Positions 1 through 64,000 of a DNA stretch of 64,000 bases are shown piece after piece. The notes under the pieces are model-generated. The model worked only from the letters and a program-made list of their open reading frames with translations. It was not told the DNA's origin and did not search any database. The position numbers were made by a program, and so were the translations under genes. Each line of letters opens with the position of its first letter. The stretch's first letter is position 1. The stretch is from an uncultured virus (IMG/VR IMGVR_UViG_3300037147_000124) (lineage: Duplodnaviria; Heunggongvirae; Uroviricota; Caudoviricetes). Where the stretch lies: the IMG/VR virus record IMGVR_UViG_3300037147_000124, positions 1 through 64,000 of that record; one strand, written 5' to 3'.

Positions 1-40
1 ATCTTGACTCCGAACGGCAGGTCGTAACTGATCAACTCAC

Positions 41-673
41 TCATTTGCTGACTTGCTCCTTCATTCCGATTTCATCCTGCCAGTCCGGTCCGGAAAGGTA
101 GTCTTCGAGCCAGGTCCGCTGATCCCCACGAGCCTGCGGGGATGCCATCGCGGTAACCCGAAGAATGCACCAATTGGGATGGTCAGCGTAATGCTGCGTT
201 CCCACGCCAATGGCCATGCTCTCGGAGTAAACTCCAGTTTCCCGGGTCACCTTCGATTGAAAGAACACCAGCTTGTTATTGGCGATGTCCCGCTTGATCA
301 GCCAGGTCTGGGGATCCGGGTAATTGACGACCAGCGCCTGCTTGGCCGCTTTCTCGATCGCATACTGTAGGGCATCCGAGAACTGTTCGTGCAGGGTCTC
401 CCTGTTCGATGGGAAGTCCACACGAGATCCGGTGGGATCGTACAGATCGACTCCGCCGCCTTCACGCTCGATCTCGAGTGTGATGCCCCAGTCTTCAGGC
501 AGGCACTGAGCGCATCCCTGAATGATGGCATGCAAGCGGTCTGGGTCGCCGCTCTGGCGGACCAGGCGGCCGTGCTTGGAATGCGGCGCCGGAATGACTG
601 TTGGCCATCCGTCGGCGATACCGGGAGCGAACGCACGTTCTTCAGTCCTATACCAGGTTTGTTCTGACATCAT
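41..673 (-). CDS. hypothetical protein
   Basis: 210-aa ORF tiled with its neighbours by start/stop overlap. Confidence 0.7.
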   Translation of the reverse strand: MMSEQTWYRTEERAFAPGIADGWPTVIPAPHSKHGRLVRQSGDPDRLHAIIQGCAQCLPEDWGITLEIEREGGGVDLYDPTGSRVDFPSNRETLHEQFSDALQYAIEKAAKQALVVNYPDPQTWLIKRDIANNKLVFFQSKVTRETGVYSESMAIGVGTQHYADHPNWCILRVTAMASPQARGDQRTWLEDYLSGPDWQDEIGMKEQVSK

Positions 674-921
674 TTCCTCGATCCGCCCAACGGTTTGCCA
701 TCACGGCCAAGCGGCGCCGGATAAGGCATTTCCATGTAATAGTTGATCTCGTCAAACAGCACGCCGAGATCGGAACCGTCCACATCAGAGATCAGGGCAC
801 TATCCTCGCCGTCGATCGTGATGTGCTTGATGGTCAGAACCCGGCTGCACAGTTCCTCATCCGGGTCATGCCAGAACACCTTGTCGCCAGGCTTCAGCTT
901 TGCCACTTGGTCTGCGGTCAT
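670..921 (-). CDS. hypothetical protein
   Basis: ORF tiled within the minus-strand operon. Confidence 0.65.
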   Translation of the reverse strand: MTADQVAKLKPGDKVFWHDPDEELCSRVLTIKHITIDGEDSALISDVDGSDLGVLFDEINYYMEMPYPAPLGRDGKPLGGSRK

Positions 922-923
922 GG

Positions 924-1148
924 CTACTCTTCCTCGTCTTCCTCGACGTCTTCGTCGAGGGTGGTGCCAAAGCTGTCCACCAGATCGGTCAGGTCCACGT
1001 TGTTGATGGCCTCGGACCGAAGGTAGGTGATCGCGGCATTCTGCATCTCGACGCCGGCATCGTGCTCGGCATCGCCGGAGTCGCCATTCTTGACCCGGTT
1101 GTATACGACGATCGCTTCGAGCAGGTCCTTCGCTAACTCGTTACTCAT
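924..1148 (-). CDS. small protein with acidic tail
   Basis: AGGAG RBS; C-terminus EDVEEDEEE. Confidence 0.7.
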   Translation of the reverse strand: MSNELAKDLLEAIVVYNRVKNGDSGDAEHDAGVEMQNAAITYLRSEAINNVDLTDLVDSFGTTLDEDVEEDEEE

Positions 1149-1158
1149 CTCATTCTCC

Positions 1159-1286
1159 TAGTGGGGCCGGGCAGGATTCGAACCTGCGACCTACGGGTTT
1201 GCTCGGCTTTAGCCAGTTGCTGGTTGACCCAACGTGTGGATTGCCTTCAGTTGGCCCGCTGTTCTAACCGCTGAACTACCGGCCCC
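1159..1286 (-). tRNA. tRNA-like RNA with a 57-nt insert replacing the anticodon loop; identity undetermined
   Basis: Acceptor GGGGCCGG/CCGGCCCC; D-arm GTTC-AGCGGTTA-GAAC; anticodon stem GCGGG/CCCGT; variable AGGTC; T-arm GCAGG-TTCGAAT-CCTGC; 3' end ACTA. Confidence 0.85.
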
Positions 1287-1291
1287 ATGAA

Positions 1292-1492
1292 CTACTTGAT
1301 CTCCAAGACTCGCGGAGACCATTTCCCTTTCAGTCTCTGCAACTCGTTGATCACTTGAATCTGTTCGAAGATGTATCCCAGCCTCGCGTCGGTAAACGTC
1401 GAGCAAGGACGGTCAGTGTTGTGAACATAGTCGGCCAATTCCTTGATCGACTCCACTGTGTGGGCACGCATGAGTTGAACAGCACGTTCCAT
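1292..1492 (-). CDS. hypothetical protein
   Basis: tiled ORF. Confidence 0.6.
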   Translation of the reverse strand: MERAVQLMRAHTVESIKELADYVHNTDRPCSTFTDARLGYIFEQIQVINELQRLKGKWSPRVLEIK

Positions 1493-1711
1493 CTAGGTTC
1501 GCCCCAGAAGCTCAGCAAGGCTGAGTACATGGATCATGCCCACTTGATAGACCCGGCCGCAGCGTTCGCAGCTGCAATGCAGGCTGGCGTGGATCCGATT
1601 GGTTCCGTCCACGGCAACGAACTTGGTGCTGAAGTAGCCTTTGCCTTCCTGATGGCCGTAGCCGAACGCCGGACGATGGCCGACTACAGAACAGATCAAC
1701 TTGTCGATCAT
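1493..1711 (-). CDS. small Cys/His protein
   Basis: CxxxGH...CxRCG pattern; tiled ORF. Confidence 0.6.
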   Translation of the reverse strand: MIDKLICSVVGHRPAFGYGHQEGKGYFSTKFVAVDGTNRIHASLHCSCERCGRVYQVGMIHVLSLAELLGRT

Positions 1712-1917
1712 GAGTGCGTGTACCCGTCTTTCTCGATACCGATGAACATCCCGTTTACCCAGGTCAGTCCGCAGTAGTCTCCGTATGATTGAACGCGGCC
1801 AAAGAATGCATGGCGATCAACAGACCCATCCGGATTGCGATCGAATAACTTGCCGATTGCCTCGACTTGCTCAGGCGTCATCCACTCCGGGATGACGATG
1901 TGCGGTTCAGATGCCAT
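1708..1917 (-). CDS. hypothetical protein
   Basis: GGAGG RBS; overlap with neighbour. Confidence 0.65.
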   Translation of the reverse strand: MASEPHIVIPEWMTPEQVEAIGKLFDRNPDGSVDRHAFFGRVQSYGDYCGLTWVNGMFIGIEKDGYTHS

Positions 1918-2153
1918 TAGTCCTCCAGGATGTAGCGTTCGACTGGGAAAGGTTTGCGCACCGGTCCCTGCCGGATTACAGGAGCCAGCGCCCGGCTCAG
2001 CGGCTTGCAGCGGTCCGTGGTGCGGACCTGCGTGTTATGCATATTCAGCAACCACTTTCCGACCGCGCTGGACCACAGTATCAGCCAGTACCAGGCCAGC
2101 CCGATGCCCAGGATCCACGCGATCGCGTAGGCGTCATTACGAATCTCATTCAT
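1917..2153 (-). CDS. small membrane protein
   Basis: Start MNEIRND after GAGGAGG; hydrophobic segment AIAWILGIGLAWYWLILW. Confidence 0.6.
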   Translation of the reverse strand: MNEIRNDAYAIAWILGIGLAWYWLILWSSAVGKWLLNMHNTQVRTTDRCKPLSRALAPVIRQGPVRKPFPVERYILED

Positions 2154-2772
2154 GCGGCCCTCCTCGGCGGCAATGGAAATACCTGATCTTCTTCCACCAG
2201 GCCGGATGGGATCTGGCGCTTCACGCACTCCGCGTGATAGGCCACAACCATCTCTTTGAACTCGGGCGTGAACGGCCCTCCGTCTCGATACGTGTCAGCG
2301 ATGCCGCCGCGACCGTTGAACAGCGCCTGCAACTGCTTCGTGGATCGATTGGACATCGAGCTGAGGACTGCCACGCTATTCTCCTTGAGTCCCGAGGGGC
2401 CCACCGCCCTTGACGTGTTCGCTGGCCATTGGAGGCCAGCTAGCCTTGCTTGCGGTGGGCGCGACGGAGACGGTTGCAAGATCATCAGCCCCAAAGGACC
2501 TCATAGCTCTTGCGGGCTATCTTGTGTGGGTTGCAACGTAGGTACTGCCCAGCATGAGCCCGATTACCAACAGCAGACCCCAGCGGCCGCGCAGCTCCCG
2601 GTTGCCGTTATCGTTGATGAAGAACACCTGTCGGTCATACCAGGCGTCCGGCCCGCGATAGCGGATCGGTGCAATCCAGTTCCAGAGCTTCATGTCTCCT
2701 ACTTCCCGAAGATGAACCAGGCGATTACGAAACCGACCAGGCATCCACTTCCCCAGATGTTCCAGAACCTAC

Positions 2773-3159
2773 TCATTCTTCCTCCCACTTCCACACGCTA
2801 GCCGGTGCTTCCGGCGGATTTGTAGCCTGATCCAGAGCGTCGGCGATCTGCGCCCAGCGCTCGTCTGACGCGGGCGGCGTGTTGGTTGCCCGGATCAGCA
2901 GCTCCTGCGCAACCTTGAGCGCAGCGATCAACTTAGGTGTTGCGGCAATCGCATGGCAGTCCGCCCACTTAGTGGGATAGTTCTCATCGGCGCCGATGTC
3001 GAAGTTCCGCGTGTGGTTCAGGTGCGGATGCCCTTCGTATGGTTTGGCCGCTACGAAGAACTTGCCGGCGCCGGGAACGCCGTCCGGGATGATCAGGACG
3101 TACCAGTCGCCCGGGGTAATGCCTTCGATCTTCTCTTTAGCCGGCATGGACTGCTCCAC
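2773..3159 (-). CDS. hypothetical phage protein
   Basis: TPGxW...IAAxPxL pattern typical of small phage proteins. Confidence 0.65.
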   Translation of the reverse strand: MEQSMPAKEKIEGITPGDWYVLIIPDGVPGAGKFFVAAKPYEGHPHLNHTRNFDIGADENYPTKWADCHAIAATPKLIAALKVAQELLIRATNTPPASDERWAQIADALDQATNPPEAPASVWKWEEE

Positions 3160-3439
3160 AGGGGTTCGACTCGGCGGTGAGTGCTGTCTTCTCGGTGAAC
3201 TCTGTCTGCCCGAGTTTGTAAAGACCCACCGTGTCTGTGCTGTAGCCGACGATCTGGGTCAGCCAGTCGGTCAGGGCGCGCAACACCGGGCCATTGCCAT
3301 GCTCGAGATACCAGTCGCGCATGGCCTTCAACACAACGGCGGGATTGGTCGGCGGATAGTCCTTGAACAGGACAGTCCAGATCACCTTGATGGTCTCGTC
3401 TTCGAGCTTCACTGCTTTTGCTTCTGCTACCTCTGACAT
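3137..3439 (-). CDS. hypothetical protein
   Basis: Start MSEVAEAK after GGAG RBS. Confidence 0.6.
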   Translation of the reverse strand: MSEVAEAKAVKLEDETIKVIWTVLFKDYPPTNPAVVLKAMRDWYLEHGNGPVLRALTDWLTQIVGYSTDTVGLYKLGQTEFTEKTALTAESNPCGAVHAG

Positions 3440-3852
3440 CTCATCTCCCAGGGTCAGATCAACTGAACCAGTTGCACCAGAAACGCTGTGGCGCTGATAA
3501 ACAATGTCGTGAACAACAGCAGGAACAGAAACAGCAGCTCCCGCGTCGGCGCTTTGTCGGCGACCCAGCACAATCCCGCCAGACAGAGGATCGCTATCAC
3601 GAACGATCCGATGATTCCAAGTGCCTGCTTCATCTCGATCTCCTGATGCGGTACAGGACAGCGGGCAGCCTAACGGCCACCCGAAGTCCCTCCGCAGACG
3701 GTTCCCTTCTCTGGGTCCCCGACAACCCGTCATGCGCCCATTTCGCCGATTAGCTGCGTGCCCGCAGGTCCGTACAGGCCCTTGTGCGAGGTCCACGGCT
3801 GGTGAGGGTACATTCCCACCTCTGCTTCACTGGCTGCTTGCGCTGCCGAGCT

Positions 3853-4074
3853 TTACGCCGCTGCGGCTTCCGCTGCATCGGTGGTCGCGGCCGGAGCTGC
3901 GGTGTTCTTGGAGCCGCGGGTCGACTTCGCCTTGGTCGTCGTCGTGATCGTGGTGGTCGCGGTCTTCGCGTTCACCAGGGCCGTGACGAAGTTCTTGGTC
4001 GTGGTCGCCTGCTCGTTGGTTTGGGCGTTGATTGCCGTCACCAGGAAGGATTCGAAACTGATCTTCTTTGCCAT
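3853..4074 (-). CDS. small Thr/Ala/Lys-rich protein
   Basis: AAAGGGA RBS; low-complexity sequence; long upstream leader. Confidence 0.7.
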   Translation of the reverse strand: MAKKISFESFLVTAINAQTNEQATTTKNFVTALVNAKTATTTITTTTKAKSTRGSKNTAAPAATTDAAEAAAA

Positions 4075-4247
4075 TGTGTTTGTCCCTTTCAAGGAGAACT
4101 GCTGCGCGTTTTGTTAGCCGGGTTCGCGCCCACCGGTCAAATTGGGGACGCCATGGCTTCTTGCAAAGTCATAGCGCACCTCCACCACCAGCAGTAAAGG
4201 CTACTGGTCCTGTTCCCCGATTGTTACGGATCGGGGACCGTGCAGAC

Positions 4248-4265
4248 ATCGGGTAAAACCCTTAG
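4248..4265 (-). promoter_or_regulatory. class I motif copy (CTAAGGGTTTTACCCGAT)
   Basis: 16/18 identical to the copy at 35421-35438; intergenic. Confidence 0.6.
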
Positions 4266-4303
4266 CTGCTTGCATACATCTGAGGTCCTGCTGCTCAAGA
4301 TCC

Positions 4304-4332
4304 ATACTGGCCCCTGAGCAGCAACTACCAAA
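4304..4332 (-). promoter_or_regulatory. class II promoter TTTGGTAG-N15-CAGTAT
   Basis: Recurring motif with conserved spacing. Confidence 0.6.
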
Positions 4333-4599
4333 GCTATGCGGCCTTCTTTGCTGCGTGAACGCATTCTTGTGCGATCACCTTCAGCAAATTCGATGTTGCC
4401 GTCTGACCCAGGACTTCGCCCTGGAGTTCTCGGATCTTCGACCCGAGACTGGTTACCATCTGGTTGTGACACTTCAGACACACGGCTCGCTTCATCCGCT
4501 GAGTTGTGCATGCGGTACAAGTAAGCGCTGACATTTGCAGTTTCGATTTCCTGCTTCTGGGAGAATCCATTGGTTGACCCTCGGTGCTTCACAGCATCG

Positions 4600-5697
4600 T
4601 TACGGGGAGGACTTGAAGAATTGGGAGAGAGGAGTCCACGTTCGAGAGACAGTGGCTCTGCAGAACTCCAGGATGCGAACAATACTCCACCTCTGTCTGA
4701 GGACGTCGGAGTAGAAATAACCCAACCAGCCAAGGAGCCAGACTTCCAGATCCAATTGCAGCTCTGGTGTAAGTTCTGGTAACTCCGAGATGCCACGCAT
4801 TCCTTCGAGTGTGGCCAGACTGGTTTCAATCTGGGTTAGTACCTGCTGATAGGGGATCTCCCCGAGTCTCACTTGGCGCAGGTAAGTGCGCAGCGGGTCA
4901 GGAAGCGGAAACGTCAGTTTCCCGGTCGCGAGTAGGGTGATTCCCTCGTTCACGATACGGAGAGCATGAGACGTGGCCTTCCAGTCCACGTTGCTCTCTG
5001 ACGCCTGCTTAGCGCGGCTGCCAAACTTGGCGAGCAGAGCCTCTGCAGTTTGCAGGTTGTAGCGGAAGCTCGACGTATAGGGCAGGATCTTGTCGAGCAG
5101 TTTGATGCAGGGGCGCATGGCGCCCTTACCGGAGGCATCGTACTCCGTAACGTGGAAGTATTCCGGAAACTCCTTCTCAATCAACCGCGCCTTCTCTTCA
5201 AGGAACGGCTGGACCATGAACAAACGCTCATCGGCCCGGAAGCCTTTGAGCAGTTCGATGGTGGCGAGCACAGCATTCAGCCGCTCGCCCTTCAAGGAGT
5301 ACAAACCAGCCTGATCCGCACAGTACCGGGCAATCGCCCGGATCTGTGAGGTCAGAAAGCGCTCGCGCAGTTCATGACAGAACTGGCGGAACCGTGGATC
5401 GTAGATCGTCTGCTCGGCCCCATTGAAGTCGACAGCGAACACCAACTCCAGGGCATAGCTCTGACCGCCCATGAAGTCCCGCGCCAGGATGTGGAGCGGG
5501 ATGTTCTCGACATCAATGTGCTCGGCCGAGTTCTTTCCGGTGCCGGTCTTGGTGGACCGGTACTTGTTCTTGGGCGCACGGCCCAGCAGGAGATCCGAGA
5601 ACTTCGGCAGGATCACGTGCTTGATGTCACGGTCAGAGGTAGGAATGGTCGTGCCGTACAGGCTCGACCCGTACAGGCAACTAAAGAGGGTTCGCAA
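4600..5697 (-). CDS. DNA polymerase beta superfamily nucleotidyltransferase (T4 NrdC.11-like)
   Basis: Motif LYGSSLYG...SDRD; C-terminal WKATSHALR; TTG start after AGGAGG. Confidence 0.8.
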   Translation of the reverse strand: MRTLFSCLYGSSLYGTTIPTSDRDIKHVILPKFSDLLLGRAPKNKYRSTKTGTGKNSAEHIDVENIPLHILARDFMGGQSYALELVFAVDFNGAEQTIYDPRFRQFCHELRERFLTSQIRAIARYCADQAGLYSLKGERLNAVLATIELLKGFRADERLFMVQPFLEEKARLIEKEFPEYFHVTEYDASGKGAMRPCIKLLDKILPYTSSFRYNLQTAEALLAKFGSRAKQASESNVDWKATSHALRIVNEGITLLATGKLTFPLPDPLRTYLRQVRLGEIPYQQVLTQIETSLATLEGMRGISELPELTPELQLDLEVWLLGWLGYFYSDVLRQRWSIVRILEFCRATVSRTWTPLSQFFKSSP

Positions 5698-6040
5698 CGA
5701 CAACCTCCTGGGAAAGATGGGAGTCAATCCCCTTCTGGATATTGGCGACGGGCTGCATCCCGGTCAGAGTAGCCAGCTTGTTCTCGCCGTCGAACAGGAT
5801 CAGGGTAGGAACCCCGCGGACGTTGTAGGAAGCTGCCCGGTGATTGGTCAGGTCGACGTCGTAATAAAGCACGTTGACCACGCCGGCGTTCTGCTTGGCG
5901 ATGACCTCGACATTCACTCGGATCTGCTCGCACGGGCCACACCACGCCGCTCCGAAAAGCACCAGGGTAAGGCCATCCGCTTTGCCTACGGCGTCCGACC
6001 AGGTGGTGTCGGTCACGCTTCCAATCAGGCTCTTCGCCAT
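5681..6040 (-). CDS. trxA: thioredoxin
   Basis: WCGPC active site; VRGVPTLILF. Confidence 0.92.
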   Translation of the reverse strand: MAKSLIGSVTDTTWSDAVGKADGLTLVLFGAAWCGPCEQIRVNVEVIAKQNAGVVNVLYYDVDLTNHRAASYNVRGVPTLILFDGENKLATLTGMQPVANIQKGIDSHLSQEVVVANPL

Positions 6041-6048
6041 GGTTCTCC

Positions 6049-6396
6049 TTAGTACCCGAGCACCGTCAGTTCCTTCAGGAACCGGTTGATGCAAGTCTGT
6101 TTCAGATCGCGTTCCACGCTCTGGTTGGTGGTGCAATAGACGGCCGCCAGCAGATCGACGAACGCCTTCCGTAGCGACTTGGTCCTGGGATCCGGCTCAT
6201 TGCTGAGCAGGCCGGAGACAATGCCACCTTGTTCCGGCGTCAGTTCGTCGCCGAAAAGACGACGGACTTCGCGGCACACTGGAATCAGACCTGGATCGCT
6301 GCTCCCGAAATGCTGGATGCGTAACTGCTCTGCCAGGGCCAGCAGACGGATAGATTTCACCCGCCGCCTATAACTCGTCTTCGCCACGCTTCTCAT
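6049..6396 (-). CDS. hypothetical protein
   Basis: GGAGG RBS; tiled ORF. Confidence 0.6.
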   Translation of the reverse strand: MRSVAKTSYRRRVKSIRLLALAEQLRIQHFGSSDPGLIPVCREVRRLFGDELTPEQGGIVSGLLSNEPDPRTKSLRKAFVDLLAAVYCTTNQSVERDLKQTCINRFLKELTVLGY

Positions 6397-6900
6397 TTAC
6401 CCTCCGACACGGTGTTGCACGATGATCTCGTTGTTGCCGAATGCTGTATGCCAGCCGCGTTTATCGCCAGAACAACAGGGTAAACAGAACGTCCGTTCGC
6501 CATCTTCGTTCGGCTCAGCCTCCACCAGAGAGGGATACTTGCGCCGAACGGCTGCGAGCTTTTCCTCATCCGTCATAGACGGACTTCCGATCGGGATGAA
6601 CTGACCGAACAAAGTTGCCATCGTCCAGTGCATGTTGTCCTGAAACCCGAAACCGAAGCTGTAACTACTCTTCCGCCTACGAATCTCGAAGTGCCCATTG
6701 TGGGCCAGATTGGCCACACCCTCTGGGTCTGCACCGGTACCAGGCTTGTAAGCGCGGTACATGGACCCGGCGACGAACGTCGGATCCATCTTGCGAACAA
6801 ACTGGGAGAAGGACGAGCTGTAACTATCGCCTAGAGACTGCACCGCCATTGCCCCACTTGGCTTGAAGTAAGCCCGTACTTCTCCCGATTTGCGTCGCAC
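6397..6900 (-). CDS. hypothetical protein
   Basis: tiled ORF. Confidence 0.6.
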   Translation of the reverse strand: MRRKSGEVRAYFKPSGAMAVQSLGDSYSSSFSQFVRKMDPTFVAGSMYRAYKPGTGADPEGVANLAHNGHFEIRRRKSSYSFGFGFQDNMHWTMATLFGQFIPIGSPSMTDEEKLAAVRRKYPSLVEAEPNEDGERTFCLPCCSGDKRGWHTAFGNNEIIVQHRVGG

Positions 6901-6902
6901 GT

Positions 6903-7841
6903 TTAGACCTTTCCTGAAGCGAGCTTCTTCTGCCTACCAGCAGACAAACCCTTCTTGCCGGCCAGCTTGAGTGCTTCCATTGCTGCGTCGAACTGCGCCT
7001 TGACGTCACCGGAGATCCTGACTTCGTCCTTCTCGAACGTCTTCAGCATTTCCATGGCAGCTTCGCTGTCGCCGAACTGTACCTGCTCCGCCACACGGCG
7101 GTTCAGAGCCGAGAAGCCAGCCGAGCGCTCCACATATTCCTTGACCACCTTGATGACCGCGTCCGACAGGCCAGGAAGGCCGTCGTAGAGGAACTTGTCG
7201 ATCTTGGTGTCCAGGCTGCGACCTTCGTCTCCGATGTCGTCCAGCTTGCTCAGCAGGGCAAGCTTCTGCTTCTCGCGGAGTTTGACGTTCTCGCGGAACG
7301 TCGCCAGGGTCATCGTCTGATCCAGGTCGTCCATGTCCAGCGGGCCGGTCAGGCCTTCGGACTCCTCGAAGAGTTCCTTGCCGCGCTTGAGCAGCTTGGA
7401 ACGCTTCTCGATCATCAGAGCCACTTCCGGGCTGATGATGCGAACCGCCTCATTCAGACCAGGCAACTGGTTGATGATGTCGGACGCACGCAGGGCAGCG
7501 ATCGCCTCCAGCTCCGTGGTCGGCCGGCCGCCCACGAACTTGCGGTAGTTCTGATAGCTCGGGGTCCCGTACGCGCCTTGGGGCTCGAACAGATCCTCTG
7601 GTGTGGAGCACCACGAATCCTTGAGCGGCTTGATGTGCTTGTCGGAGATGAAATGCCTGTCCTTGGCCTTGTTCACGATCTGCCTGGCGGTCGCGAGGAG
7701 AATGAAACGCGCGACACGGATGCGGTCGTTGAAGGTCTTGACGAACGTGGCCTTCTTGTCCTCGCTCCAGGTCGACAGCTGGTCATTGCTCAGCTGCGCG
7801 GTGAGCGCGGTTATATCGTTGGCTTGAGTATCCTGTGACAT
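6903..7841 (-). CDS. hypothetical helical/coiled-coil protein
   Basis: AAGGA RBS before MSQDTQ; strong codon bias. Confidence 0.75.
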   Translation of the reverse strand: MSQDTQANDITALTAQLSNDQLSTWSEDKKATFVKTFNDRIRVARFILLATARQIVNKAKDRHFISDKHIKPLKDSWCSTPEDLFEPQGAYGTPSYQNYRKFVGGRPTTELEAIAALRASDIINQLPGLNEAVRIISPEVALMIEKRSKLLKRGKELFEESEGLTGPLDMDDLDQTMTLATFRENVKLREKQKLALLSKLDDIGDEGRSLDTKIDKFLYDGLPGLSDAVIKVVKEYVERSAGFSALNRRVAEQVQFGDSEAAMEMLKTFEKDEVRISGDVKAQFDAAMEALKLAGKKGLSAGRQKKLASGKV

Positions 7842-7854
7842 GTATTCCTTTCGG

Positions 7855-9063
7855 TTATGCTGCGATGAGGTGAGTGGGCTTGTCCTCGCCCTGGCCATCG
7901 ATGTAGAAGACGTCCCGGCCGTGAGGCCGAACGATCTTCCAGAGAGCCTCATGGGCCTCCCAGATCCGGTTGTCCATCATCATCATGGCGATCGGGCCCA
8001 GGACCATGTCCCGTTCGATCACCAGGCGATAGAACTCCCGGTCATCCTTGACCTCGGCGCGCAATGGTGTAATCCAGGCCAGAACATCCAGCGCCTTACA
8101 GATCTGGAAGTGAAAAGCCTGATAGAGTCTCCTCTGCCATTCCTCGATCCAGGTCTTGAAGTGAGGCGGCAACTGCGACTGCAGGTGCGTCGGCCTCAAC
8201 CATGGCTTGAGCGGATCGCCCATCTGTTCCCAGATCATCTGGGGCGTCACATTGGTGACCAGGCGATGCAGCCGGAGATACTCCTCGAGCTTGATCTTCA
8301 CCTTGAGCGGGGGTTGTCCGCCGCGGCGGACTGAGACCACATAACCCTCACGGGTCAGGTCCTTATCCTGCCTGCAGGCCATCAGAGTCTTACCCGAGAA
8401 GGCAGGCACTACGCGGCACCATGGTTTCCCCTTGGCGCCTGCGTTCAGCTCCTTCCAGAGGCCTTCCAGTTGCCAGTGGCGCAACTCGTCACCGGTGTCG
8501 TTCATGACGGTCGTCAAAAGCACCAGGGCCTCGTAGTCGTAAGGAATCACGATGCGGAGATGCTTGGCGACGATCTCAACGATCAAGGTCAATCCCTTGG
8601 GGATGCACTCGACCATGCCATACTTGACGAACTTCTGGAACTTGGCAGTCGCCCAGATCGCGCCGTCCGAGGTGAACGACCCGCGGGTGGCCACACCCCA
8701 GTGCTCCTTGTAGTTCCAGACGATGCCCATCTGGCCATCGATTTTGTCGGTGAACTCCAGCTCGTTGCCGTAGGCCCGGGCAATGCCCAGGACGAACTCC
8801 TCTGAGAATTCCAATAGTCCTTGGCCAACGATGTCGACCGTCTGGCCCAGGTTGAAGAACTTCGGTTGCGGACGCGCGATGACCTCATCGGTATCATCGA
8901 TGATCAGACCGCGGCAGAAGCAGATCTCCGTGCTCCAACGCTCATCGATCGTAGCCTTATGGGTATAGTTGAAGATCCGTAACGGCAGAGTCGGGTGGTG
9001 TTGAATACCGATGTAACCATTGGCGATCTCCTGCTTGAGTGCGTCCGTCCAAATCATCTTCAT
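7855..9063 (-). CDS. RNA ligase, T4 Rnl1-like
   Basis: IFNYT, CRGLI, PKFFN, adenylation motif DKIDG, ATRGSF, EGYV, VKIK. Confidence 0.9.
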   Translation of the reverse strand: MKMIWTDALKQEIANGYIGIQHHPTLPLRIFNYTHKATIDERWSTEICFCRGLIIDDTDEVIARPQPKFFNLGQTVDIVGQGLLEFSEEFVLGIARAYGNELEFTDKIDGQMGIVWNYKEHWGVATRGSFTSDGAIWATAKFQKFVKYGMVECIPKGLTLIVEIVAKHLRIVIPYDYEALVLLTTVMNDTGDELRHWQLEGLWKELNAGAKGKPWCRVVPAFSGKTLMACRQDKDLTREGYVVSVRRGGQPPLKVKIKLEEYLRLHRLVTNVTPQMIWEQMGDPLKPWLRPTHLQSQLPPHFKTWIEEWQRRLYQAFHFQICKALDVLAWITPLRAEVKDDREFYRLVIERDMVLGPIAMMMMDNRIWEAHEALWKIVRPHGRDVFYIDGQGEDKPTHLIAA

Positions 9064-9392
9064 ATTCGTGTCTGCCCCTTTGCGTGGCGAATGACCTTGT
9101 TCCCGTACGGGCTCATCTTCTGTTCCTGAGCTGTCAGGTCGTACTTGTGATCCTTCCAGGCCTCGCATGCATGAACAGTTTCAGCATGAACATGGCCATC
9201 CGGGATGTCGCCAAACCAACGCCTCACGTGGCACCCACAGGCCAGTCGGGCCTCAATGCACATCGTCACGACTCGGCGAGTGGCCTTGATCTTGAGCTTG
9301 GGACGACGCGGACACTTGTTCAAATGCTTGAACAGAGGTGTCCTGTCTAAGACCGCACCGCAGTGCGGGCAGTGCTCTCGGCAGCCCTTCAT
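9060..9392 (-). CDS. Cys/His-rich putative zinc-binding protein
   Basis: CPHC...H...C motif; tiled ORF. Confidence 0.55.
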   Translation of the reverse strand: MKGCREHCPHCGAVLDRTPLFKHLNKCPRRPKLKIKATRRVVTMCIEARLACGCHVRRWFGDIPDGHVHAETVHACEAWKDHKYDLTAQEQKMSPYGNKVIRHAKGQTRI

Positions 9393-9622
9393 CAGGCGGC
9401 CGCGGGTGTGGTGTTGATGGTGTCCAGCATGCCGCCGAACCGCTCCATCAGCGTCTGGGGACGCGTGCCGCGGGATGCAGCTGCTACCAGTCGGAGTTCG
9501 ATTGCACCCTGGTCAAAGGTCACGATCTCGTCAGCAGACGAGGGTTGGGGTGCCATGTTGTGTTCGAGATACTCTTCACGAGCCTCCGCAGAGGCGAATC
9601 CAGCGAAACTACGGTTGTCCAT
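9392..9622 (-). CDS. hypothetical protein
   Basis: AAGGAG RBS. Confidence 0.6.
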   Translation of the reverse strand: MDNRSFAGFASAEAREEYLEHNMAPQPSSADEIVTFDQGAIELRLVAAASRGTRPQTLMERFGGMLDTINTTPAAA

Positions 9623-9826
9623 GTTGCTCCTTCGGTCGTCGGTGCCAGAGCCTCAATATCCATGCAGGAATGAAGGCTCCTTTCTTGTGTGCAGATACGC
9701 GAAGCGGTATGTGCAGGTCATCGGCGATCGCTCGGATCGCCGCGTAAGCGGGATGCTCCCGGAATTCCTTGATCGCCGATTCTTCGCTATCGGCGATGCC
9801 CTCGATGAGGATCATGCGGATCTCCA

Positions 9827-11116
9827 TTAGGAGACCGCCATTGGCGAGTTCCGAAGCTGTGTCGTTACAAACGCCACGGCTTCCTCACGCGTTTTGATCT
9901 TCTCTTCGAGCTGTTCGTCCTCGAGATTGTGCAGAACGAAGCCGAACGCAGGACTGGGCTTATAACCCAGGGCAATCAAGTCATCGCCGTTGAGCAGTAC
10001 CTTGGGATAAGTCCCAGGCAAACCCGCCGCGCTCATGAACTGATCCACACGATGAAATGCCCGTTGGCCCCCGGTGTAAGCCGGCCGCGCGAAGTAATCG
10101 TGCAGCGCCACCTGACGAATCAGGTCATAGTCCGCATCGCGGCGATAGCGCCGCTGTGCTGCCAGGTTCCAGTCCGGGATGCAGCTCCAAACCTGTGCCT
10201 TGGTGATGATGTTAGTGATCTGGGCAGCATCCGCCGTCGAGAACTTCAGACCCAGCAGCGCGTTCTTCCGTGCCGTGGTGCCGAGATCCAGGAACAGCAG
10301 AGACAATGCGATCAGGACGTGATCCTTGACGGCCTGACCGTAGGCGCTGGACCAGGAGATTGCAGGCATCTGGTTGAGGCGACGCAGAACCCTTCCGAAG
10401 TCGGTATCTAGCTCCGGCAGCAGGTAGTCCAGCAGGTTCGAGAGCAGAAGCAGTTCCAGGGCGCGTACGGCCCGGGGCTGGCTCAGCATCGCGATCAGCT
10501 CCTCGCGCTTCCGTTCTCCGCTGATCTCAGCGAGTAAGGGAGCATTGACGCGCATCGCGCCCCAGGTGGGCTCGTCAATCTGGAAGTCCAGCCGGGCGGC
10601 AAATCGGATTGCCCGGAGTAAACGCAGGGCGTCTTCTTCAAAGCGCCGGTTGGGATCCCCGATGCAGCGGATCTTCTTGTGCGCGATGTCCATGACTCCG
10701 CCGGTGAGATCCACCAGCTCACCGGTCTCGATGTCCAGGGCCAGGGCATTGATGGTGAAGTCCCGCCGCTGAACGTCCTCGGCCAGGGTCTTGCTGTAGA
10801 CCACAGCGTCAGGGTGACGGTGGTCAGAATAGGCGTCCTCGGCGCGGAAGGTGGCGACCTCGAAACTCTCCTCATTGATCGTGACGAGAACGACGCCAAA
10901 CTTAGCGCCTACGGGCTTGGAGCAATCTGGGAAGATTGCCATGACCTCGTCAGGCACTGCGTTGGTGACGATGTCATAGTCTTTGGGGAGATTGGCCAGG
11001 ATACGATCTCGAACGCAACCGCCGATCAGGTAGGCTTCTTTGCCGGCCTTGCGTAGGTGGTAGATCAGCTTCTCGACCGCGACCATACGGACGGTCGGTT
11101 GCATTCTGAGGATCAT
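9827..11116 (-). CDS. cca: CCA-adding tRNA nucleotidyltransferase (class II)
   Basis: GGCVRD, DYD, EVATFR, RRDFTINAL, EDALRLLRAIRF; flexible loop present; no poly(A) polymerase GRRF signature. Confidence 0.92.
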   Translation of the reverse strand: MILRMQPTVRMVAVEKLIYHLRKAGKEAYLIGGCVRDRILANLPKDYDIVTNAVPDEVMAIFPDCSKPVGAKFGVVLVTINEESFEVATFRAEDAYSDHRHPDAVVYSKTLAEDVQRRDFTINALALDIETGELVDLTGGVMDIAHKKIRCIGDPNRRFEEDALRLLRAIRFAARLDFQIDEPTWGAMRVNAPLLAEISGERKREELIAMLSQPRAVRALELLLLSNLLDYLLPELDTDFGRVLRRLNQMPAISWSSAYGQAVKDHVLIALSLLFLDLGTTARKNALLGLKFSTADAAQITNIITKAQVWSCIPDWNLAAQRRYRRDADYDLIRQVALHDYFARPAYTGGQRAFHRVDQFMSAAGLPGTYPKVLLNGDDLIALGYKPSPAFGFVLHNLEDEQLEEKIKTREEAVAFVTTQLRNSPMAVS

Positions 11117-11411
11117 GATTGTTTCACTTTCGGACGAGACATCATCGTTCGCCGGCAGGGACCGATGAACCAGGACCGGTCGAGTTTGTAGATCAACATG
11201 CCGTTTTCACGACAGCATAACTTACGCTCCACAATGGCTCCGTACCCGAGGCTTCGCGCGAGCCGCTTGGCTCGCTGAATCGTTCGGACTGTACGGAGAG
11301 GCGCGTTAGCGCCAGGTGAGAAGACGTCATAACGAAGGGAGCGTTTTGATTCTCTGGACAATTCAACTTCCCTAACTGGCGCCGGGGATTAGCCGACGCC
11401 TTGGATTTGAC

Positions 11412-12626
11412 CTACTCGAGGTCGGTATCGGAGCAGCGGACGGGAATGACCCGTACGCCATGTTCACGCCACATCTGAACCACACAGAGCCTGTCGTCAA
11501 TCGCAAATGCGATCTCCGCTTTGCAGGCCAGCATCTGTTCGAGGATCGTGGCTTTCACATCGACATCGGTGATGTGGGCCGGTTCTTTGCGCATGAACAA
11601 GTGGTCGAACGGCACCATGTGTTTGTCCAGCGACTCCAGGGTCTCGCGACCACAGCAGTTCATGTCGCGGCCGCTGACCAGGATGATCATGAAGCCCAGG
11701 GCACTGAGAGAGTGCAGCCAGTTCAGGATGATCTCGACCGGTTCGTCGTTGATGCACTCCTGCAGGAACTTGTAGTGATCCTTCTTGGCTTTGCCTGTGC
11801 CCTGGCAGATCCCGCATGGCATAGCGCCCGGGTCGTCCAATGCCTTCCCGGTGCCATAACATGGAGTGCAGATCCCGCTCACCAGGTGCTTCCGGTGATC
11901 CAGGTTGAACAGCGTGCCGTCGAGGTCACAGACCACAGCCGGATGGCCGCTCAGATCCAGGCGCCCGCTCAGAAGGTACTGCCGCTCGATCACCGGGCGG
12001 CCGACCTGTCTGCCTTCGAAGCGCATGGCGTCGCGGGCAATGCAATCCGCGATCGGGGTGTCGATGAACTTCACCTCGGCCTTGCGGAAGCACAGCTCTT
12101 CGGCGTAATCGAGCCACATCTGCCGGTGACCCGGGGTCAGGTTGGTGTCGTCGATGATGACATCCCTACCCTGTTCCCGCGCCGCACGGACAATGGCCTT
12201 CTCAGCCTCGATGATGAACTTCTCCTTCGAGGCAGCCCAACGAGGGATGGTCATCCGACGGATGTCGTCCCGGTTGATCCGGACCGCATGCCCGTTGTCC
12301 TGGATGTGCTTGAACGCAACCGTGGACTTGCCGCTCCCGGAAGGGCCGGACAGGATGGTCATTCGGCCAATTGGAGTCGTGCCGACCTTCAGGAAGATCG
12401 CCTTCTCTGCCTCATGTGTCAGCTCACCGCCAACCAGTCTAAGACCAGTCGCACCATCGGGTAACACGTGACGGATGCCTTCCGGCGTCATCACGTATTC
12501 GTACGCCCCGTAGGGCTCGCCGATGGCTTTTACGTCGAGGAACGTGCCGCCAAAGTAGTCCGGGATCTCGATCCGGCCGGTCTTGAATGTTGCTGGTCTC
12601 ATTACTCGTACCTCGTTGCTGTTCAT
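11412..12626 (-). CDS. polynucleotide 5'-kinase / 3'-phosphatase (T4 PseT-like)
   Basis: P-loop GPSGSGKST, INRDDIR, DDTNL; HAD motifs DLDGT, SGR, IDDR. Confidence 0.92.
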   Translation of the reverse strand: MNSNEVRVMRPATFKTGRIEIPDYFGGTFLDVKAIGEPYGAYEYVMTPEGIRHVLPDGATGLRLVGGELTHEAEKAIFLKVGTTPIGRMTILSGPSGSGKSTVAFKHIQDNGHAVRINRDDIRRMTIPRWAASKEKFIIEAEKAIVRAAREQGRDVIIDDTNLTPGHRQMWLDYAEELCFRKAEVKFIDTPIADCIARDAMRFEGRQVGRPVIERQYLLSGRLDLSGHPAVVCDLDGTLFNLDHRKHLVSGICTPCYGTGKALDDPGAMPCGICQGTGKAKKDHYKFLQECINDEPVEIILNWLHSLSALGFMIILVSGRDMNCCGRETLESLDKHMVPFDHLFMRKEPAHITDVDVKATILEQMLACKAEIAFAIDDRLCVVQMWREHGVRVIPVRCSDTDLE

Positions 12627-13351
12627 CGGGCCATCTGCATGTTCTTGGCGAAGTCGCCGCTGTGCGGGATGTCGTCAAAGATGATGGGAAACGTCGCCTT
12701 GAACTGATCCAGCAGACTGTTGCGCAGGATCTCGCCGCTCTCTGAGATCGCGTCGTTGTTGGTGACATCCAGCATCTTCGGATGGCACTGAGTCGTTGTC
12801 CTGGTCAGCAGGAAGTGACGCCAGGCCTGGAAGTTGCCGATGCAGGTGAGCAGACTGGCCGTCGCCCGCGGCAGAAGATCTGCCGCGATCTGAGGCTTGG
12901 CATCGGCCTTCAGCATGTCGAAGTAATAGGTCTCGGCATACGTCATGCCCATCGTCCAGATCTGATCCTGCAGCGTGGTCAGGTTGCGCGGCTTGATGAA
13001 GCCGACGCTGCTGCCGAACTTGTCCTTGACGTAATTGCAATAACGCTGCGACTCGTGCTGGAAGTCCAGCGTCTTGCCATGACGGGTGATCTCCTGGGCG
13101 ACGCCGCGGTCGACCATAAAGTCGACCACCACTGCCGAGAAGCGCAGCATGGACGTGTGCCGGCTGGCCAGCGCGTGCTGACCAACGAACTGCTTGTAGG
13201 AGTCCAGCGTGCTCGCGCCTTCGGAGCGATAGCACTTGCGGCCCGTCTCTTCGATGAAACGAACAGCTTGAACGCCTGCGTCTGCTTCGGCGGGGAACGA
13301 TTCTTCGCCCATGAAGCGAATGATCTTCGCGTAGGGAGTGACAATATGCAT
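12623..13351 (-). CDS. thyX: FAD-dependent thymidylate synthase
   Basis: GRKCY, HTSML, DRGVAQEITRH, ESQRY, NFQAWRHF. Confidence 0.88.
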   Translation of the reverse strand: MHIVTPYAKIIRFMGEESFPAEADAGVQAVRFIEETGRKCYRSEGASTLDSYKQFVGQHALASRHTSMLRFSAVVVDFMVDRGVAQEITRHGKTLDFQHESQRYCNYVKDKFGSSVGFIKPRNLTTLQDQIWTMGMTYAETYYFDMLKADAKPQIAADLLPRATASLLTCIGNFQAWRHFLLTRTTTQCHPKMLDVTNNDAISESGEILRNSLLDQFKATFPIIFDDIPHSGDFAKNMQMAR

Positions 13352-13385
13352 GTGTTTACCTTAGAAACTTAGGAGGGATTTGGGA

Positions 13386-13403
13386 CTAGGGTGAACTACT
13401 TAG
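13386..13403 (-). promoter_or_regulatory. class I motif copy (CTAAGTAGTTCACCCTAG)
   Basis: 18-bp recurring motif, upstream of thyX. Confidence 0.65.
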
Positions 13404-13954
13404 GCAGCTGCCAGGATGGCCTTCTGCTTGTCGCTGTAGAAAGCGATCAGCTTCTGCATGACATCCTGTGCAGACTGGACCGTCAGGGTGCCTTTGCTGT
13501 GGACTCCGATTGGAGTGCCGATGCCACGGCAGATCCGAATTCCCTGCCCTGTTCCGCCGCCGCCGTCGCGGCCGGGCAGAGCCAGGCACGCTGTCGCGCC
13601 GTCCACGATCCCATAGTTGCGGGCATGCAAGGCAAAGGGGCCGCGCGACAAAGCCGCAGGATTGGGATGGTACTTGGTGACCGACTCAGTCCAGAGCGGA
13701 TGGTGCTTCGGGTCATAGACCGTGCAGGCCGCCAGCGACGGAATCTTGTTCCGGTTGTAGCTGCCCCAGGGAAGAAATACGTCCAGCAGTCCGGGCTTGG
13801 CGCCCATCATGGCCAGGTAATCGATGCCGTCGGCACCGCCGGTACGGATCCTGACGCCTAACTGCGTGCTCAACGTCCAGGCAACCTCCTGGGCCAGGTC
13901 GATCTGAAACAAGTCCGGTTCGCGCGTGCCAATGATTGCCAGGCTCAGGTCCAT
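13400..13954 (-). CDS. SLOG/DprA-like nucleotide-binding protein
   Basis: IIGTR, TGGADGID, FLPW, HARN, GGTG. Confidence 0.8.
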   Translation of the reverse strand: MDLSLAIIGTREPDLFQIDLAQEVAWTLSTQLGVRIRTGGADGIDYLAMMGAKPGLLDVFLPWGSYNRNKIPSLAACTVYDPKHHPLWTESVTKYHPNPAALSRGPFALHARNYGIVDGATACLALPGRDGGGGTGQGIRICRGIGTPIGVHSKGTLTVQSAQDVMQKLIAFYSDKQKAILAAA

Positions 13955-14202
13955 CAGTCTTCGTCCTCGTCTTCTTCGTCCAATGGAGAATCAGGCAGGT
14001 CCAGGAAGGTGGTATCCGCCCCGAGAGCCTCACAGATCTTCGTGGCTTCTGCTGTCGTACAACCATCTTCGAAACGTACGACCTCGTCGTTCTCGCCCAT
14101 GACTTCGAACTGTTCCACCAGGCATGGGCCGCCGTCGGTTGTCCCGACCGCGCGTGCCAGGACGTCGCCCCAGGCGAAGTATTTCCCCTTCTCAACTTGC
14201 AC
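13954..14202 (-). CDS. small acidic protein
   Basis: AAGGAG RBS. Confidence 0.6.
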   Translation of the reverse strand: MQVEKGKYFAWGDVLARAVGTTDGGPCLVEQFEVMGENDEVVRFEDGCTTAEATKICEALGADTTFLDLPDSPLDEEDEDED

Positions 14203-14425
14203 GGTTACTCCTTTGCTATCCCGATCGCCCCAACCTCAGCGATTCCATGGTGAAACACCAGGCGTGGTTGCTCTTGCACACGTTTACAGCCCCAGCCGTT
14301 GTTGCACTTGTGATCGCAGCCGCTGCACTTCCGAAGCCAATACAACAGCCAGACCATGAACGCCAGGTACAACCCGGCGCCCACAGTCAGCAGAGATTTG
14401 GCCAGTAACACGAAGGTGTCCATGG

Positions 14426-14821
14426 CTACAGAACATCGGCGCGTGCCGGATTGTCCTCGTCGTCGTCATCGTCATCGTCTTCCGGCTCGGCTGCTTCATC
14501 CTCGATGATGGTGAACTCGCGGCAGCCAATCCCGGTGACCTTACGAAAGGCATCGTCGAGACTGTCCATCGTGGCCTGGGTGTTGCTGTCGTCTGCGATG
14601 ACGTTGCCGTTCAGCAGCATCTGGCAGTCGTTGAAAGCATGCTCGACCGCGTCGAGCAGGATGTCCAGTTTCTTCAACCGGGGCACACCAGCCAGCAGCG
14701 TCTCGGCATCAAAGCCGACGATCGTTGCACCTTGCGAGTCTTCAACCCACTGGATGATCTCCTCAGCCAGCTTGTCCGAGATGGTCCGGGGCTCCGGGGT
14801 AGTGATTTCCAACTTCGACAT
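14426..14821 (-). CDS. acidic hypothetical protein
   Basis: GAGGAG RBS; poly-Asp tail. Confidence 0.7.
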   Translation of the reverse strand: MSKLEITTPEPRTISDKLAEEIIQWVEDSQGATIVGFDAETLLAGVPRLKKLDILLDAVEHAFNDCQMLLNGNVIADDSNTQATMDSLDDAFRKVTGIGCREFTIIEDEAAEPEDDDDDDDEDNPARADVL

Positions 14822-14832
14822 TCCGTTTCTCC

Positions 14833-15225
14833 TCAGGGCTTTTCAACCCAGCTCTTCAAACCCCACGGCGCCCACTCTGGGTCGAACTCGCAGTTATTTG
14901 GCGCGCCCTCAAACATGGGCGCAATCTGCTCATTCTTATACCCGGCAAGTCCACAACCAATGCGCGTGATGGCGTAGGTGTCATACGGGCTTTGCCGCGC
15001 CTCGTCCAGCATTACCCGAATGGAAGCCGCGATCACCGGCAGTGGCAGGATAGGATATTTCTCCCGCAATGCCTCGTTGCGTGCACCCTTGGTGGGAATC
15101 GCATACGACTGGCCCTGAAAGCCAGATGGGTTGTGCTGCCGGGCACCATAGTGCTCCTTGGCGTAAAGCGCTGCGCCCTTACCATGGTGGCCACTCAGGT
15201 TCGAGCCGAAGACAATGATCTTCAT
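14833..15225 (-). CDS. macro-like phage protein (A1S_2505-type family)
   Basis: VFGSNLSGHHGKGAA, SYAIPTK, TRIGCGLAG. Confidence 0.75.
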   Translation of the reverse strand: MKIIVFGSNLSGHHGKGAALYAKEHYGARQHNPSGFQGQSYAIPTKGARNEALREKYPILPLPVIAASIRVMLDEARQSPYDTYAITRIGCGLAGYKNEQIAPMFEGAPNNCEFDPEWAPWGLKSWVEKP

Positions 15226-15801
15226 GAAGCAATCTCCTCAGTTACGGTGACGGTCGTAACCCTCACCAAGCGCTTGGGCAAAGAGTCCTCGCGCTTCCAG
15301 CGTTTCAGCCACAAGTGACCTTCCTTCAAGGTCTCCGGCCGATCGCGCAGCAGTTCCATTGGACCGTTCGACGTGATCACCTGGATCTCAAGGTGCTCCT
15401 TCAGTTCAATCTTCGGATTCACTGATCCTCCTTGGGGCGATCTTCAGCTTGGCACGCTGTCTTACCACCGACTGCTCATGCGCAGCCTGTGCTGCTGCCG
15501 CTGTACGTGCCGCTCTACAGTCCGGACAGGGTTGCCACTTGTCGTGCTTCCGACAACGCTCTTCTTCATCGCGTGAGTAAAGTCCATACATTCAGCGCAC
15601 TCTCGCATATTGCCCGCAACCAGGACAGTAGACGCCGGTCCAATCAGTCAACGCGGTCTTGAAATGGACCTGGGCGCCGCAGCACGGTGTTGCTGTCTCA
15701 TAGGGAACGGATTTAGGCACAAGTGCAGCTTCAACAACCAGGTTCAATAGGGTCACGATGTTCTCTTTCTGCACAGTAAAGCCGCGACCATGGCCGCGGC
15801 G

Positions 15802-15819
15802 ATAAGGGGAACCACTTAG
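15802..15819 (-). promoter_or_regulatory. class I motif copy (CTAAGTGGTTCCCCTTAT)
   Basis: Near-consensus; intergenic. Confidence 0.55.
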
Positions 15820-16224
15820 ACTGGGCTAGCGCAGACCGATGAGGAACGGCATTCGAGCCTCAGCATCAGCCTTAGTGCGCGACGTAGTCGCCTCCATGGC
15901 GCGGCCATTGTCATCCAGCAACATGTACCGATAGCTCGGCATGTACTCGCTGGTGAGAGCTGAAAGGTTGAGGGCCGCTCGCTGGGTCGACCCTTTCGGA
16001 TGGTTCAGCGCTTCAAACGTGCGCCTCACTGCCATCATGATGTAGCCACCATTTCCTCTTCTGCCGGAGCACTAGCCCCGCTTCGTGATCGCTTTCCCGA
16101 TGATCAGCACGGCAATGATGGCTACCGGGATGCTGATGACCGACGCAGCGCACATTAGGGCAGGAATGATGATCCAACCCAGGCACACAAGGACGATGAA
16201 TCCCAGGAAAACCCTGCCCATGCT

Positions 16225-17193
16225 TCACCTCTCTGTGAGTACCTGGCGATGCGCAGTGCGTGCGCACTTCACCACCAGGCCTCCGAATTTGACTACGACA
16301 TACTTCGACGCCAGCGAACCAGGCACGCCCATCTGGAAGATGCGCGGACTGGGATCCGAGAGCCAGTGATACTCGATCAGGTCTTCGGTCACGATGTAAG
16401 CCGGCAGGATTGCCGAACCAGAGCCAGGCGTTCCGGTATAAGACAGCGTCCAATCCGGAATCAAAGGCAGCTTACCCGCCTGCGTTGTCAGAACCTTGAC
16501 GCTAAAACCTGACTCCAGCTGCACGGGCTCGAGGACGACATTCAACTCCGTCTTCAGCTCCCGGTCGATCAGATCGAGCAGGACCGGGTTGCCGTAGATA
16601 GCCGTCGGCCGCGTGCCCATTGATGCCCCGTTTGCCATCATCTCCGCCACAGCATGCTTGATGCCGTCGACGATGCCCTGGGTCGTTCCGATGGTGGTCG
16701 TATTGCCGCCAGCTGCAATCTGCGCGGCCGCCCCGTAATACTCGGCAGTGGTAGGCGCGGTGAGACTGGTGTCGCTGCCGTTCCAGAGAGCAACGTCATG
16801 CGTGCGCATGACTCCGTCGACCGTATCAGCCAGGTCCTTGGCCTGCAGATACGCGAATTGGGATTGCTGCTTGCCCAGCTCCATATCGAACAGGTTGTAG
16901 TTGATCTCGGCCACTATTGCCTTCAAAGGCACCGACCGCTCCCGGCGAGCCGGGTTGTACCGCACGCGGCCAATACCCGGCATCCCTTCTTTATTGGCCG
17001 GGATGTCTTCATACGGGGTGTCCTCGAAGAAACGCGAGGGATGCCCCGTAGCCGGCACACACTTGATCCTCTGACCGAACATGCCGCGGCGGCGGACGAT
17101 GTCGGTGATCTCCGACTGATACAGTGGGACTTCGATGGCGCCAGGCCCGATGTACTCGGCCGCTGCGTGGATCTCGATGAACTTTCCTTGCAT
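16225..17193 (-). CDS. major capsid-like protein (orphan; HK97-type fold suspected)
   Basis: 322 aa; segments AAAEYIGPGAIEV, PATGHPSRFFE, RPTAIYGNP and TQAGKLPLIPD resemble temperate-phage major capsid proteins (recognised from memory, not searched). Confidence 0.7.
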   Translation of the reverse strand: MQGKFIEIHAAAEYIGPGAIEVPLYQSEITDIVRRRGMFGQRIKCVPATGHPSRFFEDTPYEDIPANKEGMPGIGRVRYNPARRERSVPLKAIVAEINYNLFDMELGKQQSQFAYLQAKDLADTVDGVMRTHDVALWNGSDTSLTAPTTAEYYGAAAQIAAGGNTTTIGTTQGIVDGIKHAVAEMMANGASMGTRPTAIYGNPVLLDLIDRELKTELNVVLEPVQLESGFSVKVLTTQAGKLPLIPDWTLSYTGTPGSGSAILPAYIVTEDLIEYHWLSDPSPRIFQMGVPGSLASKYVVVKFGGLVVKCARTAHRQVLTER

Positions 17194-17205
17194 GACTGCT
17201 CCCTG

Positions 17206-17418
17206 TTACGTGTGGAATCCTGTTGTGCGGCTGTTCTCTACTTTGACCAGGCGCGTCTCCTCGATCCACACGCTGCCGATGATGACACCGTCGGTGGAAA
17301 GGGTCTGCGGATGGATACGGATCTGGGTAGCTTCGTGCAGCGCGGTCATGCGTGCGAGCGCGACGCCCTGAAAGCTGGTGACTGTGTCCTTTACGACGTC
17401 GCCGAATTCGATTGTCAT
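17206..17418 (-). CDS. small SH3-like phage protein
   Basis: GDVVKDTVTSFQG pattern. Confidence 0.6.
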   Translation of the reverse strand: MTIEFGDVVKDTVTSFQGVALARMTALHEATQIRIHPQTLSTDGVIIGSVWIEETRLVKVENSRTTGFHT

Positions 17419-17430
17419 GCGTCTACTTCC

Positions 17431-18123
17431 CTACGTTCTGTGACGAAAAGACTGCTTCAGATCGAAGCCGGCTTTCACTATACGTTCCTTCTCACTGAGC
17501 ACAGCAGGAGGGTTGATGTCCGGAGTGTTGTGCATCAGGATGCCCATGAAGTAGGACAAGTCCTGGTACATGGCCTCGGGGCGCACAATCGAAGCCATGC
17601 CCAGATCCTTGAGGATCGGGCACTGACCAGCGATGCGAACCGTTGCATGGTCTCCCTTGAGGTTCCAGCTGATGCTTTCGATCAGGAAGACAGGCGCTTT
17701 GGCCAGCCGAGAAAGCTCAATCAGGAACGGATGCTCCGTGCGGCACTCGATGCCGAATGATGTGGCCCTACTGGACCATGGATTCAACTTGAACAGCTCA
17801 TCAGTCTCATCCGCGAGAACGAAACCCTCAGTTGCCGATTGGCAACTATCAGCCGGCCGGGAAACCAGGTAGAGCTTGCCAGCAGCCACCAGGTAGGCCA
17901 CCTGAATGTCAGCCTGACGCTGAGCATACCGGTGGTTGAATGACGTAGGCGAGATCAGCGGACACTTGCTGACTTCGACCGTCAGATGGCTCTCGATGAA
18001 ACCACCATCCAGAGTGCCCAAGGGAGCGAGACGAGTCCTCGCATACACCACCCTCGGATCGCCGCCGCCGTACATGCCGGCGACGTAGTCGTAGTAGTCC
18101 TTGAACTTCGATTTGATGATCAT
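17431..18123 (-). CDS. hypothetical phage protein
   Basis: N-terminus MIIKSKFKDYYD; C-terminus GFDLKQSFR. Confidence 0.75.
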   Translation of the reverse strand: MIIKSKFKDYYDYVAGMYGGGDPRVVYARTRLAPLGTLDGGFIESHLTVEVSKCPLISPTSFNHRYAQRQADIQVAYLVAAGKLYLVSRPADSCQSATEGFVLADETDELFKLNPWSSRATSFGIECRTEHPFLIELSRLAKAPVFLIESISWNLKGDHATVRIAGQCPILKDLGMASIVRPEAMYQDLSYFMGILMHNTPDINPPAVLSEKERIVKAGFDLKQSFRHRT

Positions 18124-18485
18124 GGGCGGAACTCGATGCCTTCCGACTCAGCCCAGGCTTTGGCCTCCGGATGCGCTGCCTCTGACGTCGCGAAGCTCCC
18201 GAAGCCCGAGTTCCAAGGTGTATGGCAACCACACTCCTCGTCCCAGGTCAGCAACACGGCAAAGTAGCCGCGCATGCCGTGGGTGATGGACACGTAGGCA
18301 CGCTTGTCCTCGGCTTCGACCTCGACTGCAGGTCGAACCGAAGCGCGTTCCCGCGCGATCTGAGCGGCATACTGCTCGCCGGTTTCCGGTAGCAACTGAC
18401 CATTGCCGTTGCAGAAGTTCCCGTCCACGTCTCTCATCGATCTCTCCAATCCGATATCCACATGCGAACCCGAAGCCACGCCCAT
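18120..18485 (-). CDS. hypothetical protein
   Basis: tiled ORF. Confidence 0.55.
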   Translation of the reverse strand: MGVASGSHVDIGLERSMRDVDGNFCNGNGQLLPETGEQYAAQIARERASVRPAVEVEAEDKRAYVSITHGMRGYFAVLLTWDEECGCHTPWNSGFGSFATSEAAHPEAKAWAESEGIEFRP

Positions 18486-18709
18486 TCGAACCAGCCAGGC
18501 TCGTAAGGTACTTCCCAGCCATCCTGCGCCAGTAGCTGCGGGCGCCAGGACTCTTCCACATCTTCGAACCAGGGATCGCCGGTTGGATCATCGCTGATCA
18601 CGTGACGCAGCATTGTTCCGTTGGCCTCGTTGTACATAATCAGGCCGCGAGCGTCGTGGGTAATGACCGTGCCGCCCTTAGCGGCAGCCACGGCCTGAGC
18701 AGCGTTCAT
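18434..18709 (-). CDS. hypothetical protein
   Basis: TGATG coupling to the ligase gene. Confidence 0.6.
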   Translation of the reverse strand: MNAAQAVAAAKGGTVITHDARGLIMYNEANGTMLRHVISDDPTGDPWFEDVEESWRPQLLAQDGWEVPYEPGWFEWAWLRVRMWISDWRDR

Positions 18710-20316
18710 CAGCGTCTCCAGCCCTGTGCGGCTATCAGGGCATACTTCGTTCGCATCATCTCTTCTTGATCGCCGCCAGCCAGGCTTTCGGCGTACATGT
18801 ACAGGCCCGCTTCGGTGTTGCCCTTGCCCTCATGGAATCCCATGAAGACGCCGGCGCGTGGTGCACCGCGCGCAGTCAGCTCCTGCACCTGGATCTTGAC
18901 CGTGGATCCCTGGACCAGCTCTCGATGGTTCCAGATCCACTCCCGTTGCTGATCCGGTATGGCGAATGAGCCAACCTCACCGATCGCACCGTTCGCGGGG
19001 TTCTGGACTACCAGCTTGCCGACAGAATCGGCATACTTCCCGGAGCCGGGCAGAACTTCCACCAGCACCAGGTCAGCAAAGTCCACCTGCTTGACCTTGA
19101 ACCAGGTCTCGCCGGTGGGATCGCCGGCATCCTTGATCACGACGCCTTCGCCGAATGGCAGAGGCAGACGCACGATTGAGTTGTAGAACGCGACTGGGTC
19201 ATCACCTGCATCCATCTTCTGGACCATGTCCCAGTTCCGGTTGTAAAACCGGATCTCACGAACTACTTTCTCAGCCAGGGCCCGGCGTTGGGCATAGGGT
19301 AAACCGCTTACGTCACGTCCTTTGTATTTGACCAGGTCCCAGCAGTGGGCCTGCACGGGACCGCGCTGAAGCTGCACATCTTGTGCGCGTCCGGGAAGCG
19401 CGTTGAGAATTCCCGCAACACGATGCACGCCGTCTGGGTGGACAAGTTCAACCTTGCCGACAGTGCCGTCAAGATCGGGGTATGGCATGAGTTTGCGTGA
19501 GGACCAGTAGCGTGAGGTGTTGTGGAGATCTTCGAGTGCGGGAATTCGATCATAGTAGGTCTGACCACCCTCCCGGTGGCTGTGAAATACTGCCTTGCCC
19601 TTGCCGATCTTGAAGTTGCCGAGCGATCCATCTTCCTTCTGCTCGACAATCCAGCGCTCGCCGTTCGCATTGTCCAGGCGGACCTGATCCAGGAACGCCG
19701 CGGGCTTGAGCGAGTACGATGGCTTCTCGATCACCGGGCCTTCGTCTTTCAGCATCAGGGATAGAAATCCCTTGGCAGTCTTGACGATGGCGTAGCGGCC
19801 TTTGAAATCCCCGTTGGGGATGTTCAGCTCGAACTGCTCTGTTCCAGGCGGCAGGCCGGCAACTGCGAGGTCATAATGCAAGCCAGCAACGTCCGCGTCG
19901 TGGACGTGATATTCAACCCTTCGGAGCGATGTTTGTGCTCCGACTTTGACAGGTATTCGGCCAGTAAAGAGAAGGCTCTTTCTTCCCTTACCGTAGCCGG
20001 ACTCGATGACTCCATTGAATCCCTCCAGGGTATGCGGGCCATTCTCGATGACCAGGTGGCGCTCGCCGGCCTTGGGCAGGCCCTTGGGCAGCGTGTACTT
20101 GGCGCCGGCCTCTGGGGGCCTAACACCGCCCAGAATACCGCCATCGACCGTACGGGCTGCCCAGAGGTTGCTGGTGGCCCATCGGCTGGCCTCCCGGCCC
20201 AGCGTGCGCGTAACGACGCGGCTGGTGCCCGGGAGCACGACAGCGCTCAGAAGATCAAGCGCATTCTCTTTGCCCCACAGAATCGCCGCGCGGGTGAGTG
20301 TTCGTACGAATCCCAT
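18709..20316 (-). CDS. ATP-dependent DNA ligase with N-terminal LigD phosphoesterase-like domain
   Basis: Ligase motifs EQKEDG, WDLV, GEGVVIK, WFKVK and an OB domain; PE-like HDA...LHYD and LPKG...H...FNGVIESGYGKG. Confidence 0.85.
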   Translation of the reverse strand: MGFVRTLTRAAILWGKENALDLLSAVVLPGTSRVVTRTLGREASRWATSNLWAARTVDGGILGGVRPPEAGAKYTLPKGLPKAGERHLVIENGPHTLEGFNGVIESGYGKGRKSLLFTGRIPVKVGAQTSLRRVEYHVHDADVAGLHYDLAVAGLPPGTEQFELNIPNGDFKGRYAIVKTAKGFLSLMLKDEGPVIEKPSYSLKPAAFLDQVRLDNANGERWIVEQKEDGSLGNFKIGKGKAVFHSHREGGQTYYDRIPALEDLHNTSRYWSSRKLMPYPDLDGTVGKVELVHPDGVHRVAGILNALPGRAQDVQLQRGPVQAHCWDLVKYKGRDVSGLPYAQRRALAEKVVREIRFYNRNWDMVQKMDAGDDPVAFYNSIVRLPLPFGEGVVIKDAGDPTGETWFKVKQVDFADLVLVEVLPGSGKYADSVGKLVVQNPANGAIGEVGSFAIPDQQREWIWNHRELVQGSTVKIQVQELTARGAPRAGVFMGFHEGKGNTEAGLYMYAESLAGGDQEEMMRTKYALIAAQGWRR

Positions 20317-20504
20317 GCGGTCCTCCTTCTGGGTGCTTTCGTTCCAAAGTGGAACGATTCTGACAACGTCGGAAGACTTTGCCGATCTCGGAGCGCAGCA
20401 CGCTCCAGCTCATCTGGCGTAGCCGACGACGGTATGAATGTCTATGAATCATGTCTGCTTTCTGGTTGTGCGGAGGCCGCCTCTCGACGGCCTCCACGGG
20501 TGGA

Positions 20505-20894
20505 TTACAGAGCGTCGAGCATCTTCTGGAGGTCCGCCAGAGACGTACCCTTCAGCTCTTCGTTCTGCTTGTCTGCGATCAGCGCCATGATCTGCTGCTT
20601 CTTCGCGCGAGTGTCGGCTGCCTTGGCTGCCTGCTCGGCTTCGGCCTTGCGTACGCCAATGACGTGCTTGACGATGTCGAACTTGAGCTGCGTGACCTCG
20701 TCGGTCTTCGGCGTGTCGATCACGAAGCTCTCGGTGTCGGTGTCCTTGATCTGACGGTTCAAGCTCTTGGCGATGTTGTCCAGGCTGGCGCCGCCGTTGC
20801 GCACGGTGAGCGGTAGCGGCCAGAGATCCTCAACGGTGAGGAGACCCTTGGGCGAATCGAAACGGATTGCGAGGCGGGATGCTTTCTCGAACAT
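20505..20894 (-). CDS. phage hypothetical protein
   Basis: Start MFEKASRLAIRFDSPKGLLTVEDLW; coiled-coil C-terminus; AGGAGG RBS. Confidence 0.8.
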   Translation of the reverse strand: MFEKASRLAIRFDSPKGLLTVEDLWPLPLTVRNGGASLDNIAKSLNRQIKDTDTESFVIDTPKTDEVTQLKFDIVKHVIGVRKAEAEQAAKAADTRAKKQQIMALIADKQNEELKGTSLADLQKMLDAL

Positions 20895-21068
20895 GTGATT
20901 GCGCCCTCCTGAGGCGCGGGTTAGTAATCCAAACGACGATGTTCCAAAGCAGCAAGTTTGCGGTCTAGCTTGGACAGCAGCCGACGAACATGCCTTCGGA
21001 TCGTTGAGGTAGTTGAGATCTCCTTGTCGAGCAGCGCACGCCGATGGCGCGCTGCCCGAGTCAGAGCC

Positions 21069-23102
21069 TTAGAAGTTGATCTTGACGACACGGTTGAAGC
21101 TCCCCTTCACCCGGCACAGCAGTGAGTTGCGTTGGGTCGATGAGAATCCCAGCCCGCTGAGTTGGTTGGTCGACTCCTCGGTCTTCATCTTGGTGCCGAC
21201 CATCTCGAACACCTTGCGGTGTTCGTCGAGAGCCTGCGTCAGGAACTCGTTGAAGAAGCCACGAGCCTTGCCGTCGTTGAGGCAGCGATCGAGCATGAAG
21301 AAGTAGTGCAAGTTGCCATTCTTCTGCAGATCCCAGCAGTTGGGCGAGAGCATGACGACGTTGACCTTCTGGAAGGTCTGAGTCGGCAGGCCCCACACCT
21401 CCTTGCTGGCCTGGGTGGACGGCAGCGAGCTGATGATCTCGAACGAGCCATCGAGCGCGCATTGGATACGGGCCACTTCGATGGTTGCTCCCGTGGGAAC
21501 GACCTTCTCGTAGACCATGTGGTGGATCTTGCCGCCGAACTCGACCTCGACTTCGAAGCCAACGCCGGAGCTGCGTCGACTGTAGTTGTGAACCTTCAGG
21601 ACGTAGATACCCGACTTCATGGTGCGACGGTTGGCATAGAAGATGTTCTCGACCGGATGAGGTACCATCCCATCGGCGCCGTTGGCGTCAACGTCCAGCA
21701 TGCCGCCGGACGGGGAAAGCGACCGGCGATTCTGGAACATGATCTCGTAGGTACTGCCGCGGCCCTTGAAGCCAGTAACTGGCTCTTCCATGTGGAAGTC
21801 CAGATCATCGGTGTACTCCCATGCCAGACGGCAGCAGAGATCACCGGTGATGCTTCCACCAGCCTTCTTCACACGTTCCTTGATGGAGTCAGCCATCTCT
21901 CCTGCATACGACCAGGAGAAGTTGTTGCCCCACTTGAACATGTTCTTCGCGCCGGGATCAACCGGAGCGATCAGGCTGACCAGGTTCGAGGCATGCCCGT
22001 TCTCGAACATAACCTCGAGCGAGTCCGCCTTGGGCAGGATCTTCTCCAGAAAGTCGACGATGCTGACTTCCTCGACGCGATCCAGGTTCTGGGCCTTGAC
22101 CACAACCCGGTCGGACAGCTCGTCGAAGACATTCATGGCCCTACGGGCCGTGCGGTCGGCGAACAGGATGTTGTTGATGGTGATGTCAGGCAGTGCAGCA
22201 TAGCGACGCTCCAGAGCTGAGGTGAACCCCATCTCTTCGATCGTCTCCTGCGCTTTCTTGATCTGGGCCTTGGTGACCAGAGCAGTCGGCCGCTTGTAGT
22301 TGGCCGGCGCCACCTTGGACTCGAAGCCCTTGACGGCGTAATCGAGATCCTTGCCTTCCGACAGGTCAACCAGCAGCGTGCCGATGACTGTCCCGCGGAT
22401 CTTCGTAACCGCGGCCGCGGTGGAGCGCGAGCGCTGCCAGGCGAAAAGGTCCTGATCCTGTGACAGATGCTGAAGTCCGGCAAACTGCCGCTTCAGCTTG
22501 AGGAAGGATTCGAGGACGAAGGTATGTTCCTCGCCACGATAGAGCGAGTTCTGGCCGATCAATTCCAGCACGGTGTTGATAGAGTCTTCGGTGATCTCCT
22601 TGAGTCCGCGGAGGAATACGTCATGCGTGGTGCGCGCCTCGTTGGAACGCGGCCCGATGGCCTCACCGTTGACCACAACATCTGCGGGCAGGGACAGATG
22701 GAAATGCTGCCAGGTGGTGACACCTTCAAGCACGGCAGCGAAGCTCTTCTCGGTGCCGACTGTCTTCTCGGTTGCCAGGAAGATGTTGTCGATCGGCAGG
22801 CCGTGAACGATCGCGGCAAGCGCATCGACCACAGGCTGATAGCCGTCGCCAACCGCGATGTCCCACAAGCTGACGAGGCTGCCGTTGACGATGCTGACCA
22901 TGCCGCCGACAGCGCGGATGAAGCTCTTGCAGCAGTTACAATCGTGCTGCGTGCGCTCCTTGTAGATGGGATCCATGCCAGCCGGGAAGCTGGCGAGATA
23001 GGTTGCCCAGAAGGCATCCTTGTCGATCTCGACACGGTATAACCCGTTTGCCTTCATGATCTCGAATTGCTTGGCGACTGCGATCTTGAGTGTACTGAAC
23101 AC
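21069..23102 (-). CDS. large phage protein with YfaP/DUF2135-like C-terminal domain
   Basis: HDCNCC near the N-terminus; DLDFH...LDVDAN...VENIFY; GTG start after AGGAGG. Confidence 0.8.
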   Translation of the reverse strand: MFSTLKIAVAKQFEIMKANGLYRVEIDKDAFWATYLASFPAGMDPIYKERTQHDCNCCKSFIRAVGGMVSIVNGSLVSLWDIAVGDGYQPVVDALAAIVHGLPIDNIFLATEKTVGTEKSFAAVLEGVTTWQHFHLSLPADVVVNGEAIGPRSNEARTTHDVFLRGLKEITEDSINTVLELIGQNSLYRGEEHTFVLESFLKLKRQFAGLQHLSQDQDLFAWQRSRSTAAAVTKIRGTVIGTLLVDLSEGKDLDYAVKGFESKVAPANYKRPTALVTKAQIKKAQETIEEMGFTSALERRYAALPDITINNILFADRTARRAMNVFDELSDRVVVKAQNLDRVEEVSIVDFLEKILPKADSLEVMFENGHASNLVSLIAPVDPGAKNMFKWGNNFSWSYAGEMADSIKERVKKAGGSITGDLCCRLAWEYTDDLDFHMEEPVTGFKGRGSTYEIMFQNRRSLSPSGGMLDVDANGADGMVPHPVENIFYANRRTMKSGIYVLKVHNYSRRSSGVGFEVEVEFGGKIHHMVYEKVVPTGATIEVARIQCALDGSFEIISSLPSTQASKEVWGLPTQTFQKVNVVMLSPNCWDLQKNGNLHYFFMLDRCLNDGKARGFFNEFLTQALDEHRKVFEMVGTKMKTEESTNQLSGLGFSSTQRNSLLCRVKGSFNRVVKINF

Positions 23103-23133
23103 GGATGATCCTCCTTGGATCAGTTGCGACTGG

Positions 23134-23328
23134 TTATGGCTCGAGAGCGAACATGAAGCGCTGGGAGTTCTGGTCCACGTTCCACTTGTTGACCAGCTGG
23201 TACGCTTCCAGGATCGGCATGCCACTCATGGTGGACATGCCGACTTCTCTGAAGTGAGATTCATCGAATGGCAGCCGTTCCACAGAATCGGTGGCCAGAA
23301 GCTTTCGCAGATAGTGAGTGAATCGCAT
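23134..23328 (-). CDS. hypothetical protein
   Basis: TAATG coupling. Confidence 0.6.
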   Translation of the reverse strand: MRFTHYLRKLLATDSVERLPFDESHFREVGMSTMSGMPILEAYQLVNKWNVDQNSQRFMFALEP

Positions 23329-23867
23329 TAGACTCGGTCCTCGAACATGCTGTCGAACGTGCCGCTCCCGAATTCAACATCGGTAGCCAGCTGGTGCAGC
23401 TCATCGGCCGTGAATGGACGGAATGTAGGTGCTGCCGGCCGCGCGACGGTGAAGCTCTTGTCCTGAATGGCGGCGTTCCTACCGCGCTGAGAAACCAGCA
23501 CGCTGGGTACGCTAACCACACCACCGCCGATCAGTCTGCCGTTCATACGGAAGGTGACGTAGCGGATGTTGGTGTCAGCCAAGTTGGTGTGAACTCGCAG
23601 GCCTACCACGCTGCGCGGGAAAGCCTTGCAATCGTAATCCCGCTCCCAGCCGTTGGAAATGCGACGGCGGACCCGGCGGACCCAGGAATCGGCTCCGCGA
23701 ATCTCGCGAGTGAACACGTCCTTGGATCGTGGTAAGAACGATGCTGAGTTGGATGTTGCCACAGCGAGCGGGGCGTTGGCAGCCCAGAGTTGATCGATGA
23801 TGTCGGGAGTGATCCACTCACGAATGGCGCCTCGAACGGCGTCAGAGATTCCTTTGCCTTGGCTCAT
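23328..23867 (-). CDS. hypothetical protein
   Basis: Start MSQGKG after GGAGG. Confidence 0.6.
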   Translation of the reverse strand: MSQGKGISDAVRGAIREWITPDIIDQLWAANAPLAVATSNSASFLPRSKDVFTREIRGADSWVRRVRRRISNGWERDYDCKAFPRSVVGLRVHTNLADTNIRYVTFRMNGRLIGGGVVSVPSVLVSQRGRNAAIQDKSFTVARPAAPTFRPFTADELHQLATDVEFGSGTFDSMFEDRV

Positions 23868-24346
23868 GCTGCTTTCACCTCCGGGTGAATTCCTGTGGGC
23901 TTGGACGGCGTAATCAAATACATCCAGCCTCCGATCTTCGAGGTAGGCCGGTAATGCTTGGAACCGAAGGTGTCCAGCACAAACCACTGGCCAACACCCT
24001 TCGCATCGTGGCCGCCGACCATCCACCCGGCGACGACAATGTCGTCGCCCGTGTACCAGATCCAGGCTAGCCGGTCCGGCATCGATGGCTTGAGCGGGCT
24101 TTGCAGGATGACATCGACCAGGCCCGCCTGGCGCTTGAATTCCTGCAGCTCCTGCTGATCGCAGTGATAACAGCCACGCTGAGGTACCGCGCTGGCCGTG
24201 GTGTAGTGGTGATCGGCGCTGTGCTCGCAGCCGTTGGTCCGGCCCAGCTCCTGGAGTTCATTCATGACGCGGCTGCGATTGGTATCGAGCCCGCGGTACT
24301 CAAGGCGCTTCGCCTCGGACTGTTGATTCACTTCCGTCCAGTTCAT
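23864..24346 (-). CDS. hypothetical protein
   Basis: AAGGA RBS. Confidence 0.65.
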   Translation of the reverse strand: MNWTEVNQQSEAKRLEYRGLDTNRSRVMNELQELGRTNGCEHSADHHYTTASAVPQRGCYHCDQQELQEFKRQAGLVDVILQSPLKPSMPDRLAWIWYTGDDIVVAGWMVGGHDAKGVGQWFVLDTFGSKHYRPTSKIGGWMYLITPSKPTGIHPEVKAA

Positions 24347-24646
24347 GATTTCCTTCCTTGGTTCAATTCGAGGAGCTAGGGCACCCTTTGCACAAGGCGC
24401 CCGAGAGGGTTGAGCCGATCACGGATCTCCGCTTCGTGGCTGTCTCTCTTGTCGCTCCAACACGGCCTGACATCTACGCGCATGCGCTATGCGCTCCGCC
24501 GACCGTGCATTCTCAATCTCGCGGCAGGGCTGGTTTTCACCAGCCCCACCTTGATGTCTGAAGACCCCGGGCAGTCCACGATCGGGATAGTTGTCCGGCA
24601 CTCAATGTCCGGACTCCCTACGGTGAAGACTGTGGTTCCCTTCGCT

Positions 24647-25114
24647 TCAGACTGCCGTGTTTATGGGCGTCTCGTTGAGCTGTTTTCGTGCCAGGGCAAC
24701 CACAGCACGATACAGCGCATACTTCTCGTTGCAAGTCATGACCATGAGGCTGTGAGCTACCTTGCCTCGGGCGTACTCGGTGTCCTGTACCTCAGCCATA
24801 ACGTCCGAGTCGTCGAACCAGAAGCGTTCGGACGGCAACGGGGGCAGGATACTCGCCGAAGGACTGGGCTGCAGCTTCCTGATCGCCTCGTCGTATCCCT
24901 CAAGCCGGGCAACACGTTGTCCGTTCTCGGAATCGGTGACCAGGGCTGTGAATTCTTCCAGACTGATGAGCTTCGCTTCGAACAGCTCGTGCCGCTGGTA
25001 GCGAACGAGGTCAGTCAGGCGCTGGGTCTGTTGCGCGAGATGCTCGATCGCGATGCCCATGTCCATACGCGGAGCCGTCTTCCACTCCTTTGCTAGCTGC
25101 AGATACTTGTCCAA
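24647..25114 (-). CDS. hypothetical protein
   Basis: ORF with phage-typical codon usage. Confidence 0.65.
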   Translation of the reverse strand: MDKYLQLAKEWKTAPRMDMGIAIEHLAQQTQRLTDLVRYQRHELFEAKLISLEEFTALVTDSENGQRVARLEGYDEAIRKLQPSPSASILPPLPSERFWFDDSDVMAEVQDTEYARGKVAHSLMVMTCNEKYALYRAVVALARKQLNETPINTAV

Positions 25115-25315
25115 TTGGGTCGCCCTTTCAGTTGAGTGCCTGGTATACGAGGCAGAAGCCTGTGCGGCAGACCAACTGCCTCGTATATCAGGTCGTGTGC
25201 TTGGAGGTCCTGAGACATCTGCGCACCAGGATGGAAGCCGCGCGTCTCGATCAGGACAGGTTGGGCGGGTGACTCCAAGCTGTGATCACCATATCGGTTG
25301 GCCGAAGCCAATCGA

Positions 25316-25333
25316 ATAAGGTGAAACTACTAG
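25316..25333 (-). promoter_or_regulatory. class I motif copy (CTAGTAGTTTCACCTTAT)
   Basis: recurring motif. Confidence 0.65.
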
Positions 25334-25573
25334 ACCCGTTGGAGATAGGAGTCACGAATCTCGTCGAGGGTGAACATGGTGCCACACCCTGTCTCGTCAT
25401 CCCCACACACGAAGGGTGGAAAGAACTTCGCCGCACGCAGGTCAGTCATGTCGTCGAATCCGCATGCAGGGCATTGGAGCGTGTATTCGTAGGACTTCAG
25501 TTCCCGGCCGTCTTCCGGCGCGGGATAGACCATATTGAGGTCCTGGTTGTAGATCAGCTTGGCCATGATGTCC

Positions 25574-25819
25574 TTACGCTGCTGCTGCTGCTGGTGGTTG
25601 AGCGGCAAACAGCGGCCGCCGGGTGGTAATAAGCTCTGCCTTCAGGGCGCGGGAGCGCTTGACTTCAAAGTCAGCAGCTTCGTCACCCTTCAGCAAGATC
25701 GTCGTGGTGGGCGTGCCCACTCTTACAGTGTCCGGCGATCGAGCGATGTGCGAGCACATGTCCAGGTTGATGTCGACGTCGTGGCCATCGCTGCGACGCA
25801 CCGTGATCCAGTTAGCCAT
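25574..25819 (-). CDS. hypothetical protein
   Basis: GAGGAGG RBS. Confidence 0.6.
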   Translation of the reverse strand: MANWITVRRSDGHDVDINLDMCSHIARSPDTVRVGTPTTTILLKGDEAADFEVKRSRALKAELITTRRPLFAAQPPAAAAA

Positions 25820-25829
25820 GCAGGCCTCC

Positions 25830-26051
25830 TCAGGCTTTCAGCTCGGCCTTCAGCTCTGGCACCTTGGCCAGCTCCGCAGGGTCATTGGTCGCCAGCGTTC
25901 CAGCTGACTCCCAGGTGGACTTGTAGTTCTGGCTGGATTTCACCAGCAAGTGGATGCTGTCAGAACTGACCGCCAGCGAGCCCAGCCGCTGATTCGCATC
26001 GTTAGCGATCAGTTGCTTGATCTCGCGTTCGGTGTAGGTGATGGTGACCAC
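25830..26051 (-). CDS. hypothetical protein
   Basis: GAGGAG RBS; GTG start. Confidence 0.65.
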   Translation of the reverse strand: MVTITYTEREIKQLIANDANQRLGSLAVSSDSIHLLVKSSQNYKSTWESAGTLATNDPAELAKVPELKAELKA

Positions 26052-26061
26052 GGTGTTCTCC

Positions 26062-26469
26062 TCATGCCGCCATTGGCATGTCTGTCGATTGTTCGGACTT
26101 GGCTTGCTTCCAGCAATGCAGGAAGCCGCCCTCGTGTTCGCCGGTCTTCATGTCGATGGCAAAGATGCCCATGAAGATGAGAGCCTCCAGCGCGAAGCTA
26201 GACATGAAGGCGAAGCTGATGCCACTGAGCACGCCGATAACGGTGCGCACCCAGGGGGTTTTGATCGGCCTGGTGATCCAGACCAAGAGCCACACGATAA
26301 GCAGGGCAGGCAGTACCGAGGCTGTCAGGAGTAAAACTAGCAGTTCCGTGACGCTCTTCGATATAAGCCAAACCACTGACTTCTTCATGTAGCGCTTCCG
26401 ATTGCGCCAGTACAGCCAGCCGCCGGCGAAGGCCAGCACGGCAGCCCAGAAGGCGATGACTGTTTTCAT
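26062..26469 (-). CDS. multi-pass membrane protein
   Basis: About three hydrophobic segments. Confidence 0.65.
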   Translation of the reverse strand: MKTVIAFWAAVLAFAGGWLYWRNRKRYMKKSVVWLISKSVTELLVLLLTASVLPALLIVWLLVWITRPIKTPWVRTVIGVLSGISFAFMSSFALEALIFMGIFAIDMKTGEHEGGFLHCWKQAKSEQSTDMPMAA

Positions 26470-26754
26470 GCCGCGACCTTCATAGTTTTCTCGTAGGCAC
26501 GCACCCTCAGGCTGGTGGCCACAGACTGGATGCCAGCTGAGAACAGATTGACCAGGCCGGCCAGGATCTGCACGCTGAGCAAGCCCACGATAACGACGCC
26601 GATCCAGAACAGGACGGTTTTCATACGTTCTCCGGGTTGGGGAAAGGGATGAGGACGCCGAGCACCTGCTTGCGCAGGCTCACGGACATCCTGAGAGAGA
26701 TGCACACGGCGGCGCCGAGTGCAATGATGAGGGTGAACAGGAAGATGAAGGCTT

Positions 26755-27099
26755 TCAAGGGATAATGAATGTTCCTGCACGATACTCGGCATGCAGCACA
26801 GCGATGATATCGCCGTGGCACTCGTGCATCGGCCTGCAAAAGCAGCCCAGCACGTCAGTCTCCCGAAGCGTCTTCAGCTTGGCCAGGAACTTGGTGCGGA
26901 CTGCAGGTGGGATGACATGATCCCACGTAGTGCTCCCGCGTGCCCAGTTCTCGCAATAGGACACAGCGTCAGCAACGCAAAGGACCTGGACGTAGGCCTT
27001 AGTCTTGGACAGGGGCAGATGGGTGAACGGATTGCCCATGTCGGAGCCACGACCGATGTAGACGGTGGATGGCTCACGTTTGCAGTGGACTACTTGCAT
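26755..27099 (-). CDS. DUF4326 family protein
   Basis: VVHCK...VYIGRGS..GNPF...LGCFC.P...CHGD. Confidence 0.85.
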   Translation of the reverse strand: MQVVHCKREPSTVYIGRGSDMGNPFTHLPLSKTKAYVQVLCVADAVSYCENWARGSTTWDHVIPPAVRTKFLAKLKTLRETDVLGCFCRPMHECHGDIIAVLHAEYRAGTFIIP

Positions 27100-27402
27100 A
27101 GGTTCTCCTTCCGCTTGCACTTTGGACACTGACAGTTCGTTGGATGAATCTTGCGCATGACTCTCCTACTGCAGGTACAGCCGAATGGCTGATCGCTTGA
27201 CTACTGAATCCGTGGGCTCATTGAGCAACTTGAATGCGATCTCTGCGTCTTTGGCGAGATCAAACGTGGCGATGGACGTGGTGACGGCGGGAACATTCCG
27301 GCCCGTGATGATGAACGTGGTGATGAGCAACTGAAACATGTGGTTCTCCAGATGGGCCCTGCTCGCACCACCTGATGCGAGCAGGTTATTCAGGGATGCG
27401 GA

Positions 27403-27618
27403 CTACGCTGCTTGAGCGGTGTCCGCTGCAGGCTTCGACGCGAACAGCGAGGTCAGATACTGACCGAACTTGGCCGCGGTGGCCTTGGCTTTGGTGGGGA
27501 TGGCCTTGAACATGGCCAGGTCAGACTTCTTGCCTTCGTCCTTGCGAACGAAGAGGTAGATGCCGCCCGTGAGAACAACTGCGAGGACCAGCGTGATGAA
27601 TCCGAAGATCAGTTTCAT
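27403..27618 (-). CDS. single-pass membrane protein
   Basis: N-terminal TM segment; AGGAG RBS. Confidence 0.7.
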   Translation of the reverse strand: MKLIFGFITLVLAVVLTGGIYLFVRKDEGKKSDLAMFKAIPTKAKATAAKFGQYLTSLFASKPAADTAQAA

Positions 27619-27806
27619 GGTGATGCTCCTGGTGTTGGATTTGTGGTGCTAAGCCGCGCGCTGTTTGCGCCCCGGGTGACGAAACGTGCAAAGTAATTCG
27701 TAGGTGGTGTATCCAAAGAACAGGATGCAGAAGCAGGCAGCGATGAACTGCGCCAGTCTGACCGTCCCAATGAAGATCAGGCCGAGAATGGCCAGGATCG
27801 TTAGTT

Positions 27807-28154
27807 TCATGCCGCTCCTCTCAGAATGGTCTTGGTGTGCTCCTTGCTGATCTTCCGCTGGCGTAGCGGCAGATACGCAAACAACATGGCCACATTGAAG
27901 ATGGTGTTGCCCAGTGCGAAGATCACAGCGTTGGCTGAGGTGATGCCGTGGATCGCAAAGTTGATGGCCTCCAGCCCGAGCAGGCTGAGGCTCTTGTTCT
28001 TGTTCATCCAGGCGAGGGTCTGCTCCTTGCGCTTAGTGGGAACGAACCGTTTGAGGATCGGGATCTTGTCGATCTTGAGAAAGGCCGACCAGGCGAAGGC
28101 TCCGACGCCGACGCCGGCGATGGCAGAGCCTGAGTTGGATGGAGTGAGGATCAT
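27807..28154 (-). CDS. membrane protein
   Basis: AGGAGG RBS; hydrophobic segments. Confidence 0.65.
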   Translation of the reverse strand: MILTPSNSGSAIAGVGVGAFAWSAFLKIDKIPILKRFVPTKRKEQTLAWMNKNKSLSLLGLEAINFAIHGITSANAVIFALGNTIFNVAMLFAYLPLRQRKISKEHTKTILRGAA

Positions 28155-29028
28155 GCAGCCACCTGCTTGCTTGGGATCCAGCTGGCACGCAAGCGTGCCT
28201 TCCGTTCCCTGTACTTGGTCTTGGCATAGCTGACCAGCCACTCGCCGGTATAGAACCCGACGACGTAGCAGATGCCCCAGGCAAAGCCCAGGCCCATGAA
28301 GTACAGAATTGCGAGGACTTTACTCATCATGCGGGTGTCGCCTCCTGACGTTTGCGTTCTTCGTAGCGGTTCATCTCGCCACGCGTTTTGAACCAGAGAC
28401 TGGCTCGTTCACCGTTGACCATGCAGATCTGGGTGTGCTCGAGCATCTTGACGATGAACTCGGCGCGCCAGACCAGCCAGAGCAGGACAGCGCCTGCAGC
28501 CAGCGCACATGCAGCCATGATCTTGGTCATGACGCATCCTCCTGAAGCTGGCGATCGAAGTAACTATCGATCCAGCCAGCCACAATGGAGGTGATTTTCA
28601 GAGTCGTCCAGTAGATGACGTAGATCACACATCCTACCGGCAGCGCGATCATGCAATAGAGCCTGAGGAAGTCGATCATGTGAACAACCTCACGGTCGAG
28701 CTAATCGGTTTCTGGCCAGGCCAGCGCTTGCGGATGGCGATGAGTGCCAGGTGCTCGAACGCCTTCGAGTTCACCAGCCAGCGTGAGCACGAGACCGTCC
28801 AGCTTGCCACGCGTGCCTGCCACTTGGTGGCCGAGCCCGCTTGCCTGCGCAGCCGTTCATCCACGATCGGGATGTGATGTTGAGCACCACCTGCACCGTA
28901 GATCAAGATCTCCCGGTCCCGTTTGGGATTGTGAGACTTGCGACGGAGCAGGATGGCGCTCCAGAAGCCGACCTCATACGAAGGGATCAGCCATAGCAGC
29001 CAGAGTGGCATAAGCCCTCCTTTCAGGC

Positions 29029-29505
29029 CTAGTGAAGCGGTGTGTGGGTCAGGATGTGAACCATCCAGCTGTGGCTGGCGCTGATGACGCCTGAAGCCAT
29101 ACCGATGATGGTCAGGAACAGACCACCACCAATTAGCGTGCCCAGGATCTTGAGACCCGGGGACATGGGCCTGGCGGAGATGGTGAGAGCGTGCAGCTCC
29201 GCGAGCGCGGGCGCCTGCGCCTCCACCTCTGCACGGGTAACCCCGTACTTGGTGCAATACTTGTCGATGCGTTCGAAGGCCTTCTTCTCCAGCTCCGCGA
29301 ATACGGGATTGCCGGCGGCCTTGCCCTTGGCCTTGTGACCGTTGGCGGTCTCGATGATCTTGGCCAGCTCGGCCTCGAGAGACTCCTTGGCGTTGTTCTG
29401 ACGCCAGCCTTTGAGACTGGTGCCAATACCACGCACGCTCAGCTTGAGCTTGCCGGACAGCTTGTCGCCCCAGTATGTGGGCTCAACGTAGGTGTTTTCT
29501 GCCAT
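29029..29505 (-). CDS. protein with C-terminal TM segment
   Basis: AAGGAG RBS. Confidence 0.7.
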   Translation of the reverse strand: MAENTYVEPTYWGDKLSGKLKLSVRGIGTSLKGWRQNNAKESLEAELAKIIETANGHKAKGKAAGNPVFAELEKKAFERIDKYCTKYGVTRAEVEAQAPALAELHALTISARPMSPGLKILGTLIGGGLFLTIIGMASGVISASHSWMVHILTHTPLH

Positions 29506-29529
29506 GAGAATATCTCCTTGTTCCAAACT

Positions 29530-29555
29530 AAAAGCCCCGGGGTTAGCCGGGGCTC
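29530..29555 (-). terminator. intrinsic terminator
   Basis: GC-rich AGCCCCGG/CCGGGGCT stem followed by a T run. Confidence 0.65.
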
Positions 29556-29570
29556 AGGTGAACTACTTAG
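29553..29570 (-). promoter_or_regulatory. class I motif copy (CTAAGTAGTTCACCTGAG)
   Basis: First 14 bp identical to the copy at 13386-13403. Confidence 0.65.
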
Positions 29571-29576
29571 GCCTGG

Positions 29577-29849
29577 TCACCCAGGCTCAGTAGTAGGTGG
29601 CAGGATCCTTGGCGATGGTTGGCGCTTGGATGCTGCCTTGTCGGTCGTGCCTGCCTCTTTGTAGGCCTTGCACTGTTGGACAAACTCAATGATGGATCGA
29701 ATGTTGGCCTGCGTACAGCGCACGCTCCCCATCACGTAAGACTCGATGTTGGTCATGCGGTCCATCGAACCCATCTCAGCGAGCGCCCCTTCCAAACGAA
29801 GGGACGCTGCTTCAAGCTCTTCAGACATCTTGACCAGGTTGACTGCCAT
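29577..29849 (-). CDS. hypothetical protein
   Basis: TAATG coupling. Confidence 0.6.
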   Translation of the reverse strand: MAVNLVKMSEELEAASLRLEGALAEMGSMDRMTNIESYVMGSVRCTQANIRSIIEFVQQCKAYKEAGTTDKAASKRQPSPRILPPTTEPG

Positions 29850-30472
29850 TAGGCCGCAACCTCTTCTGGCATCAGCTCAGACGCCGGTGCGCTCTTGCCA
29901 CAGCACGCATCGCCGCAGCCCTCGGAGCAGCCACCGTCACCGCAACACGGTTTGGGGCAGTCCTCGGAGCTGGCGGTGAACGCGCCGGCAAACTCACCTT
30001 CGAGATCCAGGGCCTGATCCTCGGGCACGATTGTGCTCGGATCGATGCCGCGTTCCTTGAGCTTCTCGACTTCCATCAATGCCTGCTGTTCGAGAGCAAA
30101 CTCTCCGATCAGGGCGGTGACGGCATTGTTGAACTCTTCCTCGGACTCGGGCTTGGCCGGGTCCAGGTTGACCAGGCGGGTGCAAGCGGACTTGAGCGCG
30201 CGGATGATCATGTTGGTCTGCTGTTCCAGGCCATTGATCTGGTTGAGAATGGCATCGCTGACCACCTCGTGAGCCTCGGGCTCGACCGTTACCTTGCAGC
30301 CAACGAACCGGCCATCAGTTGCGGTGATGTTCTCAAGCATCTCGTTCGCTGCCTTGCGGGCCGCTGCACGGTTGCCAATGGTCAGAGCGGGCGGCTGAAA
30401 GGTGCTCACCTTGCCGTCCTTGACAACCTTGGCAATGAATGTCCAACGGCGAATCTTGTTCTGTACTGACAT
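29849..30472 (-). CDS. hypothetical protein with Cys-rich acidic tail
   Basis: AGGAGG RBS; tail CPKPCC...CSEGC..ACC. Confidence 0.75.
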   Translation of the reverse strand: MSVQNKIRRWTFIAKVVKDGKVSTFQPPALTIGNRAAARKAANEMLENITATDGRFVGCKVTVEPEAHEVVSDAILNQINGLEQQTNMIIRALKSACTRLVNLDPAKPESEEEFNNAVTALIGEFALEQQALMEVEKLKERGIDPSTIVPEDQALDLEGEFAGAFTASSEDCPKPCCGDGGCSEGCGDACCGKSAPASELMPEEVAA

Positions 30473-30501
30473 GAATCCTCCTGAGGCGTGCTCAGATCTG
30501 G

Positions 30502-30960
30502 TTAGGCCTTATCAGGCGGGCAATTGGTGAGAAACAGGACGACTTCAGTGCAGCGTCGCTTCAGCAGGCCGCGTATAACCTTGAGGCCGGCATGGCACCA
30601 GCTGTGCATCTCATACGCTGCTTCAGTAAAGCGTCCCGCCTTCAGCAGGCGCAGCAGCGTTGAGGTAGCGAAGGCCTCCGTGCCATCGTTGTAGATCCAG
30701 TCCACCAGAGAGTCATACTGCTCCTGGTGAATGGATACAGAGGTCAGAACCAAGGTGTCGACGGCGTGCTCTGCATAGCCAACGTCCGTGACCAGTAGCT
30801 CCGCACCCTCGGGCTGTTCAATTCCATTCGGGTAAGATTCACCGGGAAGTAGGTCGTGACCGTAGCCAATGGACATCTTGCCCTTGGCGTCCGGTGTAGC
30901 GAAGCGCTTGAATCCTTCGTTGCCTTGGATCAGTGCGAATCCTGCAGGTGACGTTTTCAT
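30502..30960 (-). CDS. GH24 lysozyme (endolysin)
   Basis: NEG...D...SIGYGH, QEQYDSLV, STLLRLL, GLLKRR. Confidence 0.9.
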   Translation of the reverse strand: MKTSPAGFALIQGNEGFKRFATPDAKGKMSIGYGHDLLPGESYPNGIEQPEGAELLVTDVGYAEHAVDTLVLTSVSIHQEQYDSLVDWIYNDGTEAFATSTLLRLLKAGRFTEAAYEMHSWCHAGLKVIRGLLKRRCTEVVLFLTNCPPDKA

Positions 30961-30966
30961 GGTCCC

Positions 30967-30995
30967 AGCATGCAGCGCCAGGTGAATGTACCAAA
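30967..30995 (-). promoter_or_regulatory. class II promoter TTTGGTAC-N15-CATGCT (leaderless lysozyme mRNA)
   Basis: ATG 6 nt after the -10-like hexamer; preceded by hairpin GCCGGGG-TGAAAG-CCCCGGC. Confidence 0.65.
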
Positions 30996-31479
30996 GGCCG
31001 GGGCTTTCACCCCGGCTCCTGGCTGAGGAGTTCATTAGCGGCTCTTCATAAGCGTACCTCCGTTGGCAAGCGTGCCAACTACCGGTTTCATGGACGGGAC
31101 CGGCTCCCGACCTGCACTCGTGATCTCTCGTCCGAACATGCAGGGTGATTCCACACAGACTGGTGGCGATGAAACTGAATGCGGTCGACACGCTATCCGT
31201 GATGCGACCAGTCCGCTTACTCTTTGTTACCTGTGTCTCCACTTGCTTCGCTGGTCATCATTTGAAGTGGCGACCAGGGTCCAATTCCCTGTGCCAAATC
31301 TTCGATGCGAAGGGCATACGGCCAGTGTGGCCGTAACAGGTTCCGAACGAAGCGTAACCGGAACCGTCCCCAACTTCATTGTGTCCGTGATGTCCCACCG
31401 GTCCCACACCGCGAGTGCGAGTGCGAGCAGGAACCACAGACAGAGATCAATCAGGCGCATGAATACCCCGATCCACCAG

Positions 31480-31788
31480 TTAGGCCTTGCGGTGAGCCTT
31501 GTTCGCAGCCTTGCGGCGGTTGCCGCGCGAGCGTTGCGAAACCTTGGACTTGCCGTTGGTGCATTTGAACTGACGTGGACGGCCGCCGCCGCCGGACGGC
31601 GTTGCAGCCTCGATGGATGGCATGCCGGCGCCAAGCGAACTGGCGAGGGCGGTGAGTACAGCAGCTGAGTTCATGTCGTCTTCTTTCTTGAGTTCGATGA
31701 CGCGTTGAGATGCTTCCAGAATGCCTGGCAGGAGGGTGCCAACCAAAGCTGCATTGGTAGCCACCAGGACGCGCCGTTTGGTATCCAA
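31480..31788 (-). CDS. hypothetical protein with basic C-terminus
   Basis: ORF downstream of a class I motif. Confidence 0.6.
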   Translation of the reverse strand: MDTKRRVLVATNAALVGTLLPGILEASQRVIELKKEDDMNSAAVLTALASSLGAGMPSIEAATPSGGGGRPRQFKCTNGKSKVSQRSRGNRRKAANKAHRKA

Positions 31789-31833
31789 AATGACCCTTCC
31801 TGACCCGCTGGTTACCGGGTTGAGACAAGTTTG

Positions 31834-31843
31834 CCTATACTAG
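31834..31843 (+). promoter_or_regulatory. class III motif CCTATACTAG, antisense to local genes
   Basis: Identical to three copies upstream of late genes. Confidence 0.5.
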
Positions 31844-31855
31844 AGCGGGAAAACA

Positions 31856-31873
31856 GTAGGGTGAAAACCGTAG
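31856..31873 (-). promoter_or_regulatory. class I motif copy (CTACGGTTTTCACCCTAC)
   Basis: recurring motif. Confidence 0.6.
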
Positions 31874-31956
31874 TTCCACTCCAAAAGCTCCAGTGGAGGG
31901 TAGGGGAACATGCCATTCCCCACCCTCCGCATGGACAAAGTCGAACCTTAGCTCGA

Positions 31957-32352
31957 CTACGCTGCCTGCTCACCCGAATTGGATGACGCCGCAGCCACCG
32001 CAACAGGTCCCTGAGGGGCCTTGCTGATGACTGTGATCGACTCCAGCCGGATGTTGCTGCCGTTGCCGCGCTTGCTGCTCTGCAGCACGCCCTTCGCACG
32101 CACAACGTCGCCCTTCGCAAGGGAGAGGAGCTGCTCGTGGATCAGCGGATCTGCGGACTGCACGTAACGGTCGAAACCAGGCTCGGCCTCGATCGGGATG
32201 CCAACGTACAGGCGGTCGAAGCGGTCCTTCACCGGCTCGCCGGCTGCCATCAGCACGCGGCCTTCGACAGTGGCCTCGACGTGCTTGTCCATCCCGATGC
32301 TGGTGCCCGATGAATCCTTCTGCTCGCGGTACACGGTCTTCGTTCCATACAT
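31957..32352 (-). CDS. possible OB-fold ssDNA/RNA-binding protein
   Basis: VEGRV...LAKGDVVRAKGVL strand pattern; AAGGAGG RBS. Confidence 0.5.
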   Translation of the reverse strand: MYGTKTVYREQKDSSGTSIGMDKHVEATVEGRVLMAAGEPVKDRFDRLYVGIPIEAEPGFDRYVQSADPLIHEQLLSLAKGDVVRAKGVLQSSKRGNGSNIRLESITVISKAPQGPVAVAAASSNSGEQAA

Positions 32353-32421
32353 AGAAAAGGCCCTCCTTGGGCCGGTTGTGTTCTCGTCAGTTGTGGGAAT
32401 ACCGCGTTGAAGCGGTCTCAG

Positions 32422-32751
32422 TTAGAGCTGAGCTGGATCGGGCTCGTGAATCTCGCCCAGGAACAGCATGGAGGCGCTGAATTGGCCTACCGTGCATTCC
32501 GAACAGTTACGGCCGCGATAGGCACGGCCGGTTTCTTCCCCGGAGCGACACAGAATGTCGTCGGTGTGAGACATCTTGTAGTGAGGGCAGGCCTTCTGGA
32601 TGAAGTCTCTGGTCTTGCCCGCTACGGCGCGGCGAAGCTGGGTGCCGGCGGTGAGATCACCCGTCAGTACAACCAGCCGGCCAAGGTCAGTCTGTGGATC
32701 CGTCAGCTCCCGAGGGAGCGTTTGGCGTGGCAGACGTGGCATTCCGTTCAT
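32422..32751 (-). CDS. Cys-containing hypothetical protein
   Basis: tiled ORF. Confidence 0.55.
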   Translation of the reverse strand: MNGMPRLPRQTLPRELTDPQTDLGRLVVLTGDLTAGTQLRRAVAGKTRDFIQKACPHYKMSHTDDILCRSGEETGRAYRGRNCSECTVGQFSASMLFLGEIHEPDPAQL

Positions 32752-33049
32752 TCGATACCTCTTCGTGGCTCTTCAGTTTCACTGCGTGAGGTTCGGTCCA
32801 TGCAATCATCCGCATGTCCAACTCAGAGAGGTCAAGGCAGCGCCCTTCGAAGGTCACATCGAAGATCACCAGGTCAGCAATGTCCTGCAGCTCTGGCTTC
32901 TTGATCCGGATGGTGACGTCGAGGTTGGCTGCGCACTCCACGATGGAGAGAGGCAGGGGAAAGTCCGGATTGCACAGCAGCTGGATAGTGATCCGGCCAG
33001 GTTGATCCGGATCACCACCGAGAAGAGCACTGGCATCCCAGGTCTTCAT
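32687..33049 (-). CDS. hypothetical protein
   Basis: TGATG coupling. Confidence 0.6.
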   Translation of the reverse strand: MKTWDASALLGGDPDQPGRITIQLLCNPDFPLPLSIVECAANLDVTIRIKKPELQDIADLVIFDVTFEGRCLDLSELDMRMIAWTEPHAVKLKSHEEVSNERNATSATPNAPSGADGSTD

Positions 33050-33528
33050 CAGGCTGCCTTATCCAGGGGCTCGAGGTACGACAGGCTGATGCGGAAAGCA
33101 TCGGCGATCTTGGTGAACGATCCCGGCTTGCTTTCCAGCACATCCGGGTCCGCCATTAGGTCGGTCCAGACGATCTCGAGAGCCTCCTTGTTGGAGTGAA
33201 TCCGCTTGGCCAGGGCCAGCATGGGGAATGGCGACAGCAGGTCGTTGACTTCGGTCTTGGCCTGCTCCATGGCGGTGTTGAAGCCGAGGTTCCGGGTGGA
33301 GACGAACAGTTCGTTCGCCCTGAACTGGATCAGGTACATCGAGACGATTGCCTTGGCCCGAGGGTCGATGATGATCTGCATGATGGCCGCCTTGATGGCG
33401 TCTTCGAAGTTGTCGGGATTGGCCTTGAGACGTTCAATGGTCTCGGTGATGACTTCCCCGATGTAACAGCTGCCGGTCACAACGCGGTCGACGGACTCGA
33501 AGATTCCGAGGGCTGAGGGTTTCGACAT
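33049..33528 (-). CDS. hypothetical protein
   Basis: GGAG RBS; strong codon bias. Confidence 0.7.
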   Translation of the reverse strand: MSKPSALGIFESVDRVVTGSCYIGEVITETIERLKANPDNFEDAIKAAIMQIIIDPRAKAIVSMYLIQFRANELFVSTRNLGFNTAMEQAKTEVNDLLSPFPMLALAKRIHSNKEALEIVWTDLMADPDVLESKPGSFTKIADAFRISLSYLEPLDKAA

Positions 33529-33744
33529 GATGAAGCTCCATGACCTGTTCGAGGTCAGTGCTGCAGGTTAGTAAACCGAGGTGGCGGAGACGGCCGCGTT
33601 GGTCGCGGTGTTGTTGGACTTCAGGAAGGCGGCGAGGATAAGCGCAGTGATGACCCCGGCGATTATCCGAACAAGGATCGAGGCGATGAACGTAGCCATG
33701 GACTGCTCCAGCTTGGATTTGACAACCGATGAATCTGAAACGGG

Positions 33745-33762
33745 ATAGGGTGAAACACTTAG
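33745..33762 (-). promoter_or_regulatory. class I motif copy (CTAAGTGTTTCACCCTAT)
   Basis: recurring motif. Confidence 0.65.
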
Positions 33763-33834
33763 AGACCCGACGCCGGGACAGGAAGGAGAATGGACCCATC
33801 CCGGCGCTCCAGCACACTGAGTGCGCTGGAAAAC

Positions 33835-34086
33835 TTAGCGCCGCTTGGCCTGCCGCTTCTGCGGCTTGCCGAACAGCACCTCGGAGACCGCCGCGTCGAA
33901 AGCGCGCGTGAAGGGCATGGTCTTGAGGGTGTGCTGCAGCTTGGGAGCCAAGCCTGGCAGCGCAGTGTGCGCGGAACGAACCACGGTGTTGCGACCAACA
34001 TCGGTGGTAGCCGCCGCAAGGTTGTGGACAAAGCCGTCACGAATCAGCTGACGGCCATCGGGGTTGAGGGTGGCAACATTGAGCAT
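33835..34086 (-). CDS. hypothetical protein
   Basis: GGAGG RBS. Confidence 0.65.
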   Translation of the reverse strand: MLNVATLNPDGRQLIRDGFVHNLAAATTDVGRNTVVRSAHTALPGLAPKLQHTLKTMPFTRAFDAAVSEVLFGKPQKRQAKRR

Positions 34087-34099
34087 GGAACTACCTCCG

Positions 34100-34415
34100 T
34101 GGGATAAACAACATCAGGTGAGTGGAGCAGGGCTCAACACTCAGAACTATGCGGCGTCAACACTAGGCTCGTAAGACAGTCGGCCAGCCCCGAAGGGCCC
34201 CGTAATGTCCGGAGAGGGTTTGCGTATGTAGCCGCTTCACATGCTGAATCTGACATCTTGCCGTGCCGTACCAGATCGGTAGTCCCGCCACAAGAACCGG
34301 CTCAAGTCCGGGTTATGACGGCCGCCTGGGCAGCGCTGTCGCTAGTCAAGATTCGAGGGACATATCTCGCCCTCATTGCAGGTGGAAAGGGTCGGGGTGA
34401 TTGGCTCACCCCTTG
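34100..34415 (-). ncRNA. candidate structured RNA A (contains duplicated motif, copy 1)
   Basis: No convincing ORF; hairpins GGGGTGA/TCACCCC, GAGGG/CCCTC and a C(UUCG)G loop; ~105-nt motif shared with 35273-35372. Confidence 0.55.
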
Positions 34416-34805
34416 AAGCCTTACAGCTTGGCCGGCGGCGTGGAACGCACCGGATTGACCACAACAGGCTTGGGGCCTGTGTAGTCCGTCCCGTACTCAC
34501 GACGGAACGAGGTTGGCATACAGCCAGCCAGCATGGTGCGCTGACTGGTCTCAAGCCGCCGCGCAAAACCTGCGGTGGCGCAACGGGGCGTAACTGCATG
34601 ACGAACAGCTGCCATGGCAATCTCCTTGAAGCGTTGAATTGTGGGTGGGCGTTACAGGATTGAAACTACCGGCTCTGCCAGGGCAGGACCGGGATGTCGG
34701 GGAAGTCGTTGATCAGCTCTTCGATTGAGCCAACGTAGCGATGAAGCCGGCCGCCACAGAGGACGGCCAGCTCACCAGCAGGCGACATGAATGCCGCGGT
34801 GGCCA

Positions 34806-35228
34806 CTAGAACCGAACCCAGTGAGGACGGATCGTGCTGTCAGCACTGAGGAATTCCTCATGGAATGAACCACCGAAGCGGCAGGTGATGGCATAGTCCA
34901 CGAACTCCTTGGCCTCTCGAAGCGAGGCTGTCGGAACGATCCGGCGAACGTGCTTGATAGCCACGATCTTGTTATGCCGCATACTGTCGAAGGTCTGGAT
35001 GAAGATGGCCAGGCTCTTCTGCGCATCCGAGGTCAGCGCTTCCAGCGGATTGCCGGGAAAGACGGCAGGCGGAGGAGTGGGAAAGCCGAGCATGAGGTTC
35101 TGAGCGAACGCCATGGTGGAACGAGCTTGGGGCTCGTCGAGACCCTCGACTGTGAGGTCGAAGTGCGAGGGCGCACCGGCCGGAGCGAAAGGCGCTTCCG
35201 ACCGAGAGAGGTGAATTGAACCGAGCAT
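34806..35228 (-). CDS. protein with ribosomal protein L7/L12 C-terminal-like domain
   Basis: KIVAIKHVRRIVPTASLREAKEFVD. Confidence 0.65.
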   Translation of the reverse strand: MLGSIHLSRSEAPFAPAGAPSHFDLTVEGLDEPQARSTMAFAQNLMLGFPTPPPAVFPGNPLEALTSDAQKSLAIFIQTFDSMRHNKIVAIKHVRRIVPTASLREAKEFVDYAITCRFGGSFHEEFLSADSTIRPHWVRF

Positions 35229-35272
35229 GGATGCTCTCCTTGTTGCAGGGTGTTGAAACAAACGGTGGTGCA

Positions 35273-35372
35273 GTGAGCGGAGCCAGGCTCAACGCTCGAA
35301 ACTTGCGGCCCTGTACCCGACAGGGCCTGCAGTGGTGCGACCGCGGGCGTCAGAGATACACCCAGGGTTTGC
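35273..35372 (-). ncRNA. candidate structured leader RNA B (duplicated motif, copy 2)
   Basis: Stem GAGCG/CGCTC covaries with GAGTG/CACTC in copy 1. Confidence 0.55.
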
Positions 35373-35420
35373 TACGTGGAGAATCAGTAGAAAGGTTGGA
35401 GGATGGGGGTAGAGAAACCC

Positions 35421-35438
35421 ATCGGGTGAAACTCTTAG
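35421..35438 (-). promoter_or_regulatory. class I motif copy (CTAAGAGTTTCACCCGAT)
   Basis: recurring motif. Confidence 0.65.
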
Positions 35439-35722
35439 GCGTGGGCACACTGTACGGCTTGAACGCCGTACTGCGTAATCACGAAGGCAGTCCAGGGCTT
35501 GACACGATCAAGAAGAGCCTGCAGCTGATCCCGGACAGCGAGATAGAAGGGGCCCATGCACAGCCTGAGTCCTTCAACAGCGGTGGCCTGAGCGTTGAGA
35601 TAATCTCCAAGCGCTTCATACTTCAGAGCTTCCTCGAAGTACAGCTCACCACGGGTCTTGGCCATCGACTTGATGGCCCTGCTAACGCAGAGCATGTGCT
35701 CTTCGGTTGGGGTGCGGTACAT
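35435..35722 (-). CDS. hypothetical protein
   Basis: AAGGAGG RBS before MYRTP. Confidence 0.65.
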   Translation of the reverse strand: MYRTPTEEHMLCVSRAIKSMAKTRGELYFEEALKYEALGDYLNAQATAVEGLRLCMGPFYLAVRDQLQALLDRVKPWTAFVITQYGVQAVQCAHA

Positions 35723-35771
35723 AGTCCCTCCTTTCAAGGGTGTAAACGCAAAAGTTCGGCGGCGTCAGAGA

Positions 35772-35954
35772 TCAAACGGAAGGAGCGAGGATCTCGTCTA
35801 CAAGAGCACGAAGCTCAGCTAAACGATCCTGGTTATTGTTCAACCAGGCAATGAAGACCTCTTCCTTCCACTGAGGGTCAGTCAGAGAACTGACTGGACC
35901 CTGAGTCGCTGATTCCGGTATACCCAACTGCTCGTTGGTGGGTTCGATCTGCAT
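35772..35954 (-). CDS. hypothetical protein
   Basis: GGAGG RBS before MQIEP. Confidence 0.6.
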   Translation of the reverse strand: MQIEPTNEQLGIPESATQGPVSSLTDPQWKEEVFIAWLNNNQDRLAELRALVDEILAPSV

Positions 35955-36229
35955 ACTGCCTCCGTTCAAAGCTTGAGTGGGGCTGTGAGTACAGCCCATA
36001 AGGGATAGCCCTTAGGGTGATTGCTATATATAGATAGGCACTGAATCCACAACGGACTATCTGCAGGTTGTCTTACACCATGCATGTTATAGCTGTAATT
36101 GGGCTTACACTGCCTTTATGGGCACAGACCAGGTCTCTCCGTCCTATCAGACATCAGGAAGCTCACGCGTGCGCGCGCTCCAAAGCTCTGCTAAGCAGGC
36201 TAACCTGCTGATCTGGCTATGGTTATGCT

Positions 36230-36530
36230 GTGATCCTGTGGAGTGGGCTCTGAATGCCTGTTGCGCTAGCACTACTGCATAGCTGAGCATGCTCCAAAGA
36301 GCCCGCCTCTCGGCATCCGCCTGTGCGGATGCGAGATGCTGGCGGAGGAGCGACCCCCGGAGGGGTGGCGACTACATGTCAGTGCGACCTGTGAGTTCAC
36401 GTTGGACGCCCAGGTTTCCCCGGTCAACGCCCAGCGCTACTGTCACAGACACTGCGCTTGGAGCGGTATGCGCTCCCTCAGCCACAGGATTGTCCTGCAG
36501 CTGAGGCAGAGCGTACTGCTCTGCCCTTGA
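36230..36530 (-). ncRNA. candidate multi-helix RNA C directly downstream of the polymerase gene
   Basis: 9-bp closing helix ATCCTGTGG/CCACAGGAT enclosing five or more stems, with GAAA and UCCG tetraloops. Confidence 0.65.
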
Positions 36531-36544
36531 ATCAGGTGGTGCGA

Positions 36545-39500
36545 TTAGAACACTACGTCGGCGAGTTCTCCGGCTGAGACTGCTTCGGCCAGGTTGGCCT
36601 TGAAGTCGGAGCGGAGTTCAGGGATGGCCTCGGCGATGACGATGACGCCGCCGGCAGACATCGAGTAATAGCCATCCGGCAATGTCGGATGAGCGGTTAC
36701 TGACAGCTGCGAGTCGTTGTCCACATCATGCACGTGGCCATTGGTTGCGCGTACCAGGCGATGGACGGAGGTGCCCTTGAGCATCTCCTTCACCTTGTAC
36801 TTGAGGTGGATGAACGCGACCTGACCGGTCAGGCCCAGTTCCTCCATGCAGTCCATCAGCTCGTTGAGCATCCAGTTGGGGACGCCGTCACCTACGCTGA
36901 TGGTCTTGCCGTCCTCGGACACCAGGGCCTCGGACTCCATCGAGTACACCTTGTTGAGCCACTCGACTGCGATCGAGCGACGCACTTCAGGCGACCAGGC
37001 GCCGCCGCTGATGGAGAGCTTGACGCCCTCCCCTTCGGAGGTGAACTGGTTGAGGTAGAAGTCCCTGAGACCGAGGTGATGCAGTGTGGTGCTGCTCACG
37101 ATACGGCCTTCGGCATCCTTCACATCGATCGGCTCATCCCAGCCATTGGCGATGTTGTCATACGCATCCTCAGACAGCTCGCCCGTGAGGGACTTGGCTG
37201 CTTCGAACTGCGCACGCCACCAGACGCGCAACGCTTTGACGACGTCGGTGATGACATCGCTGCCGGGATAGGCCATGAGCAGCTGCAGAGGCAGCGGCTT
37301 CTTGAAGCTGTGCTCGAGCTGACGGGATTCCTCCATGATTCCCTCATAGTGGTCCTTCAGCTCTTCCAGAGCAGCGCAGACCTCGGTACGGACCAGCAGG
37401 TAGTTGCCTGCTTCGATCCGGTCCTTGGGTGCACGGCCCTGGCGGACGTAGGATGCCGGGAAGATGAGAGTCTTCTCCGACAGCTTGGCCTCCTGGCACA
37501 GTTCGGTCACCATCTTCTTGTTGCCCTTACCCTGCTGCAGGTAGTCGATGACCATGTCCGAGTTGCTCGCTGCGCGCTTGCACAGGAAGGGCTGGCGCAC
37601 CTTCATGAACGTGATGCACAGCTGGACGAAGTCCTCCACCTCCGGCTTGTAGTCCACGGGGATGAATTCCCAGAACCACTCCGGGCTGTTGATCTTGACG
37701 TCTTCCAACGACATGGCATGGAAGCCCTTCGGCACGATGTATGTGCCGTTGATGAGGGAGTCCAGGATCACGACCACGTTGTCGCCCGACAGCATGTTGT
37801 CGAGCGTGAGGCGGTTGATGAAGGTACCCAAGCTCTCACGATACTGCGTGAAGTGCTTGAGGTCCCGACGGAAGCAGTTCCAGTTCCACTCGTCCCCGAT
37901 ACCCTCATGGGTGAGGCGGTTACGTGCGGCCCAGTGGCTGTCCTTCTTCTCTTCAACCGAGATCTTCGGCTGCTTCGGATACTCCTGGATCTTGGCTGCA
38001 ACTCGGAGGACATACACCGAGTTCCAGAAGACCCAGATCGAGTCATCCATATCACCACCGTTGAGATAGCTCAGCTGTTCAGCGATCCGTTCGAGCAGGA
38101 AGCAACGGCCTTGGCCCTTGTACTTCTTCAGCTCTGCCGGGATGTAGTTGAGGAATACTAATGCTTCTGCACTGCAGGCATTGGGATTACGACCTGCTGT
38201 CACCAACACACCGTCTGGTGCATCCGGCATGCAGTTGACGAAGACAGGAATGCCCAAGCGATCCGAGCACATCTGAGCACGTGCCATGATGTGATCCGGA
38301 ACCTTGGACAGGGTGAGATCCACGATGCGCTCATCGTCGACGAATACGGTCGGCGGTGGTGCGACGTAGACACGACGCGCCCACTCATGAGGCATGGGCA
38401 CACGGCCCCGACGTAAGTCGAGGATGTTGTCGAACAGGTGACGAGTGACGCGACGGAAGCCCACAGGCATAGCCTTGGTTCCGATCCCGTCCTCCGCCAT
38501 GCGCACCAGCGCCCAGCGGTTCTCGCTCTCATCGTTGCAGGAGTTGACGAATGCACTGATCTCATCGAGCAGCTTGCCTTCGTCGCTGCCGAACAGGATA
38601 GCCGCCGCACGGTCCATATACTTGATACCAGTGGTGGCTGCCAAGCCCTTGGCACCCAGGCCCATGTTGCCCATGGTCTGGTTGTCGAGGGTGAGGTCAT
38701 GCTCCTCAGCATCCGAGAGTGCACCCAGGAAGACGCGGTCATCCACGAAGCGAACCTCCTTCTTCGAACCGAAGAGATAGAGGTCGTAGCTGCGCATGTG
38801 CGGCATCTTCCAGTAAATGCCCTTGCCTTCGCCGAACTCGCCGACGAGGGTAAGCGCCTTGTTGAAGTACCCGGGGATGTTGGAGATACCCATCCCATCG
38901 ATGGTGGCGGTTTCAGCTGCGTTGAAACGGGTCATGTCCGCATCGAGAATGCGGATAACCCGGCCGTTGTCCAGCTCGATCTCGTAGGCGGTGCCTTCGG
39001 GAACGATCGTACGGTCAATGATGTGACCCCGCATCGAGGACTGATGCGGTGCCAGGAAGCGGCGCAACCGCTTGGCTGCCTTCGCGTCACTGGATACCCA
39101 GATACCCAGATCCTTGAAGCTGCGTGCCTTGCAGTTGTCGGATACGAAGAGAGCGGTGCCCTCATCGATCACGTTGCCGTAGATGGGGACGTAGCGAATG
39201 CCCGTCTGCTTGTCGGTCCAGCCGGAGCGCACCAGCGACCAGGCCTTGTTGGCCATGTGCTTGGTGGCGTTCTTGCCGGATGCTTCGAAGCTGACGAAGC
39301 CGTAGGTGACGCCTTCTGCCAGGAGGTCATCGAGAGCCTGACGGGTCTCGCTGTCATCGATGGCAGTCTTCGAGTCGAAGGATGCGCCTTCCTTGCGGAT
39401 ACGGCGCGTGATCTCCTTCAGGTTGACCTCACCCTCAGCACCGTGGGATACGGCGCTCAGCACCAGCTGGAATGCCAGCTTGCTGGTGGGTTCGGTTGGG

Positions 39501-39643
39501 GTAACGGCTTCTGCGACTGCGACTGCGGCCGCTCCAAAGCTCTCTGAAGTGATCGGTGACGCTGCAACCACTTCGTTGACAACGATACGGGCGATGAAGC
39601 GACCAGTCTTGGGGTCACGAGCTGCTACGGTTCTCTGAGACAT
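36545..39643 (-). CDS. single-chain two-barrel RNA polymerase, YonO / cellular RdRP-like
   Basis: Colinear RdRP-type motifs: IDGMGIS, GEGKG, LDNQ, LRRGRVPMP, GRNP, LNGGDMDDSIWVFW, LGTFIN, IDYLQQG; AAGGAG RBS. Confidence 0.8.
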   Translation of the reverse strand: MSQRTVAARDPKTGRFIARIVVNEVVAASPITSESFGAAAVAVAEAVTPTEPTSKLAFQLVLSAVSHGAEGEVNLKEITRRIRKEGASFDSKTAIDDSETRQALDDLLAEGVTYGFVSFEASGKNATKHMANKAWSLVRSGWTDKQTGIRYVPIYGNVIDEGTALFVSDNCKARSFKDLGIWVSSDAKAAKRLRRFLAPHQSSMRGHIIDRTIVPEGTAYEIELDNGRVIRILDADMTRFNAAETATIDGMGISNIPGYFNKALTLVGEFGEGKGIYWKMPHMRSYDLYLFGSKKEVRFVDDRVFLGALSDAEEHDLTLDNQTMGNMGLGAKGLAATTGIKYMDRAAAILFGSDEGKLLDEISAFVNSCNDESENRWALVRMAEDGIGTKAMPVGFRRVTRHLFDNILDLRRGRVPMPHEWARRVYVAPPPTVFVDDERIVDLTLSKVPDHIMARAQMCSDRLGIPVFVNCMPDAPDGVLVTAGRNPNACSAEALVFLNYIPAELKKYKGQGRCFLLERIAEQLSYLNGGDMDDSIWVFWNSVYVLRVAAKIQEYPKQPKISVEEKKDSHWAARNRLTHEGIGDEWNWNCFRRDLKHFTQYRESLGTFINRLTLDNMLSGDNVVVILDSLINGTYIVPKGFHAMSLEDVKINSPEWFWEFIPVDYKPEVEDFVQLCITFMKVRQPFLCKRAASNSDMVIDYLQQGKGNKKMVTELCQEAKLSEKTLIFPASYVRQGRAPKDRIEAGNYLLVRTEVCAALEELKDHYEGIMEESRQLEHSFKKPLPLQLLMAYPGSDVITDVVKALRVWWRAQFEAAKSLTGELSEDAYDNIANGWDEPIDVKDAEGRIVSSTTLHHLGLRDFYLNQFTSEGEGVKLSISGGAWSPEVRRSIAVEWLNKVYSMESEALVSEDGKTISVGDGVPNWMLNELMDCMEELGLTGQVAFIHLKYKVKEMLKGTSVHRLVRATNGHVHDVDNDSQLSVTAHPTLPDGYYSMSAGGVIVIAEAIPELRSDFKANLAEAVSAGELADVVF

Positions 39644-39741
39644 GTGGTTCTCCTTTGTCCAGATCTCCACGATCTGAACGGCTATGCCAGTCGGGTAACT
39701 GGCGAGTTGTGGTTGTGAGTTGGGGGAGCAGGTCTATGCGC

Positions 39742-39924
39742 TTACCCCTGCCACGGGAAGTTGACATTGCTTACCCACGCCTCGTGGTCTTCCTTCTGCT
39801 TCTGAAGGCGTGCGGCGTATGCGACGTTCGACTCGACAGGCGTAGCTGGCTTATCGGCTGGGTACACATACAGAAGGAGTGCGCTAACGACGAGGAAACA
39901 AACGATGAAGAATGCGATCAACAT
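39742..39924 (-). CDS. single-pass membrane protein
   Basis: AAGGAG RBS; MLIAFFIVCFLVVSALLLY. Confidence 0.65.
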   Translation of the reverse strand: MLIAFFIVCFLVVSALLLYVYPADKPATPVESNVAYAARLQKQKEDHEAWVSNVNFPWQG

Positions 39925-40011
39925 GGTGCTTTCTCCTTTCAAGAGAAAGCCCACAGTCATGAAGACCTGTGGGCAGTTAGAGTGAGGTTGACGAACAGAC
40001 TGTTGGTCAGA

Positions 40012-40539
40012 CTACTTGGCGGACTGAGCGATCAATGCGATCAGGTCAGCCTTGGACATGTCGTTGAGCTGCGCTTCGAGGTTGGTCATCTCCACACCCG
40101 GGGTGCGGGCGATGGATGCTGCGGACGTGGCCTTGCCCCACTTGCTGAGCTTGCCGCTGATGCTCTCGCCGATGGATGCGGACTTCGACAGCATGTAGCC
40201 GGTGGCGTGGAGGGTGACTGGCACAGCCAGCACTTCCACTTTGCCGACGACCGGAGCGGTCTTCTCTGCAGCGGTCTTGATGATGCTGCCTGTCCAGTTG
40301 ATGAAGCGGTTGCTGACGCTGCCGCTGATGGCCTGGTCCAGGGTCTGCTTGGTGGCGATGGGTGCCACGACTGCTACTGTGGTTGCGGCAACCTGGGTGG
40401 TTGCCTGGGCGATTGCTGCTGCGATGATGGTCTGGAGCTGCTCTGCTGTCATGGTCACGGTGTTCTCTTTGGTTGCCTTGGTGGACTTCTTGGAAGTTGA
40501 GTTGACGGTCGCGGTTGCTGCCTTGATGGAAACTGCCAT
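40012..40539 (-). CDS. Ala/Thr/Lys-rich protein, first gene of the left arm
   Basis: AAAGGAGAACCAC RBS region, shared with the polymerase gene. Confidence 0.75.
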   Translation of the reverse strand: MAVSIKAATATVNSTSKKSTKATKENTVTMTAEQLQTIIAAAIAQATTQVAATTVAVVAPIATKQTLDQAISGSVSNRFINWTGSIIKTAAEKTAPVVGKVEVLAVPVTLHATGYMLSKSASIGESISGKLSKWGKATSAASIARTPGVEMTNLEAQLNDMSKADLIALIAQSAK

Positions 40540-40783
40540 GGTGGTTCTCCTTTGTACGGGTTGGGGTTATTGATTAGGACCGGGTGGGCTCGAACCTAAG
40601 TCGAGGGTCACTCAGTACCACTGATTACCTGGTGTCTCTATCCCCAAACCTGTCCGCCCCTCGTGATGGCTCAAGGGACCTTTCCCACTCAGCGTGCGGT
40701 GAATACCCCACGTAATCGCCGCATGCCAGCCATCGCTCAAAAGCTGTCCAGGATGCAAACAGAAAAGGCCTCGCGTGTGGGCC

Positions 40784-40812
40784 TTTGGTAGTCGGGCGCC
40801 CTCCCTGACACT
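40784..40812 (+). promoter_or_regulatory. class II promoter TTTGGTAG-N15-GACACT (leaderless)
   Basis: ATG 6 nt downstream; no SD sequence. Confidence 0.65.
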
Positions 40813-40818
40813 CGAGTT

Positions 40819-41148
40819 ATGAGCAAGGCAATCAAGCACGATCCCATCAGCACCAGCACGGCGAAGTTCAAACTGCGGGACACCTACGCACCGGGCAAGT
40901 TCGGCGTGTACCACGCCGATGGCGTCATCGTCAGCAGTCCGGTCATGCAGATCGACGGCAAGTACGTGGCGATCTCCGATGAAATCTTCGTTGAAACCCA
41001 TCGTCTGCTCTTCGACATCACCTCCCTGGGTACAGACGGACTGATGATCCAGGTCTACGAGAAGACGATGCCGGCAACCCTGTGGCAGCGCCTTCGGGCA
41101 GGCTGGCTTCGTCTCTTTGAACCGAGTGCTTGCCTGACGGGGTGCTGA
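40819..41148 (+). CDS. hypothetical protein
   Basis: First plus-arm ORF; codon bias. Confidence 0.7.
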   Translation: MSKAIKHDPISTSTAKFKLRDTYAPGKFGVYHADGVIVSSPVMQIDGKYVAISDEIFVETHRLLFDITSLGTDGLMIQVYEKTMPATLWQRLRAGWLRLFEPSACLTGC

Positions 41149-41322
41149 TGACCTTCTCTGATCTCATCCGCAGTCCGAAGTTCCTGCCCACCGTCATGGT
41201 GGCGCTGTCGGTGGCAGCATCCTGCCGGTACGCCCTCCAGGCGGACTGGCGCCACGCCATCTACTGGATGGCCTCTGCAGTTTTGGTTTCAGCAGTCACG
41301 TACTAGAAGGAGTTCCCTAACC

Positions 41323-41688
41323 GTGGACTATTTGAAGATCGCCGAGGATGCCATGCGTGTCTTCGACAACCACTACGATTACGAGATCGATCTGCTCAAT
41401 CGGAACAAGGTCATGCCCGTCCTGATTGCAAAATCGGGGAAAGACAAAAACGCTGCATTCGACGAGGATGACCTGGCTCACATGTTCTTTTACCTGGAGA
41501 CATCCAACTCGATCCCCAAGGATGCTGTTCTGGCCATGCCTCACGGATGCCCCTTTCAGACGGAGCGCGCGAAGTGTGTCTATGACTGGGGCCTCAACAC
41601 CAGCCACCACAGTGGCCACGTCGTTCTCTATGACGCCGCTCAGGTTGATGCGTTCCGCTCGGCCGCGGCATTCAACATCAAGTGGTAA
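41323..41688 (+). CDS. hypothetical protein
   Basis: AAGGAG RBS; GTG start. Confidence 0.7.
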   Translation: MDYLKIAEDAMRVFDNHYDYEIDLLNRNKVMPVLIAKSGKDKNAAFDEDDLAHMFFYLETSNSIPKDAVLAMPHGCPFQTERAKCVYDWGLNTSHHSGHVVLYDAAQVDAFRSAAAFNIKW

Positions 41689-41751
41689 AACTGCGCCACC
41701 TAACCAGTTTCTGATTTCCAAATCAGAAACATCACAAATACCAGGAGACTT

Positions 41752-42267
41752 ATGACCCTCAATCACTACTTGCTGAACATCACCATCACCGACGGCATGT
41801 TGAACTCCGACAAGTCCGACGCCAACGACATCGAGGTCGCCGCGTTGGCCACCGACCAGGAAGATGCGCAGAAGATCGTGCTCGCGTTCTACACCCAGTC
41901 CGGCCTGTCCTCGAAGGTGATCGACGGCGTGCACACCCTGTATCGCACGGCCGACCTGCAGAAGCCGGGTTCGATCCGCACGGTGCGCGTCAACACCATC
42001 GTCGATCTGCCGATCGCCACAGTGACCGAGGCCAGCTCGGCTCCCGTCGTGAAACCGGCCGTGAAGGCCCCCACTGCCAAGGAGAAGAAGGCAGCTGCTG
42101 CAGCTGAAGCCGCCGCGGGCGCGCAGGAGAAGACAGAAGATCCGATCGAGACCCAGACCAAGGAGACACCAGGCGAAACCGGTGATGCAGGCAAGATCAC
42201 CGAGGGAACTGGCTTCGGCGTAGGCACCCAGACGGACGCGCAGGAAGGCGCTACGGAACAGAAGTAA
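41752..42267 (+). CDS. hypothetical protein with low-complexity acidic tail
   Basis: AGGAG RBS. Confidence 0.75.
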   Translation: MTLNHYLLNITITDGMLNSDKSDANDIEVAALATDQEDAQKIVLAFYTQSGLSSKVIDGVHTLYRTADLQKPGSIRTVRVNTIVDLPIATVTEASSAPVVKPAVKAPTAKEKKAAAAAEAAAGAQEKTEDPIETQTKETPGETGDAGKITEGTGFGVGTQTDAQEGATEQK

Positions 42268-42336
42268 CGACATTGCATCTCGAACGGTTCGCCGCAAAGC
42301 GACTTCGAGGCACAACCACCCGGGTTACCGGGCTCA

Positions 42337-42362
42337 GGAAGCCACCTTCGGGTGGCTTTTCC
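42337..42362 (+). terminator. intrinsic terminator
   Basis: AAGCCACC-TTCG-GGTGGCTTTT. Confidence 0.75.
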
Positions 42363-42371
42363 TGTTGGGGC

Positions 42372-42400
42372 TTTGGTAGTCCCCTGCCCTCTTCCATACT
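42372..42400 (+). promoter_or_regulatory. class II promoter TTTGGTAG-N15-CATACT
   Basis: Recurring motif just after a terminator. Confidence 0.7.
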
Positions 42401-42438
42401 CAGCACATCAGCCCAAACCGGGCGAGGAGATGAGAGCA

Positions 42439-42654
42439 ATGCCAGAGAAAGAAGCCATTCAGTTTGCAGTCACCGAGACCAAGATCCGCGACAAGAAGGT
42501 CGGTCGCGTAGGCACCGTAACCCTCGAGAGCGCCAACAGCAAGGGCTGCAGCCGGATCGTGCTGGTAGGCCAGGAAACGATCATCAACGACTACCGCGTC
42601 GGCGAGTTCTATGAGTTGACACTCAACCAGGTCACGGCGCCGGTCGCAGACTGA
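42439..42654 (+). CDS. hypothetical protein
   Basis: GAGGAG RBS. Confidence 0.65.
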   Translation: MPEKEAIQFAVTETKIRDKKVGRVGTVTLESANSKGCSRIVLVGQETIINDYRVGEFYELTLNQVTAPVAD

Positions 42655-42908
42655 TGCGCACAGCCGGCATCAAGGTCTCCGCCGCCGACATCCGCCGCCT
42701 GATCGACGGCAAGTCGCTCACCATCAACCTGCCGGCAGATGTCACTACCCTCCAGATCACGCTCTACGGCATGGAAGACGCCAAGAAGGATGCAAAGACG
42801 GAGTTTCTGGAAAGTATGCGAGAAGTCGCTGCCGGTCTTCCAGGGCTCAACAAAGAACGCGTCGAAGCGTTCCTACAACGGGTAGCAACGATTGGCAACA
42901 GATTCTGA
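42654..42908 (+). CDS. hypothetical protein
   Basis: TGATG coupling. Confidence 0.65.
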   Translation: MRTAGIKVSAADIRRLIDGKSLTINLPADVTTLQITLYGMEDAKKDAKTEFLESMREVAAGLPGLNKERVEAFLQRVATIGNRF

Positions 42909-42920
42909 AAGGACAGCACC

Positions 42921-43280
42921 ATGTGGAGTATCGCAATTGAAGCATCCATGAAGGAAGACGACGGCAGCTACGTGAAGGTCAACCTCAGCACCGAGTTCCA
43001 TGGCGGCGAAGGCGCGCTGGACAAGCACCTCGCTGAAGGCGCCGATTCGGTGAACAAGTTCTTCGACCGTCTCGACGAAGAGCCGGAGCCGGAGCTTGAA
43101 GCAGTCCTGGGCGTATCCCACGCAGGGTGCGGTGGCCTCCGCGGAACACCATTCGTCACCACGGGAAACATCACTCCTGCGGCCGGTGTCGACTTCCCCA
43201 ATGGCTTCGCCACACTCGTTCAGTGCGAACCCCTGCTGCCCAACCAGCCCCGCATCATCTTCATCATCTCGGAAGACTAA
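42921..43280 (+). CDS. hypothetical protein
   Basis: AAGGA RBS. Confidence 0.65.
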   Translation: MWSIAIEASMKEDDGSYVKVNLSTEFHGGEGALDKHLAEGADSVNKFFDRLDEEPEPELEAVLGVSHAGCGGLRGTPFVTTGNITPAAGVDFPNGFATLVQCEPLLPNQPRIIFIISED

Positions 43281-43316
43281 AGCCCTCACCCTCAGATCCA
43301 CCCAGGAGCAGTTCAA

Positions 43317-43643
43317 ATGAAGATTCGCCCTCTCAGTCAGTACACCATCATCAAACTCGATCCCTCGGAGAAGCAGATCGGCTCCATCCTCACGCCGGGT
43401 GGCACGTTCGAGCAGTTCAACGTGCCCAAGCGCACCGGAACCGTCATGGCCGTCGGCCGCGGTCTGGTGACCGCCGGCGGGCAGGTTCTCCCACCCCAGG
43501 TTGTCCCTGGCGATCGCGTCTACGTCCTTGAAGCCAAGGTCAAGATCGAGGTTGAGTACGACGGGGTCATGTGCCTCGCTCTTTCCGACGAGTCTCACAT
43601 CGTCGGCGTCATCGTTGAAGACAACGATGGGAAGGAGGGGTAA
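43317..43643 (+). CDS. groES: co-chaperonin GroES
   Basis: MKIRPL, GTVMAVGRG, VVPGDRV, ESHIVGVI. Confidence 0.88.
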   Translation: MKIRPLSQYTIIKLDPSEKQIGSILTPGGTFEQFNVPKRTGTVMAVGRGLVTAGGQVLPPQVVPGDRVYVLEAKVKIEVEYDGVMCLALSDESHIVGVIVEDNDGKEG

Positions 43644-43708
43644 TGCCCTCCTTATGACGCACTAAAGGGCTTAGTGCCCTGTTTATGAACCAAACTGGAA
43701 GGAAACAC

Positions 43709-43930
43709 ATGGCAATCAATCGCAAGAAGCCTGGCGCCGTCGTCAAGCAGAAGTTCATCGTCTACACCACCGTCAAAGCGGACCTCGGAGTCCACATCGA
43801 GGCGGATTCCTGGGAAGACGCAGTAGCCGTCGCCAAGGGCCTCAAGTTCGAGACCATCGTGAGCACCGAAGGCCTCGAGTACATGGATTCGGATCCCGTG
43901 CAGATCAACTCGATCTCCAGCGACTCCTAA
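43709..43930 (+). CDS. hypothetical protein
   Basis: AAGGA RBS before MAINRK. Confidence 0.6.
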   Translation: MAINRKKPGAVVKQKFIVYTTVKADLGVHIEADSWEDAVAVAKGLKFETIVSTEGLEYMDSDPVQINSISSDS

Positions 43931-44501
43931 TGCGCCCGCCTCTCTCCGAGCCACCCAACCGGAACCAGCAGCTGGTCAACACGCTCAGCGCGCTCTGTGA
44001 GCGGCGCGGGTGGACGAGTACGCTTGACCAGGCTCGTTATCTGTTCGGCCCGCACCACTGTGAGATGTTCATGGAGTGTGGCCGGTGGGTAAAGCGCTGC
44101 CAATGCGGCGCGGAGGTCGACCCCAGTCAGGGTGGCCACCTCCTTCACCTGATCCAGATCCTGACTGTGGAGATGACCAATGAAGTTGTATCAGATTCAG
44201 TACACGGTGACCTTCGGCAAGGGCCCGAGCGCCCTCTGCTTCCCGGACACAATGGTAGTTCCAGCGAACACGGAAGCGGAAGCGAAATCATCCTTTATCG
44301 GGACGGTGGAGAGGGTTGGCACGCTGCTGATGAAGTTCAACGACACCCGGCTGATGGCCCCGATCCGCGACCTCGGCGGTTCGCTCGCTATCATCGGATG
44401 CTCGAAGCTCTGAAGCGAACCTTCTCTAAGTGGTTCGCCTGATCGCGCCAGGGCGGCGCTGATCAGATACTCAATCTAACCAAAGCGGTGAAACGCGATT
44501 T

Positions 44502-44536
44502 GGGGTACGGCCCTAAGAAGCCGTGCCCCTCTTTTT
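44502..44536 (+). terminator. intrinsic terminator
   Basis: GGGGTACGGC/GCCGTGCCCC stem followed by TCTTTTT. Confidence 0.7.
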
Positions 44537-44546
44537 GTGCCCAGGC

Positions 44547-44575
44547 TTTGGTAGTCCGGCCGCGGCGCCCATCCT
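44547..44575 (+). promoter_or_regulatory. class II promoter TTTGGTAG-N15-CATCCT (leaderless)
   Basis: ATG 6 nt downstream. Confidence 0.65.
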
Positions 44576-44581
44576 GGGTGC

Positions 44582-44788
44582 ATGGACGCCAAGAAAGAAG
44601 TCATGCGTCTCCTCAAGGAATCCGGAGTCGAGGAGCGCCATAACAAACACCAGGCCTACCGGTTGAACGGTCATCTGATCGTGATCACCGGCACCAAGAC
44701 TGACGACCGCGGCTGGATGAACAAGCTGTCGGAGATCCGCCGCGCCATCAAGACGCCGGCTGTAGAAGCTTTTCGGAAGGCCGCATGA
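44582..44788 (+). CDS. HicA-like small protein
   Basis: 68 aa, basic; KEVMRLLKESG...KH..Y....IVI..T..D.R pattern. Confidence 0.5.
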   Translation: MDAKKEVMRLLKESGVEERHNKHQAYRLNGHLIVITGTKTDDRGWMNKLSEIRRAIKTPAVEAFRKAA

Positions 44789-44897
44789 TGCTCAATCGAA
44801 TTCTCTGCTTCTTCGGACTGCATCGCTGGGTCCCGGCCGGTCCTTACATCGAGACTTGCCGCTGCTGTGGCGCGGTGCAAAACGTCTGGGTCCTCCT

Positions 44898-45791
44898 GTG
44901 AAGGAATGGACCCACGCCGATCTGGTAGCCCGGGCCGCCCGCTGGCTGTGGGGTACCTACGGCTGCAAGGCCGTGCTCACGGAGATGACCACTCACTCTG
45001 GCGAGATCCCTGACGTCATCGGCTGGAAGTTCAATGGACGCTCCGTCCTGGTCGAGTGCAAGACCAGCCGCGCCGACTTCAAAGCCGACGCCGACAAGCC
45101 CTTCCGCCAGAACCTGAACATCGCACTCGGCGCCGAACGCTACTACTTCGTGCCGGCGGGGCTGATCAAGCCGGAGGAGCTGCCGGCGGACTGGGGCCTG
45201 GCGGAACTGAAGGGCAACGGGGTCCACATCACCGTCCACGCCCGGCCGCGCAAGGACCTTCGTTCTGATGTAGCCCGCAACTACGAGATGCGCATGCTGG
45301 TCGCTGCCCTGGGCCGCACTGCCGCGCGTCTCCAGCCCATCCAGCTCAACGACTGGCTGCGCTGGGAGAACCGGGAGCAGTCGCTCAACCAGATGCACGG
45401 CTGGGTCACCAAGGAAGATCACGAGGCCCACCTCTCCGCCCTGGCTGGCTGGGAGCAGGTTACCGATCCCAAGGATCTCCCGATCGACGACGTCACAGGT
45501 GAGGCCTGGTGTCCCAAGCATGAGCAGGCCTTCGCCGACTGTTGCTGCATCGGCCCAGGCGAGCAGCATGTCCAGTACGAGGTGAAGAACGGCGTGCTGA
45601 TGGCTTTTCCCATGGCGATGCACTGCTGCAAGTTCGAGCCCATCGAGTTGCGGGTAGCCCCGAGTCTCCGCATCGATGCCTGCGTTCTCCCGACGGACCA
45701 GGAGCGCTGGAGAGGCCGCAAGGACACGGAGTCCTTCATTCCAGGTCCCTCTTTGGTAGGCCTGTCCCTACAGGGGATTATTGCGGAGTGA
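44898..45791 (+). CDS. PD-(D/E)xK nuclease (MmcB-like) with C-terminal extension
   Basis: IPDVIGW...LVECKTSRADFKAD, RYYFVP, ELP..WGL. Confidence 0.75.
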   Translation: MKEWTHADLVARAARWLWGTYGCKAVLTEMTTHSGEIPDVIGWKFNGRSVLVECKTSRADFKADADKPFRQNLNIALGAERYYFVPAGLIKPEELPADWGLAELKGNGVHITVHARPRKDLRSDVARNYEMRMLVAALGRTAARLQPIQLNDWLRWENREQSLNQMHGWVTKEDHEAHLSALAGWEQVTDPKDLPIDDVTGEAWCPKHEQAFADCCCIGPGEQHVQYEVKNGVLMAFPMAMHCCKFEPIELRVAPSLRIDACVLPTDQERWRGRKDTESFIPGPSLVGLSLQGIIAE

Positions 45792-45906
45792 ATCGTAACT
45801 TTTCCGTTGGAGGGACCCATGGCGACCGTCGTTTCCGTCAACCACATCGATCTCTTTGACACCACACAGCTGGATGCGGAGTTCCGCGCCAGCAAGGAGC
45901 GTAAGA

Positions 45907-46377
45907 ATGGCACCCAAAGCCGCACAGAAGAAGTCCCCAGCAGCTCAGAAGCTGGCCAAGCAGGGCGCACCAGTCACAGCACCGACCAAGCGGCAGGGTA
46001 AGGCCGTCCTGGCGCCGGTGGTCCCGATCACCGTGAAGTCCCTGGTCAAGCCCCGTCCCGCTCCGATCCCACTGGCAGCCGCTCAGCCTCACCCTGATCC
46101 GTCCAGCATTGCCCGCAAGGCAATGCAGTTGCGTCAGCAGGTCGGAAAGAAGGTCGATGGCTACGGAGCACCGGCTCCAGTCATCCGCAAGGTCGCTGAG
46201 TATCTCATCCGCTTCGAAGATGGCACGGTGTTGCACGCAGTTGGACCGCACGCCGACGTGCTCGTTCGTTTCACCGACGAGTGCAATTCGATCTGCCTCG
46301 CCGAGGGCAAGGCCTACTACGACGGCCCGGCCATGACGAAGTACACCCCCGAGGAGTGGGCGGCCCGGCAGCTGTAA
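45907..46377 (+). CDS. protein with Lys/Ala/Pro-rich N-terminus
   Basis: AAGGAG RBS before MAPKAAQKK. Confidence 0.65.
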   Translation: MAPKAAQKKSPAAQKLAKQGAPVTAPTKRQGKAVLAPVVPITVKSLVKPRPAPIPLAAAQPHPDPSSIARKAMQLRQQVGKKVDGYGAPAPVIRKVAEYLIRFEDGTVLHAVGPHADVLVRFTDECNSICLAEGKAYYDGPAMTKYTPEEWAARQL

Positions 46378-46396
46378 CACTCTTCCCGCACACTCA

Positions 46397-46424
46397 AGGC
46401 CCTGTCGCTCTGGCAGGGCCTTTC
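46397..46424 (+). terminator. intrinsic terminator
   Basis: AAGGCCCTGTC/GGCAGGGCCTT stem followed by T-rich tail. Confidence 0.6.
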
Positions 46425-46428
46425 TACT

Positions 46429-46815
46429 ATGCCAAGAGACATCACACCGCTTTATCAAGGCGCCTACGAGAAGACCTGTGGGCAGACCTGCGTCGCAATG
46501 GCCGCCGGCGTGTCCAGGGAGGCCGCGATCGCCGCCGTGGGCATGCCGGCAGGCACCTGGGGCGCCGACCTCAAGCGCGGGCTTGCCAAGCTCGGCATTC
46601 GTACCGGCAAGACGCGCACGCTGCGCCACAACGCGGGCGCACCCCAGTTCGGCATCGTCAACATCAACTACCGGGTCAACGGCCGCAAGGTGCGCCGCCC
46701 TGGCCACTGGCTGCTGGTGTGGGATGGGCTGATCTATGACCCGTTGCCCCCGGACCACGAGTGGCGCCCTCCGGGTGAGTTCATCTCCGGCTTCGACATC
46801 CTCGACATCGACTAG
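46429..46815 (+). CDS. papain-like (C39-like) peptidase
   Basis: Q....TCGQTCVAM; GHWLLV; YDP. Confidence 0.7.
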   Translation: MPRDITPLYQGAYEKTCGQTCVAMAAGVSREAAIAAVGMPAGTWGADLKRGLAKLGIRTGKTRTLRHNAGAPQFGIVNINYRVNGRKVRRPGHWLLVWDGLIYDPLPPDHEWRPPGEFISGFDILDID

Positions 46816-47000
46816 TTGGCGGAGGGAAGGGGGCCGCGCAACGGGGTTAGGAGGTTCGAGTGCCTACTGACTGTCAGTGGGTTCTCAATGATTGACCCGA
46901 GTACGTGGAACCTCTTAGATTCATGCCTATTCTGACTTAGTTGTGCCGTGAGTCTTTGACGGGTGTCCGGTAGGGTGTCATGCTCTTTCTACCTTCTTAC

Positions 47001-47105
47001 ATTGAGTAGTGCTTAAAGACTTTAAGTAAGTCTTAACTATTGAGTACCTCTTAATCAGTCAGTACATCTCTACGTGATGTACTGCTTTTATTAAGTACCT
47101 CTAAA
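47001..47105. repeat. five imperfect 16-bp AT-rich direct repeats (origin candidate)
   Basis: ATTGAGTAGTGCTTAA, TTTAAGTAAGTCTTAA, ATTGAGTACCTCTTAA, AGTCAGTACATCTCTA, ATTAAGTACCTCTAAA. Confidence 0.6.
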
Positions 47106-47129
47106 GAGCGGGGTCCTCCCGCTCGATCC

Positions 47130-47158
47130 TTTGGTAGATCCAGACCATCCCGCATGCT
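47130..47158 (+). promoter_or_regulatory. class II promoter TTTGGTAG-N15-CATGCT
   Basis: recurring motif. Confidence 0.65.
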
Positions 47159-47197
47159 CAGTCATGTGGCCGGTCACCGGCTCCAGAGGAGAACTAT

Positions 47198-47525
47198 CTT
47201 GACCACCCCAAACGATCTTTCCCGGCTGCTCGACGAGGACACCAAGTCCGAACCGCGCAACCACACCTGGCTGGTGAGCTTCACGGCGAAACTGCCCTCC
47301 GACCTGCTCCCTGCCGAAGAAGGCATCTGTCCGAACTGTGGCGAAGAGCATGACCCCGAAGAGATGCGCATCGTCAACGATGAGGTCACCATTCTGGGCA
47401 CCCTCGACGGCCAGGTCATCATCGACCGCGTGCGCGCCCGGGTCCTCGATCCGGAGAACATTCCCGTCCTGACGGATTTCTGTTTGACCGGCTTGAAGCA
47501 CCTGGCCATGGCGGAGGTGTACTAG
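47198..47525 (+). CDS. hypothetical protein with CPNC motif
   Basis: GAGGAG RBS; TTG start. Confidence 0.65.
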
Positions 47526-47905
47526 TGTCGACCGACCGTATCCTCGACCCCTCCCGCGAGCAGTTTGCCATCCGCGTGCCTGAAGGCGAGACCCGCATCG
47601 TCCTGGTCACGCCGGATGTGCCCTTGTTCTGCAACCACTGTCACGACACCGAAGCTCCTGAGTACCGCCTGCGGCGCGCCGCCGGCAAGTACATCGCCCT
47701 CTGCTTCAAGAACGGCGAGGGCTGCTGGGAGCGCACCACCGTTCCCCAGTGCGAGTACACCGACAACCAGGGTGTGCAGTGCCTGTTCGAGTCGGAATGG
47801 GAAGTTCGCTTCGGTAGTGACCAGCTGATGCGCACCAACCGCTGCGTTGCGCACGTGGGTCCCGCGCTGTGTGATGTCGGCGAGCACCGGGTCTTTCCGA
47901 TCTAA
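47525..47905 (+). CDS. Cys-rich putative zinc-binding protein
   Basis: Many Cys/His residues; GGAGG RBS. Confidence 0.65.
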   Translation: MSTDRILDPSREQFAIRVPEGETRIVLVTPDVPLFCNHCHDTEAPEYRLRRAAGKYIALCFKNGEGCWERTTVPQCEYTDNQGVQCLFESEWEVRFGSDQLMRTNRCVAHVGPALCDVGEHRVFPI

Positions 47906-48057
47906 GGGTTGGGCTCCTCCCGGACGTTCTGAGAGGCATCTCTCCCCAATTTCCCCTTTGTCTTTCCCCCTGTTATTTGTACCTGCCTTTCAAGTACCGG
48001 GCGGGAGGAATAGCGCACCAGCGCTGACCTCCCGCTCCCAACCCCTAAGGAAAACCC

Positions 48058-48522
48058 GTGTCCCAAGATACGAACCTCGGCTATCGCTCCAACTTCCCAC
48101 TCACCAAGATCCTCGATCGCCTCTATCTCGGCGGCTTTCAGGACGCTCTTAACCTGCGCGGCCAGAACCCGCTCGGCATCACCCACATCTGCAACTGCAC
48201 CAGCGAGAAGCTGGATCTGCCTCGTGCCAAGTTCAACATCATCCAGATGGACCAGCTGGACGGTCACGAGTGGCACACCCAGAAGCTCTACGGCGCGGTC
48301 GACTGGATCCACCAGGCCCTGCGGGGCGGCGGTAAGGTCCTGGTCCACTGTCATGCGGGTGCGAGCCGCTCCCCTACCCTGGTCGCCTGCTACCTCTACA
48401 CCTGTGGCTTCGGCTTCTACGAGTCCCTCGATGAGCTGCGCAAACAACGGCCCATCATCAACCCGGCGCCGGCAATTGTGATCAGCGCCAAGCGGGCCTT
48501 TGGTATCACCCCTGTCGCATAG
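48058..48522 (+). CDS. dual-specificity protein phosphatase
   Basis: LYLGG; CX5R motif VLVHCHAGASRS. Confidence 0.92.
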   Translation: MSQDTNLGYRSNFPLTKILDRLYLGGFQDALNLRGQNPLGITHICNCTSEKLDLPRAKFNIIQMDQLDGHEWHTQKLYGAVDWIHQALRGGGKVLVHCHAGASRSPTLVACYLYTCGFGFYESLDELRKQRPIINPAPAIVISAKRAFGITPVA

Positions 48523-48544
48523 CACTCTGGCTCTGGAGGCACGA

Positions 48545-48829
48545 ATGAGTCAAGTAATTAGCAAGGGTACGATCGCCATCTGTTCCCGTGGCCGCAAGGG
48601 CCTCGTCACATCGGACGGCCAAGTTGAAGTCAGCTACGAGGATGGCACGAAAGGCATGGCCTGGACCGGCGTGCATCTTGGCCCGGCAGTCCTCGGGCAG
48701 CCCTGGTCGAGCCGCAAACCCACCGCGTTGCAGCAGACAACGTCGCGTCAGTATCGCGCCATGATGGCGTTGCTTGACCGGCACACCCGCAACCTGCAGC
48801 CGCTGAAGAGTGTGGCATGCCAGAAGTAG
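48545..48829 (+). CDS. hypothetical protein
   Basis: GGAGG RBS. Confidence 0.6.
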   Translation: MSQVISKGTIAICSRGRKGLVTSDGQVEVSYEDGTKGMAWTGVHLGPAVLGQPWSSRKPTALQQTTSRQYRAMMALLDRHTRNLQPLKSVACQK

Positions 48830-49149
48830 GCCATCGCGAGATCGTTCACACCATGCGCGATTGGCGGCGGATCGAGGTCTTCGAAGGCGATGAATGGTTC
48901 GCCGACAAGATCGTCCACCGCTACCGCGACATCCAGGAGAAACGGGTCAACGGTGAGTGGGTTCTCGACAGCTCGAAGCTGTTGAAGCGGGTCACCGGCA
49001 GGTTCCTATGTGTCGGTGGTCCTCGCAATGGCGAGCGCCTGACCTTTGAGGAGTCCCGCAACACCAAGTACGTCTCCTTCAACTGCGCTGGCGATTACGG
49101 CCGGCGCGAAGGAATTCCCAAGTCTGTCTTTGCCTGGATCGAAAGGTAA
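48817..49149 (+). CDS. hypothetical protein
   Basis: tiled ORF. Confidence 0.6.
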   Translation: MPEVGHREIVHTMRDWRRIEVFEGDEWFADKIVHRYRDIQEKRVNGEWVLDSSKLLKRVTGRFLCVGGPRNGERLTFEESRNTKYVSFNCAGDYGRREGIPKSVFAWIER

Positions 49150-49151
49150 TC

Positions 49152-49733
49152 ATGAGCGCCACCAAGATTGTGCCACTGGTCAAGAAGATGGACCGCTGGG
49201 AGAGCCACTTCATGCAGACGGCCATGCTGGCCGCGACTATGTCGGACGACCGTTCCACCAAGGTGGGCTGCGTCATCGTGAAGGAAAACGCCATCCTGGC
49301 AAGCGGCTGCAACACCTTTCCCCGCGGCTGCTACGTGAACGGTGAGGACCTGGAACCTCATCTGCAGATGAGGGAGTACATGGTCTCGGGAATCATCAAT
49401 CCGGAGTCTCGTGCCAGGATACTGGCCCCTATCGAGGCCCGCCACGACAAGCCCGCCAAGTACCTCTGGACCGAGCACGCCGAGCGCAACGCCATCTACG
49501 GTGTTGCCCGCCGCGGTGGACCGGCCTTGCAGGGCTCTGCCATCTATGTGCCCTGGTTCCCCTGCGCTGACTGTGCCCGGGCCATCATCCAGTCCGGCAT
49601 CTCCCAGGTAGTTGCCTACATGCCCGGCTTCGATCACCCCAAGTACGGCCCGGATTTCAAGGTAGCCGTCCAGATGTTCCGGGAGAGCGGGGTTGATGTT
49701 CGCTATGTGGAACGTCTGGAAGCGGCCAAGTAA
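49152..49733 (+). CDS. dCMP deaminase
   Basis: TKVGCVIV, HAERNAI, PCADC. Confidence 0.92.
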   Translation: MSATKIVPLVKKMDRWESHFMQTAMLAATMSDDRSTKVGCVIVKENAILASGCNTFPRGCYVNGEDLEPHLQMREYMVSGIINPESRARILAPIEARHDKPAKYLWTEHAERNAIYGVARRGGPALQGSAIYVPWFPCADCARAIIQSGISQVVAYMPGFDHPKYGPDFKVAVQMFRESGVDVRYVERLEAAK

Positions 49734-49995
49734 GGCCGACACCCGCGACTTCTTCCTGCTGATGGGCTGCCAGTTCCTGAGCTACTTCATCTACAGTGTC
49801 AACGCCCGCGCCCTGGCGCAGGGCCGGATGGCGTGGACCTTCTTCACCGACCTGATCTTCGCCGCCGCCAACTACACCATCATCAAGCAGGTCAGCGAGA
49901 ACAAATCTGCCATGGGCCGCCTGGGTTACGTCCTGGGCGGGTCTTTCGGCTCAGTTCTGGCCATCCTGCTGACAAAGAAGCTGTTCGGCCAGTGA
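49693..49995 (+). CDS. small multi-pass membrane protein
   Basis: Three hydrophobic segments. Confidence 0.6.
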   Translation: MMFAMWNVWKRPSKADTRDFFLLMGCQFLSYFIYSVNARALAQGRMAWTFFTDLIFAAANYTIIKQVSENKSAMGRLGYVLGGSFGSVLAILLTKKLFGQ

Positions 49996-50005
49996 GCCGC
50001 AAAAT

Positions 50006-50015
50006 CCTATACTAG
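50006..50015 (+). promoter_or_regulatory. class III (late) motif CCTATACTAG
   Basis: 10 nt before the ATG at 50026. Confidence 0.65.
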
Positions 50016-50025
50016 GAAGGGTCGT

Positions 50026-50760
50026 ATGAGCACACCAGGGTTGATCCCCTCACCCGAAGACCTTTCTCCCTCCTGCACACCGGCACTTCCCGCCCCCAAA
50101 GTGAACATCAACAGCCTCATGGCTCGTGATGAGGACCTGGGGCTGACCACGGAAGAGCAACAGGAGCTGGAAACCTACCAATCTGCCCTCATCATCCTCG
50201 GCCCCGCCGCCGGCGCCGTCCTCGTGTGTCCCGGCAACCAGGACAACGTGGCGGACGAGGACAAGTGTCCCTACTCGTCCAAGTGCCCCCTCCTGCGCGC
50301 CCGCAAGGCGCCCGCGGATCGACTCTGCCCGATCGAACGCAAGATCGTCGAAGAGCGCTTCGGGGCCTGGTGCCGGGAGATGGAAACCGAGCCCGATACC
50401 CTCAACGAGTCCAACCGCGTCGCCATCTCTGATCTCTGCTGGCTCGACCTGCAGGAGCAGCGCTGCCTGCACATCGTCGACAAGGGCGAGCAGGCCCGGC
50501 TCACCGTTACCAACCCGAAGGATGTGCACCCCGAGACCCTGTTGCCTATCTCGTGGGAGAAAGTCATCCATCCGAACGTCGAGCTTTTGGTACAGCTGCA
50601 GACGCAGCGCAGGATGATCTTGAAGGATTGGATGCTCACTCCGGAACAACGCTGGAAGAAGGCGAAGGCGGAGAACAAGGGAACCGGGAAGGACCTGAGC
50701 AGCAAACAGTCCGCACGAGCGGACCTGCTGCGCAAGGGAACGGTTTCACCACAAGTTTAG
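50026..50760 (+). CDS. possible terminase small subunit
   Basis: Cys cluster, then HPNVELL...LKDWMLTPEQR resembling small-terminase C-termini; class III motif upstream. Confidence 0.45.
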   Translation: MSTPGLIPSPEDLSPSCTPALPAPKVNINSLMARDEDLGLTTEEQQELETYQSALIILGPAAGAVLVCPGNQDNVADEDKCPYSSKCPLLRARKAPADRLCPIERKIVEERFGAWCREMETEPDTLNESNRVAISDLCWLDLQEQRCLHIVDKGEQARLTVTNPKDVHPETLLPISWEKVIHPNVELLVQLQTQRRMILKDWMLTPEQRWKKAKAENKGTGKDLSSKQSARADLLRKGTVSPQV

Positions 50761-50844
50761 CGATACCCCACACGGAGAGAAGGTTGCTCCGAATACGGGC
50801 CGGGAGGGTTCACTCTCCCGGCTTAGTTCTCTTACGAGGTAGCA

Positions 50845-52224
50845 ATGTCGAAGCGCGAACGCGGCAGGCCAAGAGCAGGCGTCACCTACGAGCAGATTGC
50901 AGCGGAAGTGGCTGCAGGGCAGGATTTCAACCAGATCGCCATCAAGTTCAGCGTATCGCGCGACACTGTTGACCGGCGGATCAAAGAGCACACCGGAGGC
51001 AAGAAGGGCGTCAAGAGTGCCGCCCGCAAGGCTGCCACCAAGCGTGCCGCGGACAAGAAGGCCAAGGCCGCTCCGGTCAAGAGCCTCCATGCCCGCGCCA
51101 TCCTGTCCGAGCGTTCGAAGAAGGCCGACTGGAGCGCGACGCCTGAAGATTGCATCGCCGATCTCCGCTTGGTCCAGGAAAACCACTCCGACTCGTTCAT
51201 CTCACGCAACTACTACCGCGTGCACGGCAAGTACAGCGACAGTACCTGGAACTGTCATTTCGGCACGTTCGAGGAGTTCAAGCGGCGCGCTGGCCTGCAG
51301 CTCTCCCGCGGCCAGCATCACCTGGAGAAGAAGACCGCCCGCCACGCCGCCCTCGACGTCTATCGCCAGTTCTTCCTCGAAGAAGTGAAGCCCTGGGTCG
51401 GCAAGTACGAACTCAAGCAGACCGATGGCCGCATCAAGACCATGCTGATCGGCAGCGATCTGCATGATGTCGAGGCCGACCCGTTCGTCCTGTCTGTCTT
51501 CCTGGACACCGCCAAGCGCGTGCAGCCGGATGTGATCGTCCTCAATGGCGACATGTACGACGAGTACGAGTTCTCCCGCTTCGACCAGGATCCGCGGCAG
51601 GTGAACATCCGGGCACGTTACGACTTCGTGCGCGAGCAGTTCTTCAAGCCCTTGCGCAGGATCTGCCCGAATACGCAGATCGATTTCATCATCGGTAACC
51701 ACGAACAGCGCATTCTGAAGCTGCTCGCCGATCGCTCTCCCGCCATGAAGGTCCTCGTCGACCTGATGGGCGTCACCTTCTCGCAGCTGCTCGGGCTGGA
51801 CGACTTCAGGATCAACCTGATCTGCAAGAGCGACTTCGCGGCGTACAACGCCAAGGAGATGCACGAAGAGGTCAAGCGCAACTACAAGAAGTATTACGAG
51901 ACCGTGATCGTGAACCACTTCGGCGACGAAGGGTTCGCCATGTGCTCAGTCGGAGGCCACACCCACAAGCCCAAGCTCAGTTCGACGGTCAATGAAGTGA
52001 TGGGCCCCATCTGGGCGCTCACCACCGGCGCGATGGCCAAGGTAGATGCGGAGTACGTCCCCGGCAAGACCAACTATCAGCAGTCGTTTGCCCTCGTTCA
52101 CGTCGACACCTGGAGCCGCCAGGCGCTGCCCGAACACATCATGTTCACGTCACGCATGGCAGTTGTCGGCGGGAAGTTCTACTTCCGGCCCGAGCCGGAA
52201 GAAGAAGCGCAGCTCGCTGCGTAG
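50845..52224 (+). CDS. calcineurin-like metallophosphoesterase with N-terminal HTH
   Basis: SDLH, GDMYD, GNHE, GHTH; HTH QIAIKFSVSRDTVDRRIK. Confidence 0.85.
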   Translation: MSKRERGRPRAGVTYEQIAAEVAAGQDFNQIAIKFSVSRDTVDRRIKEHTGGKKGVKSAARKAATKRAADKKAKAAPVKSLHARAILSERSKKADWSATPEDCIADLRLVQENHSDSFISRNYYRVHGKYSDSTWNCHFGTFEEFKRRAGLQLSRGQHHLEKKTARHAALDVYRQFFLEEVKPWVGKYELKQTDGRIKTMLIGSDLHDVEADPFVLSVFLDTAKRVQPDVIVLNGDMYDEYEFSRFDQDPRQVNIRARYDFVREQFFKPLRRICPNTQIDFIIGNHEQRILKLLADRSPAMKVLVDLMGVTFSQLLGLDDFRINLICKSDFAAYNAKEMHEEVKRNYKKYYETVIVNHFGDEGFAMCSVGGHTHKPKLSSTVNEVMGPIWALTTGAMAKVDAEYVPGKTNYQQSFALVHVDTWSRQALPEHIMFTSRMAVVGGKFYFRPEPEEEAQLAA

Positions 52225-52438
52225 GAGCCGTCCCATGAACTCGTTCCGCGTCATCGAGGGTCAGATCGTCGAAGACATCTCCCCCTCCCAGGTACCACTC
52301 TTCCACCGCGCTGCATGGGAGATTGCTGAGAAACTCTGTACGAACGGAAAGGCCGACGTCACCAAGGTCTTCGACATCCTCGATTCGTACTTCCACATCC
52401 CGCCCGGCCAGCCTTCCCGTTAGCAGAAAGACAATCTG

Positions 52439-52873
52439 ATGCAGGCCATGAATATCTTCGTGGACGCAACCCAACAGCGCACCTTCAAAAGGCGCGCTGT
52501 TGCTGCGTTCCATAAGGACAAAGAGTATATGGAGGCTATCTTCGTCCGCCGGGGCGTTGGTGAGTTCCACGTCGTCAAGTTCATCAAGCTCAAGCTGCTC
52601 AAGCAGGGTCCCGAGATCGTCGACTCCGACGACGTCGAGTACCAGGCGCTGAAGAACGAGGCCAAGAACCTGGGGCTCGAGTTTGGCACCGTCCACACCC
52701 ATCTCTACAACGACTCGGCTCCCTCGGAATGGGACCACAAAGAGAGCGTTGGCGAAGCCCTGGTTGGAGTCTGCTCCGTCTGGACCGACGAGAAGACGCA
52801 GAAGACCCACAGCCGTATCGACTTCTGGCAGCCTCAACTGCCCTGCAAGCTGAATGTTGTTCCCTCGAAATAG
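52439..52873 (+). CDS. JAB/MPN (JAMM) metalloprotease
   Basis: Intact HxH-x7-S-x2-D (HTHLYNDSAPSEWD) plus an upstream Glu. Confidence 0.8.
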   Translation: MQAMNIFVDATQQRTFKRRAVAAFHKDKEYMEAIFVRRGVGEFHVVKFIKLKLLKQGPEIVDSDDVEYQALKNEAKNLGLEFGTVHTHLYNDSAPSEWDHKESVGEALVGVCSVWTDEKTQKTHSRIDFWQPQLPCKLNVVPSK

Positions 52874-53040
52874 GTGACCATGACCACATCCCCTCTGCGG
52901 ACCTCTACCCAGGTCCGCCCCTCCCCTCTTGTCCGCGTCCCGACCAAGGTCATGAAGACCGGCGTCAGCAACTTTACCCCCGGGACGGCGACCTTCAGTC
53001 CCCGCGCCAGTGGCTCTCGCAAGCTCCGAGGGGTCTGATC

Positions 53041-53050
53041 CCTATACTAG
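53041..53050 (+). promoter_or_regulatory. class III (late) motif CCTATACTAG
   Basis: Start of the structural operon. Confidence 0.65.
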
Positions 53051-53071
53051 ATAGCTTTTAGGAGATCAATA

Positions 53072-53587
53072 ATGGTATCGATTCCAGCTAACAGAGCACT
53101 CAATATCCTCGACAGTGGGATGACGAAAGCCGCCTCCATGTGGAATTCGGCAGGCGCATCAAGGGCTGCAGGCATCGCCCGACAAGTTTCCAGTGGCATG
53201 CACCTGAAGAGTTCCGGGTTCGCTCTTGCAGCGGGCGCGGGCGCCGCGGCAGGTGGCGCGGCCGGTTACGCAGCCAGCGATGGCGATATGAGCGGAGCAG
53301 CCAAGGGCGCGGCCCTGGGTGTACTGGGCGTCGCCGGTTTCCGCGGCATCCAGTCTGCCCGTTCCAGCTATAACGGCGGCCTTCTTCGCGATGGCGTAAG
53401 TTCAGCCAAGAGCTGGGCTTCCGGAAAGTGGCAGAACGGCATGCTGCAGGCTCGTCTGGGCGCAATGGAATTGGAGCAGCGCAGCACCAGCGCCGCTGTG
53501 ACGGCGGGGTCCGTAGGCAAACGGATGAGCAGCCGCGGTGCGGCAGAAGCCGATCGCGCGTTCTGGCGTGCCAATCCGAACGGGTAA
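53072..53587 (+). CDS. Gly/Ala-rich probable virion protein
   Basis: AGGAG RBS; glycine-zipper-like segments. Confidence 0.7.
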   Translation: MVSIPANRALNILDSGMTKAASMWNSAGASRAAGIARQVSSGMHLKSSGFALAAGAGAAAGGAAGYAASDGDMSGAAKGAALGVLGVAGFRGIQSARSSYNGGLLRDGVSSAKSWASGKWQNGMLQARLGAMELEQRSTSAAVTAGSVGKRMSSRGAAEADRAFWRANPNG

Positions 53588-53590
53588 ACC

Positions 53591-54316
53591 ATGACCGATC
53601 CCGTCTTTGCCGGCACCAAGGCAGCGCAGTTCCTGAAATCCAAGGGCATCTTCGTCGCCGCCGCGGCCGCCGGCGCCGGCGGCATCGCCATTGGAGCGGC
53701 ACGCGGCAGCAGTCAGCATCAGGACGCTTCACCCACCACTCGCGCAGGCCTGGCGGCTCATCATGCGGTTGGCGCTGGCCTGATTCTGGCCGGAGTCGGA
53801 GCTGGAGTCTACGCCGCCAAGGGAACGCTTTGGAAGGGCGGCTACAAGGCCGCGACCGGTGCTGTCGAAGCGGGAGGCAAGTCCTTTACCGCAGCGACCC
53901 GGGAAACGGGGATAGCCAATACCTTTCTGAAACACCCCATCGTTCCTACCGCGATCGGTATGGGACTCGGCGGGCTCGTCGGGGCCCAGATGGACAAAGA
54001 CAATCCCGCCGCGGGCGCCGCGATGGGGATGGTCGCAGGCGGAGCTGCAGGTCTGGCACTGCGTAGCGGCCGGAACATGGCCAAGAGCTGGAGCAAGACA
54101 CCTCGGGTTGGCAAAGCAGCCTTGATTGCCGGCGCAGCGATCGGCGTTACTGCAGCAGCGCACGCTTTCACCCACGAACAGTCTTATGCCGCTGATGACA
54201 CCGCCGTAAGCGATGGCCGCGGCAGCTACGAGGCAACCGCGGGACCTCGAGAGCGGATGCAGTCGATGAATGCGACAGGATATCTGGTCTTCGGTCTCAA
54301 CGCGCGTAGGCACTAA
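53591..54316 (+). CDS. Gly/Ala-rich probable virion/membrane protein
   Basis: GxxxG repeats. Confidence 0.7.
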   Translation: MTDPVFAGTKAAQFLKSKGIFVAAAAAGAGGIAIGAARGSSQHQDASPTTRAGLAAHHAVGAGLILAGVGAGVYAAKGTLWKGGYKAATGAVEAGGKSFTAATRETGIANTFLKHPIVPTAIGMGLGGLVGAQMDKDNPAAGAAMGMVAGGAAGLALRSGRNMAKSWSKTPRVGKAALIAGAAIGVTAAAHAFTHEQSYAADDTAVSDGRGSYEATAGPRERMQSMNATGYLVFGLNARRH

Positions 54317-54840
54317 TGCTCCTGAACCAGGCATCCCGGGATGGACTCAACGGAGCAGCGCAGTCGATGCGCATGGCTCCGTCGCGTGCGTTCTGGTCAG
54401 GCATGAAGCTGAGCGGTATCGGAATCGCCGCGGGCGTCCCGATGATCGCGTATGAAGCAGGGCATGCCCAGAGGGGCGAGGTTTTGCCCACCGCCCTGGG
54501 CCGCACCGTAGGCCTGATGACCTTCCCCGCGCTCAGCGGCGCGCTCGCCGCCGGCGGCGCGATGGCGGCCACCGCGCTAGGTCTCTCGGTCCCGGGCATT
54601 GGAGCCTTTGCCGTGTTGGCTTCGATCTACCCCGACGTGATGATCGGCAATTCGATCAATCGCAGCATCCGGTCTCTCACCGCGGCCGGGCGCCAGGTTC
54701 ACCACCTCGAGTTCGGTGGCAGCTTCCAGGACACCGACACCGCGCGCCAGATGCGCAACTACGCCCTTTACGAGATGAGCGGAGCCACCTCCGCCTCCCG
54801 TCGTTACCTGGGACAGGAAGCTGCCCTGATGCACCGATAA
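54316..54840 (+). CDS. Gly/Ala-rich probable virion protein
   Basis: TAATG coupling; C-terminus LGQEAALMH. Confidence 0.7.
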   Translation: MLLNQASRDGLNGAAQSMRMAPSRAFWSGMKLSGIGIAAGVPMIAYEAGHAQRGEVLPTALGRTVGLMTFPALSGALAAGGAMAATALGLSVPGIGAFAVLASIYPDVMIGNSINRSIRSLTAAGRQVHHLEFGGSFQDTDTARQMRNYALYEMSGATSASRRYLGQEAALMHR

Positions 54841-54929
54841 CAGTCTTCGACTCGAAGAGCGGATTCATAGCGGTTTTCGACCGCCGATAACGCTTTTCGA
54901 CCAAACCCTTCAAATTGGAGTTCCTACTC

Positions 54930-55346
54930 ATGGGCGACTACCTGGATTTCAAGCGCAACGTGCTCAATACCCCTCACCCGATGTTCGGGGCGATGCCTCC
55001 TGGCTTTGGCGTAGGCGACCTGCCTGCGCGGTATGACGACGGCTTCCTCGTGTTCAACGCTGTCACTGGCGACCAGACATCCGCAGCCATCCCTGTCGAT
55101 GCCAACGCGATCGAGCTGGTGGCCACCTTCAGCGACCTGCACACCGGTTGCACGATCACGGTGTTGGCGGCCGACGGCGTGACTCCGCTGGCAGTCTTCC
55201 CCGGGGTAAGCACGCTCAAGAGCAGCAACCTCTATGCCGGCTTTGCCGAGAACAACCAGCTGCTCGGCGGAGGTTCGTTTCTCTTCGCCGTATCCGCATG
55301 GTCTGGCACGGGAACCCTGACGTTGAAGGTTCGCCGCACCGGCTAA
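54930..55346 (+). CDS. hypothetical beta-rich protein
   Basis: GGAG RBS before MGDYL. Confidence 0.7.
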   Translation: MGDYLDFKRNVLNTPHPMFGAMPPGFGVGDLPARYDDGFLVFNAVTGDQTSAAIPVDANAIELVATFSDLHTGCTITVLAADGVTPLAVFPGVSTLKSSNLYAGFAENNQLLGGGSFLFAVSAWSGTGTLTLKVRRTG

Positions 55347-55359
55347 TACAGGACAACTT

Positions 55360-57486
55360 GTGAGCACTGGATTCGTTCCGTTGGCCGATCTTGTGGCCGG
55401 TCTTCCTGAGGAAGATCGGTCCTTTCTCGCCAACGCCATCAAACGCGATCAGAAAGAACACGCCGAGGGCAGCGACAAAGCTGGCATCATTCGGCGGATG
55501 CAGTGCGCCCAGTGCCAGAACTGCCAGGAGCACTACCGCACCAAGCATCCAGGCAAGCCCTTCGTCATCAAGTGCTTTGGCGTCTACGACACCCCTGACT
55601 ATGAGGCGGCGAAGGTGCGCATGCACGCCGACGGCGAGGAGATGTCGATCGACGAGATCCGGGAGATCTATGACCCCGCGTTCTGGGGCTCACGCCACAT
55701 CGTCGTCAAGAATGACGACGGCGACATCGTCTCTTTCATCCCCCGTTTCTACCAGGAAGAAGCTCTGCGCTGCACCTCGCCACGCAAGATCGACCGTTGG
55801 GGCCGCGGCCTGGGCAAGACCATGAGCGGCGTGGTGGAGGAGATGCACTTCCTCTGCAACAACAAGAACACCCAGACCCTGGTGCTCTGTCCATCGGCCG
55901 CGCAAGCTCAGTTGTGGTGGGATGAGATCAACTTCCAGGTCGAGAACTCGCCGACCCGTGAGTTCGAGATCTTGCAGAAGAAACAGCAGCCGTACGCCAT
56001 GATCCGCTTCGGCAATGGCTCGGTCCTGACCATCTTCACCGCCGGATCGAAGTCCGGTAAGGGCGCTGACTCCATTCGATCGCAATCCCCGCGCCGCATC
56101 CGGCTCGAGGAGCAGGACTTTCTCGCCGACAAGGATTACCAGGCGATCATGCCGCTGTTGCGGCGCTTCAAGAACGTCACCTTCCACGGTTCCTCGACGC
56201 CGACCGGCAAGCGCGAGATGTACTGGCAGATGTGCAACAAGCTGGCCGAGTACCAGGAGTTCTTCCACCCGGTCATGGATCACCCGGACTGGGGCAGTGA
56301 AACTCTCAATGAAGAGGCCTGCTTGGCCGAAGCCAAGACCATGGACCGCTATCGCCATGAGTGGCTGGCCGAGTTCGGCGATCCCGAGGCCGGGCTCTTC
56401 AAGAGCGCCTTCGTCGACGCGGCGATGATGCCGTTCACCATGCGGTCTTCGATGTACTCCCCGGACAAGAACCATGTGATGGGCATCGACTGGAACGGCA
56501 AAGGCACCGGCACCCGCATCGTGGTCACCCAGTACGATCCTTCGACCCGCAAGCGGAGAGTGGTGCATCACGAGACCATCGACGACCCCAAGTCGACGAC
56601 CCGCAAGTCCATGGCCCGCATCGTCGAGATCAACAAGATGTGGCACTGCGACTACGTGTACGTGGACGCGGGGTTCGGCTTTGTCCAGGACGAGTTGATC
56701 AAGGAGATCGGCGTCGCCGCCGGCACCTTCGACCCTGACACCGCCAAGCTGAAGTACATCAAGGTCATCGACTTCGGCGCCAAGCTCGAAACCAACGCCA
56801 TCGTCCCCAACCGGGACCCCAATTCCAAGTACCTGGCCGATCCGAAGGACGACATTCTGAAGCGCCGCACCAAACCCTTCATGGTTGAAGGCATGGTCAT
56901 GGCCTTCGAAGCCGGCCTGGTCGAGATCTCGCGCGAGTACAACACCCTCGAAGAGCAGCTCCGCGGCTACCGGGTCAAGACCTGGACCAAGGGCGGCGCA
57001 GCCGACACCTACATCACCGACTCCGAATCTGGCGACCATGACCTCGACGCCTGCATGCTGTCGATGCTGGGGATCGAGCTGAACTACGGCCTCTGGCACA
57101 CCAAAGAATCCATCCGGCGTTTGGTACAGATCGCGCACGTGTCAGGCTGGGGACTGCCGGCAACTGTGGTCAATACCCAGCCGGCGGCAGCGGACGATCC
57201 AGAACAGAGTCCAGCCGCGCGGATTGAGCAAAACCGGCAACTCCGCCGTCAGGCGTCCGGGGTTCCTTCCCGCGTTACTGCTGCCCAGACGGGAACATCG
57301 CTGCAGGAGAAATACCGGCTGATGTACCTCTCCAAGGGCAGCTACATTGCCGCCCCCACCGGAGGCGGCGCTGCCAGTTCCAACGGACGCGTACCCTCCC
57401 GGACCGGAGTCTTCCAGGGAGCCTCGCGGGGAGGTTCGCAGTACGGCAACCCGCAGACTTCCCGGACTCGATTCAGGAGCTACTAA
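55360..57486 (+). CDS. terL: terminase large subunit
   Basis: PRFYQ, Walker A GRGLGKT, Walker B IRLEE, STPTG; nuclease motifs GIDW, VDAG, DHDLDA. Confidence 0.92.
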   Translation: MSTGFVPLADLVAGLPEEDRSFLANAIKRDQKEHAEGSDKAGIIRRMQCAQCQNCQEHYRTKHPGKPFVIKCFGVYDTPDYEAAKVRMHADGEEMSIDEIREIYDPAFWGSRHIVVKNDDGDIVSFIPRFYQEEALRCTSPRKIDRWGRGLGKTMSGVVEEMHFLCNNKNTQTLVLCPSAAQAQLWWDEINFQVENSPTREFEILQKKQQPYAMIRFGNGSVLTIFTAGSKSGKGADSIRSQSPRRIRLEEQDFLADKDYQAIMPLLRRFKNVTFHGSSTPTGKREMYWQMCNKLAEYQEFFHPVMDHPDWGSETLNEEACLAEAKTMDRYRHEWLAEFGDPEAGLFKSAFVDAAMMPFTMRSSMYSPDKNHVMGIDWNGKGTGTRIVVTQYDPSTRKRRVVHHETIDDPKSTTRKSMARIVEINKMWHCDYVYVDAGFGFVQDELIKEIGVAAGTFDPDTAKLKYIKVIDFGAKLETNAIVPNRDPNSKYLADPKDDILKRRTKPFMVEGMVMAFEAGLVEISREYNTLEEQLRGYRVKTWTKGGAADTYITDSESGDHDLDACMLSMLGIELNYGLWHTKESIRRLVQIAHVSGWGLPATVVNTQPAAADDPEQSPAARIEQNRQLRRQASGVPSRVTAAQTGTSLQEKYRLMYLSKGSYIAAPTGGGAASSNGRVPSRTGVFQGASRGGSQYGNPQTSRTRFRSY

Positions 57487-57906
57487 ATGGCGAACGGCGA
57501 TACCCAGAACAACATTGCCGCGGACACCGCAGCGAGTTACGACAAGCCGATCGCCGTGTCGGTCATCAACAAGCTGGAGAAGTTCCCGTTCATGCAGGAG
57601 CTGGCCTACAACGGCATCCTGGAATTCCTGAAGCAGGGCTTCCTCGGCCTGCAGGACTTCTTTGAGGAGATGACGGTGTACTCGAGCGTCAGCACCCTGC
57701 TCAAGGCCGCCTGGAGTCTGATCGTGCATCGCGCGCCTCTCAACCTCGATGTGGAGCGGAATCTCTACACCACTGAATCCCTGGGAACGGTCGGTCTGGC
57801 CTTCCAGAGGATGATCGGCTACGACCAGGTCTTCGCCGTGGATCCTGACGACCTGCAGGACGCGACCGGGTCTTCAGTCGTTTCCGCCAACCTCCCGAGC
57901 GCCTAA
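57487..57906 (+). CDS. hypothetical structural-module protein
   Basis: AGGAG RBS; position in head module. Confidence 0.7.
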   Translation: MANGDTQNNIAADTAASYDKPIAVSVINKLEKFPFMQELAYNGILEFLKQGFLGLQDFFEEMTVYSSVSTLLKAAWSLIVHRAPLNLDVERNLYTTESLGTVGLAFQRMIGYDQVFAVDPDDLQDATGSSVVSANLPSA

Positions 57907-59522
57907 TGTCCTTCGATTCGATCAAGTTCGCGTACACCCCGCCGCCTACCGTTCCCGCGACGATCCCAGTCAATTCTGTTCAGCAACCCGGTCTGTTCAT
58001 GAACCCCGGACAGACGAATTCGCTGAACACGTCAGTGGCAGGACAGTTGATCGCCAGAGCCAAGGAGCTGCTCAATGCCAATCGGTACCTTCAGGATGTG
58101 ATCCTGGCGCGCAGCCAGGGATTGGGCGTGGAGTTCGATCCCGCCGTCGACCCCAGCACGGCGCAGTCGCTGGAGATTCTCTACCCGAACCAGATCGTCC
58201 CGACTTCGCTGACCGTCAACATGTACGGCCGGATGCTGGACGCAGAACTGGCCGCGCTGCAGATCGACACCGCGCTTGGCACCAACAGCGCCTGTGAAGT
58301 CAACGCCTTCCAGGCGGCGGCTGTGAGCCAGGTGGCTCAGGCAATTGAGAACGGCTTGCTCAACAGCGGCAAGTTCCAGTACCAGCTGCCCCTGCTGCTC
58401 CGTCAACTCAAGGGAGATACCGCCCTCTTCAACACCGTAGCGACCGAACTGGCCAGGTACCCCGTGCTGGCGGCGCCGGCGGCGTCGCTCACGAGCGGCA
58501 AGCCGAGCTTGATCTCGGTGCGCGGCCAGGACGTGTCGCCTGCCCTGTCGTCCATCATGAACGACGCGTTTGACTCATTCCAGAGTTCCTACGCTTCGGT
58601 CTATCAGCTGGCGGCAACGACGGGTGTCATCGACCAGGACGTCAACAACGTCCTGAACCAATACTTCATCGAGCCGGCCGCGAACCTGATTCGTATGACG
58701 GCTCTGTTCGACTCGCTGATCGGGTTTGCCCATCTCCCGCGGTTGAAGTCAGTGGTCAACGGGCTCACCGGCTACGCCTTCATGATGCTGATCGCCGAGG
58801 CCTCCACGATGGAGTTCATGGCCGATCGGTTCATTCAGACCGCAATCATGCCGCTCCGCCAGATCACCAGCAACATAGGCGACATGGTCAAGCAGGTACA
58901 ACTTGCAACTGCCCTGGTGGGTCAGGCTGCCGGCGGCGTCAAGCAGGCCTACAACCACACCACCGGCGGTCTGAAGGGAATGTCCTTCGGCTACAGTTGC
59001 GGACTCCCGCACAACGCGGCGGCTCAGAAGCCGGCCGTTCCGGAAAGCGTTTGGTCCGTTCCTGGCGTTGGCAAGATGTCCCAGGGCCTGACCGCCCTGG
59101 CCACCCATCTCGACTGGGCACAACACGAAGGCATGAAGAAAGCCAGCCTGGTCCAGGAGTCGTTTCAGAAGCTCCTGCAGCGCCGTGTTGGCGACATGAA
59201 CACCCAGCTGGACCTGATGTGTAGTACCCAGGCTTTGAACACGCTCACCCAGCTCGCGCGATCCGTCCTCTCTTTCACCGGATCCGCGGCGCCCGTGGGC
59301 GGCACCCAGACCATCAGTCAGATGCAGGCCGTCACCCAGATCATGAACGGCATGCAGTCCGCCACCGGATCCTCTTATGTTGTCGTGAACAGCCAGATGC
59401 AGGCCGTTCCTCCTTCCGTTCCCGCGCCACCGAGCAGCGTCCAGACCACTCTGGTCAACGGAGGCCTGACCCTCGTCGCCACTTCGGCGGCCGTCAAGGC
59501 ACCCACCCTTGGAGCAAGCTAA
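57906..59522 (+). CDS. hypothetical structural-module protein
   Basis: 538 aa, between terminase and portal. Confidence 0.75.
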   Translation: MSFDSIKFAYTPPPTVPATIPVNSVQQPGLFMNPGQTNSLNTSVAGQLIARAKELLNANRYLQDVILARSQGLGVEFDPAVDPSTAQSLEILYPNQIVPTSLTVNMYGRMLDAELAALQIDTALGTNSACEVNAFQAAAVSQVAQAIENGLLNSGKFQYQLPLLLRQLKGDTALFNTVATELARYPVLAAPAASLTSGKPSLISVRGQDVSPALSSIMNDAFDSFQSSYASVYQLAATTGVIDQDVNNVLNQYFIEPAANLIRMTALFDSLIGFAHLPRLKSVVNGLTGYAFMMLIAEASTMEFMADRFIQTAIMPLRQITSNIGDMVKQVQLATALVGQAAGGVKQAYNHTTGGLKGMSFGYSCGLPHNAAAQKPAVPESVWSVPGVGKMSQGLTALATHLDWAQHEGMKKASLVQESFQKLLQRRVGDMNTQLDLMCSTQALNTLTQLARSVLSFTGSAAPVGGTQTISQMQAVTQIMNGMQSATGSSYVVVNSQMQAVPPSVPAPPSSVQTTLVNGGLTLVATSAAVKAPTLGAS

Positions 59523-61765
59523 TGCCCAGCAAGACCGCTAACCAGATGAAAGCAGACCGTCTTCAGATCCAGGAAACGTATCGGCTCACCCGCCTCATGG
59601 CATTCACGGACGGCACGCTGAAGAGCGCGTCGAAGCCGATCGCGATGCGGAGGACGGTTGCCGGCAAGCAGATGGAGCCCAACATCAAAGGGCTCGGCGA
59701 TCGTACCGCTTCGTACACCGGCGGAACCTTCCAGCCGCGGGAGATCCCGACCGGAGCACGCCACGTCACCGATGCCCAGATGCGCGCCTGGAAGACGACC
59801 GTCGACAGCGGGATGAAGATCGCCGATGCCGGGAAGATCATCAACCCGGACATCACCCGGATCAAGCAGGCCAAGGCGGCCGACTACATCGGCACCTATT
59901 ACATGTGGAATGGGGTCCTGCAGCCGGAATACGACATGCGCGAACCGCATGCCATCGTGGACACCGAAGTCTATGTAAAGCAGATGGTCCACCGGAAGCT
60001 GGCGCTCGCCGCCCGCGCCGGCTACGAGATCATGAGCGACCGGGATGAGGACGCTGAGTACATCCAGCACCGCATCGACGTCATGGAGTTTGTCTCGGAG
60101 CGCAGTTTCCCCAGCCTGCTCAAGGGCATTCTGTACAACCTCTTCACCTGCTCCAACTGCTTTGTTCACAAGCTGCGCAAGGAAGATGCGTCCCCGGTTC
60201 CCCGCAAGAAGGGGATGCCGGCGCCGGTCGCCGCCTATTCGATCATCCCGGCCCACACCATCCAGCCCTACCTCGAGCATGGCCGGATCGTGAAGTGGCG
60301 TCGCTTCTTCGACTCCGCCGTTCCGTGGCAGGACATCCCGGTCGAAGACATCATCCACTTCAAGTGGTCCTCCGATCTCAAGGCTGGCCACATCTATGCC
60401 ACCCCGCGCACGATCGCCGTCCGCGACGACATCTTTGCGCTCCGCCGCTTGGAAGAGAACGTCGAACTGCTGTTCATCAACCACTTGTTCCCGTTGTTCC
60501 ACGTTCAAGTGGGCACCGCGGAAGCGCCTTGCACCTACGGCGACAACGGCGAGTCTGAGATCGACCTGGTCCGCTGGCAGATCGAGAACATGCCGAAGGA
60601 AGGCGTCTATGTCTCGGACGAGCGCGTCAAGATCAGCGCCGTCGGCGCCGAAGGCAAGTCCCTCGACTTCTCCCCACTGGTAACGCACTACAAGAGCCGC
60701 GTCTATGTCGGGCTGGGCATGAGCGCCATCGACATGGGCGAAGGCGCGGACGCAACGCGCGCCACCGCCGACAACATCTCGCAGAACCTCAAGGATTCGA
60801 TCAAGGCCGATCTCGATGACCTGGCCGATCAGATCCGGATGTTCATGTTCCGCGACTGGTTCATGGAGGCGAACTACTCGACCTCCGTGCAGAAGGGCGT
60901 GGCCCGCACCTTCATCCGGTTCCACGAACTGGATCTCGACAACCGGATCAAGGAAGAGACCCACGTCCTGGCTCTCTTCAACTCCCACCTCATCACCGAG
61001 GATGAAGCCCGCAAGCGCCTGAAGTACAAGGCGATGACTCCGAAGGATCGGGGCAACACCCACTTCAGCCTGCATGTGGTGAAGCTTGAGAAGGAGATTA
61101 CCAAGTTCAAGACTGCCTCGACCCTCGAAATCAACGCCGCCAATGTCGACAACGAAAAGAAGATGGCAGGCACCCAGATCAAGCTGATGGAGGCGCAGGC
61201 CAAACTCTCCGAGACCAAGACCGGTCACGAGGAGCAGAGTCTCGCCGCCCAGGCCAAGCATCTGCCTGTCATCGCCAAGGCCAAGGTAGCGGTGGCGAAT
61301 GCTACCGCGCGCAAGGGCGCCGCCGGCGCGCCGCGCCGCTCAACCGCCAAGAAGACGACGCAGACCGCGGCCGCCGTCTCGAATAAGATGCGCCCGACCA
61401 ACCAGCACGGCAGCGGCCTGGGGCCGACCAAGGCTAAGTCCAGCCGTGAATCCTTCATGGGCGAGTTGTACGAAGGCTTGCTGCTGGCGCGCGAGGACAT
61501 GATCAGCGATGGACAGTCCGCGCCGAAACAGTGGCAGTCGGTCAGTTCGGAAGTGGTAGATCAGGTCCTGGACCGTATGGAGAAAGCTGAAATCACCGGT
61601 TCGGGTGGTGATTCCTATACTAGACAGGTGAGAGATGGACTTAGCCGATTGAAGGCCATGATCGCTGAGACCTCTGACCCTGAACTTCTCTCTGTCCTCC
61701 TTCGGGAAGGCATCGAGGAAGAGGTAGTAGACGATGTCGAACTTCACGACGCACTTGCCAGTTAG
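59522..61765 (+). CDS. portal protein
   Basis: EDIIHFK, YATPR...DDIFALRRLEE, PLFHVQVG, LITEDEARKRL; gene position. Confidence 0.82.
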   Translation: MPSKTANQMKADRLQIQETYRLTRLMAFTDGTLKSASKPIAMRRTVAGKQMEPNIKGLGDRTASYTGGTFQPREIPTGARHVTDAQMRAWKTTVDSGMKIADAGKIINPDITRIKQAKAADYIGTYYMWNGVLQPEYDMREPHAIVDTEVYVKQMVHRKLALAARAGYEIMSDRDEDAEYIQHRIDVMEFVSERSFPSLLKGILYNLFTCSNCFVHKLRKEDASPVPRKKGMPAPVAAYSIIPAHTIQPYLEHGRIVKWRRFFDSAVPWQDIPVEDIIHFKWSSDLKAGHIYATPRTIAVRDDIFALRRLEENVELLFINHLFPLFHVQVGTAEAPCTYGDNGESEIDLVRWQIENMPKEGVYVSDERVKISAVGAEGKSLDFSPLVTHYKSRVYVGLGMSAIDMGEGADATRATADNISQNLKDSIKADLDDLADQIRMFMFRDWFMEANYSTSVQKGVARTFIRFHELDLDNRIKEETHVLALFNSHLITEDEARKRLKYKAMTPKDRGNTHFSLHVVKLEKEITKFKTASTLEINAANVDNEKKMAGTQIKLMEAQAKLSETKTGHEEQSLAAQAKHLPVIAKAKVAVANATARKGAAGAPRRSTAKKTTQTAAAVSNKMRPTNQHGSGLGPTKAKSSRESFMGELYEGLLLAREDMISDGQSAPKQWQSVSSEVVDQVLDRMEKAEITGSGGDSYTRQVRDGLSRLKAMIAETSDPELLSVLLREGIEEEVVDDVELHDALAS
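61614..61623 (+). promoter_or_regulatory. class III (late) motif CCTATACTAG inside the portal 3' end
   Basis: Upstream of the head-maturation genes. Confidence 0.55.
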
Positions 61766-61916
61766 GGAGATCAACCCCACCGGCATTGTATCCGCACCGC
61801 TGGAGACCGCGCTTGCAATGGGCGCCGGGGCAATGTTCCAGAGTCCGGTACAGGTATCCCAGATCCCCGCAGGCGGTTCTTTCCTGCTCGAGATCCCCCT
61901 CAACGTACAGAACTAA
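61734..61916 (+). CDS. small hypothetical protein
   Basis: GAGG RBS; overlaps the portal end. Confidence 0.5.
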   Translation: MSNFTTHLPVREINPTGIVSAPLETALAMGAGAMFQSPVQVSQIPAGGSFLLEIPLNVQN

Positions 61917-61986
61917 CTGCAGTCGACGCCGGACAAGAACTACGTTACCCGGGTGACTGACAGTTCGTCAGGAAGAACAAGCCGAC

Positions 61987-64000
61987 ATGTCCAACGAGCG
62001 ACGCTGGCTCAAGGTCCGCGACTTTCTGACATTCCGTCCGAAAGAGGTCCTTGAGGATAAGAAACACTTCTTCGAGTGCAAGGACTCTACCTCCGAGACA
62101 GGCAGTAGCCTGCTCGTGCGCGTCAACGCGACGCACGCCGGTCTGGTCACCGGCAACCGCAAGTTTTACCGTCCTGATTTCATGCAGGACTCAGTCCACA
62201 CCTGGCTGCCGAAGCACAAGCCGGCGCTTCCAGTGTTGCGTGGACACAGTGAGGATGGCGAGGTTCTGGGCCGCGTTCGCGAGGCCAAGTACATCGATGA
62301 CTCCTGGCAGTATGCGAAGGACTATCCGATCCTCAAGGATTCGGTCTTCTACAACCGGGATGCCCGGTCCAAGAAGGTAGGTCTCTTCAAAGCTGTCGAC
62401 TGGATCACCGACAATCTAGTCCCCCTGTCCGACTACCGTGGTCTGGGCCACATCGAACTCGGCCTGACCATCACCAATCCGGAAGCGATCAAGAAGATCC
62501 TCCGCGACGAATACCTTTGCGTTTCGGCCGGTGCCATCACCGACGAGGCAATCTGCTCAATCTGCCACACCGATTGGGCTTCGAACGATAAGTGCGAGCA
62601 TCGCCCTGGGCAGCTCGTTGATGGCCGCCGGATGTTCATTATCTCCGGTCGCTTCCGCTACGAGGAACTCTCCTTCGTCAACTTCGGCGCCGATCCATTC
62701 GCCGCCGTGAAGACCAAGGAATTGAAGGACTCCCTCGAGAAGATGTTCTTTCTCGGCTTGCCGATCGGAGACCAGGATCACATGGTCGAGGCGGGCCTCA
62801 AACTGACCGACAGTCTGTATGAGTCGGACATCCAGATTCATTACGAGGAACCCGAGATGACGATCGATTTGGCTGCCCTTGAGCAGACCATCAAAAGTGC
62901 CGAACTGACCGCGACCGATGCCTTTGCGGTGCGCGACCAGCTCCTGGCCTGGACCCCGGAATCGGAAGACGACAAGAGCGCCAAGCGCAGCTTGCAGTCG
63001 ACCCTGACCGCCAAGATTCGTAAGAACAGCTGGAAGCAGGACACTCCTGTTACAGTGACCGACGCCGTCGCAGCTCCTTCCGCGGAAGAACTCGCCACCG
63101 TCGATAAGGTCAAGGATGCAGTTGATGCTGCCGCCGTCGCCGCCGCCGTCACCGAGTCCGAGACTCCGGCAACGGAAGTCAAGGACAAGGTCGAATGCTT
63201 TGCCTGCAAGGCGAAGTTCACCAAGGACAAGATGGGCGTCACTTCCGACGGTGAGAATGTCTGCGAAGAGTGCAGCGAGAACATCAAGGACGCCAAGAAG
63301 GCAACCGACGGTGTTGTCAAGATCAGCGATGAGCTGAAGGCCCTCGCAGTCGGCGTCAAGTTGCTCGATGCCGAAGAGAAGGCCGAGCCCACCGAAGAAG
63401 CCAAGTCGATTCTCGGTTGCTACGAGACGCTGGACAAGTTGCACGGCAATGCGAGCCAGGAACTGCGCTGGAAGATGGAAGACCTTCACGGCTCCATCGG
63501 CGAGCGTTGGGGCAAGGATCGCTGGGTCGAGTACGCGAAGTCCACGCTGGCCAACCACGTCAAGGACTCCAAGCTCGTCTCCAACGACGAGCTGGCGCTC
63601 AAGGATGAGGCTGTCGTCACCCAGGAAGCCGAGATCACCAAGCTCCAGGGCACGATCACGATCAAGGATCAGTCGATCGCCAAGTTCTTCAACGACTCGA
63701 AGCTGAGCATGGCCACCACCATCGTCATGGCCAGTGTCCTGCGCCAGAAGGACGGTTTCACCGGCCTGGATGGAGCCAAGATCCAGGACAAGATCAGCGA
63801 GTACGCGAAGCGGCATATCACCAGCCTGCGCGACTCCGTCGCCGACATCCTGAATGAGCTGCAGTGGGCCAAGCCCGTTGTAGCCGCACCGGAGGCAGCG
63901 GGCAAGGACCCGGCCACCACGGTAACCGACAACGCGCATGTAAGCGAGTCCGAAGGGTTCCACCCTGAAGCGCAAATTCCGGAACTGAAGGCGCAAGACG
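61987..64000 (+). CDS. prohead protease / scaffold fusion (partial; runs off the window and is absent from the ORF track)
   Basis: Frame open from MSNERRWLK; ATHAG, PVLRGH...LGRV, VSAG, CSIC...CEH, EELSFVNFGAD, then an acidic coiled-coil. Confidence 0.8.
   Translation, partial: MSNERRWLKVRDFLTFRPKEVLEDKKHFFECKDSTSETGSSLLVRVNATHAGLVTGNRKFYRPDFMQDSVHTWLPKHKPALPVLRGHSEDGEVLGRVREAKYIDDSWQYAKDYPILKDSVFYNRDARSKKVGLFKAVDWITDNLVPLSDYRGLGHIELGLTITNPEAIKKILRDEYLCVSAGAITDEAICSICHTDWASNDKCEHRPGQLVDGRRMFIISGRFRYEELSFVNFGADPFAAVKTKELKDSLEKMFFLGLPIGDQDHMVEAGLKLTDSLYESDIQIHYEEPEMTIDLAALEQTIKSAELTATDAFAVRDQLLAWTPESEDDKSAKRSLQSTLTAKIRKNSWKQDTPVTVTDAVAAPSAEELATVDKVKDAVDAAAVAAAVTESETPATEVKDKVECFACKAKFTKDKMGVTSDGENVCEECSENIKDAKKATDGVVKISDELKALAVGVKLLDAEEKAEPTEEAKSILGCYETLDKLHGNASQELRWKMEDLHGSIGERWGKDRWVEYAKSTLANHVKDSKLVSNDELALKDEAVVTQEAEITKLQGTITIKDQSIAKFFNDSKLSMATTIVMASVLRQKDGFTGLDGAKIQDKISEYAKRHITSLRDSVADILNELQWAKPVVAAPEAAGKDPATTVTDNAHVSESEGFHPEAQIPELKAQD

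What the first reader, a model, noticed from the sequence alone, without database searches (positions are those of the whole stretch)
1159..1286. tRNA-shaped RNA with an 8-bp acceptor stem, no anticodon loop and a structured 57-nt insert
Seen: canonical D and T arms. Positions 1198-1254 replace the 7-nt loop and can form CCAAC/GTTGG, CCAG/CTGG and GGC-TAAA-GCC hairpins (the last two overlap). The acceptor pairs over 8 bp, which is either an 8/5 fold as in bacterial tRNA-Sec or a His-like G-1:C73 pair. The 3' end is ACTA, not ACCA. The insert is too short for a group I intron and no U33 is obvious. Inference: an enzyme-spliced intron, or an anticodon-less decoy against host anticodon nucleases or tRNA sensors.
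Basis: partly seen in the sequence, partly recalled or inferred. Interest (0 to 1): 0.8.

Follow-up and report, generated by a model that had tools for sequence, protein, structure and literature searches.

The report
Anticodon-less tRNA look-alike in phage
A large soil phage carries a gene for an RNA that keeps the full body of a bacterial methionine/isoleucine-type tRNA but has 57 unrelated bases where the anticodon should be, so it probably cannot read codons and most likely imitates a tRNA, though what it does is not known.

Summary
On the minus strand (1286-1159) lies a complete tRNA cloverleaf (Rfam tRNA 55.8 bits, E 2.6e-9), and 57 nt (1254-1198) stand in place of the 7-nt anticodon loop. 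No single excision restores a loop with U33, there is no bulge-helix-bulge motif, and no group I intron core matches, so I rank an intron low. Acceptor stem, D arm and T arm are almost identical (51 of 52 nt) to a tRNA(CAU) of alphaproteobacterial MAGs, but the anticodon stem itself has been exchanged. The same 128 nt occur in three IMG/VR phage records and one metagenome contig, and no allele without the insert was seen. In the 214-kb relative the gene heads a tRNA row. An RNA-repair kit (RlaP, Rnl1, CCA-adding enzyme, PNKP) lies 3-11 kb upstream. I found no diverged homologue of the insert, so its fold is untested, and it is not more stable than shuffled sequence. It does not belong to a Ro60-linked family of tRNA-shaped Y RNAs that I met on the way. 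My best reading is a non-decoding tRNA mimic (about 0.4). The rivals are a recent pseudogene, a cis processing signal and an unconventional intron. This scan has noted similar anticodon-less phage tRNA mimics on other DNA.

The parts
1286..1286 (-). G-1, pairs with C73 (1163) to give an 8th acceptor pair
   Evidence: sequence; drawn as 8 bp by aragorn -i
1279..1285 (-). acceptor stem, 5' strand (GGGCCGG)
   Evidence: Rfam alignment; identical to alphaproteobacterial tRNA(CAU)
1261..1276 (-). D arm (GUUC-AGCGGUUA-GAAC)
   Evidence: identical to the MAG tRNA(CAU) of L252/L254
1255..1259 (-). anticodon-stem 5' strand (GCGGG); differs from the parent-type tRNA
1198..1254 (-). 57-nt insert in place of the 7-nt anticodon loop; predicted irregular rod, fold unverified
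   Evidence: no homologue outside identical copies
1193..1197 (-). anticodon-stem 3' strand (CCCGU)
1188..1192 (-). variable loop AGGUC
1171..1187 (-). T arm (GCAGG-UUCGAAU-CCUGC)
   Evidence: 16 of 17 nt as in the MAG tRNA(CAU); identical in phage tRNA(CAU) L261 and in L268
1164..1170 (-). acceptor stem, 3' strand (CCGGCCC)
1159..1163 (-). C73 plus trailer ACUA; no encoded CCA. The downstream RBS (GGAG) and ATG follow within 14 nt
   Evidence: sequence
1292..1492 (-). upstream 66-aa ORF; its stop codon lies 5 nt before G-1
   Evidence: no Pfam or PHROG hit
924..1148 (-). downstream 74-aa ORF; starts 11 nt after the trailer
   Evidence: no Pfam or PHROG hit
4600..5727 (-). context: RlaP-type RNA-repair nucleotidyltransferase
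   Evidence: phrog_388 at 3.1e-52; homologues carry PF10127, and one source names it 'RNA repair pathway DNA polymerase beta family'
7855..9168 (-). context: T4 Rnl1-type RNA ligase
   Evidence: PF09511 at 3e-8; phrog_562 at 3.2e-42
9827..11116 (-). context: CCA-adding enzyme (tRNA nucleotidyltransferase)
   Evidence: PF01743 at 2e-38; phrog_2244 at 3.7e-63
11412..12626 (-). context: polynucleotide kinase-phosphatase (PNKP)
   Evidence: PF25109 at 1.7e-22 and PF13671 at 2.4e-17; phrog_505 at 1.1e-55

Best explanation
The gene encodes a non-decoding tRNA look-alike (a tRNA mimic). Shown: it keeps every arm and tertiary-contact nucleotide that gives a tRNA its L shape, and this body was taken from an alphaproteobacterial-type tRNA(CAU). 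Also shown: the whole anticodon stem-loop has been exchanged for a new 5-bp stem carrying 57 nt that contain no anticodon loop. Inferred: it is transcribed within the minus-strand operon and cut out by RNase P and a 3' processing enzyme like its neighbour tRNAs. Because it encodes no CCA, it would be finished by a CCA-adding enzyme, possibly the phage's own. The mature RNA of about 125-130 nt cannot pair with a codon. It would act in trans by occupying or recruiting a protein that recognises the tRNA body, while the 57-nt arm either blocks the normal reaction or binds a second partner. The partner is unknown. A host tRNA-targeting defence or RNA quality-control factor is my guess, because the phage invests heavily in tRNA repair.
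For: The cloverleaf is intact: 55.8 bits despite the insert. All 22 stem pairs are standard, counting one G-U, and U8, A14, GG in the D loop, UUCGA in the T loop and the G15:C48 partners are present. No anticodon loop can be made. 51 of 52 nt outside the anticodon arm, nt 26, the variable-loop start and position 73 match a tRNA(CAU) of 4 alphaproteobacterial MAGs. The anticodon stem, by contrast, is a different but perfectly paired sequence, which indicates a module swap and not a simple insertion or decay. All copies seen carry the insert unchanged: 3 IMG/VR records, 1 metagenome copy (L169), 1 contig of a diverged DNA strain and 1 contig from an RNA library. The gene fills a 143-nt gap between two ORFs and heads a row of 7 tRNAs plus a permuted tmRNA in the 214-kb relative. 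7 of the 8 anticodon-bearing tRNA genes of that record encode CCA, this gene does not, and the phage has a CCA-adding enzyme. tRNA-shaped RNAs that carry another module at the anticodon position exist elsewhere, for example the Ro60-linked family in G410/L074/L109/L166 with compensatory changes. Earlier notes of this scan describe further cases, but those notes are leads only.
Against: There is no proof that a stable RNA is made. The RNA-library evidence is one assembled 731-nt contig, which could come from DNA or from an unprocessed transcript. There is only one distinct sequence, so no covariation can be measured, and the insert folds no better than shuffles. No partner is identified: TROVE/Ro60 is absent from the 99%-complete relative and from the 4 MAGs. 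The insert does not fit the Y-RNA-type module: 47.9 bits against 45.1-45.9 for plain tRNA(CAU). Near-identity to a cellular tRNA may mean recent capture, in which case an intact body is not evidence of selection. Differences between the two phage strains are patchy, so the absence of differences in the RNA is not significant. 78 other RlaP-bearing phage loci have no such RNA, so it is not a regular part of repair kits.
Confidence: 0.4

Rival explanations
1. Recently inactivated tRNA gene (pseudogene). A captured tRNA(CAU) lost its anticodon arm through a recombination or insertion event and has not yet had time to decay.
For: The body is almost identical to cellular tRNA(CAU), consistent with recent capture. 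The insert's fold is not above chance. No homologue of the insert was found anywhere searched. The lineage has only near-identical relatives in IMG/VR. The neighbouring 'tRNA-His(GTG)' also looks degenerate, with 4 of 7 acceptor pairs and no CCA.
Against: The replacement stem is perfectly paired, and position 26, the variable loop and the Levitt-pair partner remain tRNA-like. No insert-free allele or damaged copy was seen in any record or run. The gene sits tightly between ORFs in a gene-dense region.
Confidence: 0.27
2. Cis-acting processing and stability element. The tRNA shape only serves to recruit RNase P and RNase Z, so that the polycistronic transcript is cut between the two small ORFs and the downstream mRNA gets a defined 5' end.
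For: The upstream stop codon is 5 nt before G-1, and the RBS and ATG of the next ORF follow within 14 nt of C73. No sigma-70-like promoter or terminator lies near. An RNA-library contig runs through both ORFs and the RNA.
Against: A plain tRNA or a minimal acceptor/T-arm hairpin would suffice, so this does not explain the 57-nt arm or the exchanged stem. The ordinary tRNAs downstream already punctuate the operon.
Confidence: 0.18
3. Unconventional intron. A nuclease removes most of the 57 nt and the phage PNKP/Rnl1 pair reseals the loop, giving a decoding tRNA.
For: PNKP, Rnl1, RlaP and a CCA-adding enzyme lie on the same strand 3-11 kb upstream. Other phage tRNA genes with short inserts keep their anticodon. 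Under aragorn -i, phiRSL1 188801-188924 reads as tRNA-Thr(GGU) with a 55-nt hairpin, and that phage has RtcB. G410/L268 reads as tRNA(CAU) with a 37-nt insert. Lak megaphage tRNA introns are in print (PMC6784885, passages read).
Against: No 7-nt product has U33: all 8 splits give C33 or A33 (sequence). There is no BHB, no group I match and no EndA. The discriminator and anticodon fit no isoacceptor. No joint was seen in 4 runs, though these are contigs only. RNA-repair kits are common in jumbo phages without any such RNA (PMC7824862, passages).
Confidence: 0.1

Closest known systems
YrlA-type bacterial and phage Y RNAs (Rfam RF02553; Chen et al. 2014, PMC4201824, abstract and passages read)
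   Same: A non-coding RNA that keeps tRNA-like acceptor, D and T elements, lacks an anticodon, and carries another structured module. YrlA is reported to be recognised by tRNA enzymes (RNase P, CCA-adding enzyme, modification enzymes).
   Different: In YrlA the RNA ends lie in the Ro60-binding stem and the 'acceptor' is closed. Here the ends are a normal open acceptor stem. RF02553 scores 17.3 bits against a gathering score of 69. No TROVE/Ro60 gene is in the phage. The insert does not fit the Ro60-type helix.
tRNA-shaped Y RNAs next to a phage Ro60 gene (found here: G410 30235-30487; metagenome loci L074, L109, L166; viral L033/L038)
   Same: A complete tRNA cloverleaf with open acceptor ends and an insert of about 55-60 nt at the anticodon position. 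G410 also carries an insert-bearing RNA with the same acceptor stem and T arm as ours (L268).
   Different: Those inserts share AUCC...UUG-CCC/GGG-(N)-CGA...GGGUUAUC with a bulged helix and compensatory changes, and in G410 they lie directly upstream of a TROVE ORF. Our insert has none of these motifs and adds only about 2 bits over a plain tRNA(CAU) under their model.
'Enigmatic' introns of Lak megaphage tRNAs (Devoto et al. 2019, PMC6784885, passages read), and hairpin inserts in phage tRNAs such as phiRSL1 188801-188924
   Same: A short insert (tens of nt) at the anticodon arm of a phage tRNA gene. It is not group I, and its removal route is unknown.
   Different: In those genes an anticodon loop is recovered when the insert is taken out (for example the U|UGGUAC loop in phiRSL1). 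Here none is.
Archaeal/eukaryal tRNA introns with a bulge-helix-bulge motif
   Same: An insert of similar length in the anticodon arm.
   Different: No BHB is present (0 hits, against a BHB at the anticodon in 6 of 10 comparators). There is no splicing endonuclease. The host signals are bacterial.
Alphaproteobacterial tRNA(CAU) (ARAGORN 'tRNA-Met'; could be tRNA-Ile2), loci L252-L255
   Same: Positions 1-25 are identical to L252/L254. 'GUC' plus T arm plus acceptor 3' strand match at 26 of 27 nt.
   Different: The anticodon stem-loop is replaced. Nt 26 is G>A, the variable loop is UUGUC>AGGUC, an extra C pairs with G-1, and ACCA has become ACUA.
tmRNA tRNA-like domain
   Same: A tRNA-like acceptor/T-arm body whose 'anticodon arm' is a long irregular helix.
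   Different: G3:C70 stands in place of the alanine identity pair G3:U70. The D stem is full and there is no coding part. The phage lineage has a separate permuted tmRNA (RF04321, 68.7 bits).

Membership tests
Decoding tRNA (Rfam RF00005) | Cloverleaf with acceptor, D and T arms above the gathering score | tested here: met
   55.8 bits against a gathering score of 29, model positions 1-71
Decoding tRNA (Rfam RF00005) | 7-nt anticodon loop with U33 and a purine at 37 on a 5-bp stem | tested here: not met
   57 nt stand between the stem strands. The scan for 5-bp stems with 7-nt loops finds U33+R37 only in the T arm. aragorn -i yields C33.
Decoding tRNA (Rfam RF00005) | 3' CCA, encoded or added | not testable with these tools
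   Not encoded: C73 is followed by ACUA. Addition would need RNA-end data.
Group I intron in a tRNA | Intron with a P1-P9 catalytic core, about 200 nt or more, matching Rfam group I models | tested here: not met
   The insert is 57 nt. No Rfam match at E up to 1 other than tRNA and a weak YrlA hit.
BHB (archaeal-type) tRNA intron | Two 3-nt bulges separated by a 4-bp helix at the exon-intron borders | tested here: not met
   My own scan found 0 motifs in this RNA. 6 of 10 comparators have one at the anticodon.
BHB (archaeal-type) tRNA intron | Splicing endonuclease (PF01974) available | tested here: not met
   0 of 2 phage records (G001 and phiRSL1), while the archaeal controls ring. The host was not tested.
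YrlA / Y RNA (RF02553) | Match to the family model at its gathering score | tested here: not met
   17.3 bits, E 0.7, gathering score 69
YrlA / Y RNA (RF02553) | Ro60/TROVE gene nearby | tested here: not met
   None among 100 window ORFs, none in G001, none in 4 candidate-host-like MAGs, which are incomplete genomes
tRNA-shaped Y RNAs (model R1 built here) | Insert with the UUG-CCC/GGG-(N)-CGA bulged helix and GGGUUAUC | tested here: not met
   R1 gives 47.9 bits, against 45.9 and 45.1 for plain tRNA(CAU) and 99-107 for the two G410 members, which are training sequences of R1
tRNA-His | G-1:C73 extra acceptor pair | tested here: met
   G(1286):C(1163)
tRNA-His | GUG anticodon | tested here: not met
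   No anticodon loop. A separate His(GTG) gene exists in the 214-kb relative.
Bacterial tRNA-Sec (8/5 fold) | 8-bp acceptor with a 6-bp D stem, a long variable arm and a UCA anticodon (features recalled from the literature) | tested here: not met
   An 8th acceptor pair is present, but the D stem has 4 bp, the variable loop has 5 nt and there is no anticodon loop
tmRNA tRNA-like domain | G3:U70 alanine identity pair (recalled) and a match to a tmRNA model | tested here: not met
   G3:C70. No tmRNA hit at this locus.

The most novel reading that the evidence does not exclude
The phage has rebuilt a host-type tRNA(CAU) into a dedicated non-decoding body-double. It gave the RNA an 8th acceptor pair and exchanged the anticodon arm for a 57-nt handle. 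It matures the RNA with its own CCA-adding enzyme and uses it, alongside its tRNA-repair enzymes, to jam or divert a host factor that attacks or inspects tRNAs. This would be an RNA-based counter-defence of a kind not described in the papers I could search.
Probability: 0.2. Interest if true: 0.8.

Novelty: new variant of a known kind. Interest (0 to 1): 0.5.

Why it matters
tRNAs are a main battleground between phages and bacteria, through anticodon nucleases, phage tRNA sets and RNA repair. A phage RNA that keeps the tRNA body but cannot decode would be a new tool in that conflict, or a new kind of processing signal. This copy is useful for two reasons. Its parent tRNA can be named, so the exact changes can be listed: the anticodon arm is swapped, an extra acceptor pair is added and the CCA is lost. 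It also sits next to a full repair kit. Standard tRNA finders miss such genes (ARAGORN default: 0 hits), so they are probably under-counted. The work also turned up a testable link: tRNA-shaped RNAs that carry a Y-RNA-type helix directly upstream of a phage Ro60 gene.

Tried and rejected
1. Close or distant DNA relatives among 50,697 GenBank phage records: none for 6 kb or for the 171-nt region.

2. Homology of flanking ORFs between this phage and phiRSL1: none.

3. Sequence homologues of the insert:
- Local alignment against 75 insert-bearing tRNA-like loci found only identical copies.
- nhmmer against 1.65 Mb of session loci found only identical copies.
- blastn against 401 sampled alphaproteobacterial genomes gave only 15-28-nt chance-level hits.

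4. The motif shared with L039, CAAC(A)UGGCUAAA: a pattern scan found no further cases, so the similarity may be chance.

5. Trans-pairing of the insert with the phage tRNA row: best duplex -44.1 kcal/mol, against -39.8 to -48.1 for 15 shuffles. Shared k-mers were at chance level.

6. A second, permuted tRNA elbow inside the insert (an idea from earlier notes): there is no T-loop-like hairpin.

7. Membership of the Ro60-linked family: rejected.

8. Homology of our mid region with that of L268: not above shuffles (278 and 163 of 2000 shuffles score as high).

9. Association with RlaP loci: 0 of 78 other loci have an insert-bearing tRNA within 10 kb. The same aragorn -i setting detected an insert-bearing tRNA-like gene in all 15 calibrator loci.

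10. Purifying selection from strain differences: the differences are mosaic, with 0 in 1001-1312 and 14 in 1313-1391, so the result is uninformative.

11. RNA evidence: only assembled contigs could be laid. Parts without cover and the lack of a spliced contig prove nothing.

12. Literature searches for a description of such RNAs found none:
- 'tRNA-like / bacteriophage / anticodon loop / insertion / jumbo'
- 'tRNA mimic / phage / Y RNA / Rsr / YrlA'
- 'bacteriophage T4 / rnaC / rnaD / tRNA-like'
The 2026 preprint on three bacterial tRNA-mimic families (abstract and outline only) concerns other architectures.

13. Metagenome records behind L074/L109 and similar loci could not be searched further because they are not held.

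Full report
**What is there.** The flagged bases encode a tRNA-shaped RNA on the minus strand.
- Rfam's tRNA model matches 1285-1163(-) end to end at 55.8 bits (E 2.6e-9 for the window). It is the only family above threshold in 64 kb, and 56 nt are left unaligned at the anticodon loop.
- Read from the sequence, the RNA has a 7-bp acceptor stem plus G-1:C73, U8-A9, a 4-bp D stem with a GG-containing loop, and a 5-bp anticodon stem (GCGGG/CCCGU).
- It continues with 57 nt (1254-1198) where 7 should be, a 5-nt variable loop, a canonical T arm (UUCGAAU loop), then C73 followed by ACUA.
- Default ARAGORN reports nothing in the window. With introns allowed it forces a 'tRNA-Cys(ACA)' with C33.
- What is not supported is that the insert is 'structured'. 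Stem plus insert folds at z = -0.75, and 46 of 200 shuffles fold as well.

**Setting.** The window is part of a 74-kb IMG/VR record.
- Two near-identical records exist, of 214,300 bp (99% complete by CheckV) and 123,616 bp. The 128-nt RNA region is identical in all three. A fourth identical copy lies on a metagenome contig (L169).
- In the 214-kb record the gene heads a minus-strand row: Asn(GTT), Met(CAT), Trp(CCA), Gln(TTG), Glu(TTC), a poorly paired 'His(GTG)', a permuted tmRNA (RF04321, 68.7 bits) and Gln(CTG).
- 7 of the 8 anticodon-bearing tRNA genes in that record encode CCA. The odd RNA and the 'His' gene do not.
- Upstream on the same strand lie an RlaP-type nucleotidyltransferase, an Rnl1-type RNA ligase, a CCA-adding enzyme and a kinase-phosphatase. 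This is the repair kit described for jumbo phages (PMC7824862, passages read).
- The RNA fills the gap between two small ORFs: the upstream stop codon is 5 nt before G-1, and the next RBS and ATG follow within 14 nt of C73. No promoter-like or terminator-like site is nearby.

**Origin of the body.** A 24-mer from the 5' half occurs in 4 of the 185,579 species genomes scanned. All four are alphaproteobacterial MAGs, and each hit is a normal 76-nt tRNA(CAU).
- Positions 1-25 are identical to two of them. 'GUC' plus T arm plus acceptor 3' strand match at 26 of 27 nt.
- G-1 is already the flanking base in 3 of the 4 MAGs.
- What differs is nt 26, the entire anticodon stem-loop, the start of the variable loop, an extra C that pairs with G-1, and ACCA>ACUA.
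- The anticodon stem was replaced by another perfectly paired stem. The event was therefore a swap of the arm, not an insertion into the loop.
- Together with the permuted tmRNA this points to an alphaproteobacterial host.
- In a subgroup of that class tRNA-His lacks G-1 (abstract of PMC3064791), which weakens the 'His-like' reading.

**Is it an intron?**
- All eight ways of keeping 7 loop nucleotides give C33 or A33. No 5-bp stem with a 7-nt U33/R37 loop exists outside the T arm.
- My scan for bulge-helix-bulge motifs finds none here. It finds one at the anticodon in 6 of 10 insert-bearing comparators from metagenomes.
- No group I model matches.
- No splicing endonuclease is encoded in the 214-kb record.
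- Laying 3 RNA-library runs and 1 DNA run showed no joint over the insert, and one RNA-library contig (731 nt) runs straight through it. These are assembled contigs, so this is weak.
- The nearby ligase and kinase would fit a heal-and-seal step. But such kits are common, and 78 other RlaP-bearing phage loci have no insert-bearing tRNA within 10 kb. The same aragorn -i setting detected an insert-bearing tRNA-like gene in all 15 calibrator loci.
- I rate an intron at about 0.1.

**Comparators.** A pattern for this D arm and T arm with 55-85 nt between them found 17 viral and more than 122 metagenome loci. They are a mixture of several things:
- archaeal-type introns after position 37 (Ala, Gly, Met);
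- tandem fragments;
- several GC-rich RNAs without a recognisable anticodon.

Ralstonia phage phiRSL1 has an unannotated 124-nt tRNA hit (41.3 bits). At first it looked like an analogue. Under aragorn -i, however, it reads cleanly as tRNA-Thr(GGU) with a 55-nt hairpin between 32 and 33, and that phage has RtcB. It is intron-like and not a good match for ours.

The T-arm/acceptor 24-mer occurs at 10 viral loci:
- our two relatives;
- three identical normal phage tRNA(CAU) genes;
- an att-like 3' half;
- three other sequences;
- L268, a 113-nt RNA in a complete 108,853-bp phage (G410). L268 has our acceptor stem and T arm and a 37-nt insert, but keeps a CUCAUUC loop.

**A family met on the way.** G410 has three long tRNA-like genes within about 600 nt, then Y-RNA-like repeats, then a 608-aa TROVE/Ro60 ORF.
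- Two of the three G410 genes, four genes in metagenome loci L074 and L109, and one in L166 make seven sequences that align.
- They share a module: AUCC..., a UUG-CCC/GGG-(N)-CGA helix with one bulged base, and GGGUUAUC. 16 of 30 predicted pairs show compensatory change.
- Rfam's YrlA model hits tandem copies below threshold (34.5 bits).
- These look like Y RNAs built in tRNA topology.
- A model of this family (R1) scores its two G410 members, which are training sequences, at 99-107 bits, L038 at 61.7 and L033 at 53.3.
- Our RNA scores 47.9, against 45.9 and 45.1 for plain tRNA(CAU). Our insert is therefore not this module.
- The phage and four candidate-host-like MAGs also lack TROVE.

**Homologues of our insert.** None were found. 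A short motif shared with L039 may be chance. There is thus one distinct sequence and no covariation test. Differences between the two phage strains are mosaic and say nothing about selection on the RNA.

**Reading.**
- Shown: an intact tRNA body of identifiable origin, an exchanged anticodon arm with no anticodon, no encoded CCA, retention of the insert in every copy seen, and a position at the head of a tRNA row near a repair kit.
- Inferred: it is processed like a tRNA, CCA-tailed, cannot decode, and acts as a tRNA mimic (about 0.4).
- Rivals: a recent pseudogene (0.27), a cis processing signal (0.18) and an unconventional intron (0.1).
- Earlier notes of this scan report about 20 anticodon-less phage tRNA mimics on other DNA. 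They are leads, not support, but they suggest the class is recurrent.
- I found no paper describing it.

Noticed in passing
G410 (IMG/VR record behind L268), 29876-32600; locus L271 2876-5600: A complete 108,853-bp phage has three long tRNA-like genes (113, 124 and 122 nt), then Y-RNA-like repeats, then a 608-aa TROVE/Ro60 ORF. Two of the tRNA-likes carry a Y-RNA-type bulged helix and GGGUUAUC at the anticodon position. These look like Y RNAs in tRNA topology.
   Followed up: partly
metagenome loci L074 50-419, L109 148-413, L166 289-417; viral L033, L038: Tandem or single tRNA-shaped RNAs of the same GGGUUAUC family. In L074, YrlA matches below threshold (34.5 bits) and a nematode stem-bulge (Y-like) RNA model matches at 32 bits just downstream.
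   Followed up: partly
phiRSL1 NC_010811.2 188801-188924 (-); locus L028 8802-8925: An unannotated 124-nt tRNA hit lies between ORF268 and ORF269. Under aragorn -i it reads as tRNA-Thr(GGU) with a 55-nt hairpin between positions 32 and 33. The phage encodes RtcB (420 bits) but no Rnl1, CCA-adding enzyme, EndA or TROVE.
   Followed up: partly
window 4600-12626 (-): An RNA-repair gene set: RlaP (PF10127 in homologues), thioredoxin, Rnl1-type ligase, CCA-adding enzyme and PNKP, followed by ThyX and a DprA-like gene.
   Followed up: partly
G001 (214-kb relative) 210507-211807; locus L021 507-1807: A tyrosine integrase lies 70 nt from a tRNA-Arg(CCG) near the contig end, and a resolvase ORF lies at the very end. 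IMG/VR classes the record as a provirus. This about 210-kb phage may be temperate and integrated at a tRNA gene.
   Followed up: partly
G001 75193-75494; locus L020 3193-3494 (-): A phage-encoded permuted (two-piece type) tmRNA: RF04321 at 68.7 bits, with an ARAGORN tag peptide ending in AAYLAAA.
   Followed up: no
G001 81785-81857; locus L020 9785-9857 (-): The phage 'tRNA-His(GTG)' has only 4 of 7 standard acceptor pairs and no encoded CCA (48.9 bits). It may be degenerate or of the atypical alphaproteobacterial kind.
   Followed up: no
window 21069-23225 (-): A 718-aa protein of unknown function (phrog_1735, 874 bits) is shared at about 50% identity with phiRSL1, phiCbK-like Caulobacter phages and ViI-like phages: 560 records in all.
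   Followed up: no
metagenome loci L044, L133, L146: Another group of tRNA-shaped RNAs with GC-rich inserts of 54-60 nt sharing CACCC...GUCCGGAC...GGGCUAGUA. No anticodon was recognised by eye.
   Followed up: no
viral locus L263: The 3' half of a tRNA(CAU) with our T arm and acceptor strand is flanked by a direct repeat (ATTTCCCTCGTG). It looks like an integration-site remnant.
   Followed up: no

Follow-up and report, generated by a model that had tools for sequence, protein, structure and literature searches.

A phage polymerase gene of the QDE-1/YonO type and an adjoining structured RNA appear to form a conserved cassette

Why should a phage RNA polymerase gene run, directly at its stop codon, into a large folded RNA? 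The locus lies in a window of 64,000 nt (the whole stretch of DNA analysed), which derives from a large peat-soil phage of ~214 kb. An earlier note had proposed here a YonO/RdRP-like polymerase followed by a run of structured RNAs and a dedicated DNA motif. The features discussed below are listed in Table 1.

The polymerase and the RNA at its stop codon

The polymerase open frame comprises 1041 codons (36545-39670, minus strand), up to a GTG at 39670; database protein P0002 corresponds to residues 10-1041 of this frame and begins at M10 (window 39643). No family in Pfam or PHROG matched the protein. Using a profile of 41 homologues, we found a match to QDE-1 at the catalytic motif (E 0.001), in which the acidic motif aligns with GGDYDGD of QDE-1 across a one-residue gap. 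The window protein reads NGGDMDDS at this point, and G529, D531, D533 and D534 are unchanged in 41/41 aligned homologues (alignment A1). The AF2 model is confident (pLDDT 89.6); its best Foldseek matches are QDE-1 (3.6e-13) and RDR2 (6.6e-12), followed by phage P74 gp62, crAss phi14:2 gp66 and P32 gp64. These profile and model-based matches support the assignment of the protein as a two-barrel RNA polymerase of the QDE-1/RDR/YonO kind and, with the invariant GGDxDD, bear out the polymerase call of the earlier note.

The best structural matches (PDB 7y7q, 5fsw, 2j7n and 7eu1) extend over ~900 aligned columns (E 3.6e-13 to 1e-9), and YRQPN...GGDxDD in the family profile aligns to the catalytic RSP...GGDYDGD of QDE-1. 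However, sequence identity to QDE-1/RDR2 is only 10-13%, TM-scores are near 0.4, the window acidic motif is one residue shorter, and the gene has a phage context, whereas QDE-1 and RDR2 are cellular RNA-dependent RNA polymerases of fungal and plant RNAi. According to Forrest et al. (2017, PMC5467207), YonO of Bacillus prophage SPbeta transcribes one long late operon, starting from a site that is followed by an unannotated non-coding RNA. By that account each system has a two-barrel polymerase that the phage encodes as a single chain of ~100 kDa and that contains an acidic catalytic triad, and in each a non-coding RNA separates the polymerase region from the genes that it transcribes. They differ in the acidic motif (GGDxDD in the window versus DxDGD, YonO being compared by description and not by sequence) and in that the nearest solved folds of the window polymerase are those of QDE-1 and RDR2. 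Furthermore, the window RNA begins directly after the polymerase stop, the relatives' RNA has a hammerhead-like core, and the promoter role of the window B box is one that we infer.

No ORF occurs 3' of the polymerase stop before an ATG at 35954. The first part of this region (36155-36545, 391 nt, minus strand) folds with a z-score of -5.7, equalled by 0 of 100 shuffles, while the 196 nt beyond it (35955-36150) show no structure above shuffles (z -0.05). The element is therefore ~390 nt long rather than the ~300 nt first estimated; that it is structured and ORF-free stands. Over the whole 601 nt past the stop, the z-score is -6.5 on the minus strand versus -3.6 on the plus strand. Rfam returned no match to the window RNA at E<=1. 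Within it, the tip of the hairpin at 36404-36432 resembles, by eye, P5 of the relatives (UGA-CCGGG-loop-CCUGG-G), and a run of the relatives' covariance model (CM R1) on the window did not recognise this region. In the leader, the hairpin at 35995-36017 is one that we take, judging by eye, to resemble the 11-nt receptor.

A variant locus, L003, is 96% identical across the window RNA, with an indel. Metatranscriptome contigs of X17 (piece 35983-36362) and X19 (pieces 36157-36455) cover parts of the window RNA, without joints; these RNA-library data consist of contigs only, and the two runs were found using the same region.

Table 1. Positions of the polymerase gene, RNA elements, B boxes and neighbouring genes in the window
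Feature	Position	Strand	Remarks
Two-barrel single-chain RNA polymerase gene, QDE-1/YonO-like	36545-39643	minus	1032 aa, ATG at 39643
Invariant acidic motif codons D531-x-D533-D534 (in LNGGDMDDS)	38042-38053	minus	numbered from ATG at 39643
ORF-free, strongly structured RNA	36155-36544	minus	hairpin series ending in motif A and hairpin Y; adjoins polymerase stop
Hairpin GGGCGU-UGA-CCGGG-GAAA-CCUGG-GCGUCC	36404-36432	minus	GAAA tetraloop; from sequence and MFE
Motif A, GAGCUUUGGAGC	36177-36188	minus	in most related loci, 360-450 nt past polymerase stop
GC-rich hairpin Y, CGCGC-GCAC-GCGUG	36164-36177	minus	pairing by eye
Downstream B box, GGACGGAGAGACCUGGU	36128-36144	minus	single copy in arm
Leader, B box to next gene	35955-36127	minus	GUGUAAGCCCA-type loops, receptor-like hairpin, motif D
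Motif D, TCAAGCTTTG	35967-35976	minus	within leader
Six small genes (60, 95, 140, 64, 83 and 43 aa)	33568-35954	minus	downstream of RNA; ribosome-binding sites
Repeated hairpin, copy 1, GUUGAGCCUGGCUCCGCUCAC	35273-35293	minus	upstream of gene starting 35228
Repeated hairpin, copy 2	34118-34138	minus	upstream of gene starting 34086
Lysozyme gene	30502-31242		further downstream
Two small genes (175 and 72 aa)	39742-40539	minus	between U and polymerase; no Pfam family
Upstream element U	40560-40700	minus	before first gene of polymerase operon
Second B box, GAUAGAGACACCAGGU	40627-40642	minus	inside element U

The RNA in related polymerase loci

Related phage polymerase loci, whose proteins are 27-42% identical, carry a non-coding RNA at the same place. 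The pattern of its 5' domain (D1) occurs in 36/40 loci for which the downstream sequence reaches 200 nt or more, and hairpin Y plus a B box follow the polymerase in 33/36 loci for which it reaches 900 nt or more; these loci include many near-duplicates (14 distinct D1 sequences; 22 clusters at 97% identity). Pairing is retained in 96.7% of D1 cells compared with 88.4% in shuffles, and 12/28 pairs have double changes compared with 3.8, with the observed values reached by 0 of 500 shuffles on every measure. When the partner columns were slid, pairing fell to 29-51% of cells. The G-U pairs of D1 (for example, 11/11 at columns 9-118) fit the polymerase-sense strand only. CM R1, built from clades 2-5, picks up the most distant clade (L169 and L171, E 2e-4), whose polymerase is ~27% identical. 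A covarying RNA is present 3' of the homologous genes, and these data support a physical link between the structured RNA and the polymerase family across divergent phages.

In the relatives, D1 contains a complete hammerhead core, a feature absent from the observations of the earlier note. It consists of GAAA, an A-U-closed hairpin (stem III), H17 (U or C), a 6-bp hairpin (stem I) and then CUGANGA, and of the core positions only N7 and H17 vary. A hammerhead descriptor gave 43 matches in 1.5 Mb, of which 38 lie at D1 with stems of 6-11 bp and the remaining 5 have stems of 4-6 bp. Rfam hammerhead models did not match D1 at E<=10 (131-nt stretch) or at E<=5 (8 whole loci). What makes the arrangement unusual is the insertion of a further helix, P1 (plus P5), between A9 and G10.1 of the proposed core; P1 itself is without covariation, as 7/9 of its pairs never vary. 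We know of no active hammerhead with a helix inserted at this point. From its sequence, the start of the relatives' RNA looks like a putative rearranged hammerhead ribozyme.

Perreault et al. (2011, PMC3088659) discuss phage hammerheads as likely processors of long phage RNAs. By their description, the core of the relatives, though not the window, resembles a type II hammerhead in its CUGANGA, GAA, A15.1-U16.1 pair, H17 and loop-closed stems I and III, and in its location between genes of a phage transcript. In contrast to type II hammerheads, stem II takes the form of a closed hairpin (P2), with the chain exiting between A9 and G10.1 via P1 (plus P5), so that all three canonical stems are capped; the motif is also fused to several hundred further conserved nucleotides, and no Rfam hammerhead matches it.

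In the window, the hammerhead descriptor gave 0 matches and CM R1 found no credible match to D1. The window copy and the relatives' RNA have only 3' motifs in common: motif A, the GC hairpin (of the type CUCGCG..CGCGAG at the Y position in relatives, with variable outer pairs, by eye) and the B box.

GOLLD and ROOL are large structured RNAs of phages and prophages whose function is unknown; both are said to be in Rfam. The present RNA is likewise phage-borne, with many helices over several hundred nucleotides, but it accompanies a single gene family, lying immediately 3' of the polymerase stop, and no Rfam family matched either the window RNA or the 8 related loci.

B boxes and neighbouring genes

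The earlier note had placed a degenerate class I motif at the polymerase stop codon. Using CTCACNNCACCACC as the template (the only similar sequence found), 36535-36548 matches with 2 mismatches, and the window holds 12 matches at this stringency against 8.85 expected, no better than chance. A dedicated short DNA/RNA box does exist, but it is a different one, the 16-nt B box, at two places flanking the polymerase operon. The downstream box is the sole 0-mismatch match on the window minus strand, and the pattern derived from downstream copies unexpectedly matched upstream of the polymerase operon too. The complete genome G001 has just two 0-mismatch boxes (123278 and 127777), one on either side of the polymerase and both on its strand; the only two matches with <=1 mismatch in G002 are placed likewise. 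In G003, of the L193 lineage, the best pattern matches do not adjoin the polymerase, and the downstream box is degenerate and 1.1 kb off, beyond two ORFs. Two boxes per genome thus flank the polymerase in 2/3 genomes searched, a count that is partly circular because the pattern was refined on those sequences.

The upstream element U has a conserved hairpin with loop UYGAGCCC. A model of 22 U copies (R2) scored the window copy at 37.6 bits (E 2.9e-10), and Rfam gave no match to U at E<=10. GC hairpin-to-box spacing is alike in the upstream and downstream copies. A sequence-only model of the U copies found no downstream copy at E<=1; therefore only the short box and the GC palindrome are common to the two. 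On sequence, the B box looks like a putative promoter.

The proposed run of structured RNAs over 2.5 kb was overstated, as 34100-35950 consists mostly of small protein-coding genes with ribosome-binding sites. None of the six small genes downstream of the RNA had a significant Pfam match; the 43-aa product is a small hydrophobic protein, counterparts of which directly follow the RNA in related loci. Of the two further structured elements said to share a covarying motif, what remains is a small hairpin, GTTGAGCCYGGCTCCRCTCAC, found twice in the window (0.02 matches expected from shuffles), with one compensatory change in its outer stem (GAGCG/CGCUC versus GAGUG/CACUC, read from sequences and folds); the intergenic regions holding it show no marked structure (z -2.1 and -0.4).

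A predicted processing and promoter scheme and its alternatives

The polymerase and the RNA appear to constitute a new cassette. On the minus strand its order is U with a B box, two small genes, the polymerase and the 390-nt RNA ending in Y, and then the second B box, a leader that is not significantly structured, small genes including that for the hydrophobic protein, and lysozyme. We tentatively favour, as a plausible but far from secure reading, a conserved cassette around a QDE-1/YonO-type polymerase with the following scheme of RNA processing, termination and B-box promoters. The folded RNA would be transcribed as a 3' extension of the polymerase gene transcript, closed by hairpin Y. In relatives, the hammerhead-core domain is predicted to cut ~70-95 nt past the stop codon. 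The polymerase mRNA would then end in a protective hairpin, and a downstream multi-domain RNA bearing a 5'-OH end would be freed. With neither D1 nor a hammerhead core in the window RNA, the ribozyme step of the scheme does not apply to it; its lineage would have retained the hairpin chain and 3' motifs and lost the catalytic core, probably limiting this RNA to a structural or regulatory 3' element.

The second option of the earlier note was that the RNA is a stand-alone partner acting in trans, bound by the enzyme as cofactor, decoy, template or regulator, with the B box as an RNA-level recognition site in the 5' leader and 3' RNA. Strict co-location with enzymes only 27-42% identical is consistent with such a partner, as are the location of both B boxes on the transcribed strand, nearest solved structures that copy RNA as well as DNA, and conserved junction nucleotides and GNRA-type loops that suggest, by eye, a defined three-dimensional fold. 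Nevertheless, we consider it unlikely, given that the 5' domain is wholly different in the window clade, which is odd for the cofactor of a conserved enzyme, that an HNH homing-endonuclease ORF (E 1.6e-11) lies within the RNA in one clade, and that YonO, the characterised phage relative, is described in PMC5467207 as a DNA-dependent RNA polymerase. That same endonuclease insertion would suit an element acting as DNA, for example as an origin or as a site of packaging or recombination at the edges of a mobile polymerase cassette, with hairpins that are incidental or cruciforms; so would the two B boxes, which form short direct repeats around the polymerase operon and have a GC palindrome apiece, and the classification of G001 and G002 as proviruses by IMG/VR. 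This is very improbable: covariation retains G-U pairs, which are C-A on the opposite strand, the fold is better on the minus strand, the hammerhead core is strand-specific and, as a weak point, the region occurs in RNA-library assemblies.

The region could instead be a long cis-regulatory leader, riboswitch-like or acting by antitermination, in which the folded domains respond to a signal and Y is a conditional terminator that times the small hydrophobic proteins and lysozyme. The gene order 3' of the RNA fits, the multi-helix junction has conserved unpaired nucleotides, and a G/U-rich tract comes after the GC hairpin Y in relatives. However, in the window the tract after Y is not T-rich, and a simple terminator scan did not call Y; in addition, the element (390-850 nt) is far above known riboswitch sizes, a B box and a 170-270-nt leader separate Y from the next gene, and no riboswitch or leader family in Rfam matched the window RNA or the 8 related loci, which makes this reading rather unlikely. 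We would give similarly little credence to the window region being a decaying remnant of the relatives' RNA whose hairpins only stabilise or terminate the polymerase mRNA. D1 and the catalytic core are indeed absent, and the window clade is represented by only two sequence variants, but a z-score of -5.7 is extreme for a decayed RNA, most of the differences in the L003 variant are loop changes and indels that lie outside stems (by eye), and motif A, hairpin Y and the B box are retained.

Returning to the cassette with its processing and promoter scheme, the B boxes are most likely candidate start signals that the phage polymerase itself would read, be they promoters or sites in their immediate vicinity. 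One box would drive the polymerase's own operon and the other the long downstream operon, for which YonO with its late operon offers a precedent. A polymerase-dependent promoter before the polymerase's own operon would require another source of the initial polymerase.

The polymerase and its genomic setting

An exhaustive HMMER search with the polymerase identified 93 cluster representatives at E≤1e-3, including 20 at E≤1e-30. The reading frame comprises 1,041 codons, and the database version of the protein begins at M10 (window 39643). As a single sequence, it matched nothing in Pfam or PHROGs, in PDB sequences (phmmer) or in 50,697 phage records (tblastn). Alignment of 41 full-length homologues revealed nine invariant residues (K191, R195, K274, G275, P487, G529, D531, D533 and D534), and the top PDB matches of the resulting profile were three QDE-1 entries (E 0.001-0.007). 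In this profile alignment, the family's YRQPN...GGDxDD lies opposite RSP...GGDYDGD of QDE-1 with a one-residue gap in the acidic motif, and the spacing in the polymerase is therefore DxDD, not DxDGD. The metal-binding acidic triad in the second barrel is DxDGD in QDE-1 and msRNAP; compared with classical two-barrel members, the window family thus has an acidic motif that is one residue shorter.

We used AlphaFold (AF2) to generate a predicted structure of the polymerase (pLDDT 89.6, pTM 0.84), which has the fold of two-barrel RNA polymerases. Among the Foldseek matches listed, ranks 1-21 were all QDE-1 or RDR2 (E 3.6e-13 to 1.5e-8), with phage P74 gp62, crAss-like phi14:2 gp66 and P32 gp64 next in order and bacterial beta' subunits, whose E-values were weak, after them. 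The earlier note had proposed a YonO/RdRP-like polymerase with a GGDxDD motif; the motif is invariant (41/41) and both the QDE-1 profile match and Foldseek bear the proposal out. On the basis of the model, the protein is a predicted two-barrel (double-psi beta-barrel) RNA polymerase of the QDE-1/RDR/YonO kind.

The window covers positions 1-64000 of an IMG/VR virus record of 74 kb, and is 100% identical over the locus to a larger record, G001 (214,300 bp, estimated 99% complete). Sequencing runs containing the stretch are labelled as peat or permafrost metagenomes. IMG/VR classes both G001 (214 kb, the record of locus L002) and G002 (178 kb, the record of locus L005) as proviruses. Genes between position 1 and ~40540 of the window are on the minus strand, and those at 40819 and beyond are on the plus strand. 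The minus-strand arm encodes a lysozyme, a DNA ligase-like protein, ThyX, thioredoxin and an RNA-repair-type set consisting of a polynucleotide kinase-phosphatase, a CCA-adding/poly(A) polymerase-type enzyme and a T4 Rnl1-type RNA ligase. RNA ends bearing a 2',3'-cyclic phosphate or a 5'-OH, such as a hammerhead ribozyme leaves, are the substrates of enzymes of the RNA-repair type; this phage carries the set, yet its own RNA lacks the hammerhead core. Although ARAGORN found no tRNA in the window, a match to the Rfam tRNA model spreads over 123 nt and may mark a tRNA gene interrupted by ~50 nt, perhaps an intron. The 140-aa protein encoded downstream of the RNA has a sub-threshold match to the C-terminal domain of ribosomal protein L7/L12 (E 3.8e-4, 21.2 bits versus a cut-off of 25.9).

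Coordinates of features in the window and in related loci and records
Feature	Position	Strand	Remarks
Polymerase reading frame	36545-39670	(-)	
RNA 3' of the polymerase stop	36155-36544	(-)	
Motif A	36177-36188		
Hairpin Y	36164-36177		GC-rich
Downstream B box	36128-36144	(-)	16-nt box
Upstream element	40560-40700	(-)	
B box in upstream element	40627-40642	(-)	
B boxes, G001	123278, 127777		window 36128, 40627; 0 mismatches
B boxes, G002	82294, 86425		≤1 mismatch
B box matches, G003	36137, 88968		≤1 mismatch
12-mer ATCTCTGACGCC	23838-23849, 35346-35357, 35761-35772	(-)	three exact copies, all on the minus strand
140-aa protein gene	34806-35228	(-)	
T4 Rnl1-like RNA ligase	7855-9168	(-)	RNA-repair type
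CCA-adding/poly(A) polymerase-family enzyme	9827-11116	(-)	RNA-repair type
Polynucleotide kinase-phosphatase	11412-12626	(-)	RNA-repair type
tRNA match	1163-1285	(-)	Rfam, 55.8 bits, model positions 1-71
HNH endonuclease ORF, L136	4479-4808	(+)	109 aa; Pfam PF01844, E 1.6e-11
Distant-subfamily locus, L193	5183-6400		
Clade 3 upstream element, L147	1568-1631		

A covarying RNA with a hammerhead-like core in related phages

We collected 6 viral and 60 metagenomic polymerase loci, many of them near-duplicates, together with one locus of a distant subfamily; they were obtained mainly for the subfamilies among the 93 representatives that matched two peptide patterns. Clustering of the regions downstream at 97% identity gave 22 clusters in about six clades, and in each clade the polymerase stop is followed by a long non-coding stretch. 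In clades 2-6, whose polymerases are 27-42% identical to that of the window, a domain denoted D1 (helix P1 enclosing P2-P5) begins 5-25 nt after the stop. Of the 40 loci whose downstream DNA extends for at least 200 nt, 36 have the D1 sequence pattern, amounting to 14 distinct sequences; the four without it are L002 and L003, both of the window's clade, L176 and the distant L193. The last of these has the gene, ~400 nt of non-coding sequence and two small ORFs, followed 1.1 kb downstream by a degenerate GC hairpin and a B-like box. Scanning viral contigs with the D1 pattern returned six matches, four of which were known polymerase loci; the other two (L188 and L189), mutually identical over the compared stretch, are unlike D1 and have no polymerase by tblastn.

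Using a MAFFT alignment of 11 distinct D1 sequences, 28 proposed pairs and 500 shuffles, we found that 96.7% of cells were paired (shuffled mean, 88.4%) and that 12 pairs changed on both sides (shuffled mean, 3.8), values that 0 of 500 shuffles attained by any measure. Sliding the partner columns reduced pairing to 29-51%. Most of this covariation is carried by P3 and P4, while P1 does not vary and is therefore unsupported either way; G-U pairs place the RNA on the polymerase-sense strand. A covariance model, R1, built from clades 2-5 recovered the most distant clade at 23 bits (E 2e-4), and gave nothing credible in the window or L003. The earlier note had proposed to look for a covarying RNA 3' of the gene; one is present in relatives, with double changes at 12 of the 28 pairs, but R1 does not extend to the window's own clade.

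Past D1, the RNA of the relatives contains further conserved helices including GNRA-capped hairpins (by eye), motif A, a variable insert and hairpin Y, the last followed by G/U-rich tracts (by eye). Helices P7 and P9 of D2b are mostly invariant in the aligned columns (script count). In L136, an HNH endonuclease ORF lies within the RNA between motif A and Y; the same insert is found in L141, L150-L152, L154 and L165, and occupies the spot of the variable insert of other clades.

The junction of D1 reads, in order, P2 (closed by G-C), GAAA, P3 (closed by A-U), one nucleotide, P4 (6 bp) and CUGAUGA or CUGACGA, the single nucleotide being U in clades 2-5 and C in clade 6. The hammerhead consensus core consists of C3-U4-G5-A6-N7-G8-A9, G12-A13-A14, A15.1-U16.1, H17 and G10.1-C11.1. 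All 14 distinct D1 sequences carry this core in full, varying only at N7 (U/C) and H17 (U/C). A strict hammerhead descriptor gave 43 matches in the 1.5 Mb scanned, 38 of them at D1 with stems of 6-11 bp and the other 5 with stems of 4-6 bp; the D1 copies of L148, L156 and L165 each contain one mismatched stem position and for this reason escape it.

Covariation is present in stems III (P3) and I (P4), and the helix adjoining G12 is the closed hairpin P2. However, A9 leads to hairpin P5 and helix P1 instead of entering stem II directly at 10.1, a departure from the canonical three-helix form: each of the three canonical stems has a cap, and the chain exits the core between A9 and G10.1 via P1 (with P5, which clade 6 lacks). 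Hammerheads of type II are common in bacteria and their stem II can shrink to one or two pairs, according to Perreault et al. (PMC3088659), who also describe hammerheads that flank prophage genes and may serve to process long phage transcripts. For D1, we rejected a canonical type II hammerhead whose stem II is short, since the nucleotides after A9 covary inside hairpin P5 and are not conserved as partners of the CC preceding GAAA. Rfam hammerhead models gave no match on 8 related loci at E≤5 or on 131 nt around the L136 D1 at E≤10, and the full Rfam search of the 8 loci at E≤5 gave two chance-level matches only. We found no description of a hammerhead opened between A9 and G10.1 in open-access papers or bioRxiv. 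The D1 motif is probably a derivative of the hammerhead and not a member of the family. We also considered a group I or II intron within the polymerase gene, a reading rejected because the downstream genes have their own ribosome-binding sites and homologues align to the C-terminus; in addition, no Rfam intron model matched and RNA-library contigs contained no joints.

The RNA in the window

The minus strand is free of ORFs between the polymerase stop and the start codon that follows at 35954. Strong folding is seen in the initial 391 nt (z -5.7) and is absent from the 196 nt beyond the B box (z -0.05); the 601 nt taken together are better folded on the minus strand (z -6.5) than on the plus strand (z -3.6). 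This agrees with the claim of an ORF-free structured RNA directly 3' of the polymerase. The further structured RNAs proposed nearby were overstated: a 21-nt hairpin motif is common to the two remaining non-coding stretches (2 copies versus 0.02 expected, with one compensatory pair), but these are not notably structured (z scores of -2.1 and -0.4), and the rest of 34100-35950 is largely taken up by small genes with good ribosome-binding sites. The degenerate 'class I motif' placed over the stop codon was wrong, as it is not above chance in the window. The 12-mer ATCTCTGACGCC, whose copies at 35346 and 35761 lie between genes, may belong to the class of motif that the earlier note had in mind, and a similar TCTTCTGACGCC occurs downstream of the RNA in L169, L171 and L175.

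Rfam 15 returned the tRNA only from the whole window at the gathering threshold, and nothing from 33500-36700 at E≤1. The window retains motif A, hairpin Y, the B box, GUGUAA-type loops and motif D, while its 5' part is a chain of hairpins different from that of the relatives, in which the GAAA, UH and CUGANGA strands are absent; the hammerhead descriptor gave 0 matches in the window on either strand. As these strands are gone and the 3' motifs kept, the window lineage appears to have retained the RNA body and lost the hammerhead core. Some of the 5' hairpins resemble, by eye, P4 (6-bp stem, 5-nt loop) and P5 (UGA-CCGGG-loop-CCUGG-G). The window's clade comprises two variants only, 96% identical over the structured part. 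A consensus terminator scan of 33400-41000 listed no site at hairpin Y.

We also compared the region with metatranscriptome assemblies. In contigs, as opposed to reads, from three runs picked using this very region, which therefore permit no inference on transcription level, strand or ends, parts of the region were present at at least 99% identity without joints, covering 28 of 30 bins of 32000-42000 in run X17, 36157-36455 only in X19 and nothing in X24.

B boxes and the polymerase cassette

A pattern derived from the downstream B boxes also matched upstream of the polymerase operon in many loci. Using this pattern, already tuned on the same sequences, we found two B boxes only in each of G001 (0 mismatches) and G002 (≤1 mismatch), in both cases flanking the polymerase on the same strand, while the two matches in G003 (≤1 mismatch) do not flank it. 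Upstream and downstream boxes alike are preceded, at a similar distance, by a GC-rich palindrome or hairpin. The upstream element is conserved for ~75 nt beyond the box and its hairpin stem covaries (CG 8, GC 6, UG 2); Rfam gave no match on 40450-40900 at E≤10. In clade 3 upstream elements (for example, that of L147), GCUUC-GCGC-GAGGC-UGAAAAU-GCUUC lies just upstream of the B box, and GAGGC can pair with either flanking GCUUC, forming two mutually exclusive hairpins (by eye) that are not conserved in clade 2.

Several readings of the boxes were weighed. A sequence-only model of 22 upstream copies (R2) recovered further copies of this kind, that of L148 being new, and found no downstream copy at E≤1, so the likeness is confined to the short box and paralogous upstream and downstream RNAs are not supported. 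With 2 copies in 214 kb, the box was rejected as a many-copy phage promoter, and sigma-70, sigma-54 and ECF readings do not fit (by eye). An exact 14-mer B box scan of viral contigs returned 119 stretches, almost all of them chance; among these, the other motifs were present only at loci already known. We infer that the B boxes are putative private promoters of the polymerase, because a short box occurs at two same-strand sites, each before a gene block and always beside one polymerase family.

Taken together, comparative sequence analysis identifies a conserved cassette of B box, polymerase, covarying RNA and second B box. The RNA, without a match in Rfam 15, represents a new family with strong covariation, and has a predicted hammerhead-like core in relatives that is lost in the window. 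The comparative data thus uphold in outline, and in a sharper form than the sequence alone allowed, the idea that the polymerase has an RNA and a DNA motif of its own, but that motif is not the class I motif. In open-access papers and bioRxiv, we found no report of an RNA conserved next to YonO/QDE-1-like phage polymerases. The promoter sequence recognised by YonO was described as still to be determined in 2017 (PMC5467207), and we found no later report of it.

A joint reading, which we put forward tentatively and consider rather unlikely, is that D1 is a capped, permuted hammerhead that self-cleaves to free a 5'-OH RNA, with the B boxes acting as private promoters of the QDE-1-like polymerase. 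The chain would enter and leave the core between A9 and G10.1 via an added helix, creating a four- or five-way junction, and the core would be fused to a multi-domain RNA of 400-800 nt, freed with a 5'-OH end by self-cleavage. Polymerase, ribozyme-RNA and promoter would then form a self-contained cassette, mobile among large phages, of which the window copy would be a descendant without catalysis that retained the RNA body.

Little is known of the single-chain two-barrel RNA polymerases that phages encode. Conserved even between highly divergent members, the 16-nt box occurs at two sites around the gene in two of the three genomes that were searched and is a candidate promoter that is directly testable. 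Cleavage by the D1 core, if it occurs, would add to the architectures known for the best-studied ribozyme and show how a phage parts its polymerase mRNA from the downstream RNA, with the core-less RNA of the window as a natural comparison for the core-bearing RNA of its relatives.

Follow-up and report, generated by a model that had tools for sequence, protein, structure and literature searches.

A duplicated bulged-hairpin element beside a predicted two-barrel RNA polymerase gene in an uncultured phage

Promoters of the N4 virion RNA polymerase (RNAP) are hairpins with a stem of 5-7 bp and a 3-nt loop, and T7 phi10 transcripts carry a 5'-terminal stem-loop. In phage lambda, the nut site consists of a boxA motif followed by the boxB hairpin, which is bound by the arginine-rich N protein. 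Downstream of its early promoters, phage HK022 carries two similar put RNAs of ~70 nt, each composed of two bulged stem-loops; they act through RNA polymerase to suppress termination and need no protein factor (PMC9378689). In T4-type phages, PeSLs are described as cassettes of a promoter plus a stem-loop that flank ORFans and recombine (PMC2839356; PMC4122927). For the SPbeta polymerase YonO, the paper on this enzyme gives a single start site that precedes an unannotated non-coding RNA and serves 37 late genes, and itself leaves the promoter open (PMC5467207); a search of later literature on the YonO promoter returned nothing useful. For YonO-type single-chain two-barrel RNA polymerases, promoters and regulatory signals have hardly been defined.

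The window analysed here, a 64,000-nt stretch (positions 1 to 64,000) of the uncultured Caudoviricetes record IMGVR_UViG_3300037147_000124, holds two copies of a hairpin element that resembles these systems in some respects and differs from each of them in others.

Two copies at the head of a long gene arm

The features to which the text refers are the following.

33835..34086, minus strand: P0001, 83 aa, with the basic C-terminal tail GKPQKRQAKRR, downstream of copy A
34118..34223, minus strand: copy A, leader element as first delimited, upstream of P0001
34118..34155, minus strand: copy A conserved 3' block, GCCGCATAGTTCT then hairpin then AC
34120..34142, minus strand: copy A bulged hairpin GAGUG-UU-GAGC-CCU-GCUC-CACUC, with the derived U-A pair, -10.8 kcal/mol
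34806..35228, minus strand: P0002, a 140-aa orphan with weak likeness to the L7/L12 C-terminal domain, downstream of copy B
35273..35372, minus strand: copy B, leader element as first delimited, lying after the P0004 stop (35435) and before the P0002 start (35228)
35273..35309, minus strand: copy B conserved 3' block, GCCGCAAGTTTC then hairpin then AC
35275..35297, minus strand: copy B bulged hairpin GAGCG-UU-GAGC-CUG-GCUC-CGCUC, -11.5 kcal/mol
35307..35327, minus strand: copy B middle hairpin GGCCCUGU-CGGGU-ACAGGGCC, with no sequence relationship to the middle of copy A
35364..35372, minus strand: copy B 5' 9-mer GCAAACCCT
36545..39670, minus strand: gene of a 1041-aa single-chain two-barrel RNA polymerase (predicted, QDE-1/YonO-like), 1.2 kb upstream of copy B

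The first-pass annotation of this DNA had described a duplicated segment of ~105 nt with one compensatory pair, and its anatomy was borne out. Both copies lie on the minus strand (copy A 34223->34118, copy B 35372->35273), begin with the same 9-mer (34215-34223 in copy A), have middles that do not align at all and end in a shared 38-nt block, GCCGCA(T)AGTTyy-GAGyG-TT-GAGC-nnn-GCTC-CrCTC-AC, that holds a 9-bp hairpin with a 2-nt bulge. One of the nine pairs is changed on both sides, being T-A in copy A and C-G in copy B; in the four-row alignment of paralogues and strains this is a single event and not significant (reached by 131/500 shuffles). The bulged hairpin of copy B is present in both its MFE and its centroid fold. 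A Shine-Dalgarno site and an ATG come after each copy: the site of P0001 starts 21 nt past the copy A hairpin, and the ATGs follow their hairpins at 33 nt (P0001, 34086) and 46 nt (P0002, 35228). Homology between the copies extends beyond the first delimitation into GTTT.T..CA, GGAG and a stretch, TCCATGCTC, that is identical and spans the start codon. The annotation had also placed copy B before an L7/L12-like gene; the position stands, and the likeness of P0002 to Pfam Ribosomal_L12 is weak (E 3.8e-4, 21.2 bits vs a cutoff of 25.9).

The hairpin pattern matches twice in the window vs 0.05 expected matches (two were reached by 1/100 shuffles), and 0.00 matches are expected for the full 38-nt pattern. 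In G001, the near-complete 214-kb genome of this jumbo phage, the pattern, covariance models R1 and R2 and a weight-matrix scan all returned these two copies only, the weight-matrix scan, with flank plus 5' arm, giving no third site (next best score 14.5 vs 26-31). Several candidate signals were rejected. CAAACCCT occurs 5 times, 3 of them distant from the copies and unrelated to them, and was dropped as a general upstream signal; TTTGGAGCG is not enriched (26 matches vs 18 expected, 26 being reached by 6/100 shuffles). A conserved leader peptide is impossible because a 1-nt indel changes the frame between the copies. On inspection of the folds, anti-Shine-Dalgarno pairing is present in copy A and not kept in copy B, and a closing helix GCAAAC/GUUUGU forms in copy B and meets a C-A mismatch in copy A.

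On G001 the copies map to 121.3 and 122.4 kb and head a minus-strand arm (~128 kb -> 15 kb) of co-directional, leftward genes that extends for more than 100 kb behind the element; the other (plus) arm has no copy. P0001 bears no relation to P0002 (E 27), P0002 and P0006 match their own clusters only, and a protein-level search for P0001, P0002 and P0006 found no relatives outside the species. P0003, a small basic protein encoded nearby, has an Arg-rich N-terminus. Pfam and PHROGs revealed neither an RNA-binding domain nor a lambda N homologue among the neighbours. A sigma-70 promoter scan of 33000-36600 gave a single promoter-like site, which is distant from the copies and on the other strand. 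The terminator scan detected no canonical terminators downstream and none on the minus strand at either copy. The sequence 3' of the hairpin is ACCUGAUG, ACUGCACC, AAGUUCAA or AAUCCACA, with a U-tract in no phage copy.

The adjacent polymerase and the element in three lineages

The 1041-aa protein is predicted to adopt a two-barrel (DPBB) RNA polymerase fold of the QDE-1/YonO type. Specifically, its modelled structure (pLDDT 89.2, pTM 0.84) matched QDE-1 in Foldseek (7y7q_B, E 4.8e-13, prob 1.00, TM 0.37-0.46) among 26 chains at E<=0.001, which include the phage RNAPs 8f5m, 8f72, 8h2m and 6vr4. N-G/A-D-[MFLY]-D-D (D531, D533, D534) is invariant in an alignment of 43 polymerase sequences, as are K191, R195 and K274, and the aspartate spacing is D.DD vs the aspartate triad DxDxD that is the signature of two-barrel enzymes (PMC7824862). 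At the sequence level the family is remote: Pfam RdRP PF05183 matched 1/10 members (E 1.6e-4) and not the window's own protein, a profile search of PDB sequences gave 0 matches at E<=1, and tblastn against 50,697 phage records gave none. Homologues were gathered as 93 representatives, and the element was compared in the DNA of three lineages.

Two diverged phage lineages carry one copy each, as counted by the pattern and two covariance models, in syntenic position. In 3/3 lineages the element lies 1-2.6 kb downstream of the polymerase gene on the same strand, and the polymerase proteins of these lineages are only 41% and 23% identical. Copy B, L077 and G003/G004/G005 agree at all 18 stem bases (18/18), and copy A departs only at two paired positions. 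Because both pair variants occur in one genome, pairing and not base identity appears to be constrained. The bulge is UU or UC throughout, a conserved pyrimidine bulge, and the loops vary (CCU, CUU, CCC, CUG, AUU or UU). The conserved block is all that the copies have in common; that of copy B is 82% identical to L068 over 34 nt. The 5' 9-mer is interrupted in L077, and the flank reads CGCUCUUU, which is boxA-like, in G004/G005 and GCCGCA(U)AGUU in the other copies. The element's strand is always the sense strand of the flanking genes. The genes behind it differ (P0001, P0002, a P0006 homologue and an unrelated 66-aa ORF), and hairpin and start codon are 24, 33, 46 or ~105 nt apart. In the second lineage, homologues of P0003 and P0001 are adjacent, and copy A, P0002 and P0004 are absent; a P0001 homologue lies at 14485-14784 of L068. 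Over the three lineages the element is conserved almost base for base, and the polymerase has diverged to 23-41% identity.

Wider searches added little. Three pattern searches of viral collections returned only strains of 98-100% identity, and 8 further viral loci from the third pattern were set aside, their inner stem and flanks being missing. A first scan of a genome collection gave 0 matches, and 40 matches from a second, in GC-rich bacteria, were rejected on their unrelated flanks. The metagenome scan produced 25 loci, 2 of them from the same species at 97-99% identity; the remaining 23 amount to 20 distinct sequences, of which 14 pair at the free position and none shares the flanks. Several of these are AT-rich bacterial hairpins with a T-run and were treated as unrelated, terminator-like hairpins. 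L033 has UGUUGUUUA at copy A's offset.

Among strains, copy B shows no differences in the four seen, and copy A is polymorphic, with two loop changes and zero stem changes; its 9-mer reads GCAATCCCT in one 98%-identical strain. A patch of ~50 nt directly 5' of the hairpin is wholly swapped between G003 and G004, strains that are 97-98% identical elsewhere.

A larger fold, RNA-library contigs and Rfam

Copy A and L077 have in common ~260 nt of non-coding homology, in which further structure is predicted.

34151..34163, minus strand: predicted long-range helix, 3' strand GUGUUGACGCCGC, overlapping the start of the conserved block
34186..34199, minus strand: copy A middle hairpin GGCCC-UUCG-GGGCU (L077 equivalent AGCCA-GCGC-UGGCU)
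34222..34235, minus strand: predicted long-range helix, 5' strand GCGGCUACAUACGC, overlapping the first two bases of the 9-mer
34288..34314, minus strand: upstream conserved non-coding block AACCCGGACTTGAGCCGGTTCTTGTGG, candidate hairpin, common to L077, loop differs

From copy A to L077, a C-G pair of the middle hairpin becomes A-U on both sides and a G.U becomes A-U; an A-U pair is also found in strain G002. The predicted long-range helix has 11 pairs, is invariant in copy A, two strain variants and L077, and also appears in the L077 MFE fold. The consensus fold of these four sequences holds 37 pairs, with 98% of cells paired, and 5 pairs changed on both sides vs 1.2+-1.0 in shuffles (reached by 0/500), the fold being derived from the same four sequences on which it was counted, effectively two independent lineages; slid controls gave 0-1 such pairs. 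On the sense strand 3/37 pairs are G.U, and these would read C.A on the complementary strand; A.C occurs in 0/3 unpaired cells. This usage favours the transcribed strand as the structured one. Copy B and G003/G004 do not have the sequence of the larger fold, and in the MFE folds of G003 and G004 the hairpin 3' arm pairs with an upstream GCGGAG instead. Overall folding energies are no better than those of shuffles (z 0.58, -1.05, 0.23, -0.37, -1.22).

Contigs assembled from RNA libraries, which may contain DNA, bridge copy B to the P0002 start and the copy A block to P0001, and in copy B they extend upstream of the conserved block. Positions 34170-34296 are uncovered, a contig ends at 34160, and adapter-tagged ends lie at 34382 and 35009. 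Because these are assembled contigs and not raw reads, at a depth of ~12x, and assembly may break at strain variants such as an indel near 34169 in copy A, we did not take contig ends as transcript ends.

The first-pass annotation had called the element undescribed and offered a cis-regulatory RNA, a protein-binding site or a ribozyme. In Rfam 15, the whole window at the gathering threshold gave only a tRNA at 1163-1285, the region 33800-35600 at E<=10 gave 4 chance-level matches (10.8-16.9 bits vs cutoffs of 35-80), and L077, L075 and L083 at E<=1 gave 0, so that "undescribed" holds for the element and its relatives alike. A structured cis element or protein-binding site also agrees with the invariant stems, pyrimidine bulge and free loops in three lineages and with the compensated fold of copy A and L077. 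The ribozyme part finds no support: there is no Rfam ribozyme match and no conserved unpaired core past the short 5' flank, and the energies are shuffle-like.

Possible functions and comparison with described systems

Because related phages keep the hairpin near the polymerase at the head of the array, the element probably serves as a signal at the level of transcription and not as a ribozyme; the polymerase gene context points to such a role, and not necessarily to control of the two downstream genes. We tentatively rank highest a reading, based on comparative sequence, in which the copies are a paralogous, cis-acting structured leader RNA of the put/nut kind. Its core would be the 9-bp hairpin with a 5'-side pyrimidine bulge, placed after a short single-stranded flank CCGC..(A)GUUU, and would be read as structure, with pairing needed, stem sequence retained and loops free. 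Transcribed within the leader, the nascent hairpin and flank would act as RNA and may contact the polymerase as it transcribes, or else a conserved partner; transcription of the long array behind the element could thereby be marked or modified, as by a processivity or antitermination-type signal. Against this, terminators on which an antiterminator could act were not found downstream. Near-identical stems in such diverged phages fit sequence-specific DNA recognition as well as RNA.

The main rival, which we consider less probable, is that the adjacent two-barrel polymerase uses the 38-nt block as its promoter or start signal. Either the non-palindromic flank would be the promoter core and the hairpin the first transcribed bases, forming a stabilising 5'-terminal stem-loop, or the hairpin would be recognised in DNA as by the N4 virion RNAP. 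Synteny with a polymerase gene of confidently predicted fold in three lineages argues for it, as do the restriction of shared sequence to the block, the short and variable distances to the start codon that are expected past a promoter, the portability of the element before unrelated genes at the head of the >100-kb arm, and the few sites per genome, which resemble the single YonO start site and the small promoter sets of P23-45. However, the block of copy B lies inside RNA-library contigs that reach further upstream, and in copy A and L077 the upstream helices with sense-strand G.U and compensated pairs suggest an earlier start. Additionally, the 214-kb genome has no other site, and the plus arm would therefore need a different polymerase; promoter specificity, moreover, usually drifts between polymerases only 23-41% identical. 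Alternatively, the hairpin could be an operator through which an RNA-binding protein, perhaps the small basic P0001 or P0003, governs how the following gene is translated or how stable its mRNA is, after the models of phage coat-protein, RegA and gp32-type operators. Invariant stems, a bulge and a free loop are what protein-bound RNA hairpins typically show, the element is sense-strand 5' UTR, and P0001 and P0003 homologues travel with it in the second lineage. We nevertheless regard an operator as unlikely: the hairpin ends 24 to ~105 nt before the start and in no case reaches into the Shine-Dalgarno site or start codon, the regulated gene would be another in every lineage, and the neighbours have no detected RNA-binding domain.

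Three further explanations are less probable still. The copies flank orphan genes, their homology continues through the start codon, the 5' edge of the hairpin is where the ~50-nt patch is replaced between strains, and the second lineage joins P0003 and P0001 homologues without copy A, P0002 and P0004; the repeats might accordingly be mainly recombination substrates, a portable PeSL-like cassette boundary, with the P0002-P0003 block inserted or duplicated between them. This seems quite improbable, as there are 2 copies only and not a dispersed family, no sigma-70-like promoter was detected on the element's strand, and retention of the hairpin at 23-41% protein identity requires a function beyond recombination homology. 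A terminator or insulator that stops early transcription by the host polymerase after the polymerase gene is very doubtful. The same 23-nt hairpin does occur in AT-rich bacterial contigs (L033, L044, L047 and L051) with an extended stem and a T-run, and a polymerase without a flap domain might ignore a hairpin, following the discussion in PMC5467207; yet every phage copy lacks the U-tract, the minus-strand terminator scan is empty, and RNA-library contigs pass through the hairpin into the next gene. Least probable, to the point of being nearly dismissed, is a self-cleaving ribozyme or ligand-sensing riboswitch. With its conserved 5' strand and 3' domain and its variable inserted hairpins, the layout resembles some of these, but Rfam has no match, internal-loop or junction nucleotides are not conserved across lineages, the 9-mer varies inside the species besides being interrupted in L077, and no expression platform overlaps a terminator or ribosome-binding site.

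Returning to a transcription-level signal, it is possible, though less likely than not, that hairpin and flank are the dedicated cis-signal of a hitherto unrecognised clade of enzymes, the single-chain two-barrel RNA polymerases of uncultured jumbo phages from peat and soil; such a signal could take the form of a promoter whose start is structured, or of an RNA loaded onto the polymerase. In that case no recognition element of a YonO-type enzyme would have been defined before it, and it would account for a >100-kb gene arm driven from one or two sites. Because the element is compact, near-invariant, beside the polymerase gene in three lineages and at the head of a long arm, this is directly testable in vitro with the protein and an element of ~40-140 nt. 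A put/nut-like RNA would extend RNA-mediated polymerase modification to jumbo phages, possibly on a non-canonical polymerase. If neither applies, the element is still a new, well-delimited phage RNA/DNA motif with a clear covariance model.

Among described systems, lambda nut is similar in placing a short single-stranded motif and then a small hairpin upstream of a small basic protein gene, but it has a 5-bp stem and pentaloop, whereas the stem here is bulged, of 9 bp, with a 2-3-nt loop, and the boxA-like flank is found in one lineage only. With the N4 promoters and T7 phi10 the element has in common few sites, a 3-nt-loop hairpin and a phage-encoded polymerase, or a promoter-proximal 5' transcript hairpin; those polymerases are T7-like single-subunit enzymes, unlike the two-barrel one here. 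The PeSLs, too, are composite stem-loop repeats found around orphan genes of a variable region, and bear traces of recombination at the edge, but their sigma-70 consensus promoter, poly-G/poly-C terminator stems and many copies dispersed in hyperplastic regions have no counterpart here. The SPbeta PYONO system offers a single-chain two-barrel polymerase and one start site for a long operon; the likeness is one of context, the YonO promoter and leader sequences being undefined in the published text. HK022 put is a phage cis-acting leader RNA, as is proposed for the element here, and has two similar copies with bulged stem-loops before long early transcription units; a middle hairpin and a bulged hairpin are predicted in our element too, the middle one not being conserved between copies. 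However, putL and putR lie in divergent operons, whereas the copies here are in tandem on one arm with no known sequence relation to put, and number two in G001 and one in each relative. The partner of put is the zinc-binding domain of host beta'; here it could be the phage two-barrel polymerase.

The two copies and the genome that carries them

The duplicated leader motif reported in the first-pass annotation is present and reads on the minus strand, as two segments of about 105 nt recognised from sequence:

34223→34118, minus strand: copy A, ahead of gene P0001
35372→35273, minus strand: copy B, ahead of gene P0002

Each copy starts with GCAAACCCT, has a middle not alignable with that of the other copy, and ends in GCCGCA(T)AGTTyy-GAGyG-TT-GAGC-nnn-GCTC-CrCTC-AC. 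Over 64 kb the hairpin pattern has two matches where 0.05 would be expected, and the expectation for the 38-nt pattern is 0.00. Rfam 15 gives no match to the element, and the motif is thus, as claimed, undescribed there. In both copies the predicted hairpin comprises 9 bp and a 2-nt bulge, at -10.8 (A) and -11.5 (B) kcal/mol. The compensatory change is also real: copy A has U-A where copy B has C-G. Taken alone, this change at one of nine pairs lacks significance, with 131 of 500 shuffles doing as well.

Coding-potential profiles place both copies in intergenic gaps and back P0004, P0002, P0001 and P0006 as minus-strand genes. An ATG with a good Shine-Dalgarno site lies 33 nt past copy A and 46 nt past copy B. 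The P0001 and P0002 proteins are unrelated (E 27), yet the DNA homology of the copies reaches through the start codon, where TCCATGCTC is identical. The gene labelled L7/L12-like is P0002, behind copy B; its match to the L7/L12 C-terminal domain is only sub-threshold. P0002 is also similar to viral clusters with this domain in about 30% of their members, again below the bar (scores 0.75-0.78).

The window comes from an uncultured jumbo phage, as part of a 74-kb fragment on which the recognisable genes include those for endolysin, DNA ligase, polynucleotide kinase-phosphatase, RNA ligase and CCA-adding enzyme; a conserved protein shows 53% identity to its counterpart in Ralstonia phage phiRSL1. 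Other features of the window are:

6903-12626, minus strand: RNA-repair-type gene cluster (T4-type RNA ligase, CCA-adding enzyme, polynucleotide kinase-phosphatase)
18709-20316: DNA ligase
1163-1285, minus strand: Rfam tRNA call (55.8 bits, 123 nt long), which may be an intron-containing or unusual tRNA; ARAGORN finds no tRNA anywhere in the window

Among contigs 98-100% identical to the window, one of 214 kb is 99% complete. This genome holds only two copies of the element, as judged by pattern, two covariance models and a weight-matrix scan of the flank. Its only other partial flank match, GCCGCAAGTTTG at 209153 (+), is without the hairpin, lies near the end of the plus arm and scores 14.5 versus 26-31 for the element copies. 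Across four strains copy B is invariant, and copy A shows seven changes (two in the hairpin loop, none in a stem, one in the 9-mer start). Gene direction in this genome switches at ~128 kb: between there and 15 kb nearly all genes are on the minus strand, and between there and 210 kb nearly all are on the plus strand. The elements, at 121.3 and 122.4 kb, and the polymerase gene described below all fall within ~9 kb of the head of the leftward arm.

A predicted neighbouring polymerase and relatives of the element

The 1041-aa protein encoded at 36545-39670 (-) has no Pfam or PHROG match, and one of ten relatives matches RdRP PF05183 (E 1.6e-4). N-G/A-D-[MFLY]-D-D, K191, R195 and K274 are kept in 43/43 aligned relatives. 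Its AlphaFold model (pLDDT 89.2, pTM 0.84) matches QDE-1 and RDR2, with E down to 4.8e-13, as well as the phage two-barrel RNA polymerases P74 gp62, P32 gp64, P23-45 gp96 and that of crAss-like phi14:2. The protein is therefore predicted with high confidence, from the model, to be a single-chain two-barrel RNA polymerase of the QDE-1/YonO-like kind. No tblastn match was found among 50,697 phage genome records, and the protein library yielded 93 relatives; it may represent a new polymerase clade, found in uncultured jumbo phages from soil and peat.

Neither direct pattern scans nor the small flanking proteins yielded diverged homologues of the element. The route was instead the polymerase gene, with 93 matches at E≤0.001 and relatives at 35-41% identity; alignment of ten of these led to a second phage clade (G003-G006) with the gene order of the window. 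In its syntenic interval, covariance model R1 matches GAGCG-UC-GAGC-UU-GCUC-CGCUC (E 0.06), a hairpin ~105 nt ahead of the P0006 homologue, and copy B is 82% identical to this region over 34 nt. Copy A is absent from the second clade, P0002 and P0004 are undetected there, and the P0003 homologue adjoins the P0001 homologue. A relaxed pattern recovered a locus (L077) in a third lineage, G007, where the flank is complete (AGTGTTGATGCCGCCCAAGTTTC) and the hairpin reads GAGCG-UC-GAGC-AUU-GCUC-CGCUC; the GTG start of an unrelated 66-aa ORF comes 24 nt further on. G007 is syntenic; its polymerase homologue, 23% identical and on the same strand, ends ~2.6 kb upstream of the element.

All lineages agree at the 18 stem bases, with the sole exception of the compensated pair of copy A, whose U-A is, by sequence comparison, the derived state because C-G occurs in three lineages and in copy B. 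The bulge has U at its first position throughout and U or C at its second, and the loops vary between lineages in sequence and length.

A small hydrophobic protein of 43-44 aa (..RIIAGVITALILAA..; window 33568-33699 (-), second-lineage locus L068 13709-13842) is conserved across lineages. Its position relative to P0003 and P0001 differs, and gene order has therefore been rearranged in this small-gene region. From the polymerase gene to P0004, ~800 nt at 35740-36545 (-) are without coding signal and contain short blocks conserved in the second lineage (e.g. 36189-36128; L068 13265-13451), among them AGAGCTTTGGAGCGC at 15/15 and, at 74%, a block of 50 nt with GGACGGAGAGACCTrGT at its end. The interval could be a further non-coding RNA or regulatory region.

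A wider predicted fold and look-alike hairpins

Copy A and L077 share ~260 nt of homologous non-coding DNA. RNAalifold predicts a long-range helix (GCGGC..CAUACGC with GUGUUGA.GCCGC; 11 invariant pairs, including the first two bases of the 9-mer) that encloses a middle domain with a hairpin, which reads GGCCC/GGGCU in copy A and AGCCA/UGGCU in L077. On the consensus fold, 98% of cells are paired. Both-sided changes occur at 5 of 37 pairs, against 1.2±1.0 in shuffles (0/500 reach 5) and 0-1 in slid controls, with the fold derived from the same four rows used for counting, which represent two independent lineages. Three pairs contain sense-strand G·U and the unpaired cells contain no A·C, a pattern that favours the transcribed strand.

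The upstream part of this fold is not shared by copy B or by G003/G004, where the minimum-energy fold pairs the 3′ arm of the hairpin with an upstream GCGGAG instead. Total folding energies of the elements are ordinary. G003 and G004 are 97-98% identical overall, and a hairpin-forming patch of ~50 nt directly 5′ of the element is wholly replaced (L083 vs L075, alignment columns 247-297). From the alignment, this looks like local replacement, not point mutation, and parallels the way in which the two copies in the window have unrelated middles.

Similar hairpins occur elsewhere. Metagenome contigs of GC 27-39% (L033, L047, L051, L044) carry the same 23-nt bulged hairpin in AT-rich bacterial intergenic regions, its stem extended by UUGCC/GGCAA or, in L044, by AAA/UUU, and its free pair occurring as G-C and as U-A. 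With a T-run past the hairpin, those of L044, L047 and L051 look like intrinsic terminators; L033 also has UGUUGUUUA, offset as in copy A. Seven Streptomyces loci (L103-L105, L110, L112, L116, L122) share intergenic GCTARCCTWACC..GGTGTTGGT..., then GAGCGTSGAGC(N3)GCTCCGCTC, probably an unrelated structured element; L120 departs from this pattern. Low-GC viral contigs of two related phages (L022/L027, L023/L031) have CAGTTTAGAGrGTTCTG..AAAAACyCTCAC in common, which forms a 5-bp stem closing a large loop, with one pair swapped between A-T and G-C, and appears unrelated to the copy A/B motif.

Candidate roles and precedents

The annotation had suggested a cis-regulatory RNA, protein-binding site or ribozyme, an interpretation supported in part. 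We tentatively favour, as a candidate function, a put/nut-like leader RNA acting in cis, because pairing is constrained even as a single genome contains two pair variants, every copy lies on the sense strand, and the upstream helices resemble RNA structure. The bulged hairpin and flank would engage a conserved partner or the transcribing polymerase at the start of the long arm. The main rival, somewhat less probable, is that the conserved block is a promoter of the phage polymerase, the hairpin then forming either in DNA or in the bases that are transcribed first. This rival accords well with a next start codon at short and variable distance, with the portability and few copies of the element, and with its synteny with the polymerase gene.

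A translational or stability operator is unlikely, and a recombination cassette like PeSL, as portrayed in parts of PMC2839356 and PMC4122927, distinctly more so. A terminator or insulator is very improbable, and the ribozyme, or a riboswitch, is the least credible reading. RNA-library contigs show no more than that both blocks are continuous with the downstream gene, and cannot place transcript ends. Separately, a hairpin, GGGGUGA-GCCAA-UCACCCC, lies at 34394-34412 (-) directly past the P0003 stop, and an RNA-library contig ends 12 nt downstream of it, at 34382, with adapter attached; this hairpin may mark a transcript 3′ end.

Taken together, the element is a phage motif that is new and well delimited and whose general kind is known, and its interest lies mainly in its tight association with a possibly new clade of YonO-like polymerases. 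YonO, the SPβ enzyme of this kind, transcribes a single operon of 37 late genes, according to passages of PMC5467207, and P23-45, in the portion of bioRxiv 10.1101/2022.12.01.518664 that treats it, has two two-barrel enzymes with their own short DNA motifs and 23 observed start sites. In HK022, as part of PMC9378689 describes, two similar put RNAs of ~70 nt, each with two bulged stem-loops, render RNA polymerase terminator-resistant.
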